Shown: positions 1-47,926 of the stretch, piece by piece
Position numbering within the stretch: position 1 is the first letter of the stretch
How the letters are laid out: every line of letters begins with the position of its first letter
The notes under the pieces: model-generated
Seen by the model: the letters and a program-made list of their open reading frames with translations, nothing else
Databases searched by the model: none
What the model was told of the DNA's origin: nothing
Translations under genes and position numbers: made by a program
DNA from: an uncultured bacterium
GTDB lineage: Bacteria > Patescibacteriota > Minisyncoccia > Phycocordibacterales > UBA11359
Direction of reading: 5' to 3'
Length of the DNA: 47,926 bases
NCBI GenBank assembly: GCA_903831815.1
Contig: CAIKZC010000003.1
Location: 1 to 47,926, forward strand

Positions 1-716
1 CGCCTAAGCGTCCAGAGCGACGGCGGAGTTCGGCACCTCGATGTCGGCTCATCTTATCCTGGGGGTGGAGAAGCTCCCAAGGGTATGGCTGTTCGCCATT
101 TAAAAAGATACGCGAGCTGGGTTCAGACCGTTAAGAAACGAAAATGCGGCGCAAGTGCGTCGCGTGGTTGGTTTTTTAACCGTCTGAATCCCGAGGTTAA
201 ATATATTAAGCAACACGATTTGATGTTGATCTGAATCACGGCGGTCGCAGAGAGAAATTTTTGCGATTGAAGTTGACTAAATTCGGTGGAGTCCTCCATG
301 AACGTGGCAGGATGATACCTAGGGAACCGCAAGGGCCCGTAGAGACTAAACGTCAACGATCTGATTTCAAAGCAATTTGAAAAGATTAAGCTATAGTCCA
401 ATACACACAGTAATGTGTGAACAATATGCGTGAGACAGGTTGGTCTCCTATCTACTGCAGGCGTTGATTCTTGAGGAGATTTCCTATTAGTACGAGAGGA
501 CCGTAGGGAACTGACCTCTGGTGTATCTGCTGTCTTGCCAAAGGCAACGCAGAGTAGCTATGTCGGGCACGGATAACTGCTGAAAGCATCTAAGCAGGAA
601 GCCGTCTCCAAGATTAGGAATCGTTATAGACCCCAGAGAGATGATCTGGTGATAGGCGTTAGGTGTACGCGCAGTAATGCGTTGAGCCAAGACGTACTAA
701 TTTGTCGATTCTTATT
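1..716 (+). rRNA. rrl: 23S rRNA, 3' portion (domains V-VI), partial at window start, interrupted by an intron at 132-428
   Basis: Conserved 23S strings read directly: GGCACCTCGATGTCGGCTC (35-53), CCAAGGGTATGGCTGTTCGCCATTTAAA (78-105), TACGCGAGCTGGGTTCAGA (109-127), then after the insert GTGAGACAGGTTGGTCTCCTATCT, TAGTACGAGAGGACC, GCTGAAAGCATCTAAG, and the 3' tail GCGTTGAGCCAAGACGTACTAAT. The 3' end is approximate (+/-10 nt). Confidence 0.9.
132..428 (+). ncRNA. Group I self-splicing intron (no ORF) inside 23S rRNA
   Basis: 297 nt interrupt an otherwise contiguous conserved 23S motif (GGGTTCAGACCGT | CGTGAGACAGG). The 5' exon ends in U131 and the intron ends in G428. P1 candidate is CCGU(128-131)/GCGG(146-149) with a U.G wobble at the splice site. 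Core AGACUAAACGUC (343-354) and CUAUAGUC (391-398) resemble the Tetrahymena J6/7-P7-P3 and P7' strands. P3 candidate is GUUGAC(282-287)/GUCAAC(352-357). There is a GCAA-tetraloop hairpin at 366-381. Confidence 0.8.
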
Positions 717-835
717 AGGAAATTTGAAAACCAATTATTGTTGTGCTCTGTTACATGGAATTATATCTGTCGACAACGACGGGGGAATTCCATATAGATG
801 TTTAAATGCCTAATAGTGGAAACACTTGTTCTTTT

Positions 836-908
836 GCCGGGATGGTCTAAATAAGGCGCCTGAATGCTATTCAGGAGATTTAGGTTCAAATCCTTTAGCC
901 CGGTACCA
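836..908 (+). tRNA. Atypical tRNA-like element (anticodon-loop AUGCUAU, i.e. GCU/Ser-type triplet, but class-I size, degenerate D and T arms, encoded ACCA end)
   Basis: Acceptor-like stem GCCGGG(836-841)/CCCGGU(899-904) followed by A-CCA. Anticodon arm CCUGA/AUGCUAU/UCAGG (859-875). T-loop TTCAAAT (885-891) closed by only 3 Watson-Crick pairs plus two U-U. D stem GUCU/AGGC has a 5-nt loop lacking GG. No long variable arm, although bacterial tRNA-Ser is class II. Confidence 0.35.
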
Positions 909-909
909 T

Positions 910-981
910 GCGTGAGTAGCTCAGCTGGCAGAGCATCTGGCTCAAACCAGAATGTCGGAGGTTCGATCCCTCTCTCGCGCT
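910..981 (+). tRNA. tRNA with good cloverleaf but a 6-nt anticodon loop (CUCAAA); isotype undetermined (CAA-like triplet on a class-I body)
   Basis: Acceptor GCGTGAG/CTCGCGC, D arm GCTC-AGCTGGCA-GAGC, anticodon stem TCTGG(936-940)/CCAGA(947-951), variable ATGTC, T arm GGAGG-TTCGATC-CCTCT, discriminator T981. Starts 1 nt after the preceding tRNA-like element. No encoded CCA. Confidence 0.6.
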
Positions 982-1097
982 TGCAGAGGATGCGAAACGA
1001 GTTGCAGAGCGAACAGCTACGTTTCGTTTGAAGTGTGGAGAAAGGCTGGTAAGCGCCATTCTCTCATTTCTTCGGGTCCCACGACGGCCTGAACCTT

Positions 1098-1134
1098 GAG
1101 AGGAAACTTCGCGGACCGCACGAAGTTTCCTCTC
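1098..1134 (+). other. Perfect 14-bp hairpin in the tRNA-5S spacer (possible processing stem)
   Basis: GAGAGGAAACTTCG (1098-1111), a 9-nt loop, then CGAAGTTTCCTCTC (1121-1134). No following T-run, so it is not a typical intrinsic terminator. Confidence 0.5.
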
Positions 1135-1171
1135 TACTATTAGTCATTTAAACATTTGATAATTGAATATT

Positions 1172-1283
1172 TTGTTCTGGTGATTTGTCGCGAGGGTCAC
1201 ACCTGTTCTCATTCCGAACACAGAAGTTAAGCCTCGTTGAAGCGATGATACCCTGGAGGGAAAGTAGCTAGTCGCCGGAACAA
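1172..1283 (+). rRNA. rrf: 5S rRNA
   Basis: Typical 5S strings CACCTGTTCTCATTCCGAACACAGAAGTTAAGC and CCTGGAGGGAAAGTAG. The terminal helix TGTTCTGG...CCGGAACA closes the molecule. Ends are approximate. Confidence 0.85.
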
Positions 1284-1298
1284 AGTATTTAATCTCGA

Positions 1299-1329
1299 AA
1301 AAGCACCTTTTTTAAGGTGTTTTTTCTTT
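1299..1329 (+). terminator. Rho-independent terminator after 5S rRNA
   Basis: Stem GCACCTT(1303-1309)/AAGGTGT(1314-1320) with a TTTT loop, followed by TTTTTTCTTTT. Confidence 0.5.
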
Positions 1330-1331
1330 TT

Positions 1332-1441
1332 AAAAGGAGCAAATGTGTTCGAGAAGCACTCCGCAGCGCGACTGGCGCGAGGATAAGGAAAAAGTCAGCA
1401 AGACTTTTTCCGTGTGATTCGAGAACATTTTTGCTCCTTTT
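1332..1441 (+). other. ~110-nt palindromic structured element of unknown function between 5S terminator and tRNA-Ile promoter
   Basis: Closing stem AAAAGGAGCAAA(1332-1343)/TTTGCTCCTTTT(1430-1441), extended by TGTTC/GAACA. The interior holds a perfect 10-bp hairpin GGAAAAAGTC-AGCAA-GACTTTTTCC (1387-1411) and a GC-rich GCGC...GCGC hairpin. Confidence 0.4.
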
Positions 1442-1455
1442 AAAAATATAAAAGC

Positions 1456-1484
1456 TTGTAAAAGTCACGATTTTCTGGTAATTT
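1456..1484 (+). promoter_or_regulatory. Candidate sigma70-type promoter for tRNA-Ile
   Basis: TTGTAA (1456-1461), a 17-nt spacer, then TG-extended -10 TGGTAATTT (1476-1484). The tRNA starts at 1494. Confidence 0.35.
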
Positions 1485-1493
1485 ATAACCCAC

Positions 1494-1567
1494 GGGCGTA
1501 TAGCTCAGGTGGTTAGAGCGCGTCACTGATAATGACGAGGTCCCAAGTTCAACTCTTGGTACGCCCA
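1494..1567 (+). tRNA. tRNA-Ile (anticodon GAU)
   Basis: Acceptor GGGCGTA/TACGCCC, D arm GCTC-AGGTGGTTA-GAGC, anticodon arm CGTCA-CTGATAA-TGACG, T arm CCAAG-TTCAACT-CTTGG, discriminator A. CCA is not encoded. Confidence 0.92.
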
Positions 1568-1622
1568 CAAATAACCAAAAAATGTTATAATGCATTTTAA
1601 TATAAGTTATTTTTAATCTAAC

Positions 1623-3053
1623 ATGCAAATCCAGAAAAAAACTAAGATCGTCGCTACAATTGGCCCAGCCACTTATTCGGAAGAAAAGTTGGCTGCACTA
1701 CTAAAATCCGGTCTCAACGTTGCGCGTTTAAATTTTTCTCATGGTGATTTTCCTGAACATCAAGAAAAAGTGGATAATCTTAGAAAAGCGGTTGAAAAAA
1801 CCGGTATTCCGTGCGCCATCCTGCAAGATTTGGCCGGTCCAAAAATTCGTATTGGTGAATTTAAGAATGGATCAATTACCCTAAAAGAAGGTCAGATATT
1901 TACAATCACTACCGATCAGATCGAAGGAGATGAAAATCGTGTTTCGGTAAATTATCCGCATTTTGCCAAAGAGGTTTCTGTTGGTCACACCGTTTTTCTT
2001 CATGATGGTAAAAAGGAACTTCAGGTGATGGAAGTTAAAGGCAATGACGTGATTTGTAAAGTTATTATTGGCGGCGATATTTACGGTCGTCGTGGAGTCA
2101 ATCTTCCTCATTCGGATTTGTCAGTTTCTTCTATGACCGAAAAGGATCACGCTGACATTGAATTTGGTATAAAAAATGAAGTTGATTTTTTTGCTTTGTC
2201 TTTTGTTCGCCGTCCTTCCGATATTACCGAGCTCCGCACCGTTCTGAACGCCAAAAAATCAAAAGCTAAAATTATTGCCAAGATCGAAACGCCTCAAGCC
2301 CTCGCTAATATTGATGAAATTCTGAAATTAACAGACGGAGTCATGATTGCACGCGGCGATTTAGCAATCGAAATTCCTGCGGAAAACGTTCCTGTGGCTC
2401 AAAAAATGTTGATCACAAAATGTAATGATCTGGGTAAACCGGTCATAACTGCAACTCAAATGTTAGAATCGATGATCGAGTCTCCGGTCCCGACTCGCGC
2501 GGAAGTTTCCGATATTGCAAATGCTATCTTCGATGGCACCGACGCAATCATGCTTTCGGAAGAAACCGCTCTTGGAGGATTTCCGGTTGAAGCGGTTCAA
2601 ATGATGGCACGCGTCGCTTTAAAAGTTGAAAGCGACCATTTATATTTGAAGGCCGAAAAAGGCAAACGACACATGAAAGGTCCGGCGCTTGGCGTGGTTG
2701 ATGCTGTGACAAGTGAAGCTGTTGATGTGGCGGATAGAATAGGCGCAAAATGCATTGTGGCATTAACTCACTCCGGCTTTACGGCTGCCATGGTTGCTCG
2801 TTATAAACCCGTTCAACCTCTCATTGCCTTTACGCCGGACGAAACGATCTCTCGACAGCTTTTACTTTCTTACGGCTGCGCTCCGGTCATAAACAAAAAT
2901 TCTCATACTTTTACCGATGCGATGGATGAAGTTCGAAAGTTCGCATTGGAAAAGAAATTGGCCAAGAAAGGCGACAAAGTTGTGGTGGTGGCCGGTGCTC
3001 CTTTCAATCAAAAAGGAGTTGAGACCAACTTAATGTTGGTTGAAACGATTTAA
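1623..3053 (+). CDS. pyk: Pyruvate kinase
   Basis: 476-aa ORF with motifs KTKIVATIGPA, NVARLNFSHGD, KIETPQAL, MIARGDLAIEIP and MLSEETA. Confidence 0.95.
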   Translation: MQIQKKTKIVATIGPATYSEEKLAALLKSGLNVARLNFSHGDFPEHQEKVDNLRKAVEKTGIPCAILQDLAGPKIRIGEFKNGSITLKEGQIFTITTDQIEGDENRVSVNYPHFAKEVSVGHTVFLHDGKKELQVMEVKGNDVICKVIIGGDIYGRRGVNLPHSDLSVSSMTEKDHADIEFGIKNEVDFFALSFVRRPSDITELRTVLNAKKSKAKIIAKIETPQALANIDEILKLTDGVMIARGDLAIEIPAENVPVAQKMLITKCNDLGKPVITATQMLESMIESPVPTRAEVSDIANAIFDGTDAIMLSEETALGGFPVEAVQMMARVALKVESDHLYLKAEKGKRHMKGPALGVVDAVTSEAVDVADRIGAKCIVALTHSGFTAAMVARYKPVQPLIAFTPDETISRQLLLSYGCAPVINKNSHTFTDAMDEVRKFALEKKLAKKGDKVVVVAGAPFNQKGVETNLMLVETI

Positions 3054-3071
3054 AAAGAAGTATTTTGTCGT

Positions 3072-3158
3072 GCCGAAGTGGCGAAATTGGCAGACGCACA
3101 GCGTTCAGGTCGCTGTGAGGGTAACCTCGTAAGGGTTCAAGTCCCTTCTTCGGCACCA
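3072..3158 (+). tRNA. tRNA-Leu (anticodon CAG), class II, CCA encoded
   Basis: Acceptor GCCGAAG/CTTCGGC, anticodon arm CAGCG-TTCAGGT-CGCTG, long variable arm GAGG-GTAA-CCTC, T arm AAGGG-TTCAAGT-CCCTT, A-CCA end. Lies inside the 5' end of the track ORF 3078..4526. Confidence 0.92.
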
Positions 3159-3164
3159 ATTATT

Positions 3165-4526
3165 ATGGATTACACAACATATTTCAAAGGCAAGAAAATT
3201 ACGGTCATGGGTCTGGGACTTCTCGGAAGAGGCTTGGGAGTAGTTAAATTTTTGGCTGAATGCGGTGCTGATTTGTTGGTGACCGATCTAAAAACCAAAG
3301 AGCAACTTGCTCCAAGTCTAGCAGAATTGTCGAATTATAAAAATATAACTTTCATCTTAGGCGAACATCGTTTGGAAGATTTTCGAGACGGAGATCTGAT
3401 TATAAAAGCGGCCGGGGTTCCACTTAATTCTATTTATGTTGCCGAGGCGGTTTTGCATGGTGTGCCGGTCAAAATGGAATCATCTCTTTTTGCCAAGTTT
3501 ACCAAAGCGACTTTGATTGGTGTGACAGGCACGCGCGGCAAATCAACAACCACGCATTTTATCTATGAATCGCTAAAAAAATTCTATAAAAATGGCAAGG
3601 TTTTTATCGGTGGAAATGTTAAAGGTATCGCAACTTTGCCGCTTTTAAAAGAAGCCGACAAAAATGATGTTGTGGTTTTGGAGCTCGATTCATGGCAGCT
3701 GCAAGGCTTTGGAGACGAAAAAATAAGTCCTCATATCGCCGTGTTCACCAATTTTTTGCCGGATCATTTGAATTATTATATGAAAAATGGTGATTCCGAA
3801 GCGTATGCTATGGAATTATATTTTAGCGACAAGGCCAACATTTTTAGACATCAAAATAAATCGGATTATCTGATCGTGTCCGGAGAAATGGCTCATTATA
3901 TAGTTAAAAAATATCCATTATTACAATCGGAGATCGTGGCAGTGACTGAAAAAGATTTGCTTCCTGATTGGCACTTGAATATTCCGGGTGAACACAATCG
4001 AGAAAATTTGGTTTTGGGTGCGTCAGTGCTACGCGTTATTGGTTGTTTGGAAGATGAAATAAAATTAAGCGTGGAAAGTTTTAAGGGTGTGTCTGGACGG
4101 CTTGAATTGATTAGAGAGAAGGATGGTATTAAAATTTTTAATGATACGACATCTACCACTCCTGTAGCCGGGATTGTCGCTCTTAAATCTATCGGTAATA
4201 TCGATAAAAAAAATATTGTGTTGATCATGGGAGGAGCAAATAAACAGATTGATATGATTGATTTAATAAATATTTTGCCGCAGTACTGCAGTACGGTGGT
4301 TTTATTGCCTGGCACCGGCACTGATACAGTAAGAGAAAAGATCAAAAAAAATGTGTCTCAAACGATTGAAGTGGATAATTTGCAAGATGCTGTTTCAAAA
4401 GCCATGAATGCGGCCAAAACAGGAGACATTGTCTTATTTAGTCCAAGCTTCGCTTCTTTTGGATTATTTCAAAATGAATTTGATCGAGGTGAACAATTTG
4501 AAAAATTGATAAAAAATTTGAAATGA
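3165..4526 (+). CDS. murD: UDP-N-acetylmuramoylalanine--D-glutamate ligase (MurD)
   Basis: Start moved to the internal ATG 3165 (MDYTTYFKGKKITVMGLGLLGRG) because 3078-3158 is tRNA-Leu. Has an N-terminal Rossmann-like GLGxxG and the Mur ligase P-loop VTGTRGKSTT. ATGA overlap with murC. Confidence 0.9.
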   Translation: MDYTTYFKGKKITVMGLGLLGRGLGVVKFLAECGADLLVTDLKTKEQLAPSLAELSNYKNITFILGEHRLEDFRDGDLIIKAAGVPLNSIYVAEAVLHGVPVKMESSLFAKFTKATLIGVTGTRGKSTTTHFIYESLKKFYKNGKVFIGGNVKGIATLPLLKEADKNDVVVLELDSWQLQGFGDEKISPHIAVFTNFLPDHLNYYMKNGDSEAYAMELYFSDKANIFRHQNKSDYLIVSGEMAHYIVKKYPLLQSEIVAVTEKDLLPDWHLNIPGEHNRENLVLGASVLRVIGCLEDEIKLSVESFKGVSGRLELIREKDGIKIFNDTTSTTPVAGIVALKSIGNIDKKNIVLIMGGANKQIDMIDLINILPQYCSTVVLLPGTGTDTVREKIKKNVSQTIEVDNLQDAVSKAMNAAKTGDIVLFSPSFASFGLFQNEFDRGEQFEKLIKNLK

Positions 4527-5806
4527 AAAAAGTACACTTTATCGGTATCGGTGGCATTGGTGTTTCGGCGGTGGCTCGCATGATGCTTAATGACGGCAAT
4601 AAAGTTTCCGGCTCCGATCGAAGTCGTTCGGAAATAACGGAAATGTTGGAAAATCTTGGAATTATCATCAATTATGAACAAAAAGCTGAAAATATTTTAG
4701 CTGACATGGATTTGATCGTATACACCATTGCCGTTCCAGATTCTAATCCGGAATTGATGCAAGCCAAAAAATTGGGTATCAAGACCATTTCATATCCGCA
4801 ATTTGTCGGAGAGATTTCCAAAGACAAATATACTATTGCCGTCACCGGTACTCATGGTAAAACGACCACAACGGCCATGATCGCCAAAATTCTGATTGAT
4901 GCCGAACTTGATCCAACCGTTATTGTCGGCAGTTTAATAAAAGATATAAAAGGGGATCGTACTAATTTTATAGCTGGAAAAAGCAAATATTTAGTAATCG
5001 AGGCTTGTGAATACAAACGATCGTTTTTGAATTATTATCCTCAAATTTTAGTAGTGAATAATATTGATAATGACCATTTGGATTATTACAAAGATGTGGC
5101 TGATATACAAAAAGCTTTTGCCGAATTGGCTGAACGCGTTCCGCAAGACGGATTTGTGGTGACGGATAAAAATGATCCAATCATTTCTCCAATTTTGAAA
5201 AAAGTTGAAGCTAAAGTGGTAAATTACTCTCTTTATAATAATTTGCCGGTCACGTTGAAAGTACCCGGAATCCATAACAAGAAAAATGCCGCAGCTGCGT
5301 TTGCGGTCGCCATATCACTTGGTGTTGATCCGAAAATTGCTCAAAAATCCTCGGAATCTTTTGCAGGTACATGGAGGAGATTTGAGTATAAAGGCGAGAC
5401 CAAAAATGGCGCAAAAGTGTATGACGATTACGGACATCATCCGACTGAGATCAAAGCGACTCTTCAGGGCGCTCGAGAATTGTATTCTCGCGAACGTTTA
5501 ATTGCGGTTTTTCAACCACATCTATATAGTCGAACGAAATTGTTACTCGACGATTTTGCGACTGCATTTGAGCAGGCTGATGAAATTATTTTGGCTCCAA
5601 TTTATGCGGCGCGTGAAGTTGATGACGGAACTATTTCCTCGGAAATTTTGGCCAAGAAAATTGCCGAAAATGATAATTTTGTTCAAGTGTTACCAACTTT
5701 TGAAAAAATAGAAAATTATTTGTCGGAAAAAAGTAAAAAAGGGGATGTAATTGTGGTTTTGGGTGCCGGTGATATTTACAAAATTGCGGAGAGTATTGTA
5801 TACTGA
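4523..5806 (+). CDS. murC: UDP-N-acetylmuramate--L-alanine ligase (MurC)
   Basis: Motifs HFIGIGGIGVSAVA, AVTGTHGKTTT and DDYGHHPTEI. Confidence 0.92.
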   Translation: MKKVHFIGIGGIGVSAVARMMLNDGNKVSGSDRSRSEITEMLENLGIIINYEQKAENILADMDLIVYTIAVPDSNPELMQAKKLGIKTISYPQFVGEISKDKYTIAVTGTHGKTTTTAMIAKILIDAELDPTVIVGSLIKDIKGDRTNFIAGKSKYLVIEACEYKRSFLNYYPQILVVNNIDNDHLDYYKDVADIQKAFAELAERVPQDGFVVTDKNDPIISPILKKVEAKVVNYSLYNNLPVTLKVPGIHNKKNAAAAFAVAISLGVDPKIAQKSSESFAGTWRRFEYKGETKNGAKVYDDYGHHPTEIKATLQGARELYSRERLIAVFQPHLYSRTKLLLDDFATAFEQADEIILAPIYAAREVDDGTISSEILAKKIAENDNFVQVLPTFEKIENYLSEKSKKGDVIVVLGAGDIYKIAESIVY

Positions 5807-5810
5807 CTTT

Positions 5811-6071
5811 ATGCATAAAAACCGAATTATTATAATTTTAGCGATTCTGATTTTCTTTATTCCTCAATCTGGCTTTACGCCATCGACGAAAGTCTTTTTA
5901 ACCGAACTACTTTCTGCCGGTATTGTGATTCTAGCCATTCTCGTTGAACGAAAAGGATTTTTCTCAATCTTATGGCATAAAAAAAGTACTGTAACTCCGG
6001 TAGCTCATACTTACATGGATCATAATGGTACTCCTTCTGTAAGCCAGGGAACAAGTTCGGAGAGTAAGTAA
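5811..6071 (+). CDS. Small hypothetical membrane protein (86 aa, two hydrophobic helices)
   Basis: Internal ATG 5811 of track ORF 5751..6071; the longer start overlaps the murC 3' end. Hydrophobic stretches IIIILAILIFFIP and LLSAGIVILAILV. No recognisable family. Confidence 0.45.
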   Translation: MHKNRIIIILAILIFFIPQSGFTPSTKVFLTELLSAGIVILAILVERKGFFSILWHKKSTVTPVAHTYMDHNGTPSVSQGTSSESK

Positions 6072-6118
6072 AATAAGCCTTTTTCTATTTTGCCAATATT
6101 TGATATACTGTATTCAGT

Positions 6119-8026
6119 ATGTCACATCAAGATGAAGAAAAAGTAACGTACTTTGCCGAAACCGACTCTCGAAATAAACGTGTACCATTTGGTATTAAGG
6201 CCAAGGATAGGACGCGTCATATTTACGTAATTGGAAAAACAGGTATGGGTAAGTCCACCTTGCTTGAGAATATGTGTATTCAGGATATCAATAATGGCAA
6301 TGGTCTATGCTTTATTGATCCACACGGTAAAACAGCCGAACTCTTTTTGGATTATGTTCCGGAGCATCGCATTAAAGATGTTCTGTATTTTGCGCCGTTT
6401 GACATGGATTTTCCGATTTCTTTTAATGTGATGGAAGATGTTGGACCGGATAAACGACACTTAGTTGTGAGTGGCTTGATGAGCGCTTTTAAAAAGATTT
6501 GGGTGGATGCCTGGTCGGCTCGCATGGAATACATTTTAAACAACACCCTGTTGGCTCTCCTCGAATATCCTGGTGCGACACTTCTTAGTGTCAACCGCAT
6601 GCTCGCCGACAAAGACTATCGCAAAAAAGTTGTTGATCATATTTCCGATCCGTCGATTAAAGCTTTTTGGGTTGATGAATTTGCCAAATACACCGAACGT
6701 TTTGCAGCTGAAGCGACTCCGGCCATTCAAAATAAAGTTGGGCAATTTACTTCCAATCCTTTGATTAGAAATATTATCGGTCAACCAAATTCGACTTTTG
6801 ATATTCGCAAGATGATGGATGAGAAAAAGATTATTATTGTGAACTTGTCCAAAGGTTTGGTGGGGGAGACCAATGCCAATCTGCTCGGAAGCATGCTCAT
6901 TACCAAAATATATTTGGCCGCTATGAGTCGCGCCGATGTCTCACAGCATATTCACAAATTACCGAACTTTTATTTGTACGTCGACGAGTTCCAATCTTTT
7001 GCCAACGAAAGTTTTGCCGATATTTTGTCGGAAGCCCGCAAGTATAAGTTGAATTTGACGATCGCTCACCAGTATATTGAACAAATGCCGGAAGAGGTAC
7101 GCGCGGCGGTTTTTGGTAACGTCGGTACGATGATTACGTTCCGCGTCGGTGCTTTTGATGCGGAAGTTTTGGAAAAAGAATTCGCGCCATATTTTGAAGC
7201 GCAGGATTTGGTCAACCTCGGTTTCGTTCAAATTTATTTGAAGCTCATGATTGATGGCATTAGTTCGCAACCATTTTCCGCTCGCACGCTCCCGCCGATT
7301 GACAAGCCGATCGTCTCTTTCAAAAAAGCTATCCTCGACAACTCACGTGCCATGTTTGCTCGACCGCGTGCCGAAGTCGAAGCTAATGTGCGCGATTGGC
7401 ATGATGATGGGCATTCGGTCAAAAAAAATCCGACTACTACCGCACCTATGCCCACACCAAAATCGGCAACAACTATCACGCCTAATTCAACGAATTATTC
7501 ACGTATTGCACCAGTCCACTCGACGCCTGTGGCGGCTCCCAAAGTTGCTCCAAATCCTATACTTCCAAAATCTCAACCGCCCGCTCCGGAAGTTAAAAAA
7601 CCAGATAATGCCGGAAATTCTGTTTCGCATCACCTTGCGGCCAATAATCATCAAAATAAGGCCTTTTTGAAGCCTGATGACGTTCAAAGTGCCATTGCAA
7701 GAGGCGATTTGGCCGTTGTTGATATACCACGAAACGGTGCTGTAAAGGCGCCCAAAAAAGTGGATGATAAAGGTCCAAAACCGGAAAATGTAAATGCATT
7801 GCGTAACGCTTTGTCGTCGGTGCTCAGTGAAATAAAGGAGAAAGAAAAGGGTAAGGAGACCAAAAACATTCCTGATATTTCTAAAAAGACAACTTCAGAG
7901 AAAAGAGACGAAAATCCGATAACTTCAAAAAAATCTTCAGACCATTCACAAAACCCACAATTAAAACAAGACAAAAAACCCAACGAAGTCCCTGAGGATG
8001 TTTTGAGAAAGATTCTTGATAATTAG
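6119..8026 (+). CDS. TraD/TraG/VirD4-like (type IV coupling protein-like) P-loop ATPase with long disordered Pro/Lys-rich C-terminal tail
   Basis: Walker A VIGKTGMGKST and Walker B-like FYLYVDEFQSF. LNLTIAHQY and GNVGTMITFRVG are typical of TraD/VirD4-type DNA-binding ATPases. The last ~230 aa are low complexity (P, K, S, N rich). No N-terminal TM segment. Confidence 0.8.
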   Translation: MSHQDEEKVTYFAETDSRNKRVPFGIKAKDRTRHIYVIGKTGMGKSTLLENMCIQDINNGNGLCFIDPHGKTAELFLDYVPEHRIKDVLYFAPFDMDFPISFNVMEDVGPDKRHLVVSGLMSAFKKIWVDAWSARMEYILNNTLLALLEYPGATLLSVNRMLADKDYRKKVVDHISDPSIKAFWVDEFAKYTERFAAEATPAIQNKVGQFTSNPLIRNIIGQPNSTFDIRKMMDEKKIIIVNLSKGLVGETNANLLGSMLITKIYLAAMSRADVSQHIHKLPNFYLYVDEFQSFANESFADILSEARKYKLNLTIAHQYIEQMPEEVRAAVFGNVGTMITFRVGAFDAEVLEKEFAPYFEAQDLVNLGFVQIYLKLMIDGISSQPFSARTLPPIDKPIVSFKKAILDNSRAMFARPRAEVEANVRDWHDDGHSVKKNPTTTAPMPTPKSATTITPNSTNYSRIAPVHSTPVAAPKVAPNPILPKSQPPAPEVKKPDNAGNSVSHHLAANNHQNKAFLKPDDVQSAIARGDLAVVDIPRNGAVKAPKKVDDKGPKPENVNALRNALSSVLSEIKEKEKGKETKNIPDISKKTTSEKRDENPITSKKSSDHSQNPQLKQDKKPNEVPEDVLRKILDN

Positions 8027-8028
8027 GT

Positions 8029-8826
8029 TTAACCTAAAATTATTCTAATATAAGCTTTGATTAATGCTAGCCAATAGTTAGGAAAATTGAATTTGTTTCG
8101 TTTTATTAATTTTAATACTATTTTATTCATTTCGGATTTGTGGCTTTGTTGAGCTCCGGATGAACGTTTCATGTAGCGAGTTTTACAGCCCTGAATATTG
8201 ACGATTTTTCCTTGCAAGGCAAGCTTAAGCCACAGATCGTAATCCTCAGCCAAATACATCGCGGCAAATCCGCCAACTTTTTCAAAGGCTTCTTTTCTGA
8301 ACATTACAGAAGACGTAATAAATTGATTGGAAAGTAATATATTTGCTCTAATGTCGCAATCATTCAATTTTGGTTTAAAAGTAAAAAGAGGACGATTGGT
8401 CTCGTTTACAAATTCTGTAACCGCTGAACCAACAATTACGTACTCAGGATTTTCGTTCAAAAATCTTATTTGATTTGATAGTTTGTTTTCATCTAGCCAC
8501 TCATCGTCGTCATCAAGCAAGGCGATCTTATTACCTCGAGCATTTTTGATGCCAAAATTACGAGCTAAACCCGGTCCGATGTTTTTTTCCAGAACTATAA
8601 CTTTCAAATAAGGTATGCTTTTAGCCATTTCTTGCGCGATTTTCACGGTATCGTCTGTTGAACCGTCAGAAACTACGATAATTTCGATATTTTTTTCGGT
8701 TTGCCTTTCAATGGAACCAATCGAGCGCCTTAGAAAACGTCCTCCGTTTTTGGTTGCAATAATGATACTAATTAAATTATTGTTCATTTGTTTGACTTTG
8801 TCGGTGAGCCAATTCGATTTGATCAA
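8029..8826 (-). CDS. Glycosyltransferase family 2
   Basis: ISIIIATKNGGRFL...IIVVSDGSTDDT and an acidic DDDDEW motif. An alternative start at 8787 (MNNNLISIII) would reduce the overlap with the upstream gene. Confidence 0.85.
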   Translation of the reverse strand: MIKSNWLTDKVKQMNNNLISIIIATKNGGRFLRRSIGSIERQTEKNIEIIVVSDGSTDDTVKIAQEMAKSIPYLKVIVLEKNIGPGLARNFGIKNARGNKIALLDDDDEWLDENKLSNQIRFLNENPEYVIVGSAVTEFVNETNRPLFTFKPKLNDCDIRANILLSNQFITSSVMFRKEAFEKVGGFAAMYLAEDYDLWLKLALQGKIVNIQGCKTRYMKRSSGAQQSHKSEMNKIVLKLIKRNKFNFPNYWLALIKAYIRIILG

Positions 8827-9727
8827 ATGCCCTGAATATATTTTCCAATGAATTCTTATAAGTATAGTTTTTTATTAATTCCTGTTGATGTTTGACGACA
8901 TCTATATATTCTTCTTTGGATAATTTTAAAATTCTATTGACCATTTCATCCATATTTTCGGAATATATATTGTATTCCTTCAATATATCATTGAATTTTT
9001 TAATGTTTGAAAATGCCAACTGTCCGAAGGATATGTTCTTGAACATTCGACACGGCAAGTAATTAACCTTTACTTGAATTTCTCCTCCAATCGCCGGCGC
9101 AATTCTTGATTTTCTAACAAAAAAACTATTCAGCCATTCCGGAATAAACCTTACTTGTTTGAATTTCAGACCATATTTAATTAAAACTTCCTTCAGTTTG
9201 TTTATTTCACCGATATTTCCGTGATTATTTTTATCATTCCAGATGCTGCCCACCCAATACACCGTTTTATTTTTATTAAATACGGGTTTTTTGAATTCCT
9301 CATATAATAGATGCGTTCCCCAAGGCTGCGAAAGGGTCTGAGTTTTGGAGTCGTAATAAGTCACATCGCCCCATTTTTGATCGGATGATTCTACATTGTT
9401 TGTATAAACACAAAGTTTCAACAAATACCTCTTATCTATTTTGTCGGTAAATATTTCTTTAAAATGATGCAGGCAGTAATATACTCCGTCCACAATAGGA
9501 AGATTATAGTCTTCAAATTTGGTCTTTTCTGGGACCATTTTCCCGACCATTTCTGCGGAAATAACCAAATCTCCTTTTTCGACAACGTGAGCATTCTCTT
9601 TTTCGTCTTCAACCCAGATAACCTTAAACCCGAGTTTCTGGGCGTTTTCATAAAATGCCTTGTGTATAAATCTATGGGTATGATATTTTTTTCTTAAGCC
9701 CCATATGACTATTTTGTTGTATTTCAT
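8777..9727 (-). CDS. Hypothetical protein in glycan locus (possibly a divergent GT-B-like transferase)
   Basis: 316-aa ORF, same strand and tightly packed with glycosyltransferases. I recognise no motif with certainty. Confidence 0.6.
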   Translation of the reverse strand: MKYNKIVIWGLRKKYHTHRFIHKAFYENAQKLGFKVIWVEDEKENAHVVEKGDLVISAEMVGKMVPEKTKFEDYNLPIVDGVYYCLHHFKEIFTDKIDKRYLLKLCVYTNNVESSDQKWGDVTYYDSKTQTLSQPWGTHLLYEEFKKPVFNKNKTVYWVGSIWNDKNNHGNIGEINKLKEVLIKYGLKFKQVRFIPEWLNSFFVRKSRIAPAIGGEIQVKVNYLPCRMFKNISFGQLAFSNIKKFNDILKEYNIYSENMDEMVNRILKLSKEEYIDVVKHQQELIKNYTYKNSLENIFRAFDQIELAHRQSQTNEQ

Positions 9728-9739
9728 GGTATTTAAGAC

Positions 9740-10753
9740 TTATTTTATATGTCTTCTGTAGTAATTCTTAAGTTTAGCATATGTGCCCTGGGGAAGCACT
9801 TTATGAAACATGTTGTTTATCATCGGAGTAAAATTTACGTATTTGAAGAATAAAAATTTTACTAAACCTGTCCTTAGGAGTTTGTATTTTATAGAATTGA
9901 ATTTTTCGGTATAAAGATCCTTATATGGTGAAAGTTTTAAGTATTTGTACCAAATATCTTCACAAGATCCCGGAAATAAATTGTTCCAGGGTTTACCGCA
10001 CGCATAATGGAAGATGTAAGTTTCCTCGATTTCTTTCCGGTCGATCGAGTTAAATAATCTATTGTAATTTCTTCCCATAAAGTTAGTAATTTCGGTATTA
10101 TTATATTTTTTATCTATAGGTTTGATTTTTCCATCAAATAAAACGTTTATAACATCTTGGTCTACCACCAGTAATTTATCGCCCAATGATTGTATGACTT
10201 TCTCCGCATTCTCGTAATTTAATATCAAATTACATTTTTTGACATCAAGAAGTATGACTCCCGTTTGAAAATATGGACCATTTGCGTTAAGACCCAACCT
10301 TTTCCTTGGTCCGACATTATCTTTTTCATATAACGCGCCCAAATAAAATTCTCCCAAATCGATTTCATAAAAATCATCGATTGGTTTATTGGCTACGATA
10401 TCGCAGTCCAAATAAAGTATCCTGTCCAAGTTTTTTGGCATCAACTCGTTGATCAAGAGTCTGTAGTAAGTTTCCTTGGTCCATCGGAGGGTCGGAGCGC
10501 TTGAAAAATACGAAGGATCGACATTTATAAAGAAAATATTTTGATTATAAATATTCGCCAAACTTCCGATCTTTTCTTTGCTCTCTTCGGATAAGTCTCC
10601 GGATAGGATATAAGCATTAATTTTTATCGGTTTATTCTGTAAATTTTCAAATACAGACGTTAAACATACGGAAAGAGGTAGGGCATAATCCGAATTACAG
10701 GACATCATGATGTTCATCTCTTTTTTCGTATTATGATGGTCTTGAGGTGCCAT
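9740..10753 (-). CDS. Glycosyltransferase family 8 (retaining hexosyltransferase, LPS 1,3-glycosyltransferase-like)
   Basis: SCNSDYALPLSVCLTSV, the DxD motif ILYLDCDIV, and YFQTGVILLD. Confidence 0.85.
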   Translation of the reverse strand: MAPQDHHNTKKEMNIMMSCNSDYALPLSVCLTSVFENLQNKPIKINAYILSGDLSEESKEKIGSLANIYNQNIFFINVDPSYFSSAPTLRWTKETYYRLLINELMPKNLDRILYLDCDIVANKPIDDFYEIDLGEFYLGALYEKDNVGPRKRLGLNANGPYFQTGVILLDVKKCNLILNYENAEKVIQSLGDKLLVVDQDVINVLFDGKIKPIDKKYNNTEITNFMGRNYNRLFNSIDRKEIEETYIFHYACGKPWNNLFPGSCEDIWYKYLKLSPYKDLYTEKFNSIKYKLLRTGLVKFLFFKYVNFTPMINNMFHKVLPQGTYAKLKNYYRRHIK

Positions 10754-10754
10754 G

Positions 10755-11504
10755 TTACTTTTTTATGAAAAAATCGTCGCACATGACCCTGGCAAAGTAA
10801 GTGTAATTATTCTTTTTTAAGAACGATCGAATTTCATTATTACCTAATTCTTTGCCGAGTCTAGCGCCAAAAAATGGGATATTTTTGAAACCAAGGTCAT
10901 TTTCCAGACCGATGACTGAGATATCGACTTTTGAAAAATCTAACCCTTTCAACACATTCATTTCGTACCCCTCAACGTCTATTGAGAGATAGTCTATCTT
11001 TTTCAAGCCGTGTTCGTTCAAAATATCATCTAAACGTCTTTGATCTACGGTTACCAGTTTACCGTCATTGTGGCATTTATTAAATCCTTGAACTCCGGAT
11101 AATCCGTGTTCCTCGGGCGTTCCTTCAATAAATAATATTTCTTTGTTTTCCGGTCCTGCCACAATTCCAATGCAAGGGGTCTTTCTTGCGTTTGTCCACA
11201 AATCGCGAAGTTTTTGCTGAGGTTCAATGGCAATCCCATTCCAACCGTTAAGTTCCAGAAGATAAGTATTATTTGATTCCGTAGGATGATTTGCACCTAT
11301 GTCCACAAAAGTTCCGCCATGTTTACCCTTAAAAATTTCGTTCAATACGAAAGAGTCTTGGCCGAATTGACTATAATGGGTGTTTTGAGATAAATTTCCA
11401 TCGTTAATAACTATTAGTTTACGATTCCAGGAGTAAAGTTTTATGGCATTTCGCATTATTTTTTTCCAAACTGTCTTAATTTTATTTCTCAATATTTTTT
11501 TCAT
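10755..11504 (-). CDS. FkbM-family SAM-dependent methyltransferase
   Basis: GTFVDIGANHP...NGWNGIAIEP and IDYLSIDVEGYE, typical of FkbM methyltransferases. Confidence 0.8.
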   Translation of the reverse strand: MKKILRNKIKTVWKKIMRNAIKLYSWNRKLIVINDGNLSQNTHYSQFGQDSFVLNEIFKGKHGGTFVDIGANHPTESNNTYLLELNGWNGIAIEPQQKLRDLWTNARKTPCIGIVAGPENKEILFIEGTPEEHGLSGVQGFNKCHNDGKLVTVDQRRLDDILNEHGLKKIDYLSIDVEGYEMNVLKGLDFSKVDISVIGLENDLGFKNIPFFGARLGKELGNNEIRSFLKKNNYTYFARVMCDDFFIKK

Positions 11505-11514
11505 AAATTGCCAT

Positions 11515-12582
11515 TTATCTAGCGGGTTCGAATAGTTTTTTTAATTTTTCTTCTACCGTTTCCTTTGAATATTCATTTTTTATCATTTCAATGCAAGCTT
11601 CATTGTGCGTTTTCATGAGCTTCGGGTCTTGCAGATAGGAAAGAATGTTTTCAGCTAATTTATTTTCGTCCGTAACGTCGTGGAACAAGGCCTTGTCCTT
11701 AAAGACTCCGGTAAATGACATTATCTTCGGCAAACATAGGGCGCATCCGCATAGTGCGGAATCATAAACGGCGACACATTGTCCCTCGTCAAATGATGAG
11801 TTTAAATATATCAAATTATCGTTAAGCTTGTTCGCAAGGTCTTTAAGTTCCACGAAACCGTAGAGAACGACGTTGTTGGTTAGTTCAAGTGTGCTTATTG
11901 TGGCGTTAAAATTCGGGTCCATGATCTGTCCGATAACGTTCAGTTTTATATCAGGTTTGGTTTTTTTGACGATAGCAAGAGCTTTTAAAATGGTGGAGAG
12001 ATTCTTTTTTTCCGTGACATTTCCAAAATAAACAAGATCTTTTCTATTTTGATTGTCATTCTTATAAAAATATTGTTGGGAGACGACCAATGGTACGACG
12101 ATCAACTTTTTCTCATCAATATTTTGCGTTAACAGGAAATCTTTCTCGGTTTGATTATTGAGCCTGACTTTAAAGAAAAATTTATAGACAAAATTTTGAA
12201 TTTTTTGTTTCAATCGGTTTCTCCTTTGCGGTTGTGTGTGTGCCATAAAAATAGCTTTTCTTGAAATGAAAGGCACGACGAAAGATTGCCATTCATAACT
12301 ATTTACGTAAAATGTGGTGCCTCTCCAAGCGTAGCGGATAACATCCCATAAATATCTTATGACGCCGGTATATTCGATCACTTCTATAACCTTGTCGAAA
12401 TGAGGATCTTTTTTCATATTTTCGGCGCTCCCTCGGACTATAGCGACAGGTTGGTAACCGAGTTCTTTGGCGATCAAGAGTGCATGCAAATGATAATTTT
12501 CCTCTGCGGAAAAATCATGAAAGTATTTGAAATATACCCAGATTATCGAAACAAAGTATTTTTTTGTGGGATTTTTTGACAC
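11515..12582 (-). CDS. Glycosyltransferase, GT-B fold (GT4/GT1-like)
   Basis: C-terminal half has NSSFDEGQCVAVYDSALCGCALCLP, resembling the E-x7-E region of GT4 enzymes. Located in the glycan locus. Confidence 0.7.
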   Translation of the reverse strand: MSKNPTKKYFVSIIWVYFKYFHDFSAEENYHLHALLIAKELGYQPVAIVRGSAENMKKDPHFDKVIEVIEYTGVIRYLWDVIRYAWRGTTFYVNSYEWQSFVVPFISRKAIFMAHTQPQRRNRLKQKIQNFVYKFFFKVRLNNQTEKDFLLTQNIDEKKLIVVPLVVSQQYFYKNDNQNRKDLVYFGNVTEKKNLSTILKALAIVKKTKPDIKLNVIGQIMDPNFNATISTLELTNNVVLYGFVELKDLANKLNDNLIYLNSSFDEGQCVAVYDSALCGCALCLPKIMSFTGVFKDKALFHDVTDENKLAENILSYLQDPKLMKTHNEACIEMIKNEYSKETVEEKLKKLFEPAR

Positions 12583-12594
12583 CTAATTTAGTGG

Positions 12595-13854
12595 TTATTT
12601 GCTAAGGAGATCTTTATAAAGTGTTTGATACTGATCGGCTATGGTTTCCCAAGTAAAGCGTTCTAACCAGGCTTGGTGACCTTTTTCAGCCATTTGGATT
12701 CGTTTATCTTTATCATTACACATTTGTTCCAATATTTTGGCTGATTCTTTTATTTTTGCAACTGAGATCAGGAACGGCGCGTAGGTTTTTCGACCGATAA
12801 CGAACGAGTAGATTTGGTTGAGTAAAAGCATTGGTTTAGAGATCTTTCTCATTGGAATTTTAACCGTCGGCAATATAATGCCGCTTCCTGTCCATTCGGC
12901 CATTTCTTTGCTATTTCCCACCTCGGTAGCGAGGAATGGCGTTTTTGCGGCTGCACTTTCTATTAAAACGATAGGGGAGCATTCGGTGTTGGAGGTAAAA
13001 AGGAAAAGATCTGCCTGTTGGTGCGCCGAAATGACATATGGTCTTGGTACTTCCGCGACGATCAAGTTTTTGTGATTAAATATCCGTTGCCAAGAATATT
13101 TCCAAAGTCTGCTTTTCATTTTGCATGACCATTCACAACCCCTTCCGTTGGAGTTTCCGAGAATAAGCAAAGTTGTATTTTTTATCCTTGCTTTTTTGAA
13201 TATTTTTATGGCTTCGGCATGGCCTTTTACTCCGGTATGGGAACCTATATCCAAAATCAATAGATGATCTTTTGGAATCGATAGTTTTTCTCTTATGTCC
13301 ATTTTCGCCGGAGTTAGGAATTCACCCTTGGCTGCACCGTTTGGTATTTGAACGATATTTTTCACATTTGATGCTCGGGCAAAATCGATATCGGCATAAT
13401 CGTTTGAATGAAAAACGACCGTGTCATATTGCTTGAGCCATTCTTTCATGGAATTGAAATACTCCGAGTATTTTTGGTCGGTGAGCGCCGAGAAACCTTC
13501 GGGCACAAGAATTTTTTTAGCTGTTATTTCTTTAAGCATCGGTAAAGCAAGATCGGTCGCCCAATGTTGCCCCATGAAATTTACTAAAATATCAAAATCC
13601 TCACGTTTTAGAAGTTCTTTATATCGAGCGATTTCTTTCGTATCCCCCTTAATTCCAACGACCATATTGCCGTTAATATTAAATTGTTCTATTTTTACGC
13701 CGTTAATAATCAGGTCTTTACGGTCAGGATGGAAAGTGGTGGCAACCGTCACTGTGTGCCCCAAGGCGACCATTCGTTCGGAAATTTGTTTGACTATTTC
13801 TTGCATTCCGCCGACTGATGGGAAATAAAATTCACCCGTATGTAAGATGTTCAT
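12595..13854 (-). CDS. Glycosyltransferase family 4
   Basis: N-terminus NILHTGEFYFPSVGGMQ and C-terminal SNTECSPIVLIESAAAKTPFLATEVG. Confidence 0.8.
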   Translation of the reverse strand: MNILHTGEFYFPSVGGMQEIVKQISERMVALGHTVTVATTFHPDRKDLIINGVKIEQFNINGNMVVGIKGDTKEIARYKELLKREDFDILVNFMGQHWATDLALPMLKEITAKKILVPEGFSALTDQKYSEYFNSMKEWLKQYDTVVFHSNDYADIDFARASNVKNIVQIPNGAAKGEFLTPAKMDIREKLSIPKDHLLILDIGSHTGVKGHAEAIKIFKKARIKNTTLLILGNSNGRGCEWSCKMKSRLWKYSWQRIFNHKNLIVAEVPRPYVISAHQQADLFLFTSNTECSPIVLIESAAAKTPFLATEVGNSKEMAEWTGSGIILPTVKIPMRKISKPMLLLNQIYSFVIGRKTYAPFLISVAKIKESAKILEQMCNDKDKRIQMAEKGHQAWLERFTWETIADQYQTLYKDLLSK

Positions 13855-13860
13855 GATATT

Positions 13861-14745
13861 TTATTTAACAAATGAAAAATATTTTTTAAATAACGCAATT
13901 GTTCCCAGACTAACCAACGTCAGTATTTGTTTCGGTTCGTTAGTAAGTATCTCATAAATAAGTGTTGATGTTTGAGAAAAAGTAAGTCCTTTCCAATTTT
14001 GTCTGATAAGTTGGACTTTCATAGCTACTGATTCGCTTTTATTTAACTTTATTTTATCTCTCAGTTCAAATCTATAGTCCGCTATCTTTTTATTTATCTT
14101 TTTCTTTGCCGACTCTGTGAGAGAAGTGCTATGTCTCCTGTATTTATATGGCGTAGCGTTGATGTAAGAATAACGAAATCCTTTTAAATAAGATCTTACC
14201 CAAAAATCATAATCTTCGATCAAAAATAAGGAAGTATCAAAACCGTTCAAAGATTCATGGACTTTCTTGCGATAAATAAACGATGCTCCGATTGATCCCG
14301 GTAAAGGAAATTCATTTGGTTTACCGACACGGCAGATCTCTATTTCGTTTCCATTTTCATCTATGGCGATGTAATCAGAATAAACAATATCCGCTCCGGT
14401 CCTCTTTATTTCCTGAATCATGAGCTCTAAAAAATCATTTTGAAGTATATTATCGTCACTAGTCCAAGTATAAAATTGTCCTATGGCTTCATTAAAACCT
14501 ATGTTGAGCGATGCTGGAAGTTTTTTATTTTCGTAATTTCTGATAATTTTGATGCGGGTGTCTTTTTCGGCATACTCTTTCATGGTCTCAAACGACCCAT
14601 CGCTGGATTTGTCATCAACCAAGATCAGTTCAAAATCCTGAAAAGTCTGCGTTAAACAGCTTTCTATGGCCAGTCTCAAATATTTTTCTCCATTATGTAC
14701 CGGCAGGACGATGGAAACGATCGGGTTTAAATTCTGGTTGATCAT
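13861..14745 (-). CDS. Glycosyltransferase family 2
   Basis: VSIVLPVHNGEKYLRLAIESCLTQTF.DFELILVDDKSSDGS. ATGA-type overlap with the wecB stop. Confidence 0.85.
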   Translation of the reverse strand: MINQNLNPIVSIVLPVHNGEKYLRLAIESCLTQTFQDFELILVDDKSSDGSFETMKEYAEKDTRIKIIRNYENKKLPASLNIGFNEAIGQFYTWTSDDNILQNDFLELMIQEIKRTGADIVYSDYIAIDENGNEIEICRVGKPNEFPLPGSIGASFIYRKKVHESLNGFDTSLFLIEDYDFWVRSYLKGFRYSYINATPYKYRRHSTSLTESAKKKINKKIADYRFELRDKIKLNKSESVAMKVQLIRQNWKGLTFSQTSTLIYEILTNEPKQILTLVSLGTIALFKKYFSFVK

Positions 14746-15869
14746 AATTTAATTTTTTTTAAATGTTTGAAAATTCTTTTACTTGCCAGCCCGTCTCCAT
14801 AAGGATTTTTTGAAGCTGACATTTTATTGTATTTTTCAGGATGTTGGAGGAGTTTTTTGACCTCTAAAAATATTTTATTGCGATTTGTTCCTACTAAAAT
14901 TGCTGTGCCGGCATCTATACCCTCAGTGCGTTCCGTGAAATCTCTCATGACCAGAACCGGTTTGCCTAAAGAGGGAGCTTCCTCTTGAATCCCGCCAGAA
15001 TCAGTCATGATTAGATACGACTTTTCCATTATCCATAAAAGTTGCGGATAATCCAAGGGTTCCAGTAAATGAATTCCGGGTTGACCGGCCAATATTTTAT
15101 ATGCCGGTTTTCGAATGTTTGGGTTGGGGTGAACCGGGAAAACAATCTCAACATCGGAAAAATTTTTGACGATATCTTTAATCGCCTTGCAGATGTTTTC
15201 AAAAGAATTGCCAAAACTTTCACGACGATGCGCCGTAACGAGGATTATCTTTTTAGAGAAATCGACGTTCGCGAAATCTTTATTGGAGACCATCTTCCCG
15301 TTATTTTTTAATATTTTTAATCCCAATAACAGGGCGTCAATCGAAGTGTTTCCCACTTCAAAAACGTTTTTTGTTATTGATTCTTTAGCCAGTGCTTCCA
15401 CGGCTTTTTTCGTTGGTGCAAAATGATAATCGGCAATATGTCCGGCAATTATCCTGTTCATTTCTTCCGGAAATGGCGAATATTTTTGACCACTTCGCAA
15501 ACCGGCTTCAATGTGCACGACTTTGATTTTGCAATAGTATCCAACCAAAGCGCCGACAAATGCCGTGGTTGTGTCACCTTGGACCAAAATAATGTCCGGT
15601 TTATAATTTTTTACGATTTTCTCCAAATCTTTGATGATATCCGCGGTAATACTGAACAGTGTTTGGTCTTGTTTCATTACATGAAGATCAAAATCCGGAC
15701 GAATTTTAAAAAAGTGCAAGACCTGATCCAATAATTCACGATGCTGTCCCGTGACGCAGATCTTGAAAGTAAATTCCGGATGTTTCGAAGTTTCTTTAAT
15801 AAGAGGAGCCATTTTTATAGCTTCAGGTCTGGTTCCAAATATAAAAAGCAGTTTTTTGCGTGATTTCAT
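14742..15869 (-). CDS. wecB: UDP-N-acetylglucosamine 2-epimerase (non-hydrolysing)
   Basis: Motifs FGTRPEAIKMAPL, VQGDTTT and DSGGIQEEAPSLGKPVLVMR. Confidence 0.92.
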   Translation of the reverse strand: MKSRKKLLFIFGTRPEAIKMAPLIKETSKHPEFTFKICVTGQHRELLDQVLHFFKIRPDFDLHVMKQDQTLFSITADIIKDLEKIVKNYKPDIILVQGDTTTAFVGALVGYYCKIKVVHIEAGLRSGQKYSPFPEEMNRIIAGHIADYHFAPTKKAVEALAKESITKNVFEVGNTSIDALLLGLKILKNNGKMVSNKDFANVDFSKKIILVTAHRRESFGNSFENICKAIKDIVKNFSDVEIVFPVHPNPNIRKPAYKILAGQPGIHLLEPLDYPQLLWIMEKSYLIMTDSGGIQEEAPSLGKPVLVMRDFTERTEGIDAGTAILVGTNRNKIFLEVKKLLQHPEKYNKMSASKNPYGDGLASKRIFKHLKKIKL

Positions 15870-15871
15870 AA

Positions 15872-18592
15872 TTATATTTTCTTACCGACCCAGCCGATAA
15901 ACAGATCGTCAGCCTTGTTTTTATTGTAAGACAAATTTTCGAAGATAGACACCGTCAGGTTTTTATCGGTCATCTTATTTGTCAATTCTTGGGCATCAAA
16001 CCAGGTTTCCCATTCAGATAGCGCCATACTTCCAAGTTTATTGATGTTTTTGTCTATGATCACCAATGTTCCGCCTTTTTTGGTGACTCGAGCCATTTCT
16101 CTGATCGCACCTTCAATATTTACGGCATGTTCCAATGCTTCAATGCAGTAACTCAGATCGAACGTGCTATCAGGATACGGAATACTCAATAATGAACCTT
16201 GCTTAGTTACGATCTTTGGTTCCACTGATTTAAGAATTTCGTCCGAAATATCTACGCCGAAAGGTTTGATCTCGGGATTCCTTTCCAATAATTTTGAAAT
16301 AAATCTGCCTTTGCCGCAGCCAATATCAATAACGGTTTTATAGTTGTTTTTTCTTAAGACATTTTCTATGAGGCTATATCGGCCGTCATTCTCGTCAACA
16401 TAAGAAGGAAAGATTTGCGCCGTCATGTTGAATTCGCAACGAATTTTCCAATACAATGCGTCCAAGAAATATTTTACGGCCCAACTGATTTCTTGATTCT
16501 GAAAATAATTCGCTTTCCAACCATAACTTCCAAACCATCCGCCGGATCTATTTTGAAGTTTCAGCGCGTACGAAAAAGCTTTGTTTCCTTTTTCTAATTC
16601 ATTCAATTTATACCAACAGATCGCATATTGAAACAGTCCTGTCGAACAAACGAATTTTGCGTCTTGATATGCCGGCACTGAACCGTTTCTGTTTTGGTAA
16701 GCGGAAAGATTTATCATGGCTTGCTCAGCGCGTTTCGTTTCACCAAGATCGATCAGTGCTTCGATTATATAAGCATGGAAATGCGAGAGGGTATTAAAAT
16801 CCGTCAAATCATTTTTTTTCAAATAAAAGTTTAACGCTTTGTTCACACATTCGTTGTATTTGGGAATATTCCATTTTTTTCCGGCTGTCCTTATGGGCAG
16901 AAGGGCATATAAATGAATAGCTTCAGGAACACGCTTGTCATTGGGCAAGCTCCACACCGAGTAATCGGGCGTTGAAATACTGCCGTCACTTCGCTGTTGG
17001 GTTAGGATCCAATCGCAACCTTTTAAAATGTTCTGTTTATATTCGGGTCGTATATCCACAAGAGATAGCAGGCCTTTTAATATCTGTCCCGTATCAAAAG
17101 TGTAAGCTATTTTGCATTGAGGAGCGTTCCATGAACCGTCGGGATTTTGAATGGAAACTAAATAATCGGCAAATTGAATTGCTCGATCTTTTTCGCCCCA
17201 GGATAATAGCGTTGGGATGATATAACCGGTCACTTCCGGATAACTATCTTTATGTAGATTGCTCAACTGGATCCCTTTTTGATCGATCGAATTATTTTTT
17301 ATCCACATCAAAGCGGCATTAAAGCTGTTCAATATAGTATTTTTGCGATTTCTGGGAAAAATTGACCTTATTATTTCCACAATTTTGTGATAAAGACGGA
17401 ATGGGTGAGTCAGGGCAAACAGGAGCTTTTTGGCGAACACCCTTAATTTTCTGTAGATCCTTTTTAATCTGTTCAAGCCTGATCTTTTTTTGACCTCGAA
17501 TTTTATTTTTCTGTAGATCGCTCGATAAGGGTGATTTTTTTCCTCTGCGATAATTTGCAAGATCGCCAAAGCCGTTCGATAACTTGATGAACCGTCACGA
17601 TATGAGACGTGATGGTTTACCCAATTTATCCGTTCAGCATCAAGAATATCTTTTTTAATTATATTCTGGATCTCCTTTGGTATTTCTTGAGGATGAGATA
17701 TTAGCGGGATCGATTTAGGCAGATCCGAAGAGTAAATCCATTCGGCAAATTCTTTTTCATCCTGCACCAAACCAATGGTCCTTTTGCCCGCGATTAAGGA
17801 TTCGGTCATGGCACTACTGCGCGTATCGGCCAAGATCACATCCGCGACAGCCAACCATTTTGGCAGATCGAACGGATCAGTTGCGATCAAGACTCCGGAA
17901 TTTTTTAATGCTTGCATTCGTTCTGGCTCGAATCGAACCGTGCAATGGTGGGGTTTTACGACGACCTGGTACTCGGATTGCAGTTTAGAAATAGTTTCAA
18001 AGAATTTTTCGAAGGTGGAATTATGTGCCCATGTTGGAAGATACAAAATCAGAGGCTTGTTATTATCAAGTTTCCAACTTTTTCTGATCTCGACGTTTTT
18101 AAGTTTTCCGGAAAACAGATCGTCGTATCGCGGATAGCCGATGATGGGAAGTTGATCGACTTTTTTCCATTCAGAAATTAGTTTTTGATAGTATGGACCA
18201 TGCACAAGGATAGCATCGAATGGTCTGGCGGCTTTTTCACTTGTGCCCCAAGCGGTCGGAAAGACACTCGGTCCATACATCAATCGAATATGAGGTTGCT
18301 TATATGGTTCCACAACCTCGCCGTTTTGAGTAGTGATACCTATGGCCGAAAAGTCGGCTTTTGTTATGAGGGGAATATTCCTTTCCTTGATATATTTGAC
18401 AGCCCGATCAAAATCAAACCATTTTTTGTCTCTAAGATGGCTTTTCTCGTTAGGCACGACGACTATTCGCGCGTCAACTTCCATTTGTCGCAAAGATCGC
18501 CAGATCGGTTCGTAGTTAGCGATTTCAAATGCGTCAATGACATGAAATTCAATTTTAAGATCTTTTTTTAGATTCTTTTTATGTTTGGACAT
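15872..18592 (-). CDS. Three-domain fusion: TagF/TagB-like CDP-alditol phosphotransferase + alpha/alpha-toroid (prenyltransferase/terpene-cyclase-like repeat) domain + class I SAM methyltransferase
   Basis: N-terminus (~aa 1-340): ILYLPTWAH...VVVKPHH...VILADTRSSAMTE (Glyphos_transf-like). Middle (~aa 430-720): repeated QNPDGSW / QRSDGS / QNRNGS / QNRSGGW motifs. C-terminus (~aa 730-906): VIDIGCGKGRF...FDLSYCIEALEH...GGTLVIIDKN. Confidence 0.8.
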   Translation of the reverse strand: MSKHKKNLKKDLKIEFHVIDAFEIANYEPIWRSLRQMEVDARIVVVPNEKSHLRDKKWFDFDRAVKYIKERNIPLITKADFSAIGITTQNGEVVEPYKQPHIRLMYGPSVFPTAWGTSEKAARPFDAILVHGPYYQKLISEWKKVDQLPIIGYPRYDDLFSGKLKNVEIRKSWKLDNNKPLILYLPTWAHNSTFEKFFETISKLQSEYQVVVKPHHCTVRFEPERMQALKNSGVLIATDPFDLPKWLAVADVILADTRSSAMTESLIAGKRTIGLVQDEKEFAEWIYSSDLPKSIPLISHPQEIPKEIQNIIKKDILDAERINWVNHHVSYRDGSSSYRTALAILQIIAEEKNHPYRAIYRKIKFEVKKRSGLNRLKRIYRKLRVFAKKLLFALTHPFRLYHKIVEIIRSIFPRNRKNTILNSFNAALMWIKNNSIDQKGIQLSNLHKDSYPEVTGYIIPTLLSWGEKDRAIQFADYLVSIQNPDGSWNAPQCKIAYTFDTGQILKGLLSLVDIRPEYKQNILKGCDWILTQQRSDGSISTPDYSVWSLPNDKRVPEAIHLYALLPIRTAGKKWNIPKYNECVNKALNFYLKKNDLTDFNTLSHFHAYIIEALIDLGETKRAEQAMINLSAYQNRNGSVPAYQDAKFVCSTGLFQYAICWYKLNELEKGNKAFSYALKLQNRSGGWFGSYGWKANYFQNQEISWAVKYFLDALYWKIRCEFNMTAQIFPSYVDENDGRYSLIENVLRKNNYKTVIDIGCGKGRFISKLLERNPEIKPFGVDISDEILKSVEPKIVTKQGSLLSIPYPDSTFDLSYCIEALEHAVNIEGAIREMARVTKKGGTLVIIDKNINKLGSMALSEWETWFDAQELTNKMTDKNLTVSIFENLSYNKNKADDLFIGWVGKKI

Positions 18593-18611
18593 TGCGGGAA
18601 TATTACTCTCT

Positions 18612-19991
18612 CTATTTTCTAACCGCTATCACTTGCCCAGTAATATCTGAAAGAGAAACTTTAAGGGTCTCCATCGCCACTTTTTGAGGTTCAAGCAAGG
18701 ACTCTTTCGGTTCATTGCCGAAATTGTTTCTGCGCATCGGCGTATCCGTTCTGGAAGGGCACATAGCGTTGATTCTTATTTCCTTTTCGATCAATTCCTC
18801 GGCCATAGCCTGGACAAAATTGACGATAGCCGCCTTTGTTGCGGAATAGATAGAATAATTCGCTCTGCCTCTGGTATATGAACTGGAAGTAAATAATATG
18901 ATACTTCCGCCTTTTTTCATGTTATTGATAGCCGATTTAACGATGTTGGTTTGAGCTGAAAAATTGACGTCAACTTGTTTTAATATTGTTTCCAAAGAGG
19001 TTTTTTCCAAACGTTCCATATTTAAAATTCCGGCCGTAGAAATGATGATGTCTATTTTCCCGTGTTTTTTGGCATGTTCATTTATAAGGTTGTCGACTTT
19101 TTCGAAATCACAAACGTCAAAATCATTGCTTAAAGAGTAGCCTGAGACATTTGCCGAATGTTTTTTACAGAGATCGAAGATCTCTTTACCGATCCCGCTA
19201 CTGTGACCAAAGATCAAAACATTTTTCTTGACCATCATTTTACTTAAGTTTACCGGTTTTAGGTCTTGGATCTGTCTGATCTGAAATATTTTATCGGCGA
19301 TATCGATATCGATAGGGTGTGTTATTTTGATATTTTCTTCGTCGCCTTGAACGACAAAAATTTCTCCCAGTTTATATTTCATGATCAATCCGCAATCATC
19401 GGTCACAGCTTGAAATTTCTCGTTGGTTGCAATTTCGTGGGCTTTCATGATCGTCTTAAATTGAAAACCTTGAGGAGTCTGACCACGATATATCACGGAT
19501 CTTTTTGGAATACCGGCAATTACGCTTTTTTCGTTGGTTTCAATCAAAGTGTCGACGGCAGGTATAGCCACATCCACTGATACGAATTTATCAAGTTTTT
19601 TGAGGACTTCCGAAATGATCCCGGGAGCTATAAAAGGTCTAACTGCGTCATGAATCAAGACTTTGTTGGTATTTTTTTGATCGCAATTTGCAAGACCAAT
19701 TTTTGAAGACTCCTGTCTTGTCGTGCCACCTTCAAGAATTTTGGTGATTTTTTTAAGTTGTGCCTTTTTGATCCATTGTTCGCATTCTTGAAGAATGCCT
19801 TTACTGGTCACGAGTATGACCTCGTCGATCTCGGCATGATTTTCGAAGACTTCCAAGGTATGTAAAAAAACCGGCTTGCCTGCAATACTAATCATTTGCT
19901 TTGGAATTTCACTAGTTCGAAATCTGGTTCCTCCACCGGCAGCGAGGATAATGGCGACATTTTTTTTGGTTTTTTTCGTGTTCGTGCTCAT
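18612..19991 (-). CDS. Bifunctional nucleotidyltransferase (IspD/TarI-like) + short-chain dehydrogenase; CDP-ribitol synthase-like (Bcs1/TarIJ-type)
   Basis: N-terminus VAIILAAGGGTRF...PKQ (cytidylyltransferase). C-terminus IFGHSSGIGKEI, STAGI and YSATKAA (SDR TGxxxGxG and YxxxK motifs). Confidence 0.75.
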   Translation of the reverse strand: MSTNTKKTKKNVAIILAAGGGTRFRTSEIPKQMISIAGKPVFLHTLEVFENHAEIDEVILVTSKGILQECEQWIKKAQLKKITKILEGGTTRQESSKIGLANCDQKNTNKVLIHDAVRPFIAPGIISEVLKKLDKFVSVDVAIPAVDTLIETNEKSVIAGIPKRSVIYRGQTPQGFQFKTIMKAHEIATNEKFQAVTDDCGLIMKYKLGEIFVVQGDEENIKITHPIDIDIADKIFQIRQIQDLKPVNLSKMMVKKNVLIFGHSSGIGKEIFDLCKKHSANVSGYSLSNDFDVCDFEKVDNLINEHAKKHGKIDIIISTAGILNMERLEKTSLETILKQVDVNFSAQTNIVKSAINNMKKGGSIILFTSSSYTRGRANYSIYSATKAAIVNFVQAMAEELIEKEIRINAMCPSRTDTPMRRNNFGNEPKESLLEPQKVAMETLKVSLSDITGQVIAVRK

Positions 19992-19995
19992 GTTT

Positions 19996-21270
19996 TTATT
20001 TCAAATGTTCCGATTGCCAATTATGATCTACTAATATCGCTCCGCTCCAGCTCGGATCAGGCAATTTGCCGCTACCGAAAAAATCACCGTTCTCCACTTC
20101 GATATCGACTTTGCCTGGAAGATAAAAAAGAGTTTGGTTTTCAGAAGTGGCTTTTAACGTGAGATGGTATTGACCGGGCATAAGCGGAACTTTAGGGATC
20201 TGACAAGTAATGTACGTTTGTGGGGGAGTCAGCGTGAGGGTATCGTTTTTTAACGGAGAATACATGACGCATATGCGCTTGTCATCTTGAATCGAATTTA
20301 TGCCGATCGTGACAGCGATGCTATCTCTTTTTTGATTTGTTTTGATTAGCATTCTTAAGGAACCGGAATGTCCTGATTGTAGCGCGGAAACAATCTTGCC
20401 TTCGTGGTTGAGGATCTCCAATTGCGACAACGTAATATCCAAATTTTTATCCTGATAAATATCCTGATCGTGCGACAAGCCTTTGTTGCTGGTGTGATAT
20501 TCGGAAATTATCTCTTCGGTCGGTCCGATCTTTTTGATCTTTCCTTCGTGAATTAAGATCGTTTTTGGACAAAGTTTTTTGACCGCGTCCATGTTGTGGC
20601 TCACGAACAGGATCGTGCGACCTTCTTTTTTGGTGATGTCATCCATTTTGCCAAGGCATTTTTTCTGGAATTCGGCGTCGCCGACGGCCAAAACCTCGTC
20701 GATGATCAAAATATCCGGATCCATATGCGCCGCGACCGAGAAGGCGAGTCGGACATACATGCCGCTTGAGTAATGTTTTACAGGCGTATCCAAAAATTTT
20801 TCTATTCCGGCAAAAGAAACGATCTCATCGAATTTGCTCACTATCTCTTTCTTGGTCATGCCTAGGATCGCGCCATTCAGAAAAATGTTTTCGCGGCCTG
20901 AGAGCTCTGGATGAAAACCGGTACCGACTTCAAGCAAACTTCCAACTCGTCCGTTTATTTTTATTTCTCCCTCGGTCGGAGGAGTGATTTGCGATAATAT
21001 CTTGAGAAGAGTTGATTTACCTGCCCCATTGCGGCCGATGATCCCGACGACTTCACCTTTTTTTACCTCAAAATTTATATCTCGTAAGGCCCAAAATTCC
21101 TCTTTTTTGGCAATGCCGGTAGCTTCTTTGGTCTTTTGTTTAAGGAATTGAAATGGATTTTTTATTATGTTGGCCAAAACGTCGCGCAGGGCGATGTAGC
21201 CTCCTCTTTGATGAGTGATGTTATATTTTTTGCTGATATTTTTTACTGAAATTACGATCTCGTTTTGCAT
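19996..21270 (-). CDS. Polysaccharide/teichoic-acid ABC exporter ATP-binding protein (TagH/Wzt-like) with ~170-aa C-terminal extension
   Basis: Walker A GRNGAGKST, signature YSSGM, Walker B ILIIDEVLAVGD. A beta-rich extra domain follows the ABC core (aa ~255-424). Confidence 0.88.
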   Translation of the reverse strand: MQNEIVISVKNISKKYNITHQRGGYIALRDVLANIIKNPFQFLKQKTKEATGIAKKEEFWALRDINFEVKKGEVVGIIGRNGAGKSTLLKILSQITPPTEGEIKINGRVGSLLEVGTGFHPELSGRENIFLNGAILGMTKKEIVSKFDEIVSFAGIEKFLDTPVKHYSSGMYVRLAFSVAAHMDPDILIIDEVLAVGDAEFQKKCLGKMDDITKKEGRTILFVSHNMDAVKKLCPKTILIHEGKIKKIGPTEEIISEYHTSNKGLSHDQDIYQDKNLDITLSQLEILNHEGKIVSALQSGHSGSLRMLIKTNQKRDSIAVTIGINSIQDDKRICVMYSPLKNDTLTLTPPQTYITCQIPKVPLMPGQYHLTLKATSENQTLFYLPGKVDIEVENGDFFGSGKLPDPSWSGAILVDHNWQSEHLK

Positions 21271-21275
21271 AAAGT

Positions 21276-22142
21276 TTAAATGATATCGGCAAAATAACGC
21301 TCGGTTTTTTTAAAGACTATTGTTCCGATGATCAAAATTATGATGGATGCGATAAATGAGATTAGAATAAGCAACCAATTAATCGGCGCAGTGTGTAGAA
21401 AAGCGGCGCGTGCCGTTTGAATGACTCCGGACATCGGATTAAAGGCTAAGACCCAAGAATATTTTCCGGCGATACTGGAGGAATATATAACCGGTGTGAT
21501 GAACATGAAAAGTTGTATGAAGTAGGGAAGGATATATCGCACGTCTCGGTATTTTACGTTGATCGAGGCTAGAAAAAGTCCGCCACCGAGCGCCGCGATA
21601 AAAGTCATAAAAAGCAAAAGCGGTAAAAGCAAAAGTCCGATCATGTTCGGAACAAAATGGTAATAAAACATGAGGCCGATCAAAATTATTGTGGCGATTC
21701 CAAAGTCTACCAATTTTGTGGCGACGGTAGAAATAGGAAGTATAAGTCGAGGAAAATAAACTTTTGTAACGATCGATTGGTTGGTGATAAGCGAATTGCT
21801 GGTGTCAGAAAGTGCGTCTGAAAAAAATTGCCAAAATAAAAGTCCGACATAGACGAAAATAGGGTAAGGAACACCGTCTGATGGAACTCCGGCCAGCTTA
21901 CCGAAAAACAAACTAAAAACGATCATACTCATGATGGGTTGAAATAATGCCCAAGCAACACCAATGAAGGTTTGCTTATATCGGACCTTAAAATCACGCC
22001 AGGTGAAAAAATATAGGAGTTCTCTATGGTTCCAAATTTCCTGAAAATCACGTAAACTCAGGGTTTTTTTGGGTTTTATGACCATAGTTTGTGCTGTGGA
22101 TGCCATGAAGTGTATCTTATCTTTAATTTGCTCTTTACTCAA
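21276..22142 (-). CDS. ABC-2 type polysaccharide/teichoic-acid exporter permease (TagG/Wzm-like)
   Basis: ELLYFFTWRDFKVRYKQT, typical of ABC-2 permeases, plus about six hydrophobic segments. Lies immediately upstream of the ATPase gene. Confidence 0.85.
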   Translation of the reverse strand: MSKEQIKDKIHFMASTAQTMVIKPKKTLSLRDFQEIWNHRELLYFFTWRDFKVRYKQTFIGVAWALFQPIMSMIVFSLFFGKLAGVPSDGVPYPIFVYVGLLFWQFFSDALSDTSNSLITNQSIVTKVYFPRLILPISTVATKLVDFGIATIILIGLMFYYHFVPNMIGLLLLPLLLFMTFIAALGGGLFLASINVKYRDVRYILPYFIQLFMFITPVIYSSSIAGKYSWVLAFNPMSGVIQTARAAFLHTAPINWLLILISFIASIIILIIGTIVFKKTERYFADII

Positions 22143-22199
22143 GCGTGGCGAAATTGGTTGTGCCGTGATATAGTCTTCTCATTAATCTAATATCATTAT

Positions 22200-24485
22200 A
22201 TGACATTCAATAGATCACTATTTTTTACAGTCGTCGGTTTGTTATTTGCGGTATTATTCATCCCTCTTTTTGTCACTAATAGTTTATTTTTCCCGTATAT
22301 TACGGGTAAAAACTTCGCGTTTAGGATCATTGTTGAGCTTGCCTCGTTGGCTTGGATAATGCTCATTCTGCGAGACAAAAGCTATCGTCCGAAACTGAAC
22401 GGACTTTCGATCGCAGTTTTGATTTTTGCGATCATAGTTGGTGTTGCCGATATTTTTAGCAGTAATCCGCTAAAAAGTTTTATCAGCAACTTTGAACGAA
22501 TGGAAGGCTGGATTACCATTGCCCATCTTGCGTTATATTTTTTCCTTTTGACAGCTGTTTTGCGATCTTGGGATTTTTGGAAAAGACTATTTCAAACATC
22601 AGTCGCTGTTAGCGCAATAGTTTGCATTCAGGGTTTTATGCAATTTGCCGATCCGACAGCTCAAAGCGGTCCTCGCATCTATGCAAGTTTTGGTAATGCG
22701 ACCTACTTGGCAGTCTATATGTTGTTTCATATATTTATCACGCTTATCCTTTTGGCTCGCCATTTAAAAAATCGTAAAGAGAACACAAAAAGTCTTTGGT
22801 CTTCAAAATATTGGTATACCGATTTCGCCGTTTATATATATCTCATCCTTATGGTCTTGCAGACTATCATTCTTTTTCTAACCGCCACCCGAGGTTCCAT
22901 TTTGGGTCTCATTGGAGGTTTATTCCTTACCGGTATCGTTGTTGCAATTACCGAAAAAGAGCATAAGATTTTACGAAAAATTTCCATCGGCATCATAATA
23001 GTTATTTTTGCGATCGTCGGGACATTCTTTTTGGTCAAAAACACTTCATTTGTAAAAAATAACGTAACTCTTGGACGATTGGCTTCTATTTCTGCGACGG
23101 ATAACACAACAAAAGCTCGTTTCATGATCTGGAATATGGCATGGGATGGAGTGATTTCGAGCCCAAAACATTTCGTGATTGGTTGGGGACAGGAGAGTTT
23201 CAATTATCTTTTTGCCGCATATTACAATCCGGGAATGTACGGTCAGGAGCAATGGTTTGATCGCGCGCATGATATTGTTTTTGATTGGTTGACCGCCGCA
23301 GGTGTACTTGGTTTATTGTCATATCTTTCTATCTTTGTCATGACGCTATACGGTATTTGGCGAAAGTCCAATTTCTCCAGTTTGGAAAAAGGTTTGCTAA
23401 CCGGATTGCTGGCTGGTTATTTCTTTCACAATTTATTCGTGTTCGACAATATCACGAGTTACATTTTGTTCTTTATGATCTTGGCGTATGTTAATTCGTT
23501 CAATAAAAAAATTGATGAACCGATTCACAACGCGCAGAAAAAAGAAGGAAAAGAAATTAATCTTTCATTCCAATATGCGGGAATGATCTTGGCTGGCATA
23601 GCTTTTGTTGTTGTGTTCTATCAATATGATTATAAACCGATAACAGCCAATCTCGATCTCATAAAATCTTTGACTCAAACTCAGATCGTATCCGCCAATT
23701 CTTCATCAAATAATGTTTATACCGAAGAAAATGTGAATGATTTCAAAGAAGCTCTCTCTTTAAACACTATCGGCTTGTATGAAACTCGCGAACAATTGTT
23801 GGATGTTGCAGTAAAATCGGTGGGTTCAAATTCTGATAATGCGGTCAAAAAGGATCTAGTGACTTTGGCGGAGTCGGAATTATCAAAACAGCTGAAAGAA
23901 ACGCCGAATGACGTTCGGTATTATGTGCTAGGCGGTAATTTCTTACAAAATCTTGGAGATTATAAAAATGCCGGAATGCTTTTGACTAAAGCAAAACAAC
24001 TTTCTCCGAATAAACAAAGTCTTTTATTCGCCTATGGTTCGAATCAGTTTGCTCTGAAACAATATACCGATGCTTTGGCGACCTTTAAAAAGGCATATGA
24101 GTTGGATAAAAGTTTTACGGAAGCCAAAAATCTCTACGCTCTGGTCGCGCTTTATGTCGGTCAAGAAGATATAACGAACAGTCTCCTTGGTCCAGGTCCG
24201 ATCATGGATCCGAGATTTTTGGCGGCCTACAAAGAGACAAAACATTATGATCTTATGATGGCATATTTGGAAAAAACTGTGGCTTCAAATCCACGTGATA
24301 TTCAAGGGCAAGTTTCTCTTGCTGCGGGCTATGTGGCGATTGGAAATCGCACGAAAGCGGTGGCGACGTTGCAATTCTCAAAAACATTAACGGTCGATAA
24401 AGGAATTCAATCTCAAATCGACAGTTTTATCAAAGATATTCAGGCGGGTAAAAATCCTTTTGAATCGACTACTACCGCGCAATAG
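22200..24485 (+). CDS. O-antigen ligase/polymerase-like (Wzy_C) polytopic membrane protein with C-terminal TPR domain
   Basis: Many TM helices. LTATRGSILGL and RAHDIVFDWLTAAGVLG resemble the Wzy_C/O-antigen-ligase signature. The last ~250 aa contain TPR-like repeats (YKNAGMLLTKAKQLSPN, YTDALATFKKAYELD). Confidence 0.8.
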   Translation: MTFNRSLFFTVVGLLFAVLFIPLFVTNSLFFPYITGKNFAFRIIVELASLAWIMLILRDKSYRPKLNGLSIAVLIFAIIVGVADIFSSNPLKSFISNFERMEGWITIAHLALYFFLLTAVLRSWDFWKRLFQTSVAVSAIVCIQGFMQFADPTAQSGPRIYASFGNATYLAVYMLFHIFITLILLARHLKNRKENTKSLWSSKYWYTDFAVYIYLILMVLQTIILFLTATRGSILGLIGGLFLTGIVVAITEKEHKILRKISIGIIIVIFAIVGTFFLVKNTSFVKNNVTLGRLASISATDNTTKARFMIWNMAWDGVISSPKHFVIGWGQESFNYLFAAYYNPGMYGQEQWFDRAHDIVFDWLTAAGVLGLLSYLSIFVMTLYGIWRKSNFSSLEKGLLTGLLAGYFFHNLFVFDNITSYILFFMILAYVNSFNKKIDEPIHNAQKKEGKEINLSFQYAGMILAGIAFVVVFYQYDYKPITANLDLIKSLTQTQIVSANSSSNNVYTEENVNDFKEALSLNTIGLYETREQLLDVAVKSVGSNSDNAVKKDLVTLAESELSKQLKETPNDVRYYVLGGNFLQNLGDYKNAGMLLTKAKQLSPNKQSLLFAYGSNQFALKQYTDALATFKKAYELDKSFTEAKNLYALVALYVGQEDITNSLLGPGPIMDPRFLAAYKETKHYDLMMAYLEKTVASNPRDIQGQVSLAAGYVAIGNRTKAVATLQFSKTLTVDKGIQSQIDSFIKDIQAGKNPFESTTTAQ

Positions 24486-24504
24486 AAAAAACTTCGATTT
24501 TTTG

Positions 24505-24532
24505 TTGACATAACGATTCTTGGTGGTATATT
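24505..24532 (+). promoter_or_regulatory. Near-consensus sigma70 promoter (P1) in the wzy-like/murB intergenic region
   Basis: TTGACA (24505-24510), a 16-nt spacer, then TG-extended TATATT (24527-24532). Confidence 0.5.
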
Positions 24533-24539
24533 TGTATTT

Positions 24540-24607
24540 GTGAGTGCTTACAAGTTGTAAGCTTTATAACAAATGTAAACGCAATAGTCTGCCCCGGCAG
24601 ACTTTTT
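24540..24607 (+). ncRNA. Candidate ~65-nt small RNA (promoter to terminator unit)
   Basis: Bounded by P1 and an intrinsic terminator. Internal hairpin GCTTACA-AGT-TGTAAGC (24546-24562). Contains 8-nt and 12-nt segments exactly complementary to the murB leader. Confidence 0.4.
24586..24607 (+). terminator. Rho-independent terminator
   Basis: AGTCTGC-CCCG-GCAGACT followed by TTTTT. Confidence 0.6.
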
Positions 24608-24655
24608 GCGTATTTGGGAAAGATGTGGATAAAGTGGAAATTAAAAAAGGTCTTG

Positions 24656-24664
24656 TGGTATACT
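24656..24664 (+). promoter_or_regulatory. Candidate extended -10 promoter (P2) for murB
   Basis: TGGTATACT, with a weak -35-like TGGAAA 18 nt upstream. Confidence 0.35.
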
Positions 24665-24677
24665 CAGAATGTTGTTT

Positions 24678-24746
24678 CCAGTGTTGGTCGTCGGTTGCAC
24701 TCACTTATTTACATTTGTTGGAGCTTGCCCCGCCGACCAACTCTGG
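24678..24746 (+). promoter_or_regulatory. Long hairpin in the murB 5' leader
   Basis: CCAGTGTTGGTCGTCGG (24678-24694) pairs with CCGCCGACCAACTCTGG (24730-24746): 15 of 17 positions, enclosing a 35-nt loop. The murB ATG is at 24777. Confidence 0.5.
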
Positions 24747-24776
24747 AAGTAAATTTATTACCTAATTCCACCTATC

Positions 24777-25865
24777 ATGAAAATTCAGGAAAACGTGTTG
24801 CTGGCGCCTTATACAACTTTTAAGATCGGTGGAAATGCGCGATTTTTTGCGCAAGTTTCTAGTGTGGCCGAACTCGAAGAGGCTGTGGCATTTGCCAAGG
24901 AAGGAAGTGATGAAACGAGGCATTTACCGATTTTTGTTTTGGGTGGCGGATCGAACGTTTTGATCTCTGATAACGGTTTTGATGGATTGGTAATCAAAAA
25001 TGAAATAATGGGTATTGTTGAGGAAGGAGAAAGAATTATTGCCGGAGCGGGGGAGAATTGGGATAATTTTGTACGATACACGGTTGAAGAAAAGGGTTTG
25101 AATGGTTTGGAAAATTTGTCGGCTATTCCGGGTACGGTTGGTGCTGCGCCAGTGCAAAATATTGGCGCCTATGGCGTGGAAGCCAAAAATACAATCGAAT
25201 GGGTTGAAGTTTATAATTTAACGACTCGAAAAATCGAAAAGCTTTCGAATGCCGATTGTCGATTTGGGTATCGCGACAGTATTTTTAAAGATGAGAGAAA
25301 AAATAATATAATTTTGCGTGTTTCGTTCTTGCTTTCGAAAAATGGTAAGGCGATGCTTGAGTATAAAGATCTGAAAATGTTTTTTGCTGGCCGTGCCGAT
25401 GTGCCGAGTTTATGCGAAGTGCGAGACGCTGTGATTAAGGTTCGCGCCGGCAAGTTCCCGGACCTTTCAAAGATCGGCACGGCCGGTTCCTTTTTCAAAA
25501 ATATTGTCATTCCTCGTACCGAATATCAGACATTATTAAGAAAATTTCCGACAGCACCGGCCTTTCTCGCTGATCCTTCCCGAAAAGTTCAGGGTTCTAC
25601 TTCAACGTCTTCTCAAAATTCTGTTCAAGAAAAATCTAATGATCCGGCAGTGAAAGTACCAACCGCCTGGGTTTTGGACAAAGTTTGCAATTTCAAAGGC
25701 GTGCGTCGCGGCAATATCGGAATGTTTGAAAATCAAGCGCTGGTCATGGTCAATTATGGTGGGGGAACGGCGCGAGAAGTGCGAACTTTTGCCGAGGAAA
25801 TAATTTTTTGCGTCAAACAAAAGACCGGTTTAACTATTTATCCTGAAGTTGAATTTGTTGGTTAA
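24777..25865 (+). CDS. murB: UDP-N-acetylenolpyruvoylglucosamine reductase (MurB)
   Basis: Motifs YTTFKIGGNA, LGGGSNVL, GAYGVE and GSFFKN. Contains a Ser/Thr-rich insertion near aa 265-295. Confidence 0.92.
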   Translation: MKIQENVLLAPYTTFKIGGNARFFAQVSSVAELEEAVAFAKEGSDETRHLPIFVLGGGSNVLISDNGFDGLVIKNEIMGIVEEGERIIAGAGENWDNFVRYTVEEKGLNGLENLSAIPGTVGAAPVQNIGAYGVEAKNTIEWVEVYNLTTRKIEKLSNADCRFGYRDSIFKDERKNNIILRVSFLLSKNGKAMLEYKDLKMFFAGRADVPSLCEVRDAVIKVRAGKFPDLSKIGTAGSFFKNIVIPRTEYQTLLRKFPTAPAFLADPSRKVQGSTSTSSQNSVQEKSNDPAVKVPTAWVLDKVCNFKGVRRGNIGMFENQALVMVNYGGGTAREVRTFAEEIIFCVKQKTGLTIYPEVEFVG

Positions 25866-25914
25866 AAAAGCCTTTTCTCTATCAAATATGCTGTTTTTAT
25901 GGTAATATACCTGG

Positions 25915-28440
25915 ATGTTTTCAGTAACGGGATTATTTAAAAATCGAAATACTAAGCAAATTGCAGGCTTGCAGCCAATCGTTCAGAAGATCAACGGTCT
26001 TGAAAAGGACTTTGAGGCTCTTTCGGCTGACCAACTTAAGGCTAAAACGGCTGAATTCAAGGCGCGTTTGACTGGTGAAAAGCCCGAAACGTTGGATGAC
26101 ATTTTGCCGGAAGCTTTTGCTGCGGTTCGCGAAGCTGCTAAGCGAACTCTTGGTCAGCGTCATTTCGACGTGCAACTTATCGGTGGCATGATGCTCCACT
26201 TCGGAAAAATTGCGGAAATGAAAACTGGTGAAGGAAAAACTCTTGTGGCCACTTTGCCTGCATATTTAAATGCTTTGACCGGAAAAGGGGTACATATTGT
26301 GACCGTTAATGATTATCTTTCTCGTCGTGATGCAGTTTGGATGGGACAAGTATATGACGCTCTCGGAATGTCGGTAGGTGTGATCACTCATGATGCTTCA
26401 TATTTCTACGATCCAAAACATAAAGAGGAAGATAAAGAACGGGATGAAGTTGCTTCATTTAAAATTATGTACGATTTCTTGCGACCTTCGACTCGACCGC
26501 AATCGTATGGGGCGGACATAACTTATGGAACCAACAGCGAATATGGTTTTGATTATTTGCGCGATAATATTGAATACGATATCGGTAGAATTAGACAGCG
26601 AGAATTTAATTATGCGATTGTTGATGAGATCGACTCTATTTTGATCGATGAAGCGCGAACGCCACTCATTATTTCCGCGCCATCGGGTGATTCGGAGGAT
26701 TTGTATGTGAAATTTGCCGATTTGGTGGAGAAATTAAAAGTTGAAGAGGATTATACTGTTGATGAAAAATTTAAACAGATCCAATTGACCGATGCCGGTA
26801 TTACCAAAGCCGAAAAATTACTTGGCGTTGAAAATATTTATACCGACAAAGGAATTAAATATGTGCATCATTTAGAAACGGCCGTGCGTGCCAAAGCACT
26901 TTTCCATTTGGACAAAGAGTATGTGGTGCGAAATGGTGAAGTAATCATTGTGGATGAATTTACAGGACGACTTCAGCCGGGACGCCGATGGTCGGATGGT
27001 TTGCATCAGGCAATAGAAGCAAAAGAAAATGCGCGAATTCAAAAAGAATCTCGCACGTACGCCTCGATTACATATCAGAACTTTTTCCGCATGTACAAAA
27101 AGTTGGCAGGTATGACGGGAACGGCGATCACTTCATCCGAGGAATTTTTCAAAGTCTATAATTTGGATGTAGTAGAAATACCGACCAATCAACCGATTGC
27201 GCGTCTCGATAAATATGATCTCATTTTCCAAACGGAAGCGGGGAAGTTTCGGGCAATCGCTCGCAAGATTAAAGAAATAAATGAAAAAGGCCAGCCGGTA
27301 TTGGTTGGTACAGTATCAATCGAGAAAAATGAAATACTTTCGCAATATTTGAAACGCGAAGGTGTACAGCACGAGATTTTGAATGCTAAAAATCATGAAC
27401 GTGAAGGAGAAATTGTGGCTAATGCCGGCAAAAAAGGTGCTGTAACAATTGCCACAAACATGGCAGGACGAGGAGTGGATATAAAGCTTGGCGGCGCGCA
27501 GGCGAGCAAGGAACTGCACGGTGAAATAAAATCGGTGGGCGGGCTCTTTGTGCTCGGCACCGAGCGCCACGAAGCGCGCCGCATCGACAACCAATTAAGA
27601 GGTCGTTCCGGTCGTCAGGGTGATCCCGGAGAGACGCAGTTTTTCGTTTCGCTCGAGGACACATTGATGCGCGTTTTTGCGCCGGATTACATCAAAACTA
27701 TGATGAATAAGTTCGGTATTCCCGAAGATCAACCGATCGAAACCAAACTTATTTCTCGCGCACTAGAAAGTGCTCAAACCAAGATTGAAGGTTTCAACTT
27801 TGATGCTCGAAAACACGTTCTTGAATACGACGACGTAATGAGTTATCAACGTAAAATAGTTTACGCTCGTCGCCGCGCTGTGCTTATGTCGACAGGTGAG
27901 GCACTAGTTGCGGTTATCGATGAACTTTTTAAAGACGCCGACGATGAATTCAAAAAAGTGCTCGAAGAAAAAAAGAAAACTCTCGGCACAGAGCAGTTCT
28001 ATCAAGGTGCTCGCATGTTATATTTGCAAACTATCGATATGTTTTGGATGGAACATTTGGAAGAAATGGAATATATGCGCAGTTCCGTCAGTTTGCGCTC
28101 CTATGGTCAGCGCGATCCTTTGGTTGAATACAAAAAAGAAGGTTTGCGAATGTACAAACAAATGGAACAATCTGTGGTTGAAGAAATGTTCAGACTTTTG
28201 CCACATCTTGCTGGTCTCACTGTAAGTGCCACCAATGTTGAAATGAAAAATTTGCAAGAAATTAAAGAGGGTGCGCAGTCGCTTGGCGCGGAAGATGGTT
28301 CAGCTAAAGCTGGTTCAGAAAGTTCCGACAAAGTTGGTCGCAATGAAAAAGTTGTCGTTATAAAAAGTGGTCAAGAAAAAGAGATCAAACACAAAAAATT
28401 GGAACAATATTTGAAAGACGGCTGGGTAAAGAAGAAATAG
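25915..28440 (+). CDS. secA: Preprotein translocase ATPase SecA
   Basis: Motifs MKTGEGKTLVATLPAYLNAL, VDEIDSILIDEARTPLIIS, TNMAGRGVDIKLGG and RIDNQLRGRSGRQGDPG. Confidence 0.97.
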   Translation: MFSVTGLFKNRNTKQIAGLQPIVQKINGLEKDFEALSADQLKAKTAEFKARLTGEKPETLDDILPEAFAAVREAAKRTLGQRHFDVQLIGGMMLHFGKIAEMKTGEGKTLVATLPAYLNALTGKGVHIVTVNDYLSRRDAVWMGQVYDALGMSVGVITHDASYFYDPKHKEEDKERDEVASFKIMYDFLRPSTRPQSYGADITYGTNSEYGFDYLRDNIEYDIGRIRQREFNYAIVDEIDSILIDEARTPLIISAPSGDSEDLYVKFADLVEKLKVEEDYTVDEKFKQIQLTDAGITKAEKLLGVENIYTDKGIKYVHHLETAVRAKALFHLDKEYVVRNGEVIIVDEFTGRLQPGRRWSDGLHQAIEAKENARIQKESRTYASITYQNFFRMYKKLAGMTGTAITSSEEFFKVYNLDVVEIPTNQPIARLDKYDLIFQTEAGKFRAIARKIKEINEKGQPVLVGTVSIEKNEILSQYLKREGVQHEILNAKNHEREGEIVANAGKKGAVTIATNMAGRGVDIKLGGAQASKELHGEIKSVGGLFVLGTERHEARRIDNQLRGRSGRQGDPGETQFFVSLEDTLMRVFAPDYIKTMMNKFGIPEDQPIETKLISRALESAQTKIEGFNFDARKHVLEYDDVMSYQRKIVYARRRAVLMSTGEALVAVIDELFKDADDEFKKVLEEKKKTLGTEQFYQGARMLYLQTIDMFWMEHLEEMEYMRSSVSLRSYGQRDPLVEYKKEGLRMYKQMEQSVVEEMFRLLPHLAGLTVSATNVEMKNLQEIKEGAQSLGAEDGSAKAGSESSDKVGRNEKVVVIKSGQEKEIKHKKLEQYLKDGWVKKK

Positions 28441-28473
28441 ATAAAAAGTCGGGTTTGTGATAACTTTATTGAT

Positions 28474-30084
28474 ATGTCAAAAGAAACTTCAAACGTTGGT
28501 AGTGGAAATGTAGGAGATGGCAAAGACGAGCGAGTTATTCGTCTCTCTAAACTCGAAGCGATCAAAAAAGAGGGCGTTCCGGCTTATCCATCTCGATTTG
28601 AACGCACACATACTACAGCTGAGGCAGTAGCTTTTGTCGAAAAATCGACTCTTCGCACTGCAGATGAAGTTTTTGCTAATCCCACAAAAAATATTCGCGT
28701 GGCCGGTCGTATCATAACTTTCCGTGAACACGGCAAGATCGCTTTTGCCAATATTCAAGATGTTTCCGGACAAATTCAAATCTGTTTTAAATTTGAAGTG
28801 CTCGGTGAAAAAATTTTCAAATTCCTTTTTGAAGATGTCGATCTCGGAGATTTCATTGGCGTCTCTGGCGAACCTTTCCTAACTAAGCAAGGCAAGCTTG
28901 CAATACTTTGTGCCGAATTTACTTTCCTTAGTAAAGCTCTTCGTCCACTTCCTGATAAATTTCACGGTCTTGAAGATACCGAAATAAAATATCGAAAACG
29001 TTATTTGGATCTCATTGCTAATCGCGAAACGATGGATCGTTTTTTGACTCGTTCAAAAATCACTGAAAACTTGCGCCAGTGGCTCCTCAAAAAAGATTTT
29101 GTGGAAATTGTGACTCGCACACTCCAGTTGCAAGCTGGCGGCGCTCTCGCAAAGCCATTTACAACTCATCATAATACTTTGGATACGGATTATGCTTTGC
29201 GTATCGCACCTGAACTCGACCTCAAAATGGCAGTCATCGGCGGACTAGAGAGAGTTTTTGAATTTGCTATTTCTTTCCGTAACGAAGGTATGGATCCAAG
29301 TCATTTGCAAGAATTTCAAATGTTGGAATGGTATGCTGCCTACGAAAACATGGATACCAACATGAAATGGACCGAAGAAATGTTGCAAAATATTTTACCA
29401 AAAGTTCTCGGCACACCTTCATTTAAAGTTTATGATAAAAAAGGCAAGGAACACATGGTTGATATTTCCAAACCTTTCAAAAAAGTCACTTTCACTGAAT
29501 TGTTAGCGTCGGTTAAAGTAGATATTTTTGCTGAAAAAGATGTTTTGGTCAAAAAAGCGATTGAAGCCGGTATTGATGCGGCTGAAGCTAAATCTCGTTC
29601 ACGTGCCAATTTGCTCGACGATATTTACAAAAAATTAATTCGACCAAATCTAGTCGATCCAACTTTTGTTACTCATCATCCAGGAGATTTGAAACCTCTG
29701 GCTCGCCGCAATGATGTCGATCCACGACTCGCAGATAGTTTCCAGTTGCTTATTGCCGGTTGGGAAGTAGTTAACGCTTATTCCGAGCTTGTTGATCCGA
29801 TCGCTCAGCGAAAACTTTTGGAAGATCAAGCAAAAGAAAAAAATGCCGGCGACGCTGAAGCCATGGAAGTCAACGAAGAATATCTCACGGCCATGGAGCA
29901 CGGTATGCCACCGATCACTGGTTTTGGTATGGGGATTGATCGATTGGTCGCTCTTGTTACCGGTCAAAAAAATCTACGTGACGTGGTGCTTTTTCCGCTC
30001 ATGAAAAAAGAGGATTCTCAAAAAGAAGATGCCGGAAAAGATTCTGGAGAGGGAGCTGAAGACAAACAGGGTTCTGACTTATAA
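28474..30084 (+). CDS. lysS: Lysine--tRNA ligase (class II)
   Basis: Motifs FRNEGMD, EFQMLEWY and PPITGFGMGIDRL. Has an acidic, low-complexity C-terminal tail. Confidence 0.95.
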   Translation: MSKETSNVGSGNVGDGKDERVIRLSKLEAIKKEGVPAYPSRFERTHTTAEAVAFVEKSTLRTADEVFANPTKNIRVAGRIITFREHGKIAFANIQDVSGQIQICFKFEVLGEKIFKFLFEDVDLGDFIGVSGEPFLTKQGKLAILCAEFTFLSKALRPLPDKFHGLEDTEIKYRKRYLDLIANRETMDRFLTRSKITENLRQWLLKKDFVEIVTRTLQLQAGGALAKPFTTHHNTLDTDYALRIAPELDLKMAVIGGLERVFEFAISFRNEGMDPSHLQEFQMLEWYAAYENMDTNMKWTEEMLQNILPKVLGTPSFKVYDKKGKEHMVDISKPFKKVTFTELLASVKVDIFAEKDVLVKKAIEAGIDAAEAKSRSRANLLDDIYKKLIRPNLVDPTFVTHHPGDLKPLARRNDVDPRLADSFQLLIAGWEVVNAYSELVDPIAQRKLLEDQAKEKNAGDAEAMEVNEEYLTAMEHGMPPITGFGMGIDRLVALVTGQKNLRDVVLFPLMKKEDSQKEDAGKDSGEGAEDKQGSDL

Positions 30085-30099
30085 AATATTTTTAAATAT

Positions 30100-31173
30100 A
30101 TGCCCGATTTTGATTGGAAGCTTTATTCTAATTCGCGCGAATCATGGGAAGCCATGTATGATGATTGCGCAAAAGCTAAAGAGTCGATTGATTTCGAAAT
30201 GTACATTTTTGACGTTGATGAGATTGGACAACGTTTTCTTGATTTGTTTATAAAAAAATCTTTGGAAGGCGTGCACGTGCGTTTGCTTTTTGACATGGTC
30301 GGCAGCTATCCTTTTTATATTTCGGAATTGCCGGAAGAGTTGAGTCGCTCCGGAATCGAAGTCAGATTTTTTAATCCGGTCAGTCCGTGGCGTATCCCGA
30401 ACTTCACTTCAAACTTTTTCCGAACACACACCAAGTTGTTGGTAATTGATCAAGAAATTGTGCACACTGGCGGTGTAAATATCAGAGATAGTATGGCCTC
30501 GTGGCGTGATTCCAATGTCCGCTTGCAAGGCGGTCTCGCTGAAGAAGCCGGTTATATTTTTGCTCGAATGTGGCGAGTTGTTGAAGAAGGAAAATTTTTG
30601 CCTTTTCGAAAACACTCCGTTTATGTCAAAAATTTTGCCTTCCGCACTAATTCTCCGCACCTCGGTCAGCGTTTCGTTTACAACGAACTAATTGACGTTA
30701 TTCGCAATGCCAAAAAATATGTTTATCTGACCACGCCATATTTTGTGCCGGATATCAGATTGTTGCGAGTGATCAGATTAGCGGCCAAAAGGGGAGTTGA
30801 TGTGCGACTTTTGATTCCACGCAATTCAAATTTCAAAACAGCGGATTTGGCGGCGCGATCGTATTTCACTTTACTATTAAAATCCGGTGTGAAAATTTAT
30901 CGTTATACCGATTCCATGTTGCATGCCAAAACGGCCGTGGTTGATCGCTCGTGGGCCATGATCGGTAGTTTCAATTTGGACAGCTTGAGTTTGCTTTTTA
31001 ATTATGAATTAAACGTGGTCAGCGACAGTGAAGATTTTGCTTTTGAACTTCAGGAAATTTTCATGCAAGATTTACAAAAATCCGAACAAGTTATGGCGCA
31101 GGAGTGGTACAAGAGATCCTATCTTCGAAAATCTTTGGAGATGGTAACGTGGCCAATTCATAAGTTTTTGTAG
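30100..31173 (+). CDS. Phospholipase D family protein, cardiolipin synthase-like (two HKD motifs, no N-terminal TM helices)
   Basis: HTKLLVIDQEIVHTGGVN and HAKTAVVDRSWAMIGSFNLD. Confidence 0.85.
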   Translation: MPDFDWKLYSNSRESWEAMYDDCAKAKESIDFEMYIFDVDEIGQRFLDLFIKKSLEGVHVRLLFDMVGSYPFYISELPEELSRSGIEVRFFNPVSPWRIPNFTSNFFRTHTKLLVIDQEIVHTGGVNIRDSMASWRDSNVRLQGGLAEEAGYIFARMWRVVEEGKFLPFRKHSVYVKNFAFRTNSPHLGQRFVYNELIDVIRNAKKYVYLTTPYFVPDIRLLRVIRLAAKRGVDVRLLIPRNSNFKTADLAARSYFTLLLKSGVKIYRYTDSMLHAKTAVVDRSWAMIGSFNLDSLSLLFNYELNVVSDSEDFAFELQEIFMQDLQKSEQVMAQEWYKRSYLRKSLEMVTWPIHKFL

Positions 31174-31212
31174 AAAGATACGTCTAACTAAAGCCGTTAA
31201 ATTCGGTTTTTG

Positions 31213-31241
31213 TTGACAAAATGGTCAAATGGGTGTATAAT
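31213..31241 (+). promoter_or_regulatory. Perfect-consensus sigma70 promoter
   Basis: TTGACA (31213-31218), a 17-nt spacer, then TATAAT (31236-31241) preceded by a TG. Confidence 0.65.
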
Positions 31242-31247
31242 ATACCC

Positions 31248-31392
31248 AGTTCTTTGATATTGCGAGATTCGCTATAGCAGAAAGCGGTTTTAAGATTTAA
31301 CCTGAAATAGAACCATTTTCTGCTGTAGCGAAACCAATGTGGCCAAGCTAGCAGCGATTCTGTAAAAACAGTCATACAAAAGGAGAAAAGTC
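31248..31392 (+). promoter_or_regulatory. ~145-nt structured 5' leader (riboswitch-like or attenuator-like, class unknown)
   Basis: A 15-bp helix TCGCTATAGCAGAAA / TTTCTGCTGTAGCGA (one G.U) encloses a GGTT...AACC hairpin. AGATTCGCT can alternatively pair with the downstream AGCGATTCT. Ends with a CTGT-AAAA-ACAG hairpin and a strong SD AAAGGAG 7 nt before the ATG. Confidence 0.45.
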
Positions 31393-32083
31393 ATGACTGA
31401 ACAACAGAGACCGAAGTTGGCCGGTGCTTTCGTTGAGCACCAAGACCGTTTCAGTGATTTGACCACCGAGGAAGCTCAGTGGGCAATTACGGATACGGCG
31501 TCGGCGATTGCTGTCTGTGTGGCGGCAATCAAGGTTGCGTTCGCTAAGGCGCACGGGGGCCCTCGAATTCATCTCGACTGTCGTTGTATCTGCAACCACC
31601 ACGAAGTTTGTCGCGAAAGATAAGTTCGTGGTCAACACCGGTGGCGATGATAATCGTGTGAGGATTTCTTTTATCGGGAGCAACTTCCGTGGCTGGTTCC
31701 TCGACAAAATCGAGGGTCCAATTACGGAACAGAAACTTCGCTACGCGAAGCTATTGAAATCCTCGGTGGACAGTCCGATCATCTCCGAACTCGGTGGCGA
31801 AGCGAAAGCTGAAACCACTCTGACGGAAATGTTCTCCCTCATGGAGAAGCAGAAGAATGGCAAAGCCGGAGTGTTGTTGACTAACGGCTACGCCAACATC
31901 TTCTACGTCAAGGACAACGCTGGTGTGCTTCGCGCGGTCGACGTGTACTGGAGCAGCGACGGTTGGGGCGTCAATGCGCGCTCCGTCGAGGGCCCGCGCG
32001 CTTGGTACGTTGGCTTTCAGGCGTTTTCCCGCAATCTTCTGTCCTCGAATCCTGCTGTCATTGCGGTTTCGCCGAAAGGCTGA
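31393..32083 (+). pseudogene. GC-rich orphan gene, apparently one ~230-codon reading frame split by a frameshift at a G5 run (31555-31559)
   Basis: Frame 1 (31393..31623) has the SD and ATG, but its last ~20 codons look like out-of-frame sequence. Frame 2 (to 32083) reads like a protein from ~31556 onward but has only a TTG with no RBS. Removing one G gives ...AKAHG-ALEFISTVVV... Confidence 0.6.
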
Positions 32084-32103
32084 CCCTCTGTCTCTTGGAT
32101 TCT

Positions 32104-32146
32104 CTGACCCTCATTCTGCTTCGGCGGATTGAGGGTCGGTTTTTTA
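32104..32146. terminator. Strong intrinsic terminator (potentially bidirectional, between convergent genes)
   Basis: GACCCTCA (32106-32113) / TGAGGGTC (32130-32137), extendable by 3 more pairs, followed by GGTTTTTTATTTT. The minus-strand gene ends at 32144. Confidence 0.65.
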
Positions 32147-33436
32147 TTTTGAAATTATTTTCTCGATATTGTCGACGGCGTTTTTGGGAGCGTTCAGATA
32201 TCCGTTGATGGCGGCTTCGGCCAGCCAGCTGGACTTTAGCCAATCAGGAAGCCATTCATTCACATATTTTGGATTGTATTCTTCGAAGCCGGCGCCAATC
32301 ATGTGCAACCAGGTCTTGTTGTATTCTTCCTGAGCGCCAAGCGGAGGGGTCATGATTATAGGCAAACCTAAGCCGGCGTAGAACGACAGCTCACTTGGCT
32401 TGGTCCATAAAATATCGGTGTCTCGCAAAACTTTGCTAAACTCGGTAAAATATTCGAATTTTTCCGGTCGATAAATGATGCTGACACCGCGATCGCGATA
32501 AGTTTCCAGCTTCATCTTTTTCAAAGCTTTCTCAAATCGACGCAAAATCTTTTTGGAAGTTCCGGCCACAAGATTGAGCTGAATTTCGCCGTTTTTTATT
32601 TGCTCTTGCAATGATTTGATTATGGTCACACCGGTTTTCCATTGTGCACCTGCGCCACCGACAGCATATGAAATTGTCAGAGGTTTGTTTACCAAATCAG
32701 TCGCTTTTTCCTTCCAAACATAAAGAGAAAGAAGGTCTTTATATTGTTCTCTAAAAATGCCGAGTGGATCAAGTTTGGTAATGCGTCTTTGCAAGATCGA
32801 AAGCGAACTGCAATCAGGAATTGGAAAATTGGTGACGATTATTTTTTCCGGACGTACGCCATATAACATCAATCTTTCTTTGGCTCTAATTGTCGGTGCT
32901 AAATAAGTAATCCGACTTTCTTTTGGTTTGAGCGCGACCCAGGCTCGCGCAATATCGGTGTCGGTACAAAGACAATATATCTCGCCTTTATAGCCATGGG
33001 CTTCGGCAAACAAGGCGGGAATCGGAAATGTGCATATGAGCGGTAACGGTTTCTTATTTAGAGTTTCGATTAAATGTTTTCCCAAACCCTTACTAATCAT
33101 TTTATGAGATTGTTTGGCTTCAAAATTTGGTTTGGAGAGATCGCGGCGCGGATAAAAATCTTCAATTTTTTGAAAATAGTCCATGATGTGGAAAATCGTT
33201 TTGCCGAAAATAGGGAAGCCATTGAGACGCGAAATTCCTTCATATAATTTTTGGACTTGATACCATTTCTTTTTATCTTTTTTGGGAATATTCGGATAAT
33301 TGTTGGCCGAAATCACAATTGGCTGAGTTAAGTGCCATTCTTCCGGTGTGTCAGCGAATTTTATGAGAGGGAAAGCGGCTCTTTGATGTCCGTAACCCAT
33401 ATCAACAGCGACGATGTAAGCTTTTTTATTTTCCAT
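32144..33436 (-). CDS. Putative glycosyltransferase, MGDG-synthase/MurG-like (GT28-type) family
   Basis: The N-terminal AYIVAVDMGYGHQRAA resembles the G-rich GHxxxA motif of MGDG synthase/UgtP-type enzymes, and the size (430 aa) fits. The assignment is tentative. Confidence 0.55.
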   Translation of the reverse strand: MENKKAYIVAVDMGYGHQRAAFPLIKFADTPEEWHLTQPIVISANNYPNIPKKDKKKWYQVQKLYEGISRLNGFPIFGKTIFHIMDYFQKIEDFYPRRDLSKPNFEAKQSHKMISKGLGKHLIETLNKKPLPLICTFPIPALFAEAHGYKGEIYCLCTDTDIARAWVALKPKESRITYLAPTIRAKERLMLYGVRPEKIIVTNFPIPDCSSLSILQRRITKLDPLGIFREQYKDLLSLYVWKEKATDLVNKPLTISYAVGGAGAQWKTGVTIIKSLQEQIKNGEIQLNLVAGTSKKILRRFEKALKKMKLETYRDRGVSIIYRPEKFEYFTEFSKVLRDTDILWTKPSELSFYAGLGLPIIMTPPLGAQEEYNKTWLHMIGAGFEEYNPKYVNEWLPDWLKSSWLAEAAINGYLNAPKNAVDNIEKIISK

Positions 33437-33439
33437 ATT

Positions 33440-34024
33440 TTATTTTATTTCAGAAATATCGTTTTTAATTGTCGCTTCCGGAACTTCCAAATAATTTGGA
33501 TTTTTTACGAGAGTTGGTTGACCATCTTTTTCGACGACGTAATAAGCGAAACCGTGCATTTCGCGAATTGGTTCATAATCGGCGTGTGCCGGCATGCTGG
33601 CGGAGTCATCAAGATTTACAGGACTGTCATCGGATGTGACGAGCCAAGTTTTGCCGGTGTTAACTAAAAGGTGTCCGGCAAAAGATGGAATGGCGATAGA
33701 GTCGCCGGCTTTGACTTTTACGGCTTGGAAAGATGAGAGTTTGTTGTTGAGGAAGTTGCCGGTGGCGTCTTTTTGGCGTATTTGCAGGAGGAGAATCCCT
33801 TCACCTTCCAAAATTTTGTATGTTTCTTGGAAGTCGTCGACATGATAATGTCCGTAAGCTTTGATATATTCGCCATCAACCGTACCGGATTCCCAGACGG
33901 TGATATTTCTTTTATCTTTTCCGCCGCGAATCATATAATAATGAATTTCTGGGCCCATGGCGTTTGGATTCATCAAAACTTCCTTCATTTTTTCTTGGGT
34001 GCGTGAAGCGTAAGGTTGTATCAT
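33440..34024 (-). CDS. pgi: Cupin-type (archaeal-type) glucose-6-phosphate isomerase
   Basis: 194 aa with the cupin metal-site pattern YIKAYGHYH...ETYKILEGEG. Size and motif match the Pyrococcus-type cPGI family. Confidence 0.75.
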   Translation of the reverse strand: MIQPYASRTQEKMKEVLMNPNAMGPEIHYYMIRGGKDKRNITVWESGTVDGEYIKAYGHYHVDDFQETYKILEGEGILLLQIRQKDATGNFLNNKLSSFQAVKVKAGDSIAIPSFAGHLLVNTGKTWLVTSDDSPVNLDDSASMPAHADYEPIREMHGFAYYVVEKDGQPTLVKNPNYLEVPEATIKNDISEIK

Positions 34025-34110
34025 GTTTTATATTGTACAATATGTGCGTTTATTTAGCATTATCCAAAAATGTGCTAAACTTTCTCTATTAAAAACAAAA
34101 ATAAATTTAA

Positions 34111-35427
<1,317 letters not shown>

Positions 35428-35454
35428 AAATGGTGTAGAAACAGAATCTACGTG

Positions 35455-35463
35455 TGATATAAT
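35455..35463 (+). promoter_or_regulatory. Candidate extended -10 promoter TGATATAAT
   Basis: TG-n-TATAAT lies 43 nt upstream of the ATG at 35506. The same 9-mer occurs at 40776-40784. Confidence 0.35.
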
Positions 35464-35505
35464 AAACGCATATAAAAAATATCTTATTAGCTTAATAAGT
35501 TTATT

Positions 35506-38500
35506 ATGCGTAATTTTAAATTTGGTTTGATCTTCCTTGTTTTAGTTGCCGCTGTTGCTTTAACTTTTTCATTAAATGCTCTGGCTCAAACCAATCCGGC
35601 TGGTTCTCCAAAAGGAGCGATCACTTCTGCGACCTGCGATCAAATTACAGGTTGGACGTGTGATCCGGATAGAAATAATACCGCCTTATCGTATATGATT
35701 TATGACGGCAATTCTGCTATAGGGATTCCTCATATTGCAAATACTCAAATCGTAAACAGCTTTGGTCTTTGTGGAGGTAATTATGTGCAATCTTTCGGTA
35801 TAAATACACCGGCAGTCTTTAAAGACGGTAACACCCACAATTTAAATGTATACGGAATTAATATTGCCGGAACACCCGGACAAGATGCGTTACTAACCAA
35901 TTCACCGACACCAATCACGTGTGTTACGTACAAACCGGATATATTGGCGACCGATGTGGCTCCCATTGTCGGACCTGTGATCGGAGTTTATAACAATATC
36001 AGCGCTAATTTTACTCTTGGATATGGTGTTCAAAAATATGTCACTGCACTTTTGCAAAAAGCCGATGACATAAACGGTACAAATCCTGTTGATGTTAGTA
36101 CCGGACAGAGTTGGATAGATTCCAATTTTTTAGACCATAGAGTTCAAGGCTTTTCAATACCTTTGCCGTCATACACCTTCACATCTACGAGCACATATTA
36201 TTTCCGCACCTGTGTTGATAAAAGTGCAAAGGCAGATGTAAGCGGTGTGGTTGATGAATCTAATGAAAATAATAATTGCACCAGCTGGTATGCGGCCACA
36301 GTAAGAGCTCCGGATTTAGTAGCAAGCGCCATAAGCAAAATGCCTTCGATTTATGTTAATGCGCCAACTACACTATCTAGCAATGTTACCAATCAAGGCA
36401 CGCTTGATATCAGTTCAGGTAATCCTCTAACAACTTTGTTTCAAAAAGCTGATGATGCAATCGGTACGAATGCGGCTGATATCGGCACTTCAGTAAATAA
36501 TAATCCTGTCTTGTTGATGAATGATTTTAAGACTTTTAATTTCTCATATACCTTCACAAATGTTGGAACGTATTATATAAGAGCTTGTGCTGATAAAAGC
36601 ACTGCGCAAAATGGTGGTAATTTTACCGAATTGAATGAAGGAAATAATTGCGGGGCATGGACTGCGGTAACAGTAACTAATCCTCCTCCAACTTTAACTT
36701 TTACTGCTGCTCCGAGTTCAATCCCTACTGGAAATTCTTCAACCCTAACTTGGAGTTCATCCAATACAACGATTTGTAATGCTGATTCACCTTCATGGAC
36801 CAATTCGACAGCAATTTCTGGTACACAAAATGTTAGTCCGACTGTAACAACTACATATTCAATTACTTGCACAGGCCAGGGCGGCAGTATAACTAAAACA
36901 GCAACAGTGACGGTATCTGCATTGCCTGTTAATGGTGTTTGTGCAACAACTCACTATGTTTGTACGTCCGGTAATTCTGTTCCAGGAACAGATACTGCAA
37001 CTAAATATGTTTGGTCATGTACTGGTATAAATGGCGGAACAGACTCTCAGCCATGTAACGAGAACAAGACTCAACCGATCGGTGATTTTGATTACTCGCT
37101 TTCTGTTGGGGCTGCCAATATGCAATCCGGTCATTTAGTTGTCGCCAAAAATCCGTCACCATCCCAAACAGTAACTGGCGATGTTTCAATCATAAAAACA
37201 TTATTAAGTGGTAATGCGGAAGAGGTTACTCTTTCTGCAATAAATTTGCCGGCCGGAATTAGTGTTACCCATATTTTAAACAACCCTTCATACCCAAATA
37301 TTAATCAAGGTATAAATTATGATAGCAACATAGCACTGACAATTGATTCATCAGTACAACCATCAACTTATACAATTACGATTAATGGTTTGTCTACGAG
37401 CGGTTTGAATAGGACAACCACGTTTTCGTTGATGGTTAATCCACCTGCAGCATGTCCAGCCGATAAAGTGCTAGACGCTAACGGTCAATGTGTATGCCCA
37501 GTGGGCCAAGTGTTGAATGGTAATGGCATATGCACAACATTATACTACTGTCATGACGCACAAGGCGGGAACATGGGACCGAGCCAAGGAAATATAAACG
37601 GTGTTGTTTGTCCAAATTCAGTTTCAACATTTCCGACAAACGACAATACATACTGGACGTATGTAAGTTCATGCCCACAAACTCCAACGGCTTGTAAGTA
37701 TTATTGTCCTGCCAATACAAATTGGAATGGCACAATTTGTGAACCAATAGTGGGTCTTCCTGATCTGACTTCCACCGATTTTGTCACTCCGACATCAGTT
37801 ATTGCAGGTTCTCCGGTCCAATTTTCCGGAATAATTAAAAATATTGGTACAGGTCCAATTCCTAACGGAACACAATTTGTAAGTACTTTCCAATTAGCTG
37901 ATTCTTATAATTCTCAAACCGGTAATGTCTCATTAAATACCGTAGGTGATGCTGCTCCAGATGGACTTATCGGAGGACAGAGATGGGATAATGGTATGCT
38001 TTCAGGTGATTCACAGGCTATTGTTGCGCAAAAAAGTTGGACTCCTTCTGTAGAAGATATTGGTAAAACAAAATATGTTCGTTTGTGCGCTGATACCGCT
38101 AAAGTGATGTGGGATGAAAAAGGTGATTGGTTCAATCGTATTAAAGAATCAAACGAAAGTAACAATTGTAGTCCTTGGACCACCATTACGATTTTAGATG
38201 TAAATCAGCCGATCAATGGTGTTTGTTCGACAACTCATTTCAATTGTTCTGCCGGCACCAATCTCGAATCGAGTGATCTGGAAACGACCAGTGGATATTC
38301 TTGGACATGTAAAGGAGTAAATAATGGCACAGATGCAAATTGTCTAGAAACGAAGACTGTGCTTCCGCCGGGTGATTGTCCTGTCGGAAGTCCGACACCG
38401 GAGATGTGTGCTGCGAAGGGTCAAACCTATCAAAACTGCGTTTGCGTAAATGGCGGAGTAAATCCACCGCCAACTATCTCTTGCCGTGCGTCAGTGGGGG

Positions 38501-38763
38501 GAGATTCGAGCGCAACCGGTGCTTACGTCGGACAAACGGTAATTTGGACGGCAAATAACCCCGCTGTTTCGTGGAGCGAAAATCAAAGCGGTACTCCTAT
38601 TCTAGGAACTGGGCAAACATATTCAGTACAATATGTTAAGATAGGTAAAAAAACGATGTATGCAAGCTTGGGAGGTGTTATTGCACAATGCACAGTTGGT
38701 GCTTCAAATCCGCCAAAAATGACAATACTCATAACTAACAATCCGAATTCGGGGGAAAATTAG
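35506..38763 (+). CDS. Large secreted Cys-rich surface protein with CARDB-like and Ig-like repeats
   Basis: Signal peptide MRNFKFGLIFLVLVAAVALTFSLNALA-Q. Three CARDB-type modules end in ESNENNNCTSW / ELNEGNNCGAW / ESNESNNCSPW. There is an Ig-like module (TLTWSSSNTTIC...YSITCTGQGG). Two copies of an NGVC.TTH..C..G....W.C.G.NGGTD module are also present. Confidence 0.8.
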   Translation: MRNFKFGLIFLVLVAAVALTFSLNALAQTNPAGSPKGAITSATCDQITGWTCDPDRNNTALSYMIYDGNSAIGIPHIANTQIVNSFGLCGGNYVQSFGINTPAVFKDGNTHNLNVYGINIAGTPGQDALLTNSPTPITCVTYKPDILATDVAPIVGPVIGVYNNISANFTLGYGVQKYVTALLQKADDINGTNPVDVSTGQSWIDSNFLDHRVQGFSIPLPSYTFTSTSTYYFRTCVDKSAKADVSGVVDESNENNNCTSWYAATVRAPDLVASAISKMPSIYVNAPTTLSSNVTNQGTLDISSGNPLTTLFQKADDAIGTNAADIGTSVNNNPVLLMNDFKTFNFSYTFTNVGTYYIRACADKSTAQNGGNFTELNEGNNCGAWTAVTVTNPPPTLTFTAAPSSIPTGNSSTLTWSSSNTTICNADSPSWTNSTAISGTQNVSPTVTTTYSITCTGQGGSITKTATVTVSALPVNGVCATTHYVCTSGNSVPGTDTATKYVWSCTGINGGTDSQPCNENKTQPIGDFDYSLSVGAANMQSGHLVVAKNPSPSQTVTGDVSIIKTLLSGNAEEVTLSAINLPAGISVTHILNNPSYPNINQGINYDSNIALTIDSSVQPSTYTITINGLSTSGLNRTTTFSLMVNPPAACPADKVLDANGQCVCPVGQVLNGNGICTTLYYCHDAQGGNMGPSQGNINGVVCPNSVSTFPTNDNTYWTYVSSCPQTPTACKYYCPANTNWNGTICEPIVGLPDLTSTDFVTPTSVIAGSPVQFSGIIKNIGTGPIPNGTQFVSTFQLADSYNSQTGNVSLNTVGDAAPDGLIGGQRWDNGMLSGDSQAIVAQKSWTPSVEDIGKTKYVRLCADTAKVMWDEKGDWFNRIKESNESNNCSPWTTITILDVNQPINGVCSTTHFNCSAGTNLESSDLETTSGYSWTCKGVNNGTDANCLETKTVLPPGDCPVGSPTPEMCAAKGQTYQNCVCVNGGVNPPPTISCRASVGGDSSATGAYVGQTVIWTANNPAVSWSENQSGTPILGTGQTYSVQYVKIGKKTMYASLGGVIAQCTVGASNPPKMTILITNNPNSGEN

Positions 38764-38766
38764 GAA

Positions 38767-40284
38767 ATGCAAAATTCAAAAAAACAAACCATGCTGATCG
38801 TCTTGGACGGTTGGGGATATCGAGAATCAACAAAAGATAATGCCATTGCCACAGCCAACACGCCATTTTATGATAATCTCTGGGAAAATTATCCACATGC
38901 GCTTTTGCAGGCGTCCGGTCTAGCTGTTGGATTGCCTGAAGGACAAATGGGTAACAGTGAAGTTGGACATACAATAATTGGTGCCGGAAAGATTGTTGAT
39001 ACTGATCTCGTGCGCATCAGCAAAGCGATTACGAATAATGAATTGAATAATAATTCGGCACTGGTTACACTTTTTGGTCATGTTAAAAAGAATAATTCTA
39101 CTTTGCACTTGATGGGATTGCTGGGTGACGGAGGAGTGCACGCATATAGCGAACATTTATTTGCCATTTTTCGCGCAGTCAAAGATGCGAATGTGAAAAA
39201 TGTAGCCATTCATGTTTTTACCGATGGTCGCGACACACCGCCACAGAGTGCCGCAAAATATATTAAAGAGTTAGAAAATTTCTTGCAGGAAGTTGGCGTC
39301 GGATCGATTGCAACGGTCTCCGGTCGCTATTATGCTATGGATAGGGATAATAATTGGGATCGATTATCCAAAGCCGAGCAAGCTATTTTTGAATCAAAAG
39401 GGAATATTTGCAAAATTATACCTTCGGAATACGTTGAAAATCTATATAAAGAAGGGAAATTGGATGAGCATCTTGTTCCGATAGTTTGTTACGATGCGGA
39501 TCAAAAAACTTTCGCAATTAACGCGAATGACGGTATTTTCTTTTATAATTTCCGAGCCGATCGAGCACGAATGTTGACTCAAAAAATTTTGGAAAGAACT
39601 GCTGACAAAAATGTTTGCTTGGTGACAATGACCGAATACAGCAAGGAGTTCAAATGCCTTGTGGCTTTTCCCCCGGTCTCGATCGAAACAACTTTGGCCG
39701 GTGAGATCTCGAAGGCTGGGCTTAAACAAGTGCATATTGCCGAGACGGAAAAATTCGCTCACGCCACTTATTTTTTAGATGGTGGACGCGAGACGACATA
39801 TCCAAATGAAACCTATGAACTGATTCCTTCTCACAAAGATGTGGCAACACACGACCTTGCGCCAAAAATGAGAGCTGAAGAGATTGCTGACAAGGCAGTG
39901 GAATATATAAAAAATGGCACAGATTTTATTTTTATTAACTTTGCTAATGCCGATATGGTCGGTCACACCGCCAACGTGCCAGCGATAATCGAAGCGGTGG
40001 AGGAAATAGACAAACAGTTGAAAAAAGTTGTGACCGAAATGCAAAAAGTTGGCGGTGTAGTTTTCATTACCGCTGACCACGGTAACGCGGAGATCAACAT
40101 CGATCAAGAAACTGGAATAAAACATACGGCTCACACTACCGATCCCGTGCCGGCTATAATTACAGACAAAAATATGCAAATAAATTCCGAAGGAGGTTTG
40201 GCTGACGTTGCACCGACGATCTTTGAACTTATGAATTTACCTAAACCAGCCACAATGACGGGTGTTAGTTTATTAAAAACATAA
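38767..40284 (+). CDS. gpmI: 2,3-bisphosphoglycerate-independent phosphoglycerate mutase
   Basis: Motifs LIVLDGWG, GNSEVGHTIIGAG, TDGRDTPP and ITADHGNAE. Confidence 0.95.
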   Translation: MQNSKKQTMLIVLDGWGYRESTKDNAIATANTPFYDNLWENYPHALLQASGLAVGLPEGQMGNSEVGHTIIGAGKIVDTDLVRISKAITNNELNNNSALVTLFGHVKKNNSTLHLMGLLGDGGVHAYSEHLFAIFRAVKDANVKNVAIHVFTDGRDTPPQSAAKYIKELENFLQEVGVGSIATVSGRYYAMDRDNNWDRLSKAEQAIFESKGNICKIIPSEYVENLYKEGKLDEHLVPIVCYDADQKTFAINANDGIFFYNFRADRARMLTQKILERTADKNVCLVTMTEYSKEFKCLVAFPPVSIETTLAGEISKAGLKQVHIAETEKFAHATYFLDGGRETTYPNETYELIPSHKDVATHDLAPKMRAEEIADKAVEYIKNGTDFIFINFANADMVGHTANVPAIIEAVEEIDKQLKKVVTEMQKVGGVVFITADHGNAEINIDQETGIKHTAHTTDPVPAIITDKNMQINSEGGLADVAPTIFELMNLPKPATMTGVSLLKT

Positions 40285-40293
40285 TTAAAAACC

Positions 40294-40719
40294 ATGAAAA
40301 AAATAATTAACTTTTTTGATAAATTGGAGGATCATGTGCGAGGTAAACTCAGTTTATATCCGATCGTTTACGCTTTTATAGGCGGCGTTTGCGTGGTGCT
40401 TTTTTGGCGAGGCGTTTGGCACACAGCCGATATTTTGATGGTGCAAGGCGGATCTTGGAACGCGGCTATTTTCTATGAACCAACAACTGTAGTTTGGACA
40501 ACTGTCATAATGCTTCTCACTGGTCTATTTGTCTCATTTTTTATCGGAGAGAGAATTGTCATTTCTGGTTTAAAACACGACAAAAAAGTTTTTGAAAAAA
40601 CAGCCTCTGAAGTTGCCGAAGAGGAAGGAGAGATCGAGGGTGCGCGACAACATATTAAAAACATCGAGAAAGAGTTACTTGTTTTGACCGAAAAGATTAA
40701 CAAATTGGAAAATAAATAG
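40294..40719 (+). CDS. Hypothetical membrane protein with C-terminal coiled-coil segment
   Basis: Two hydrophobic helices (IVYAFIGGVCVVLFW, VVWTTVIMLLTGLFVSFFI) and a charged helical tail. Confidence 0.6.
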   Translation: MKKIINFFDKLEDHVRGKLSLYPIVYAFIGGVCVVLFWRGVWHTADILMVQGGSWNAAIFYEPTTVVWTTVIMLLTGLFVSFFIGERIVISGLKHDKKVFEKTASEVAEEEGEIEGARQHIKNIEKELLVLTEKINKLENK

Positions 40720-40775
40720 GGAATTATCGACTTTTTTAAGTTATCCACACTTTTTCTTTTTTTTGGCTATATATT

Positions 40776-40784
40776 TGATATAAT
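40776..40784 (+). promoter_or_regulatory. Candidate extended -10 promoter TGATATAAT
   Basis: TG-n-TATAAT lies 13 nt upstream of the ATG at 40797. Confidence 0.35.
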
Positions 40785-40796
40785 GTACTCAATAAT

Positions 40797-41546
40797 ATGG
40801 CAAAAATCCTCGATCTTCGCAAAAAAGTCGAACCTCAAGTCAAGGTTATCTACCGCACCATCACTACTCGTCAACCTTGGTATGTCGAGCTTTCTAAAGT
40901 CCTAGCGGTCATTGCTATTGTCACCACTGTTGTTTGGGGTATTACCAAAGCTGATGTGCCAGTCTCAGCCAAAAGCTGGAGTGCCATTGGTCTAGTTGCT
41001 ACCACTACTGACACAACTATCTCTATAGATAACGCTCGCAGTTCCGAGAACGCTTCCACCACCGAATACTCTTTTGACATCTCTTCCATTTCTAAAGTCG
41101 AGACCAATAAATACGAACCCCTTATATTATCCGACCTCAAGACAGGGGACAAAGTCATCATTCAGGGCACGATCGAAAACGACACCATGATTGCTCGTCG
41201 TGTCATTGCATTTATCTCTAGTACTACCGCAACCACAACTACTGCCACCAGTACCGAAACTTTGGCCACGACTACCGTATCAACAGATATCGCTACCAGC
41301 ACAGCCAGCACCACCACTGAAGTGGCCACTTCCACGCCAGATGTTTCCACTTCGACCGACTCGATCGCAACGACTACCGACACTACTACGGACGATCCAA
41401 CTTCCACCACTACCGACCCTGTTGCCACCACTACACCTGAAGTTGTGACCGAATCTACTGCTACCACCACAGAAGACGTTACTCCTCCCGCTACCACCCC
41501 AGAAACCACTTCCGACACATCATCAACCACCGAAAATAATATTTAA
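40797..41546 (+). CDS. Membrane-anchored protein with Thr/Ser/Ala-rich (mucin-like) C-terminal half
   Basis: N-terminal TM anchor VLAVIAIVTTVVWGI, a small beta-rich domain, then ~110 aa of T/S/A/P/D/E low complexity. Its stop is 2 nt before the next ATG. Confidence 0.7.
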   Translation: MAKILDLRKKVEPQVKVIYRTITTRQPWYVELSKVLAVIAIVTTVVWGITKADVPVSAKSWSAIGLVATTTDTTISIDNARSSENASTTEYSFDISSISKVETNKYEPLILSDLKTGDKVIIQGTIENDTMIARRVIAFISSTTATTTTATSTETLATTTVSTDIATSTASTTTEVATSTPDVSTSTDSIATTTDTTTDDPTSTTTDPVATTTPEVVTESTATTTEDVTPPATTPETTSDTSSTTENNI

Positions 41547-41548
41547 AA

Positions 41549-44500
41549 ATGAATCTGTTTAAAACAACAAAACGTCTTTTTCTCGGAATGACCCTCATCA
41601 TTCCTTTGTTGTTCCTTGCTAACACCGTTTACGCCGATGGTGTCATCCTCCCAGATGAAAGCGGTACCACCACTATCACTACTTGTGGTGAACTAGCTTA
41701 CCCAGGTATTTACATTCTGGACGACTCCACCAACTCCTTTGACGCTACCGGCCCTTGCTTCACCATCTCCTCTCCCGGAGTCATCATTCAAAGTTCCGAA
41801 CTAGCTCTAGAAGGCGACATCAATGCCGATGCTACCACTACTCCCGGTCAAAACGGTTTCAGTTTCACTGTCGCCAGCACCACTTTAGATGGAGTTATTA
41901 CTTCCAATGGCGGCACCGGTGGCGCTTTTGGTACCACGACTTTTAGTGGGGATGCGGCTCTTGGAGGCATTGTTTATGGTAATGCCGCATTCAATGATCA
42001 AAGTCACTTTGTTGATCAAGGTTACAACTATGGTAACGTTATGTACAACGCCATTTTCAATACGAATTACTACGATCCAATTATCCCATCAAATGGCACG
42101 TTTAATATTAGTATTCATAATTGGCTTGCATATGTCTGGGGCACCACTTACGGCGCTGACAATCAGCCGATCAACGATTACGTTTTTAGTGGTACCATTT
42201 ACAATGGTGGTTATGCTCCCGGCAATATTACTTTCAATGATGACACTGTTAACCAAATGAGTGTGTACGGCCTCCCCCCAGGTTGGCCAAGTGTTATCAC
42301 TTTCACACCTCCAGCTGCGTCCGGATTACCGCCACAAGTTTTGACCTGGGATCCTGCTTTCGGAGAATGGCTTACTCCAAATGAAATTGATAATTCAAAT
42401 GATTGGAATTATATCAACGATGGTTTCGAAGCTTTTATTGGTGGCGAATATTTTGAAATTTATCACACCCTTGCCTCTAATGGAAATAGGGATTGGGACC
42501 TCTCAACCAATTTTACTTCATTTGATCAATTGACCAGTTCTTTATGGAGTGTTAGTGCAGACGATGCAAACTGGGGTAGTGATGGTATGCAGTGGCAAGG
42601 TACAGAATATTCGATTAAGGATGTTTTCAATGTAACTTTCAATGACTATAGTTCCAACCGAGCCTTTAATCAAGGTAGCACAATTTTTAACGATTCGAGC
42701 ACAAATCAAGCTAATTTAGTTGGCGATGTTACTTTCAATAGCTCGGTGGTCAACAGAAGTTATATTTATGGTCATGCTACTTTCAATGATTCAAGCCACA
42801 ATGCCAACAATGGTCACATAATCGGCACTGCTACTTTCAATGATTCAAGTTATAATCAAGGTCAAATAAACGGCACCACTACTTTCAACCCGACTGTTTC
42901 GAATTGGACGAAAGTACTTGGAATGGATTCAAATCAGTGGCAGTCGATAGCTTCAAATGCTACCGGAGATAAATTGGCTGCCGTTAATGATAGAGGTGAT
43001 GGCTCTATCTGGATGTCTTCTGACTATGGGGCAACTTGGACAGAGGCGACAACCAGTATTAGTGGATCATACTATTGGTATTCAATCACCTCAAACGTTG
43101 CAGGAGACAGGTTAGTTGCTATTGATGATAACGATGGCGGTTCCATCTGGGCGTATTCAACTTCAACGGGTGTTTGGATAATTGTTCCCGACACCGCTAT
43201 GGAAGGTGGTTGGACCTCAATTGCTTCAAATGCAACAGGAGACAGATTGGTTGCTTCGGAATATAATGGTGGTTCCATTTGGACTTCTTCAGATTGGGGT
43301 GCTCATTGGAATAAAGCAAACAATACTGATAATAATGGAGATTCCGAATGGAACTATGTTGCTTCTAACGCTGCAGGAGATAGATTGGTCGCGGTAGATT
43401 ATAATCGTTCCATCTGGACATCGGATAACTTTGGTGATTCATGGAAAGAAATCACCGGTGTTAATGGATTTAACTGGTATTCAATCACTTCAAATGTCGT
43501 CGGAGATAAGTTGGCTGCCGTTGAATATGACGGTTCCATCTGGACATCGTCTAACTATGGTGATGTTTGGACAAAAGTTCCAAACACTGTGGCTCAAGGT
43601 GGTTGGACCTCCATTGCTTCAAACTCTACAGGTGACAAGTTGGTGGCAGTTCAGGACGATGGTAACGGTGTTGGATCTATTTGGACTTCTTCAGATTACG
43701 GTGCTCATTGGGAGAAAAATTCCGGCACTCCTGGTAGATGGACTTCAATCGTTTCGAACGCCGCCGGTGATAGGTTAACGGCTGGAACTTTTAGTGATTA
43801 TAGAAATAACGGTTCCATCTGGACTCACGTTGACGGTCAAACTCCAACTTACTCTCAAAAAAGTTACAATACCGGAACCATAAGCGGTGACGCTATTTTC
43901 ACGTCACCGGTTTATTCATATAACAGTCATTTTGGTGATGGTGGTTTCAATCCACAAAATGGCACCGTAAGTGGTAACACATATTTCACACCGACTGGCA
44001 CTTCAACCATCACTTTCAACATTGGTACTTTGGGACAAGATGACACTTGTGGTGGATCTGCTTGTTCCTGGACAAGCGATCTTTCGGATTTTAACTTCGG
44101 CACTTCATCCATGATCTTCAATTTTTATGGAAATAGTTATAACGGTGGTTCTGCTACCGGCACCGCCAACTTTTTTGATGATAGTTATAATGGTGATCAA
44201 TACGGTAATTGTGTTTACGGAAATGCCTTTTTCAATGACCGAAGTTATAACGCTGAGAAAGGTGTAGTTGTAAATGATTCCACTTTCAAAACTACTTATT
44301 ACAGCACAACCACCCCTGCTAATGGAACATTTAATATTAGTTTAAATGATTTTGGTGGATATCTATATGGTACTATATACGGCTCTGACGGTCAGCCAAT
44401 CACCAATTATATTTTTAGTGGTGATATTGAGAATCGTGCAACTATCGGAAATATTTCTAATGGCGACAATTTTATTTTCAATGATAATAGTGTTAACCAT

Positions 44501-47500
44501 GGCAATATCGATGGTCTCCCGGTGGGTTGGCCAAGCGTCATTACTTTTACGCCTCCGGTCGCTTCCGGTTTGCCGCCGCAGACTTTGACATGGAATCCTG
44601 CCTATGAGGAATGGCTGACACCAGGCTTATGTGACAATCCTGAGGACTGGAATTATATTAATCCGGGATTTGAGGCATGGGTTGATGGAACTAGTTTTGA
44701 ATTAGTTGATGTTTCTGTCGAGGGAGACAACAATTATATTATTAAGTTATTCAGTCCTTCCTTTAGTAATATGTCCGGTAACTATACTATTCAGAAAGAT
44801 AATTTTAACTGGGGTGCTACTGGGATGAAAATTGAGGGCACCGGATATTCAGACAAATATGTTGCCAACGTAACTTTCAACAATGATAGTGATAATTATC
44901 AAAATATCGTGGGAGCCAACGTAACTTTTAATGACTCAAGTCATAACGGTGAAGGCAATATTTCTTATTCGAATATATTCTTTCGTGACAACAGCTTCAA
45001 CTCTAATGATATTAGTAACAATAATATTGATGTATACTATCCCGCAGTCAAACCTCTCGGTGGTATTATAATAGGCACTGTCCGTTACCACGGCTATCCA
45101 GGTTTCTATTTCAATGACCAAGCTGTCGGTGCCGCAGGGGACGGTGATTGGAACAATCCTCTCAATTGGTGGTCAGATGATGCTTTCATAACTCCGGCAG
45201 GTGGTATACCAACCGCTAGCGATGAAGTGTATGTGTATAGTAACGTCTCTACAAGTACCGGTATTACAGCGGCTGAAGCTCAAACTGTCACTTTTGAAAA
45301 CGGAACTAGAAATAATATTTCTATTATCACCCCGAATGGTGCTGTTTTCAATGCCACTTCAACTAACAATGGTGATATTACAGGCGATACCACTTTCACT
45401 GATGACGCCTCGAATAATAATGGAACAATAAATAGTACGCTGTGGACAATAGGTAAGGGTCCTGGAAATAGTATTGGATCTGTTGCTTCGAATGCCGCCG
45501 GAGACAGATTGGTTGCCACTGAGGACTATAATGGTTCCATTTGGACTTCTTCGAACTACGGTCTTGATTGGACCGAGGCCACAGGTACTAGCGGACATGT
45601 ATGGGGATCCGTTGCTTCGAATGCTGCCGGAAACAGATTAGTTGCCATAAATAAAGACAACGGTAGATCTATATGGTCATACTCAGATGCTTCCGGTATT
45701 TGGACAGAATTACCAGATACCAGAGGATTATTATGGTCATCAATTGCTTCAAATGCCGCCGGAGACAGGCTGGTTGCAGCTACTCAGCCTGGCAGTATCT
45801 GGGAATATTCAGATTCGACTGGTATTTGGACTGAAATGCCAGGTACAAGCGGACACAATTGGAATTCAATAACTTCAAACGCCGCCGGAGATCGATTGGC
45901 TGCTACAGCTTTTGATTCCATTTGGAAATATTCAGATGATACTGGTATTTGGGAAAGAATGTCTAGTCAAAATGCATTAGGATATTTGACATCTATTACA
46001 TCAAATTCCGTAGGAGATAGATTCGCTGCTGCAGATTTTTCTCATCGAACTATTTTTACATATTCTGATTCAGATGGGATGTGGAAACAAATACCTGGTG
46101 CTAATGGGAAAGATTGGGTCTCAATCGCTTCAAATGCCATCGGAGATAGATTAATTGCAGGAGCATCTTACGGTTTTATTTGGACTTCTTCAGATTATGG
46201 CGTTCATTGGACAAGAGCTTCTGGATTGGGTCCAGGTTACTGGTATTCGGTTGCTTCAAATGCAGCGGGAGATCGCTTGGTTGCAGAGGATGATAACAGT
46301 GGGGTATGGGTACATGAATTAAACGACAACTCCGGCCCCGTCACCCGTCTCTTCACCACTTCAGTCGCAACGGTAAGAAACTTCCTCACGGAAGGAGGAC
46401 GCAACAACTGGATAGTCATTGCTCAAAACGCCGTCGTCGATCTCACCAACGCCATCTACTCAAGAGTCACCAACATCTTTAAAGCACTTGGCAATGGTTG
46501 GTTCATCACTAACCCAACAATTGACAACGGCGCCTCAGTCACTCCGCAAATCACCATCACAAGTCCTACCGAAGGCACAGTGACTAAATGGCTACCTAAT
46601 ATCAACTGGGACACTGGCACCAGCACTTGCGAATACAAGCTAGACGACGCCAACTACACTCCACTCGATTGCACCAAGAACGGCTCTGACATTCCGAAAC
46701 CAACTGTCGGCTCACACATCCTCTTCATTCAAGGTATTGACTCTCTCGGCAACGCCACCGAAAAAACCGTTTCCTTCACATATGACAACACAGTGCCAAC
46801 CTACACTCTCTGCGGTACTGATCTACTCGACGAACCAACTCGTCCATACTACTACCTACAATCCAATATCACCGGCAACTGTTCTGCTACCTACAACAAC
46901 GCTTCTCTTCACGGCAACATCTCCGCAACTGGCACACCATATACTCTAACCGGCAACGTCTCTGCTCCAGGCCTTAATCTCTCACTAAGCAACATCATTG
47001 TTACCGGTTCAGTTTCTTCTTCTAAACTAAATACTCCAGGAACCAATGCCGGTAACCTCAACATCACATACTCCACAATCACTTCCATTACCGCAGACGG
47101 ATCCAATGGCAACAGTACTCTAAACGGCGGTAACGGCGGCAACATCACGATCGCAACCTCTACCACAGGCACTGTCTCTTCTAACGGTGGTGATCCACAA
47201 CACAACGGTGGAAATGGTGGAAGCATCACACTCATCAACACCAAGTCTATCTCTGACAACACACCGGTCAGTGCACAAGGTGGTGACTCGACTGGTTGCG
47301 GCTACGGCGGCTCCGGTGGTGACGTCATTCTTATCAATTCTTCGAGTTACATCATCCAAAACAACAAGGGAGCTGATCACGTCACCGGTTCATGCTCTCC
47401 AAGTGGACACGGTGGTCAAAACGGTACAAGTCACATTACCGGTACCTACACTCCACCCGGATATACACCTCCATCTACCCCTCGCGTTCCTTCTTCCAAC

Positions 47501-47926
47501 AACGGCGCCTCATATGCCAGCCCATTCTACTTCGGCTCCTCAACCTCTCTCATCCTTCCGGTTGCTAACGTCAAACCCCTCTCCCTTACCACACTCCCAA
47601 TCTTCAACGGCACTGGCATCAACGCCTTCTCATTTGATACCGCTATCAGAAACTTCATCTTCGCTCCAATCTCTTCCACTCTCACCAAATACCTTGGCAA
47701 ACAACTTTCTACCTATTTCACTAACCTCGGCCTCATCACTACCCAAGATCTCTTCAACACTCGCACCACACCACTTCCTCTCACTATCCCAGAGAAGAAA
47801 TCTGACATCCCAGACGGTTTACTTATGCTCTCCATCAACGGCACCTCAATCCCTACCACCGCCTCCTACGACAGCGCACACCTTCTAATCGAGAAAGCTT
47901 CCGTCCCATTTGGCTCACTCCTTACC
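41549..47926 (+). CDS. Giant secreted surface protein, 5' part only (>2126 codons, open at window end); not present in the supplied ORF track
   Basis: I translated frame 2 by hand from ATG 41549 to 47926 (6378 nt = 2126 codons) and found no in-frame stop. I re-checked the frame at more than 30 line boundaries. Signal peptide MNLFKTTKRLFLGMTLIIPLLFLANTVYA-DG. FND(S/D)S.N repeats, two blocks of seven Asp-box-like blades, and a Gly/Asn-rich C-terminal region are present. Confidence 0.88.
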   Translation, partial: MNLFKTTKRLFLGMTLIIPLLFLANTVYADGVILPDESGTTTITTCGELAYPGIYILDDSTNSFDATGPCFTISSPGVIIQSSELALEGDINADATTTPGQNGFSFTVASTTLDGVITSNGGTGGAFGTTTFSGDAALGGIVYGNAAFNDQSHFVDQGYNYGNVMYNAIFNTNYYDPIIPSNGTFNISIHNWLAYVWGTTYGADNQPINDYVFSGTIYNGGYAPGNITFNDDTVNQMSVYGLPPGWPSVITFTPPAASGLPPQVLTWDPAFGEWLTPNEIDNSNDWNYINDGFEAFIGGEYFEIYHTLASNGNRDWDLSTNFTSFDQLTSSLWSVSADDANWGSDGMQWQGTEYSIKDVFNVTFNDYSSNRAFNQGSTIFNDSSTNQANLVGDVTFNSSVVNRSYIYGHATFNDSSHNANNGHIIGTATFNDSSYNQGQINGTTTFNPTVSNWTKVLGMDSNQWQSIASNATGDKLAAVNDRGDGSIWMSSDYGATWTEATTSISGSYYWYSITSNVAGDRLVAIDDNDGGSIWAYSTSTGVWIIVPDTAMEGGWTSIASNATGDRLVASEYNGGSIWTSSDWGAHWNKANNTDNNGDSEWNYVASNAAGDRLVAVDYNRSIWTSDNFGDSWKEITGVNGFNWYSITSNVVGDKLAAVEYDGSIWTSSNYGDVWTKVPNTVAQGGWTSIASNSTGDKLVAVQDDGNGVGSIWTSSDYGAHWEKNSGTPGRWTSIVSNAAGDRLTAGTFSDYRNNGSIWTHVDGQTPTYSQKSYNTGTISGDAIFTSPVYSYNSHFGDGGFNPQNGTVSGNTYFTPTGTSTITFNIGTLGQDDTCGGSACSWTSDLSDFNFGTSSMIFNFYGNSYNGGSATGTANFFDDSYNGDQYGNCVYGNAFFNDRSYNAEKGVVVNDSTFKTTYYSTTTPANGTFNISLNDFGGYLYGTIYGSDGQPITNYIFSGDIENRATIGNISNGDNFIFNDNSVNHGNIDGLPVGWPSVITFTPPVASGLPPQTLTWNPAYEEWLTPGLCDNPEDWNYINPGFEAWVDGTSFELVDVSVEGDNNYIIKLFSPSFSNMSGNYTIQKDNFNWGATGMKIEGTGYSDKYVANVTFNNDSDNYQNIVGANVTFNDSSHNGEGNISYSNIFFRDNSFNSNDISNNNIDVYYPAVKPLGGIIIGTVRYHGYPGFYFNDQAVGAAGDGDWNNPLNWWSDDAFITPAGGIPTASDEVYVYSNVSTSTGITAAEAQTVTFENGTRNNISIITPNGAVFNATSTNNGDITGDTTFTDDASNNNGTINSTLWTIGKGPGNSIGSVASNAAGDRLVATEDYNGSIWTSSNYGLDWTEATGTSGHVWGSVASNAAGNRLVAINKDNGRSIWSYSDASGIWTELPDTRGLLWSSIASNAAGDRLVAATQPGSIWEYSDSTGIWTEMPGTSGHNWNSITSNAAGDRLAATAFDSIWKYSDDTGIWERMSSQNALGYLTSITSNSVGDRFAAADFSHRTIFTYSDSDGMWKQIPGANGKDWVSIASNAIGDRLIAGASYGFIWTSSDYGVHWTRASGLGPGYWYSVASNAAGDRLVAEDDNSGVWVHELNDNSGPVTRLFTTSVATVRNFLTEGGRNNWIVIAQNAVVDLTNAIYSRVTNIFKALGNGWFITNPTIDNGASVTPQITITSPTEGTVTKWLPNINWDTGTSTCEYKLDDANYTPLDCTKNGSDIPKPTVGSHILFIQGIDSLGNATEKTVSFTYDNTVPTYTLCGTDLLDEPTRPYYYLQSNITGNCSATYNNASLHGNISATGTPYTLTGNVSAPGLNLSLSNIIVTGSVSSSKLNTPGTNAGNLNITYSTITSITADGSNGNSTLNGGNGGNITIATSTTGTVSSNGGDPQHNGGNGGSITLINTKSISDNTPVSAQGGDSTGCGYGGSGGDVILINSSSYIIQNNKGADHVTGSCSPSGHGGQNGTSHITGTYTPPGYTPPSTPRVPSSNNGASYASPFYFGSSTSLILPVANVKPLSLTTLPIFNGTGINAFSFDTAIRNFIFAPISSTLTKYLGKQLSTYFTNLGLITTQDLFNTRTTPLPLTIPEKKSDIPDGLLMLSINGTSIPTTASYDSAHLLIEKASVPFGSLLT
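42930..43835 (+). repeat. Seven tandem Asp-box/BNR-like beta-propeller blades (propeller 1)
   Basis: Seven repeats of W.SI(A/T)SN..GD(K/R)L.A...(G)SIW(T)S.(D/N).G..W, e.g. SSDYGATW, SSDWGAHW, SDNFGDSW, SSNYGDVW, SSDYGAHW. Confidence 0.7.
45467..46320 (+). repeat. Seven tandem Asp-box/BNR-like beta-propeller blades (propeller 2)
   Basis: Seven repeats of the same consensus, e.g. SVASNAAGDRLVAT...SIWTSSNYGLDW, SIASNAAGDRLVAA...SIWEYSDSTGIW, SIASNAIGDRLIAG...IWTSSDYGVHW. Confidence 0.7.

Follow-up and report, generated by a model that had tools for sequence, protein, structure and literature searches.

A TagF-like, toroid and methyltransferase fusion next to a Wzm/Wzt exporter in a Patescibacterium: a possible cap synthase for a surface glycan

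In ABC transporter-dependent pathways of the O9a/O3 type, a methyl or methyl-phosphate cap at the non-reducing end terminates the chain, and a jelly-roll carbohydrate-binding domain (CBD) fused to the nucleotide-binding domain (NBD) of Wzt binds this cap (PMC11231755, PMC9445017); in A. aeolicus the cap is a 3-O-methyl group (PMC9445017). Single-polypeptide polymerase-terminators partner CBD-bearing transporters in K. pneumoniae O12 (WbbB) and O7 (ORF6) (PMC11231755), and WsaE of G. stearothermophilus NRS 2004/3a unites a terminating O-methyltransferase with polymerising transferases (PMC2943079). G. stearothermophilus and P. alvei have S-layer glycan (slg) clusters, encoding WsaE and WsaB in the former and WsfC, TagD, WsfE and WsfB in the latter, in which the genes for the central enzymes come shortly after wzm and wzt; the P. 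alvei cluster encodes a protein with TagF-like and glycosyltransferase (GT) parts, a cytidylyltransferase, a ManNAc transferase and the O-oligosaccharyltransferase WsfB, of Wzy_C and TPR type (PMC2943079).

The locus described here lies in a 47,926-nucleotide stretch of DNA (the window) from an uncultured, Taylorbacteria-like Patescibacterium of the candidate phyla radiation. It holds counterparts of all of these S-layer components, together with a 906-residue protein in which a TagF-like domain, an (alpha/alpha)6 toroid and a methyltransferase (MT) are joined. Like WbbB and O7 ORF6, this is a multi-module protein that may combine termination with other assembly steps. Those two proteins, however, have an extended coiled-coil ruler between terminator and polymerase and are built from glycosyltransferase modules or a kinase-MT pair, whereas the 906-residue protein carries a toroid and a TagF-like domain and no coiled coil. 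WsaE has neither a toroid nor a TagF-like domain, and the donor in the window would be CDP-ribitol. A kinase-MT pair like that of WbdD (E. coli O9a, K. pneumoniae O3) occurs in sister proteins of the window enzyme, but no match to WbdD was detected in either sequence or fold. In contrast to WbdD, the window enzyme has a basic linker of about 60 residues instead of the long coiled-coil ruler, an additional toroid and a TagF-like phosphotransferase with CDP-ribitol rather than ATP as its likely donor, and its host is not a Gram-negative bacterium with LPS. Cap-gated export is thus a known scheme, and so is the union of polymerase and terminator in one polypeptide, which the earlier note had proposed for this locus and for which WsaE, WbbB and Klebsiella O7 ORF6 are precedents. 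The three-part design of the enzyme, by comparison, is undescribed: no account of a TagF-like, toroid and MT architecture was found in the literature searched, as that note had supposed.

A minus-strand operon headed by Wzm and Wzt

Twelve genes with intergenic gaps of -50 to +19 nt form an operon on the minus strand (22142->8029). The first encodes Wzm, the ABC-2 permease of a glycan exporter (21276..22142; Pfam ABC2_membrane 43-248, 59.5 bits; NCBIfam Wzm/RfbD-like), and the second a 424-residue Wzt ATPase (19996..21270). Its NBD (residues 1-262, 20485..21270; ABC_tran 62-193, 86 bits) has A. aeolicus Wzt and TagH/TarH as best PDB matches. The tail (residues ~265-424, 19999..20478) is a true Wzt CBD: Wzt_C matches at 276-395 (31.5 bits, cut-off 30.4), the region is predicted to be an all-beta sandwich with pLDDT 86-96, and the window protein aligns with A. 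aeolicus Wzt over both NBD and CBD, positions 53-397 of profile A2 covering residues 30-375 of 8dku (E 1.8e-98). In line with this, the top Foldseek matches are the full-length WzmWzt structures 7k2t/8dku (E 2e-38). The resemblance to the Wzt carbohydrate-binding fold proposed at the outset is therefore borne out, but the domain is an ordinary feature rather than an unusual extra, since most of the best 120 among more than 8000 scored homologues have Wzt_C. Moreover, because the operon runs on the minus strand, the ATPase gene is two genes upstream, and not downstream, of the gene for the 906-residue protein.

Between these two genes lies a CDP-ribitol synthase of Acs1/Bcs1 type (18612..19991, minus strand), an IspD-like cytidylyltransferase (Pfam IspD 12-236, 160 bits) joined to an SDR reductase (adh_short 287-424, 114 bits) and assigned by NCBIfam to the D-ribitol-5-phosphate cytidylyltransferase subfamily (172.6 bits, cut-off 166). 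This enzyme probably provides the donor for the TagF-like domain; a gene of the same type precedes the three-domain relative P0008. After the 906-residue protein come WecB/MnaA, a non-hydrolysing UDP-GlcNAc 2-epimerase yielding UDP-ManNAc (14742..15869, minus strand; Epimerase_2, 389 bits; TIGR00236 wecB, 480 bits, cut-off 210), and a 294-residue GT2 glycosyltransferase (13861..14745, minus strand), presumably the ManNAc transferase. The remaining minus-strand genes, classified by Pfam, encode two GT4 enzymes (12595-13854 and 11515-12582), an FkbM methyltransferase (10755-11504), a GT8 (9740-10753), a 316-residue protein of no family (8777-9727) and a second GT2 (8029-8826); the genes in 8029..13854 presumably make and decorate the adaptor and the repeat unit. 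Divergently from wzm, on the plus strand, a 761-residue membrane protein of the O-antigen ligase/O-oligosaccharyltransferase type (22200..24485; Pfam Wzy_C 217-376, 59 bits) with a C-terminal TPR (531-658) is a candidate WsfB/PglL-like enzyme that would move the exported glycan to its acceptor. Taken together, these genes may serve to assemble a lipid-linked surface glycan and to export it through the ABC transporter once it bears a cap.

The 906-residue fusion protein

The open reading frame 15872..18592 (minus strand) agrees with the earlier note in its coordinates and domains, and Pfam, an AlphaFold2 model and Foldseek concur that three modules are joined in it. A TagF/TarL-like CDP-alditol phosphotransferase core with a GT-B-like fold (residues 1-350, 17543..18592; Glyphos_transf 118-344, 39.3 bits, cut-off 22.1) is followed by a linker (351-418, 17339..17542), the toroid (419-724, 16421..17338; SQHop_cyclase_C 453-538, 29.9 bits, cut-off 26.1) and a class-I SAM-dependent methyltransferase (731-906, 15875..16402; Methyltransf_11 755-845, 65.3 bits). 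The model (mean pLDDT 90.9) has three well-folded domains and a low-confidence helical linker at 356-410, and its Foldseek matches are TagF 3l7l and TarL 8va1, the (alpha/alpha)6 barrels MmpH 7qsj and squalene-hopene cyclase-type SHC 8paj, and class-I methyltransferases. Identical copies on 3 contigs, full-length relatives with about 40% identity (P0006, P0007, P0008, P0010) and the same architecture in further 50%-identity clusters show that the fusion is genuine and not an assembly artefact.

The TagF-like domain carries the motifs TTQN (87), LVHG (129), GYPRYD (152), YLPTW (184), KPHH (213) and YRDG (331), and its profile (A5) matches TagF 3l7j (E 1.1e-11) and Cps3D 8qoy (E 2.3e-10). It has in common with the TagF/TarL/TagB phosphotransferases and the capsule polymerases Cps3D and Bcs3 the GT-B-like core, the YxPTW and K-x-H motifs, the CDP-alditol type of donor and a neighbouring gene for making that donor, here a fused CDP-ribitol synthase of Bcs1/Acs1 type. 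In contrast to those enzymes, the window protein keeps only the 350-residue catalytic core, and its fusion partner is the toroid-MT instead of a membrane-targeting or TPR domain. The position aligned with the catalytic His444 of TagF is Asn or variable and not conserved, so that the catalytic mechanism of the domain is uncertain. The linker has a net charge of up to +9 per 18 residues and a hydrophobic moment of up to 0.69, with helices at 356-392 and 398-410 modelled at pLDDT 47-69; it is probably a tether to the membrane interface. The segment consists of about 60 residues of strongly basic, amphipathic helix rather than of a long coiled coil. In the methyltransferase, motif I (VIDIGCGKG) lies at residue 754, and the PDB and Foldseek matches are small-molecule and sugar O-methyltransferases and phosphoethanolamine methyltransferases.

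The middle domain is no simple linker. In alignments A3 and A4 the toroid is strongly conserved: some 45 residues are invariant, the polar ones including E453, D500, C526, H604, C649, E701, W704, K707 and D711, and E611 and D615 come close to this (at least 90%). The QW-like motifs that had suggested a prenyltransferase or terpene-cyclase toroid are indeed there, at residues 482 (QNPDGSW), 532, 633 and 680 (QNRSGGW), but the sequence match to SHC is limited to these repeats, the DxDD motif looked for in the toroid is absent, and the best structural match is a glycan hydrolase, the methylmannose-polysaccharide enzyme MmpH (7qsj; TM 0.69-0.70, E 6e-10), whose catalytic residues are Asp47 and Glu262. 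In the mycobacterial methylmannose polysaccharide system (ManT, MeT1/MeT3, MmpH), as here, a glycosyltransferase, one or more SAM methyltransferases and an (alpha/alpha)6 protein work as a trio (PMC9883506). This partnership raises the prospect that the toroid is itself an endo- or exo-glycanase of the MmpH or clan GH-L type, which would trim or recycle the methylated glycan and set chain length by cleavage, rather than serve as a passive binding scaffold. The invariant acidic residues E453, D500, E701 and D711 are placed at helix N-termini and in loops, which is also where (alpha/alpha)6 enzymes have their active sites, and stand-alone toroid proteins lacking the MT are found next to WecB and GT2. 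We nevertheless regard a glycanase as quite unlikely: the toroid and MmpH are only 11% identical, and (alpha/alpha)6 toroids also act as pure binding domains. A difference between the two systems is that the methylmannose polysaccharide is cytoplasmic and has no exporter.

A recurring cassette and the role of the TagF-like domain

Toroid(-MT) modules make up a family of about 300-1200 clusters (309, 1168 and 2186 clusters at E<=1e-30, 1e-10 and 1e-3, respectively), whose partners are exchangeable among the TagF-like domain, a WbdD-like kinase-MT pair, GT2 and pyruvyltransferases; a sulfotransferase also adjoins the module. Of 33 toroid loci, 23 have WecB and 29 a counterpart of the 294-residue GT2; the triad of toroid, WecB and GT2 is kept across phyla while the other glycosyltransferases differ. 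The same GT2 is orthologous to GT2 domains fused elsewhere to toroid(-MT) (38-48% identity) and to TagF-like domains (33-36%), against 26% identity to the operon's other GT2. Its orthologues run through the whole network of TagF~toroid-MT, GT2~toroid-MT and TagF~GT2 fusions. What emerges is a cassette of the form Wzm - Wzt(CBD) - [donor gene] - [X-toroid-MT] - WecB - GT2, in which X varies. X is the TagF-like domain in the window, in L002 and on the contig of P0008, where the gene for the fusion comes after those for Wzm, Wzt(CBD) and a cytidylyltransferase; L087 keeps the cytidylyltransferase, its sequence beginning too late to show the transporter. X is a kinase-MT pair in L089 and L090; there kinase-MT-toroid-MT takes the equivalent place, preceded by Wzm/Wzt(CBD) and a pyruvyltransferase. 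The closest relative, L003 (identity 70% in toroid-MT, 53% in the TagF-like domain, 53% in the CBD), encodes its TagF-like and MT modules with a PEP mutase-cytidylyltransferase, a phosphonopyruvate decarboxylase and an Fe-ADH, and its donor is a pendant phosphonate, which is not polymerisable.

All Wzt proteins near toroid loci have a CBD (11 NBD and 12 CBD matches in the 33 loci). CBD identity is 35-53% among the window, L002, L003 and L018 and falls to 12-29% against other cassette types, even where NBD identity is 63-68%; across the 16 loci compared, a small set partly confounded by phylogeny, the CBD sequence tracks the variable module X rather than the NBD. About half of the toroid loci have no ABC transporter within 10 kb, L004 uses a Wzx flippase and others lie near flagellin or FliD, and the toroid module is therefore not tied to cap-gated export alone.

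The coupling of polymerisation, methyl capping and cap-dependent export proposed in the earlier note stands in part: the Wzt CBD, the conserved toroid and the position of the cassette directly after Wzm and Wzt(CBD) fit capping coupled to export, but the polymerase role and the methyl group as CBD ligand are weakened. Slightly extended, that proposal would make the TagF-like domain a polymerase, or a transferase that adds ribitol-phosphate once per repeat. Together with the conserved GT2 and the operon's remaining glycosyltransferases, it would produce a chain of teichoic acid type, [sugar(s)-ribitol-P]n; toroid-MT would terminate this chain by placing a methyl group on its last residue, and the CBD would recognise that methyl. 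The gene set does resemble wall teichoic acid and TagF-like capsule loci (WecB/MnaA, CDP-ribitol synthase, TagF-like enzyme, TagGH-type exporter), and the known polymerase-terminator fusions and the A. aeolicus methyl cap are precedents. Full TagF-type proteins (700-780 residues) adjoin toroid-MT in L006, L008 and L012, and TagF~GT2(~TPR) fusions carry the orthologous GT2; one of them, the polymerase-like TagF~GT2~TPR protein of L092, is encoded near genes for WecB, an MT and a TagD-like protein but has no other glycosyltransferase nearby. These proteins make it plausible that the subfamily is able to polymerise. Yet in sister proteins with identical synteny the N-terminal slot is filled by a kinase-MT pair, which cannot polymerise, the nearest relative has a phosphonate donor, His444 is not conserved, and the operon's single TagF-like domain lacks the N-terminal domain of TagF/TarL polymerases. 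In addition, MT and toroid are constant while the CBDs diverge with the variable part, so that a methyl group alone is an unlikely CBD ligand. Polymerisation and termination by this one polypeptide thus seem to us somewhat improbable. Much less probable still is an arrangement with no cap at all, in which WecB, GT2, the TagF-like domain and toroid-MT would make and methylate an internal, conserved ManNAc-based element, such as a reducing-end linkage unit or a side-chain decoration, the CBD binding something else. In wall teichoic acid synthesis, TagA and TagB make ManNAc-GroP, TagB-type primases placing alditol-phosphate on the ManNAc of the linkage unit. Similarly, ManNAc in the P. alvei S-layer adaptor bears a phospho-linked unit, and the genes encoded with it include tagD, a TagF-like gene and one for a ManNAc transferase (PMC2943079). 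The conservation of the triad amid variable glycosyltransferases would suit such a structural element, as would the many toroid loci lacking a nearby ABC transporter. However, the groups added by the sister modules (a kinase-MT pair that forms methyl-phosphate, a pyruvyltransferase and a sulfotransferase) block the chain, so that a linkage unit bearing them would not be elongated, and the cassette sits immediately after Wzt(CBD), whose CBD co-varies with it.

Our preferred reading, held tentatively and at somewhat less than an even chance, is an export cap to which the TagF-like domain contributes one ribitol-phosphate, placed on the end of the chain. The pyruvyltransferase and sulfotransferase partners of the toroid would add blocking non-sugar groups, which counts for a cap; ribitol-phosphate by itself is no blocking group, which counts against it. 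According to this cap synthase model, the chain would be extended in the cytoplasm by the operon glycosyltransferases, and the conserved GT2 would place a ManNAc-type residue from UDP-ManNAc on the growing end. The 906-residue protein, anchored at the membrane through its linker, would then hold the glycan end in its toroid while the TagF-like domain passes on a single ribitol-phosphate from CDP-ribitol and the methyltransferase O-methylates the terminal unit. The resulting phosphodiester-type cap would halt elongation, its binding by the Wzt CBD would permit export, and the divergent Wzy_C-TPR protein would hand the glycan to an acceptor. Sister loci may use the same scaffold for other caps, namely methyl-phosphate (through the kinase-MT pair), phosphonate or pyruvate ketal.

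A fused protein and its transporter partner in one operon

The 906-aa protein (15872-18592, minus strand) is encoded in an operon of 12 minus-strand genes that runs from 22142 to 8029 with intergenic gaps of -50 to +19 nt, in the order wzm, wzt, CDP-ribitol synthase gene, 906-aa gene, wecB, a gene for a 294-aa GT2, two GT4 genes and, distally, genes for an FkbM methyltransferase, a GT8, a protein of no family and a second GT2. The WecB product scores 480 bits, and a membrane protein with Wzy_C and TPR domains is transcribed divergently from the operon. As the SecA of the contig is 86-90% identical to its closest relatives (86% for the only named one, from Candidatus Taylorbacteria) and 66-70% identical to those of other Paceibacterota and Parcubacteria, the contig comes from a Patescibacterium (CPR).

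An earlier note had described the 906-aa protein as a fusion of three modules, and its coordinates and domains are borne out by Pfam, AlphaFold2 and Foldseek: Glyphos_transf covers residues 118-344, SQHop_cyclase_C residues 453-538 and Methyltransf_11 residues 755-845, the last within a class-I SAM methyltransferase (residues 731-906, motif I at residue 754). Modeled with AlphaFold2 from an alignment of 66 sequences, the protein reaches a mean pLDDT of 90.9 and resolves into four segments. The fusion is genuine, since the identical protein is present on three contigs and full-length relatives exist at ~40% identity (P0006, P0007, P0008 and P0010). The segment between the first two domains is a linker (residues 351-418) modeled at low confidence as helical, with helices within residues 356-410, and no extended coiled coil is predicted elsewhere in the protein. 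The linker is amphipathic, with a hydrophobic moment that rises to 0.69, and strongly basic, with as much as +9 per 18 residues, features that suggest a membrane-interface tether; a coiled-coil ruler of the WbdD/WbbB type is ruled out by its length, charge and amphipathicity.

The ABC ATPase Wzt (424 aa; 19996-21270, minus strand) had been placed two genes downstream, but the operon lies on the minus strand and the ATPase gene is therefore upstream of the 906-aa gene. Its ABC_tran domain (residues 62-193) is followed directly by Wzt_C (PF14524; residues 276-395), which scores marginally (31.5 bits against a gathering cut-off of 30.4), and wzm is adjacent. A profile of 49 Wzt homologues aligns through positions 53-397 with residues 30-375 of the full-length Aquifex aeolicus Wzt (8dku), carbohydrate-binding domain (CBD) included (E 1.8e-98), the tail is modeled as all-beta with a pLDDT of 86-96, and the top Foldseek matches are the full-length WzmWzt structures 7k2t/8dku (E 2e-38, 389-427 aligned columns). 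Because of this agreement, the tail is identified as a Wzt-type CBD, the likeness to the Wzt fold that the earlier note had suspected. In the A. aeolicus CBD the cap pocket is lined by Leu300, Thr346, Ala348 and Trp362 (PMC9445017). Trp362 falls on a non-conserved column of the profile alignment of the window CBD, and CBD pockets vary with the cap. The combination of nucleotide-binding domain (NBD) and CBD is very common, with more than 8000 homologues scored and Wzt_C in most of the 120 listed, among which many of the named ones are from Patescibacteria.

Between wzt and the 906-aa gene lies the gene for a 459-aa bifunctional protein (18612-19991, minus strand) that joins an IspD-like cytidylyltransferase to an SDR reductase. 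It scores above the cut-off of the NCBIfam ribitol-5-phosphate cytidylyltransferase subfamily and corresponds to an Acs1/Bcs1-type CDP-ribitol synthase, so that a CDP-activated donor is available within the locus. In the four relatives examined, cytidylyltransferase genes likewise precede the gene with the TagF-like domain.

The N-terminal domain of the 906-aa protein (residues 1-350) is GT-B-like; its Foldseek matches include TagF (3l7l) and CDP-ribitol-bound TarL (8va1), in line with a Glyphos_transf score of 39.3 bits (cut-off 22.1). Single-sequence searches of the PDB with the 906-aa protein did not match TagF; a profile was required, and one built from 12 clean N-terminal domains, on which our counts of TagF-like domains also rest, reaches E values of 1.1e-11 for TagF and 2.3e-10 for the capsule polymerase Cps3D. 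Two motifs, YLPTW and KPHH, are invariant. The catalytic His444 of TagF is not conserved, the aligned residue being Asn90 in a 'TTQN' loop where the alignment is of low confidence, and relatives carry N, A, S, F or Y there. As this position is variable, the domain represents a divergent subfamily, in which the family-specific H131 ('LVHG') might stand in for His444. The second conserved histidine of TagF, His584 of the K/R-x-H motif, falls on E222 in the HMMER alignment, although the strand pattern suggests that the invariant H215 of 'KPHH' is its true equivalent.

Residues 419-724 are modeled as an (alpha/alpha)6 toroid with four QW-like motifs (residues 482, 532, 633 and 680) and about 45 positions that are invariant across stand-alone relatives. 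The invariant polar residues include E453, D500, C526, H604, C649, E701, W704, K707 and D711, and E611 and D615 are nearly invariant. The earlier note had read this domain as a prenyltransferase/terpene-cyclase-type toroid. The QW repeats on an alpha/alpha toroid stand, and Foldseek also matches the squalene-hopene cyclase 8paj. The enzymatic identity does not: similarity to squalene-hopene cyclase is limited to the QW segments, the SQHop_cyclase_C match spans only positions 140-225 of a 319-position profile, neither a D.DD nor a DDxxD motif occurs in residues 419-724, and the ~300-aa domain has one barrel where the cyclase has two. Its top structural match is MmpH (7qsj; TM 0.69-0.70, 322-327 aligned columns, E 6e-10), a methylmannose-polysaccharide hydrolase whose catalytic acid/base residues are Asp47/Asp50 and Glu262 (PMC9883506).

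The toroid family and its exchangeable modules

A search of 1.84 billion representative proteins with a profile of the toroid retrieves 309 clusters at E<=1e-30, 1168 at 1e-10 and 2186 at 1e-3. Among the best 150 clusters, the toroid is most often joined to the methyltransferase (48 clusters), in a further 21 with C-terminal extensions (pyruvyltransferases, FrhB/FdhB-like domains, additional methyltransferases or GT4 with TPR), and it stands alone in 15. The N-terminal partners are a kinase-methyltransferase pair (about 10 clusters; Pkinase/APH plus methyltransferase, confirmed by Pfam in the sister proteins), a GT2 (about 7) and the TagF-like domain, the architecture of the 906-aa protein, which accounts for about 8-9.

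Across a sample of 33 toroid loci from many phyla, a GT2 of the 294-aa type is present in 29, WecB in 23 and a clean TagF-like match in nine. Eleven loci have a Wzt NBD and 12 have a CBD, which means that each Wzt found carries a CBD. The 294-aa GT2 of the window shares 38-48% identity with GT2 domains joined to the toroid (with or without methyltransferase) and 33-36% with those joined to TagF-like domains, but only 26% with the second GT2 encoded in the operon. Because of these identities, the TagF-like domain, this type of GT2 and the toroid-methyltransferase module make up a three-way network of fusions, whose members should share a substrate.

The module also occurs in other settings. In L004, a toroid locus in a 4.3-Mb genome (10001-13000), a kinase-methyltransferase-toroid-methyltransferase protein is followed by WecB and GT2 beside a Wzx-type flippase (Polysacc_synt), not an ABC transporter; the module is thus not confined to ABC-dependent pathways. 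Proteins with GT2-toroid-methyltransferase or TagF-like-methyltransferase architecture lie near flagellin (L006, 8305-9156) and FliD (L091, 22591), where in L091 they adjoin a mega-enzyme of 3064 aa that combines pyruvyltransferase, GT2 and GT4 domains, and toroid modules may take part in flagellar glycosylation too. A gammaproteobacterial MAG carries a triad of stand-alone toroid, WecB and GT2, followed by a sulfotransferase.

A recurrent order emerges: Wzm, Wzt with its CBD, a donor gene, a protein in which a variable module precedes the toroid-methyltransferase, WecB and GT2. In the window and the P0008 contig the variable module is TagF-like and comes after a CDP-ribitol synthase; in L002 and L087 it is TagF-like after an NTP_transf_3 nucleotidyltransferase (the short L087 contig does not extend to the transporter genes); and in L089 and L090 it is a kinase-methyltransferase pair after a pyruvyltransferase. 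In the closest relative of the window locus, L003, which is 70% identical in the toroid-methyltransferase, 53% in the TagF-like domain and 53% in the CBD (found at its contig start), the protein is split into a TagF-like-methyltransferase and a toroid-methyltransferase. Directly before these two genes lie genes for a PEP mutase-cytidylyltransferase, a phosphonopyruvate decarboxylase and an Fe-ADH (626-7565 for the whole stretch), which jointly make a phosphonate donor. This locus is a candidate for a phosphonate-capped (2-hydroxyethylphosphonate-type) exported glycan.

The CBDs of the window, L002, L003 and the split kinase-methyltransferase locus L018 share 35-53% identity with one another and 12-25% with that of every other toroid locus. 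Loci with the same cassette reach 64-71% CBD identity (L089 versus L090; L019 versus L028), whereas pairs with different cassettes share only 12-29% even when their NBDs are up to 63-68% identical. Given high CBD identity within and low identity between cassette types, CBD sequence appears to track the variable chemistry and not the constant toroid-methyltransferase in this small sample of 16 loci.

Proposed cap synthesis and competing explanations

In the making of O antigens, S-layer glycans and related polymers, Wzt CBDs that gate export by the cap provide a central quality control, and to our knowledge few caps have been described, namely methyl, methyl-phosphate and Kdo. The characterized terminators of Klebsiella and E. 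coli use a coiled-coil ruler. The pairing of cap and CBD is itself well established (PMC9445017, PMC11231755), and in the window the methyltransferase domain, which we infer to be the terminator, shares one operon of conserved synteny with a CBD-bearing Wzt. The locus would work like the WbdD/Wzt-CBD system but outside the WbdD terminator family: it lacks a coiled coil, and WbdD is absent from the PDB sequence and fold matches listed for the 906-aa protein, which leads us to discard homology between the two, and from the sequence matches listed for the kinase-bearing P0018. The closest likeness for the locus as a whole is found in the S-layer glycan (slg) clusters of Gram-positive bacteria, where wzm and wzt lie upstream of the central enzymes, WsaE joins a terminating methyltransferase to two transferases, and the P. 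alvei cluster includes a TagF-like protein with a GT, tagD, a ManNAc transferase and a Wzy_C-TPR oligosaccharyltransferase (PMC2943079). Single polypeptides that combine polymerase and terminator are also already known (PMC11231755).

We prefer, at slightly less than an even chance, to read the 906-aa protein as a cap synthase whose TagF-like domain would add one ribitol-phosphate to the chain end. CDP-ribitol from the neighboring gene would be the donor for this single unit, and the chain end would probably be ManNAc, made via WecB and placed by the conserved GT2. There are precedents for ManNAc as acceptor, since TagB adds glycerol-phosphate to it and CsaB pyruvylates it. The toroid would grip the glycan end, the methyltransferase would methylate it and the Wzt CBD would read the resulting phosphodiester-type cap. 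This reading is favored because the TagF-like domain occupies the same position as WbdD-like kinase-methyltransferase pairs, because the nearest relative (L003) has a phosphonate donor, because toroid modules recur with enzymes that add blocking, non-sugar groups and because the CBD co-varies with the variable module.

The earlier note had instead proposed that the TagF-like domain polymerizes, coupled to capping and CBD-dependent export. The coupling of methyltransferase and CBD-bearing Wzt holds at the level of the operon and its synteny, and the polymerase role becomes the main rival, which we consider less likely. It draws on TagF-GT2-TPR proteins that look like capsule polymerases (one of them, in L092, in a locus without another transferase), on full-length TagF-type proteins that adjoin the toroid-methyltransferase in L006, L008 and L012, and on a gene set that as a whole resembles a wall-teichoic-acid locus; the shared position with kinase-methyltransferase pairs and the co-varying CBD point toward the cap synthase. 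That the TagF-like and toroid-methyltransferase modules act on an internal linkage unit or a decoration seems quite improbable, and, as a separate matter, an active hydrolase in the toroid, for which the fold of MmpH and the invariant acids E453, D500, E701 and D711 could speak at a sequence identity of 11%, is unlikely, if less so.

Extending the cap-synthase reading to the whole family is a more speculative step. Toroid-methyltransferase modules could, with a probability well below even, be a new class of coiled-coil-free terminators in which a hydrolase-like toroid holds or trims the non-reducing end while plug-in modules install caps that co-evolve with the Wzt CBD. It is just as tentatively that we propose phosphotransferase or ketal-forming plug-ins to yield alternative caps, ribitol-phosphate here and methyl-phosphate, phosphonate or pyruvate elsewhere. 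No description of the toroid-methyltransferase scaffold, or of a TagF-like module in the terminator slot, was found in the literature searched, a set that did not include the survey of CBD-linked terminators by Mann, Kimber and Whitfield (Glycobiology 2019, 29:822); nor did the searches return anything relevant joining SQHop_cyclase_C with glycosyltransferases, or Patescibacteria with teichoic acid.

The locus points to a widespread, uncharacterized toroid-methyltransferase scaffold of about 300-1200 clusters in many phyla, which takes interchangeable cap-forming modules including a teichoic-acid-type phosphotransferase. If the terminator-class reading is true, a TagF-like enzyme would act as terminator with ribitol-phosphate as a new export cap, and the window would hold a first sign that members of the candidate phyla radiation gate the export of surface glycans by a cap. 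Its confirmation would broaden the chemistry of chain termination, give an orphan family of (alpha/alpha)6 domains a function, supply matched pairs of cap enzyme and CBD for glycoengineering and open a first way into the envelope glycans of Patescibacteria, a field nearly blank. Should the polymerase rival be true, the 906-aa protein would still be a new polymerase-plus-terminator layout.

Other features of the window

The flanks of the glycan operon region carry a DUF87/TrwB-like ATPase (VirD4-type coupling protein) and a two-HKD phospholipase D/cardiolipin-synthase-like protein (6119-8026 and 30100-31173), which appear unrelated to the operon finding. A 1085-aa protein (35506-38763) with CARDB (cell-adhesion-related) as its sole Pfam match is a probable further surface protein, and its gene lies among glycolytic ones, namely those for a cupin-type GPI, enolase and iPGM. 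Between 41.5 and 47.2 kb, the seeming lack of ORFs is accounted for by a giant ORF of at least 2126 aa (41549-47926) that runs past the contig end, with an N-terminal signal/anchor and two blocks of diverged 42-46-aa repeats bearing Asp-box/BNR-like 'SxDxGxxW' motifs. Its product is likely a large surface protein and, conceivably, a glycosylation target.

Positions 1-1567 hold the 3' end of an rRNA operon, with one tRNA (910-981) between the 23S and 5S (1176-1280) genes and a second at 1494-1567. The 23S match extends over 721 nt and covers just 437 model positions (2489-2925), which implies an insertion of about 280 nt. Another tRNA (3072-3155), which passes the Rfam threshold, overlaps the GTG predicted as the start codon of a MurD-like ligase ORF (3078-4526), whose true start is probably further downstream, since its Pfam domains begin at residue 39.

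Follow-up and report, generated by a model that had tools for sequence, protein, structure and literature searches.

The locus at positions 31213-32146 of the window, i.e. the whole 47.9-kb stretch of Patescibacteria DNA that was analysed, raises the question of how to interpret a GC-rich, apparently foreign gene that carries its own expression signals and is split into two reading frames. The first-pass annotation had described a self-contained unit with a strong promoter, leader, Shine-Dalgarno (SD) sequence, and terminator, and all of these elements were found where it had placed them (Table 1). Comparison with homologous loci indicates that the region is very probably a stand-alone, frameshifted target-gene cassette of a lineage of diversity-generating retroelements (DGRs) that is confined to Patescibacteria/CPR.

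Table 1. Features of the cassette (positions in the 47.9-kb window)
Feature	Position	Strand	Details
Sigma-70-type promoter	31213..31241	+	TTGACA 31213-31218, 17-nt spacer, TATAAT 31236-31241
Structured 5′ leader of the target-gene mRNA	31248..31392	+	Conserved 5′ end AGTTCTTTGATATTGCGAG, hairpin P1, downstream segment
Hairpin P1	31268..31332	+	5′ arm 31268-31292, 3′ arm 31308-31332; apical part variable
Small leader hairpin	31334-31342	+	
Conserved leader segment	31343-31356	+	
Segment GCTAGCAGCG	31347..31356	+	Like P1 5′ arm; could pair with P1 3′ arm instead
SD AAGGAG	31380..31385	+	7 nt before ATG 31393; direct reading of the sequence
Predicted DGR variable-protein (target) gene, interrupted	31393..32083	+	ORF1 31393-31623 (76 aa); +1 frame 31560 to stop 32081-32083
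G5 run holding the extra G	31555..31559	+	Frame break at AHG/ALEF versus homologues
Variable region (VR), encodes DNAGVLRAVDVYWSSDGWGVNARSVEGPRAWYVGFQAFSRN	31913..32034	+	Gap-free alignment to template repeats (TRs) of related DGRs
VR 3′ boundary (IMH-like), TTTTCCCGCAAT	32024..32035	+	VR-type end
Conserved 3′ module	32084..32146	+	Degenerate repeats GACCCTCTG / TCTCTTGGA / TTCTCTGACCCTC, hairpin 32104-32139, T-run

The promoter matches the consensus at 12 of 12 positions and is the sole perfect TTGACA-17-TATAAT in the window, and none of 100 shuffled windows contained such a motif. Alignments showed that its boxes are kept 5′ of homologous genes at other loci, and transcription of the cassette presumably starts near 31248. 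Only one of the 29 large ORFs of the window, i.e. the cassette gene, is preceded by a canonical SD; one other ORF has a GGAG upstream. The claims of a perfect promoter and of a rare canonical SD thus both held. The host genes of the window lack SDs, in contrast to the cassette gene, and the consensus promoter, the SD, and the high GC content travel together with the cassette family.

The GC content of the target gene is 54.3% (GC3 65%), compared with a window mean of 40.9% (sd 3.8%, windows of equal size). It is the maximum of all equal-size windows in the stretch, in agreement with the earlier description of a compositionally foreign unit. High GC is a trait of the whole family and not local to this copy: the family genes have a mean of 53.9% versus 42.6% in their flanks, 62 of 75 loci exceed their own flank by more than 5 points, and in hosts ranging from 28% to 58% GC the family retains a GC level, a promoter, and an SD of its own. 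The adenine depletion of the VR (12% A versus 25% in the TRs) contributes to the high value. Because the whole family is GC-rich and the VR is adenine-depleted, the GC content is not evidence of recent transfer, and the idea of a horizontal acquisition loses this part of its support. It retains another part, which emerged from the proposed search for the cassette in relatives. The nearest relative found (Taylorbacteria-like) has the lysS-cls ... DUF6938 backbone with two other genes at the cassette site and no cassette between the backbone genes, and this arrangement fits an acquisition. Elsewhere, and likewise in keeping with mobility, a complete cassette was found within a ribosomal protein operon (L086-L088).

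The gene had been regarded as an orphan with a C-terminus that matches no nameable family, and neither view could be retained. Removal of one G yields a single protein of 229 aa, to which at least 610 protein clusters of Patescibacteria were found to be homologous (E ≤ 0.01, 50-71% identity, 93-98% coverage), all 610 of them single ORFs of 215-245 aa. In GTDB species genomes, 189 family loci were found, nearly all in Patescibacteria. At about half of the related loci, a TR, a bAvd gene, and a gene for a reverse transcriptase (RT) lie downstream of the target gene; a DGR-type RT is located 0.8-1.5 kb downstream in 40 of 81 family loci, and PF22296 (bAvd) and PF00078 (RVT_1) are annotated beside the family gene in L086-L088. 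The family comprises 45 TR/VR pairs, and the TR base is an adenine at 760 of their 833 mismatches. Because the homologues adjoin TR, bAvd, and RT, and the TR/VR mismatches fall on TR adenines, the gene is, judged by its relatives, a DGR variable-protein gene, the C-terminus of which is the VR. The homology and structure searches that had been suggested for the repaired protein identified its family and yielded no significant match for its fold. Searches against Pfam, PHROGs, PADLOC, and NCBIfam yielded nothing meaningful, and a profile search against PDB sequences yielded no match. An AF2 model (pLDDT 81) had no significant Foldseek match in PDB or BFVD (best E values 0.75 and 0.24, respectively). 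DGR targets usually carry the VR on a C-type-lectin (or Ig) fold; the sole lectin-like Foldseek matches were weak, i.e. 3whd (E = 1.0) and herpesvirus UL45, which we take to be lectin-like (E = 0.33).

The VR of the window is 77% identical to the best foreign TR, and 18 of the 28 mismatches are located at TR adenines; the other ten are not, which is expected because this TR is non-cognate, and the adenine signature is therefore indirect for the window copy. The encoded sequence departs from the Asn-rich TR peptide at Asn (AAC) positions. At the end of the VR, the window has the hexamer CGCAAT, which is found in 59 of 62 family VRs, in contrast to CGAAAC in 31 of 40 TRs. As the VR is diversified, adenine-depleted, and bounded in the manner of a VR, the gene appears to be or to have been a DGR substrate. 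Eight contigs, which represent at least 7 samples, all have the same VR at the consensus level and thus show no sign of ongoing diversification. The non-coding 3′ tail is conserved at the nucleotide level in about 40 loci. Its hairpin has 14 consensus pairs, 11 of them with compensatory changes, and folds together with the T-run at −26.8 kcal/mol (z = −5.3), which bears out the claim of a strong terminator; the hairpin is an intrinsic terminator.

A complete element of this lineage is ordered as follows: promoter, structured leader, SD, variable-protein gene with C-terminal VR, terminator hairpin, TR, bAvd (on the opposite strand), and RT. The RT copies the TR RNA and misreads adenines, the cDNA overwrites the VR, and random codons thereby appear in the target gene in place of the Asn (AAC) codons of the TR. 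Of such an element, the window contains the first half alone, which runs from the promoter through the terminator. No TR was detected in the 47.9-kb contig, neither by blastn nor with a {VR base or A} pattern (up to 3 mismatches) that recovered the TR in 4 control loci, and tblastn of the window with the RT of locus L007 gave nothing below E = 1.8. Neither VR nor TR was found in JGI metagenome contigs. Further diversification of the VR would depend on a TR and an RT at another place in the genome. A TR is also missing from about 25 other copies of the family that have at least 2.4 kb of downstream sequence; solo copies represent roughly a third of the family copies, and in some genomes a solo copy accompanies one complete element (L004/L054, L071/L076).

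The claim that a surplus G splits one gene of about 229 aa was upheld by an alignment with 23 homologues, which placed the frame break exactly at the G5 run; ORF2, in the +1 frame, is open over 31508-32083. Two of the causes considered in the first-pass annotation found little support, namely a homopolymer error and a programmed or phase-variable frameshift. Homopolymer frameshifts are a common artefact, and a gene that is intact in the organism would be in keeping with the undamaged remainder of the reading frame, in which ORF2 keeps every invariant family residue. However, the G5 run is present in 8 contigs that come from at least 7 samples and from three assembly types (scaffold-based, megahit, and Logan) and that are 100% identical to the window across it, the exact ORF1 product together with its out-of-frame tail was found on 11 contigs, and a search of 5.8 billion protein clusters revealed no intact allele above 71% identity. 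In addition, a 5-base run is short for a systematic error of the Illumina type. A sequencing or assembly error is thus highly improbable, and the frameshift is genuine and has become fixed in the population that was sampled. No homologue shares it, as full-length tblastn matches are all single segments. The insertion looks recent because the rest of the gene shows no decay, and it would most likely inactivate the protein or split it. The gene may nevertheless continue to function via low-level frameshifting or as a split protein. A functional frameshift would involve either a +1 ribosomal slip on GGG-G (tRNA-Gly) or a run that reversibly switches the gene on and off. A forward slip by one base on G GGG G would restore the family sequence AHG-ALEF, the downstream frame is fully intact, and the allele, although fixed across samples, has not decayed any further. 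Both versions are unlikely, since the homologues show neither a G-run nor a change of frame at this site (the closest one reads AKAHRILEF). For a programmed shift of the prfB type, the A-site offers neither a stop nor an obviously slow codon, the next 0-frame codon being GGC and the stop lying 63 nt further on. For phase variation, the run is G5 in every one of the 8 contigs (at least 7 samples), without length variation at the consensus level, and G5 is shorter than typical contingency tracts.

Two separate products, i.e. an N-terminal helical protein of 76 aa and a C-terminal VR domain starting at GTG 31631 or TTG 31508, would suit the modularity of the family, in which three unrelated types of N-terminus (about 55 residues) are joined to the same core, and this core begins right after the break; gene callers indeed predict a 151-aa product from GTG 31631. 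Yet this GTG has no good SD, no homologue is organised in this way, and the 151-aa product would lose the first core strand (LEFISTVVVSATT, residues 57-69; residues 57-65 form a strand in the AF2 model), so that we regard two products as quite unlikely. It is very unlikely that the gene is an ordinary acquired orphan without relation to a retroelement, the likeness of which to DGR targets would reflect shared ancestry of a copy that was never diversified. The contig indeed has no TR or RT and the VR is invariant among samples, but the differences from the TR consensus sit at Asn/adenine positions, the VR shares the adenine depletion of other VRs, the cassette has kept its 3′ module and a boundary specific to VRs, and other genomes contain solo copies alongside complete elements. 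A retron msr/msd, a type III toxin-antitoxin system, an OMEGA/TnpB guide RNA, and an integron attC site were also considered, and the TR/RT context of the homologues speaks against all four. The window has no RT, nuclease, or integrase, and the G-U pairs of the hairpin indicate a sense-strand RNA.

Upstream of the frameshifted cassette gene, a leader with a 15-bp helix and a mutually exclusive alternative pairing had been described. The leader folds at −47.4 kcal/mol (z = −4.9), and the covariance model R1 matches the window at 31239-31359 with 87.7 bits. The helix is indeed long and stable, and it is longer than reported, as the main helix of P1 comprises 17 + 7 bp. In 30 sequences, 96.5% of the cells of its 19 consensus pairs are paired and 12 pairs have compensatory changes; 0 of 500 shuffles were as good, and slid controls were 37-52% paired. 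The recommended check for covariation, carried out with 100 sequences, revealed 97.1% paired cells and 234 double-change cells. The conserved G-U pairs, together with sense-strand scores far above those of the antisense strand (L007: 103 versus 33 bits), indicate that the leader hairpin acts as a sense-strand RNA. The alternative pairing fared less clearly. Its outer three pairs covary (AGC:GCT, GAT:ATC, GAC:GTC, GGC:GCC), one pair has 21 double changes, and in an alignment-free test the segment was present in 39 of 100 sequences versus 29.8 ± 2.7 with permuted arms, a value reached by 2 of 1000 permutations. In contrast, over its full length the alternative helix is 54% paired, which is no more than the mean of the shuffles, and pairing of the segment with the 3′ arm of P1 is suggestive only.

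An Rfam comparison had likewise been proposed. No family of Rfam 15 matches the leader, even with the cut-off relaxed to E ≤ 10; the best hit is a yeast snoRNA model with 28.8 bits (gathering score 50), and all other matches have E > 0.3, i.e. chance level. The conserved leader is not mentioned in the DGR literature searched, which covered Paul et al. 2017 as cited in later papers, and it is possibly an as yet undescribed DGR-associated RNA. In an unbiased metagenome sample of 124 leader instances, 43 have at least 2.8 kb of downstream sequence, and 15 of these have a DGR RT within 4 kb. A downstream repeat pair is present in 33 of the 124 instances, the base of the downstream copy being an adenine at 511 of 605 mismatches. 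The proteins encoded downstream fall into three clusters in 81 of 105 cases, and each cluster has members that adjoin TR and RT. The leader thus precedes several different DGR target families in this sample; it is common to three or more clusters of target proteins that are unrelated in sequence, and it is retained by solo copies such as that of the window. The hairpin is a sense-strand RNA element common to several DGR target families. It would most likely act on the mRNA, by influencing stability or processing or by binding a regulator. A bolder proposal, possible but doubtful, is that the leader of about 110 nt represents an undescribed class of structured RNA and, being more than a mere UTR, a functional component of the DGR systems of Patescibacteria. 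Its conserved 5′ end, the long hairpin, which has an internal loop and a G-U pair that is invariant, and the downstream segment that may compete for the 3′ arm may all belong to such a component. The leader could couple expression of the target gene to the RT/Avd machinery through a candidate binding site, or it could instead mark genes, including solo copies, as recipients.

The apparent GC-rich orphan thereby becomes interpretable as a retroelement-diversified gene copy that is detached from its retroelement, and its compositional foreignness is explained without recent transfer. DGR elements are unusually abundant in Patescibacteria, and their target genes may have a cis element that has escaped recognition, for which the conserved leader is a candidate. 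Solo copies appear to be common in the family, and surveys that require an adjacent RT miss such copies, as conceded by Roux et al. 2021 (PMC8144416).

The DGRs of CPR/Patescibacteria were described as a "CPR set" with the unknown VR classes UVR1-6 by Wu et al. 2017 (PMC5758913) and were assigned to DGR clade 2 by Roux et al. 2021; according to both of these papers, the first description is that of Paul et al. 2017. The host group is the same, and the family shares with these DGRs small targets without recognisable domains, a C-terminal VR, Asn-rich TRs, adenine-specific differences, and bAvd and RT genes adjoining the target in related loci. Ribosomal protein genes beside DGR genes have also been noted (PMC5758913), as seen here in L086-L088. 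The window copy differs in being frameshifted and in having no TR or RT within 47.9 kb. The DGR of Treponema denticola has seven non-adjacent targets (PMC5758913; see also PMC4891356). As in the window, a VR-bearing gene away from the TR and RT retains the 3′ recognition elements, which implies that one RT/TR could serve such a gene in trans. [quoted passage not shown] Like the leader, the DGR-linked RNA motifs of PMC5737381 (2017) are structured RNAs tied to DGRs and detected by covariation. Those motifs adjoin the RT gene, whereas the leader is located in the 5′ UTR of the target gene, persists in solo copies, and has no match in Rfam 15.

The 3′ end of the cassette resembles that of mtd of the Bordetella phage BPP-1, in which an inverted repeat rich in GC lies downstream of an IMH (Guo et al. 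2011, PMC3240598, according to the summary in PMC5758913). In both cases, a short 3′ boundary differs between VR and TR (CGCAAT versus CGAAAC in the family), and a conserved GC-rich hairpin is found 3′ of the VR and not in the same form 3′ of the TR. The window hairpin differs in that it lies about 70 nt past the end of the VR and not directly after it, and in that it has a T-run and conserved U-G pairs. Because of these two latter traits, it is at least an RNA terminator, and it may also be the target-recognition hairpin of the DGR.

The first-pass annotation had called the gene of the GC-rich cassette an orphan. Removal of one G from the G run yields a protein of 229 aa, for which no match was found in Pfam, PHROGs, PADLOC, or NCBIfam, and a search of a large protein collection retrieved at least 610 homologues at E ≤ 0.01, so that the orphan status does not hold. 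The homologues are 215–245 aa long, have 50–71% identity at 93–98% query coverage, and are all encoded by single ORFs; those with a name are “hypothetical” proteins from Patescibacteria. In the alignment with them, the frame breaks precisely at AHG/ALEF, i.e. at the G run. A search through genomes representing one species each yielded 189 loci, nearly all in Patescibacteria MAGs.

At two of the related loci (L007 and L009), the gene is followed by a short repeat of its own 3′ end, which encodes an Asn-rich peptide (DNAGVLRAVNVNWNDDGWNVNANSVENPNRWNDGNQVFSRN), by an Avd-like ORF on the opposite strand, and then by a reverse transcriptase (RT) with a YADD motif. An RT is located 0.8–1.5 kb downstream of the family gene in 40 of 81 loci, and a downstream template repeat (TR) was found for 45 gene copies. 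Adenine is the TR base in 760 of the 833 mismatches between TRs and variable regions (VRs). For three further loci (L086–L088), precomputed Pfam assignments give bAvd (PF22296) and RVT_1 as neighbours. Together, the TR, the RT, bAvd, and the adenine-specific mismatches are the signature of a diversity-generating retroelement (DGR), and the family is therefore a DGR variable protein. The C-terminus of the window protein (…NAGVLRAVDVYWSSDGWGVNARSVEGPRAWYVGFQAFSRN) departs from the TR peptide where the latter has Asn. Its VR aligns without gaps to TRs from other organisms; of the 28 mismatches, 18 fall on TR adenines. The adenine content of the VR is 12%, compared with 25% for the TRs. The cassette is largely explained: it is a frameshifted solo copy of the variable-protein gene of a Patescibacteria DGR, has family-typical expression signals, and thus belongs to an already known class of DGR targets.

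No TR was found in the window, either by blastn with the VR or with a pattern that accepts the VR base or A at each position and up to three mismatches, an approach that succeeded for the cognate TRs of four control loci. Likewise, no RT was found in the 47.9 kb, which according to the recorded length make up the entire contig. The same pattern had no match in JGI metagenome contigs; as even the VR itself is unmatched there, these contigs do not contain this organism. A TR is also missing from about 25 other family copies for which 2.4 kb or more of downstream sequence was available, and some MAGs contain a solo copy in addition to a complete element (L004/L054, L071/L076). Another locus, L082, has two solo copies in tandem (3243–5087); these paralogues have a common C-terminal tail (…SRNSALESSATAAA) and a leader each, and no RT is found within 6 kb downstream.

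Every element listed in the first-pass annotation is present in the window sequence, including the perfect promoter, the strong SD, the split coding region, and the strong terminator (see the table). The promoter is the sole perfect match in the window, and none occurred in 100 shuffles. Only the target gene among the 29 large ORFs has a canonical SD, and one further ORF has a bare GGAG; starts were taken as the first ATG of each ORF, so that a few are possibly misplaced. No GGAG-like motif precedes the first ATG within 20 nt in the other 27 ORFs, and the regions upstream of the large ORFs are A/T-rich. Translation initiation in the host seems to be largely SD-independent, and the DGR target cassette carries AAGGAG.

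Features of the cassette and of other regions of the window
Feature	Position	Remarks
23S rRNA, 3′ end	within 1-1567	model positions 2489-2925 (437 nt), spanning 721 nt
tRNA	910-981	between 23S and 5S rRNA
5S rRNA	1176-1280	
tRNA	1494-1567	downstream of 5S rRNA
Promoter	31213-31241	TTGACA-17-TATAAT, 12/12 match
Leader	31248-31392	145 nt, −47.4 kcal/mol, z = −4.9
Leader hairpin P1	31268-31332	17 + 7 bp
Segment of alternative pairing	31347-31356	resembles P1 5′ arm
SD motif		AAGGAG, 7 nt upstream of ATG 31393
ORF1	31393-31623	overlaps ORF2
ORF2	31508-32083	+1 frame
G run	31555-31559	G5
VR	31913-32034	
Terminator hairpin	32104-32139	followed by T-run, −26.8 kcal/mol, z = −5.3
Large ORF	41549-47926	>2126 aa, runs past window end
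GC patch in large ORF	near 46900-47300	~51% GC, second highest in window

Elsewhere in the window, the extent of the 23S rRNA 3′ end compared with the model implies about 280 extra nt, possibly an insertion or an intron.

The high GC content was also verified: the gene has 54.3% GC and 65% GC3, the maximum of the window (mean 40.9%, with an sd of 3.8% among equally sized windows), and the loss of adenines in the VR contributes to the local peak near 31900–32000. The family genes have a mean GC content of 53.9%, compared with 42.6% in the upstream flanks, and in 62 of 75 loci the gene exceeds its flank by more than 5 points, in hosts of 28–58% GC. High GC is a property of the family, and therefore it cannot by itself date an acquisition as recent. 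Mobility of the cassette is supported by its locations. In L086 (6001–8493), and also in L087 and L088, a complete DGR cassette (target gene, minus-strand bAvd, RT) separates the L5 and S14 genes of a ribosomal protein operon; similar ribosomal-gene cases have been reported for CPR DGRs (PMC5758913). The nearest relative found (L216 5001–10935) is Taylorbacteria-like, with 67% identity in the DUF6938 protein. Its gene order is lysS, cls, two unrelated genes, and DUF6938; the cassette is absent, which fits acquisition, and its position is occupied by genes for proteins of 304 aa and 334 aa, the latter glycosyl-hydrolase-like.

For the broken frame, a homopolymer sequencing error, phase-variable or programmed frameshifting, and decay had been proposed. 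Records of the 76-aa ORF1 product that include the out-of-frame tail exist for 11 contigs (NCBI, ENA, Logan). Eight contigs, from at least seven samples and three assembly styles, could be compared with the window over the length of the cassette, and six of these are 100% identical to it, including the G5 and the whole VR. One (L213) differs solely by two N runs and stops within the VR. The last (L001), a short megahit contig, shows A-to-C changes at two positions within its final 55 nt, 1391 and 1417 (window 32034 and 32060), the first base differences from the window in any sampled contig and the sole ones; one of them affects the final VR codon. Errors at the contig end, strain variation, and adenine-specific change are possible explanations. 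The recurrence of the G5 across samples and assembly styles argues against a sequencing error. The protein search revealed no intact allele above 71% identity, and no frameshift was seen in the aligned homologues or in the one-genome-per-species scan. Therefore, the extra G is real, fixed in the sampled population, and lineage-specific. As the remainder of the gene is undamaged, either the insertion happened recently or the gene retains some function. A +1 slip at GGG-G would give back the family sequence. No comparative or contextual hallmark of programmed frameshifting or phase variation was found; low-level +1 frameshifting and a split protein are minority possibilities. Simple inactivation by the extra G is most likely.

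The leader upstream of family genes is conserved at the nucleotide level from the −35 box on. Its dominant, stable hairpin had been recognized, with a helix of 15 bp that proved to be longer; the P1 consensus comprises 19 pairs. Across 30 sequences, pairing holds for 96.5% of the P1 cells and 12 pairs show compensatory changes, values matched by none of 500 shuffles, and slid controls reached 37–52%. In 100 sequences, 97.1% are paired, with 234 double-change cells. The conserved G-U pairs and sense scores far above antisense scores (103 versus 33 bits for L007) indicate an RNA of the coding strand. The proposed alternative pairing has some support: the outer triplet of its segment covaries with the 3′ arm, but the full helix is no better than shuffles. 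An alignment-free test was only modestly significant (39 versus 29.8 ± 2.7; 2 of 1000 permutations gave as many).

Across the family loci (663 kb), matches of the covariance model to the leader lie immediately 5′ of target genes only, and before both genes of two-copy loci. The exception is L019 (2284–3077), where a second, high-scoring leader copy (97.6 bits) lies in front of a different gene, of 212 aa and ending ...GGRWLNACCVDGPGYGWFREDGFAFVVSQVGPQN, which immediately follows a 416-aa transposase-like ORF and may represent another target family. An unbiased scan of metagenome contigs with a leader pattern yielded at least 120 loci, and of the first 100, about 90 match the model over its full length. 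Among the matches listed, the family of the window is found downstream (tblastn) in 12 of 124 leader instances, a repeat pair in 33 of the 124, and a DGR RT within 4 kb in 15 of the 43 with at least 2.8 kb of downstream sequence. Again among the matches listed, adenine is the base of the downstream copy in 511 of 605 repeat-pair mismatches, and 81 of 105 downstream proteins fall into three clusters, each with TR- and RT-bearing members. The leader is therefore common to several CPR DGR target families. No family in Rfam 15 matches it, and it is not mentioned in the accessible DGR and RNA-motif literature; a conserved leader RNA shared by distinct DGR target families is possibly new.

Past the VR, degenerate repeats, a hairpin, and a T-run follow in this order, and the non-coding tail is conserved at the nucleotide level in about 40 loci. 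The base of the hairpin is conserved (GACCCT…GGGGTC) and its inner stem covaries, with compensatory changes in 11 of 14 pairs. The module is certainly an intrinsic terminator, and we infer that its hairpin may also serve in target recognition, as in BPP-1. The TRs of related loci (e.g. L007 5024–5070) are followed by a conserved hairpin of their own (CTCCYCGGC…GYCGGGGAG + TTTT), which differs from that after the VR and on which the bAvd gene converges from the opposite strand.

An AlphaFold2 model (24-sequence alignment, pLDDT 81) has an N-terminal helical bundle and an α/β core, with the VR on the last four strands. Foldseek searches of PDB and BFVD gave no significant match, and a profile search of PDB sequences gave none. 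The lectin-like matches, to 3whd and herpesvirus UL45, were weak, and a divergent C-type-lectin fold is a candidate reading of the model.

The family VRs end in TTCTCYCGCAAT, with CGCAAT in 59 of 62 VRs, while the TRs end in CGAAAC in 31 of 40, and the window carries the VR form; the difference is comparable to that between IMH and IMH* in the Bordetella phage element, as described in PMC5758913. Wu et al. left most CPR VRs in “unknown” classes (PMC5758913), and Roux et al. described clade-2 targets without recognisable domains (PMC8144416), in agreement with the fold searches for the window protein.

Follow-up and report, generated by a model that had tools for sequence, protein, structure and literature searches.

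Large beta-rich repeat proteins of more than 1500 aa have been recorded as adhesin-like in Parcubacteria (OD1), in a generic, one-sentence description without a defined family, a domain map, a C-terminal domain or a gene cassette (Nelson & Stegen 2015, PMC4508563). The giant protein analysed here, encoded at one end of the window (the whole 47,926-nucleotide stretch of DNA under study), resembles those proteins in clade (as judged by its relatives), size class, beta-sheet repeats, internal duplications and a putative role in attachment. Large proteins of this type are therefore already known from Patescibacteria; the three-gene cassette to which this one belongs is described nowhere in the literature covered by our limited search.

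As giant modular adhesins anchored at one end, the RTX adhesins (SiiE, LapA, MpIBP type), the Gram-positive fibrillar adhesins and Apilactobacillus Giant1-5 were also compared. Shared with these are an export signal, a long rod built of repeated beta domains, some of them Ig-like (with a Foldseek match to SiiE BIg), putative binding modules along its length and a conserved region at one terminus that would serve retention. Unlike in them, no RTX repeats, T1SS signal, LPXTG, autotransporter barrel or known anchor domain was detected in the giant protein; its export would depend on a Sec signal peptide, and the candidates for anchoring it are two small membrane proteins that lack annotation. Pfam and NCBIfam searches returned no LPXTG/sortase, autotransporter, RTX/T1SS, T9SS CTD or PEP-CTERM domains, either in the giant protein, whose own C-terminus is missing, or in the full-length homolog P0005, and no LPXTG, autotransporter, RTX, T9SS CTD or PEP-CTERM motifs were seen in homolog C-termini. 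In neither database did the giant protein, its partners or the C-terminal domain match a family of known adhesins, anchors or sorting signals. Short periodic beta-strand repeats are shared with autotransporter/PATR beta-helix passengers and bactofilin-type beta-helices, and one homolog (P0037) is labelled an autotransporter-associated beta-strand repeat protein. Unlike in autotransporters, however, no translocator domain was detected in the giant protein, and its source organism is probably monoderm-like. The Omnitrophota giant proteins (bioRxiv 10.1101/2023.11.21.568195) are likewise very large, contain beta-helices and are predicted to lie on the surface of ultra-small bacteria, and, as here, assemblies break up within them; they are, however, 10-20 times larger with many enzymatic domains, and no sequence relationship to them was detected.

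The features of the locus are given below, with aa numbers from the giant protein except where the partner is described.

40797..41546, + strand: upstream cassette partner, 249 aa, with a basic N-terminus, TM at ~aa 29-50, an ~80-aa beta domain and a Thr/Ser-rich tail
41549-47926, + strand: giant gene, a single open frame of 2126 codons, open at the contig end
41549..41635, + strand: predicted signal peptide, aa 1-29, with predicted cleavage between VYA and DG
41636..41917, + strand: N-terminal head, aa 30-123, with the CGELAxPGxY...C.xI motif of homolog N-termini
41918..42268, + strand: module 1 beta-solenoid-like FND-repeat region, aa 124-240, duplicate of aa 867-989 and matching homolog repeats
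42269..42598, + strand: orphan insert copy 1, aa 241-350, GWPSVITFTPPAASGLPPQVLTW...
42599..42922, + strand: FNDSS-type 18-residue repeats, aa 351-458 (repeat analysis, homolog matches)
42923..43903, + strand: Asp-box (BNR) beta-propeller 1, seven blades, aa 459-785 (Pfam, duplication, repeats, profile)
43904..44515, + strand: inter-module region and module 2 FND-repeat solenoid, aa 786-989 (duplication, homolog matches, AF2)
44516..44842, + strand: orphan insert copy 2, aa 990-1098
44843..45463, + strand: FND repeats and family-wide NWW domain, aa 1099-1305 (phmmer, AF2)
45464..46333, + strand: Asp-box beta-propeller 2, seven blades, aa 1306-1595, with mostly degenerate Asp boxes
46334..46543, + strand: conserved post-propeller small beta domain, aa 1596-1665, TRLFTTSVATVRNFLTEGGRNNW... 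(AF2 pLDDT >90)
46544..46798, + strand: Ig-like beta-sandwich, aa 1666-1750, KWLPNINWD...C.Y...C (AF2 pLDDT >90)
46799..47443, + strand: second cap motif CGTDLLDEPTRPYYYL and GNGG.IT beta-solenoid, aa 1751-1965 (invariant Gly/Cys columns, AF2)
47444..47578, + strand: Pro/Ser/Thr-rich linker, predicted disordered, aa 1966-2010 (AF2 pLDDT 28-36)
47579..47926, + strand: start of the conserved C-terminal domain, aa 2011-2126, cut by the contig end (AF2 pLDDT ~80)

The stretch 41549-47926 is a genuine gene for a repeat-built surface protein that is predicted to be secreted. An earlier note on this DNA had read an uninterrupted frame of more than 2126 codons running to the final base, and this is borne out by translation, which gave 2126 codons with no in-frame stop. 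In the six-frame translation the other five frames contain 52, 199, 88, 103 and 206 stops over the same stretch, so that the open frame is far beyond chance. The nearest in-frame stop on the 5' side is TAA at 41537, and the first possible start, ATG 41549, sits 2 nt past the stop of the preceding 249-aa ORF. The gene is truly absent from the track of open reading frames, as had been pointed out, but this is a technical artefact of the track's rule, which drops ORFs that run off a contig end, rather than biology; public gene calls on identical contigs include it as partial.

The signal peptide read in the earlier note is recognisable in the sequence, with three K/R in the n-region (MNLFKTTKRL), a hydrophobic core and the c-region NTVYA followed by DG; an A-x-A junction before D lies at the equivalent place in homologs. 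It is the sole hydrophobic stretch in 2126 aa, hydrophobic 19-aa windows being confined to aa 9-35 with no other TM segment, and the whole chain is therefore predicted to be exported. Judged by its sequence, the protein is extracellular, acidic (pI 4.2) and rich in Gly, Ser, Thr and Asn (43.6% together).

The proposed duplication of a module holds up well: aa 124-386 align with aa 867-1133 (47% identity, E 2e-66), and aa 466-760 with aa 1311-1589 (46% identity, E 3e-65). The head motif CGELAxPGxY...C.xI, which opens most family members, recurs at aa 1755-1790, and aa 42-172 match residues 36-166 of homolog P0004 by phmmer. The FND region of module 1 includes the motif NISIHNW..YGADNQPINDYVFSG. 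In the second module, aa 1099-1305 carry the NWW domain motif (YYP..PLGG..G...YHGYPG.YFND...DGDWNNPLNWW), match P0002, P0003, P0004, P0007 and P0011 (phmmer E 1e-28 to 1e-45) and are modelled by AF2 at pLDDT 80-94; no Pfam match was found for this region.

The FND repeats had been described as beta-helix-like. The 18-aa period, the periodic short strands predicted by AF2 (pLDDT 80-96 in the models, including aa 869-989, with lower values before aa 869) and the match of P0020 copies of the same repeat type to Pfam Bactofilin (8e-16) make such a fold plausible. However, the giant protein itself has no Pfam threshold match to beta-helix/bactofilin families, and the best Foldseek match of the solenoid to beta-helix adhesins was not significant (E 0.085), the top matches at this level being Hap, IgA1 protease and Ag43.

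Between the repeats of each module lies the insert that contains the GWPSVITFTPP.ASGLPPQ.LTW segment. The earlier note called this segment conserved. It does occur twice in the protein, in two nearly identical copies, but the insert is an orphan: it is missing from the collinear homologs P0002, P0003 and P0004, no homologs of the 110-aa sequence were found among 1.84 billion representative proteins, and copy 1 has no Pfam match. AF2 models copy 2 at a pLDDT of 34-60.

The Ig-like stretch and GNGG repeats proposed for the C-terminal part are both supported by the AF2 model of aa 1590-2126 (mean pLDDT 82.7), which predicts the Ig-like sandwich, a solenoid of periodic paired strands (pLDDT ~90), the disordered linker and the C-terminal domain. 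Foldseek places the Ig-like domain near the FN3-like CbhA, SiiE BIg and PKD domains (E ~0.01, target-normalised TM 0.55-0.63).

By sequence, the giant protein belongs to an unannotated family of modular Patescibacteria (Paceibacteria/Parcubacteria) proteins of 1,200-3,400 aa, whose members we label P0001-P0048. The 41 homologs (421-3362 aa) draw on one set of modules (head, FND repeats, NWW domain, Ig-like domain, GNGG solenoid, C-terminal domain) but differ in how many of each they carry, and propeller number ranges from 0 to 6 among relatives. The giant protein has both the signal peptide followed by the CGELAxPGxY head and the C-terminal block of the family, i.e. small beta domain, Ig-like domain, CGTDLLDEATRPYYYL cap, GNGG solenoid, P/S/T linker and C-terminal domain. 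This block is collinear with that of P0005 (E 4e-108), P0002 (9e-102) and the L015 ORF (9e-153), and invariant Gly and Cys columns run through its alignment (A1). The C-terminal domain ends in a tail with Trp/Phe and Lys/Arg in 29/29 full-length relatives; the amphipathicity of homolog tails is weakly above that of shuffles. Named homologs are Candidatus Parcubacteria or Pacebacteria, and the source organism, an ultra-small Patescibacteria (CPR) bacterium, probably belongs to the Paceibacteria/Parcubacteria class; the window is placed there indirectly, through the cassette's relatives, its gene content and a 23S with extra sequence.

The giant gene is the middle member of a cassette, preceded by a gene for a single-pass membrane protein of ~250-315 aa with a Thr/Ser-rich tail and followed by one for a 125-aa membrane protein, which here lies beyond the window. 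This order is conserved in all five homolog loci inspected. The window's own ORF at 40797-41546 shares homology with the upstream ORF in each of the five loci (phmmer E 1e-21 to 1e-35); these homologs, of 267-315 aa and without a Pfam family, lie directly 5' of the giant gene in four of the five, and one ORF further upstream in the other (L009). No Pfam or NCBIfam family was found for the window's own upstream partner. A scan of GTDB with the 125-aa partner recovered 36 loci; apart from a few, their titles read Paceibacterota, Taylorbacteria, Parcubacteria, Nomurabacteria or Minisyncoccia. Where enough upstream DNA was available, an ORF of 430-3017 aa ended just before the partner gene (22 of 24 loci), and some genomes carry two cassettes.

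The most likely reading, in which we place moderate confidence, is that the giant protein is an adhesin-like surface fibre, Sec-exported and retained at its C-terminus, with adhesion as its presumed role. The Sec signal peptide would export the whole chain. Duplication, AF2 and profile matches show that the mature chain strings together beta-rich modules: a cap; two modules in tandem, each of an FND region (solenoid-like by prediction), a 110-aa insert and a seven-bladed propeller; and then the small beta domain, the Ig-like domain, a further GNGG solenoid with its own cap, and the disordered P/S/T linker. The conservation of the family-wide C-terminal domain, with its Trp/Phe and Lys/Arg tail, suggests that it holds the protein at the envelope, and the two small single-pass membrane proteins flanking the giant gene may help it to do so. 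The rod would present its propellers and lineage-specific inserts as glycan- or protein-binding surfaces to a partner cell or substrate, and a role in episymbiont-host contact, as raised in the earlier note, can reasonably be inferred.

More tentatively, and with considerable doubt on our part, the cassette might be a dedicated Paceibacteria-wide surface-display system, in which the C-terminal domain and tail dock to the small partners and the shuffled propeller, solenoid and insert modules, among them the orphan insert known only from this protein, set host or substrate attachment in each lineage. If so, anchoring would proceed by a mechanism not described before, and the cassette would be a candidate determinant of host specificity in what is the largest CPR class.

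A secreted, acidic, beta-rich, Ig-containing protein with a conserved C-terminal domain might also be a structural envelope protein of the S-layer type, forming or decorating a regular surface layer, anchored by the C-terminal domain and the two membrane proteins, and binding no partner. The wide occurrence of the cassette in the clade and a neighbourhood rich in envelope genes (a CARDB surface protein, a teichoic-acid-like cluster and SecA) are consistent with this. We nevertheless think it improbable, since length is hugely variable, both among the ORFs beside the partner gene (430-3017 aa) and in the family (up to 3362 aa), modules are shuffled, some genomes have two cassettes and inserts are lineage specific; an architecture that varies in this way is met more typically among variable adhesins than in proteins that build a lattice.

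The propellers bear on whether the surface fibre we favour might instead be an enzyme. Two seven-bladed Asp-box propellers had been proposed, and 7 + 7 repeats with a period of 41-46 aa are present, with a Pfam BNR_6 match (E 1e-13) above the gathering score, which puts them in the BNR/Asp-box propeller superfamily (Pfam BNR_6 / PSII_BNR / Sortilin-Vps10 clan). The strict Asp box S-x-D/N-x-G-x-x-W is found in five blades of propeller 1 and two of propeller 2 (seven in total). Whilst a PDB search with the whole protein as a single sequence gave no match, a profile of five propellers matched GH74 (2cn3, E 1.5e-10), Ycf48 (5e-9) and sortilin (1.6e-8). Of the propellers that the earlier note named for comparison (sialidase, Vps10 and Ycf48), sialidases match more weakly (7e-5) than Ycf48 or sortilin-Vps10 chains, and more weakly than GH74. 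Sialidase/GH33 was rejected, as GH33 is six-bladed with an Arg triad and the propellers here have seven blades. The propellers share Asp-box blades of ~44 aa with GH74, Ycf48/HCF136 and the sortilin Vps10 domain, and the number of seven blades with Ycf48 and each GH74 domain, but differ from them in being beads strung along a chain of 2,200 aa.

A surface-displayed or secreted carbohydrate-active enzyme, acting on host cell-wall or environmental polysaccharide through catalytic propellers or beta-helices, would account for GH74 being the best PDB match. The beta-helix is also a common fold in polysaccharide lyases and hydrolases, being that of pectate lyases and of tailspikes, and the neighbours of P0004 include GH1- and GH10-like genes. 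We regard this reading as distinctly improbable. The match covers only the Asp-box blades, which the non-enzymes Ycf48 and sortilin share at similar E-values; GH74 needs an adjacent pair of seven-bladed propellers forming a cleft, an arrangement rejected here because the two lie ~520 aa apart; Pfam and NCBIfam detected no GH, PL or CE family in the giant protein; and some relatives have no propeller at all.

That the frame results from mis-joined repeats, or belongs to a decaying gene, is scarcely credible: although the gene is internally repetitive and the window contig, like every other contig carrying the locus, breaks inside it, there are no stops in 6.4 kb, three contigs independently assembled from other samples match the window at 100% identity across up to 5.87 kb of the gene, the internal DNA repeats are only 60-91% identical and hence not collapsible, and the protein is collinear with homologs along its full length.

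We searched for an overlapping contig that would extend the gene to its stop and found none, so the stop, C-terminal tail and 125-aa gene were not recovered. Collinear alignments to P0005, P0008, P0019 and the L015 ORF indicate that ~85-91 codons are missing, including those for the aromatic/basic tail, which would give a full length of ~2,215 aa; the window thus holds an estimated 96% or so of the codons.

The first point to note is that the frame is open throughout. Translation of positions 41549-47926 (+) gave 2126 codons and no stop, against 52, 199, 88, 103 and 206 stops in the other five frames, which confirms the uninterrupted frame that the earlier note had read from the ATG at 41549 to the end of the window. 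Upstream the frame is closed by a TAA at 41537, making ATG 41549 the first possible start, and this ATG sits 2 nt past the stop of the preceding 249-aa ORF. It had also been claimed that the supplied ORF track misses the gene. The track does show only short, overlapping ORFs here, but the reason is technical, since ORFs running off an end are omitted by design; public gene calls on identical contigs include the gene, as partial. Assemblies tend to break inside such giant genes, which are therefore hidden systematically by any ORF track that leaves out end-truncated ORFs. The window is itself a whole contig, 47,926 nt being the greatest length of any contig found with its proteins.

The frame is reproducible, since three contigs assembled from other samples match the window with 100% identity, their ends lying at window positions 43580, 47348 and 47417. 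Assemblies nonetheless fail inside the gene time and again; three further contigs, for which the listing gave no DNA, also break within it. The stop codon was not found in the contigs carrying the upstream neighbour, all of which break inside the giant gene. Exact DNA repeats are no obvious reason for the breaks, as the internal repeats of the gene are 60-91% identical. A scan of GTDB genomes with the last 600 aa of the protein gave no match, and a protein search with aa 1590-2126 for the continuation of the gene returned nothing above 52% identity.

The encoded protein starts with what reads as a typical Sec signal (aa 1-29), consisting of MNLFKTTKRL with three basic residues, a 15-residue hydrophobic core and the c-region NTVYA-DG, in keeping with the signal peptide proposed earlier. 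Across the whole protein, the Kyte-Doolittle value exceeds 1.6 in 19-aa windows in the signal region alone. The part within the window has a mass of 227 kDa, a pI of 4.2 and a Gly+Ser+Thr+Asn content of 43.6%. BLASTP of parts against parts aligned aa 124-386 with 867-1133 (47% identity, E 2e-66) and aa 466-760 with 1311-1589 (46% identity, E 3e-65), as expected for the two module copies that the earlier note had described. Both propellers comprise seven repeats spaced by 41-46 aa, with strict Asp boxes kept in five blades of propeller 1 and two of propeller 2; together with a match to BNR_6 (1e-13), this bears out a seven-bladed Asp-box propeller in each module. BNR_6 was the only Pfam family above threshold on the giant protein, NCBIfam gave no family, and a phmmer search of the whole protein against PDB sequences gave no hits. 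A profile built from five propellers of the family did reach PDB entries, namely GH74 xyloglucanase (1.5e-10), Ycf48 (5e-9) and sortilin Vps10 (1.6e-8), with trans-sialidase weaker at 7e-5.

Each module also carries an insert of about 110 aa, opened by the segment GWPSVITFTPP.ASGLPPQ.LTW:

42269-42598 (+): orphan insert copy 1, inside the giant protein, module 1
44516-44842 (+): orphan insert copy 2, inside the giant protein, module 2

The first ∼60 residues of the insert are ∼78% identical between the copies, compared with ∼46% in the flanks. The segment had been called conserved, which holds in so far as it is nearly identical in the two modules; the homologous proteins P0002, P0003 and P0004, although collinear with module 2, are without the insert block. 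The insert matched nothing in Pfam, and when a profile of the two copies was run with HMMER on 1.84 billion representative proteins, the five matches obtained were weak, repeat-driven and, on inspection, judged unrelated.

In an AF2 model of aa 780-1320, the FND-repeat regions and the conserved ‘DGDWNNPLNWW’ domain are confident (pLDDT 80-96), and the insert has a pLDDT of 34-60. The second half of insert copy 1 was repeatedly misaligned by MAFFT, so that the model had single-sequence information at that half. The top Foldseek matches of the module 2 model were the beta-helix adhesins Hap, IgA1 protease and Ag43, none of them significant (E ≥0.085). The evidence for the beta-helix-like character previously given to the FND repeats therefore consists of their 18-aa period, the pattern of predicted strands and a match to Pfam Bactofilin reached by the same repeats in the homolog P0020.

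The model of aa 1590-2126, made from an 18-sequence alignment (mean pLDDT 82.7), predicts in order a small beta domain, an Ig-like sandwich, a solenoid, a disordered linker and the start of a C-terminal domain. The sandwich (aa 1668-1749) was closest in Foldseek to FN3-like CbhA modules, SiiE BIg and PKD domains, with E about 0.01 and TM 0.55-0.63 on the target. The GNGG.IT repeats are modelled as a solenoid of paired short strands, the Pro/Ser/Thr linker is disordered (pLDDT about 30), and the start of the C-terminal domain is predicted to be helical and beta (pLDDT about 80). The model thus agrees with the Ig-like stretch and Gly/Asn-rich GNGG.IT region that had been read from the sequence.

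Searches of 5.8 billion proteins found 41 relatives of the giant protein, of 421-3362 aa and many on short contigs; the few named ones are ‘Candidatus Parcubacteria’ or ‘Pacebacteria’ MAG proteins with no functional names beyond generic domain labels. The relatives share building blocks in varying numbers and orders: a signal peptide and head, FND repeats, the NWW domain, Asp-box propellers (none to about six), Ig-like units, a capped GNGG solenoid, a linker and a C-terminal domain of about 200 aa. In collinear alignments, the last residue of the window falls 84-91 residues short of the ends of P0005, P0008, P0019 and the ORF at locus L015, the last being the best relative (49% identity over 546 aa). 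By this comparison, about 96% of the giant gene lies in the window, and the complete protein has an estimated 2,215 aa or so. A tail of 12-15 residues, rich in Trp/Phe and Lys/Arg, closes each of the 29 full-length relatives; amphipathic-helix analysis of these tails was weakly supportive, and no Pfam or NCBIfam model matched the tail or the preceding domain. A polymorphic toxin was rejected, as the C-terminus is the conserved, not the variable, part of the family.

The contigs of five relatives show the same gene order around the giant gene each time. Upstream, an ORF of 267-315 aa that matches nothing in Pfam ends 5-40 nt ahead of the giant gene, and downstream an ORF of 125-128 aa starts about 60 nt past it. 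The upstream gene has its counterpart in the window:

40797-41546 (+): upstream partner, 249 aa, with a basic N-terminus, one TM helix, a ∼80-aa domain and a long Thr/Ser-rich tail

At four of the five loci, homology to this partner is seen in the ORF directly upstream (30-44% identity, phmmer E 1e-21 to 1e-35); at the fifth, L009, the neighbouring ORF of 267 aa is divergent, at 22% identity, and a 342-aa ORF one gene further upstream is clearly homologous. The downstream proteins have an N-terminal TM helix and are 48-63% identical to each other. Scanning GTDB, at one genome per species, with an alignment of this 125-aa family yielded 36 loci, nearly all in Paceibacterota, Taylorbacteria, Parcubacteria, Nomurabacteria or Minisyncoccia MAGs, and a few labelled Saccharibacteria or Roizmanbacteria. 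Of the 24 loci with sufficient DNA upstream, 22 have an ORF of 430-3017 aa whose end lies just ahead of the 125-aa gene, and most of these ORFs bear the family C-terminal domain. Some genomes have two cassettes (L012 and L015; L029 and L030), as does one metagenome (L046 and L047). Clustered at 90% identity, the proteins of the 125-aa family in the collection searched form at least 697 clusters; among the best 120 listed, nearly all members are 125-128 aa, and the named ones are ‘hypothetical’ save one.

The window thus contains the first two genes of the cassette, the third having almost certainly been lost to the contig break. P0055, a member of the 125-aa family found, like the window's neighbour, on 11 contigs, was considered as a route to the missing stop codon and belongs to another organism. 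Scanning for promoters and terminators near the start of the cassette did no better than shuffles. At L046:8431-11535 (GROS21-1 scaffold_183), the cassette encodes proteins of 267, 1419 and 128 aa, with seven T4SS-pilin (PF18895) genes ∼2 kb downstream; a second cassette in that metagenome has an identical 128-aa protein. In one Paceibacterota genome (L023:2-9962) a tandem pair of giant-family ORFs has two upstream-partner homologs between, which suggests local duplication of the cassette. A limited literature search found no published description of the C-terminal block that defines the family, nor of the three-gene cassette or of the family of 125-aa partners.

The results directly establish a signal for export, a beta architecture built of modules, membership of the family and conservation of the cassette. 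Beyond these, we consider it reasonably probable that the giant protein is a Sec-exported, C-terminally retained, adhesin-like fibre. The Sec signal would export the protein, the C-terminal domain and tail, perhaps together with the two small membrane proteins, would retain it, and the propellers and inserts may do the binding. An S-layer or other structural role is unlikely; relatives vary extremely in length and in the order of their modules, there are multiple copies per genome, and inserts are lineage-specific, all of which favours a variable adhesin over a lattice protein. A glycan-degrading enzyme is rather less likely still, the likeness to GH74 being confined to the Asp-box blades, which are common to non-enzymes too. 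It is highly improbable that the gene is an artefact.

To our knowledge, partner recognition and attachment in Patescibacteria outside Saccharibacteria are essentially unknown, and work so far on attachment in the group centres on type IV pili. Large (>1500 aa) beta-rich repeat proteins have already been noted in Parcubacteria (PMC4508563), so a giant surface protein of this kind is expected here. A 2025 survey did not detect PrgB-type adhesins in Patescibacteria (PMC12102498); as the literature searched had no description of the cassette either, the locus is of moderate interest as a lead, whilst being no surprise. It offers a concrete and well-mapped case of a giant-protein family that is unannotated and to which two small and highly conserved partner genes are tied. 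Of these, the 125-aa gene is a simple genomic marker by which such loci can be found even in broken assemblies. The propellers, the orphan insert and the C-terminal domain are now available as defined domains to express and test.

The remainder of the window, together with the taxonomy of all cassette relatives, fits a Patescibacteria genome of the class Paceibacteria, an indirect placement. Positions 1-721 (+) are the 3' end of a 23S rRNA; these 721 nt cover just 437 Rfam model positions, which suggests an insertion of about 280 nt. Such insertions are often reported in CPR rRNAs. A tRNA (910-981, +), its anticodon unnamed by ARAGORN, lies between the 23S and the 5S rRNA (1176-1280, +). A tRNA-Leu(CAG) at 3072-3158 (+) overlaps the mechanically called GTG start of a MurD-like ORF (3078-4526), whose real start must therefore be further downstream. 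The window also encodes pyruvate kinase, Mur ligases, MurB, SecA, Asp/Asn-tRNA synthetase, enolase, a cupin-type glucose-6-phosphate isomerase and iPGM, along with:

6119-8026 (+): VirD4/TrwB/HerA-like coupling ATPase, 635 aa
8029-22142 (-): long, same-strand cluster for wall-teichoic-acid/glycopolymer-like synthesis and export
22200-24485 (+): O-antigen-ligase-like TPR protein, after the glycopolymer cluster on the opposite strand
35506-38763 (+): second large secreted protein, 1085 aa, with a signal peptide, CARDB repeats and Cys-rich segments

No other T4SS genes were found in the neighbourhood of the ATPase; Patescibacteria T4CP genes are reported to be mostly far from virB4 (PMC12102498). 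The glycopolymer cluster includes several GT2, GT4 and GT8 enzymes, an FkbM methyltransferase, a UDP-GlcNAc 2-epimerase, a 906-aa TagF-like glycerophosphotransferase with a methyltransferase domain, an IspD+SDR fusion (TarI/TarJ-like) and a Wzm/Wzt-type ABC transporter. The gene for the 1085-aa CARDB protein lies between those for enolase and iPGM, with glycolysis and surface-protein genes interleaved here.
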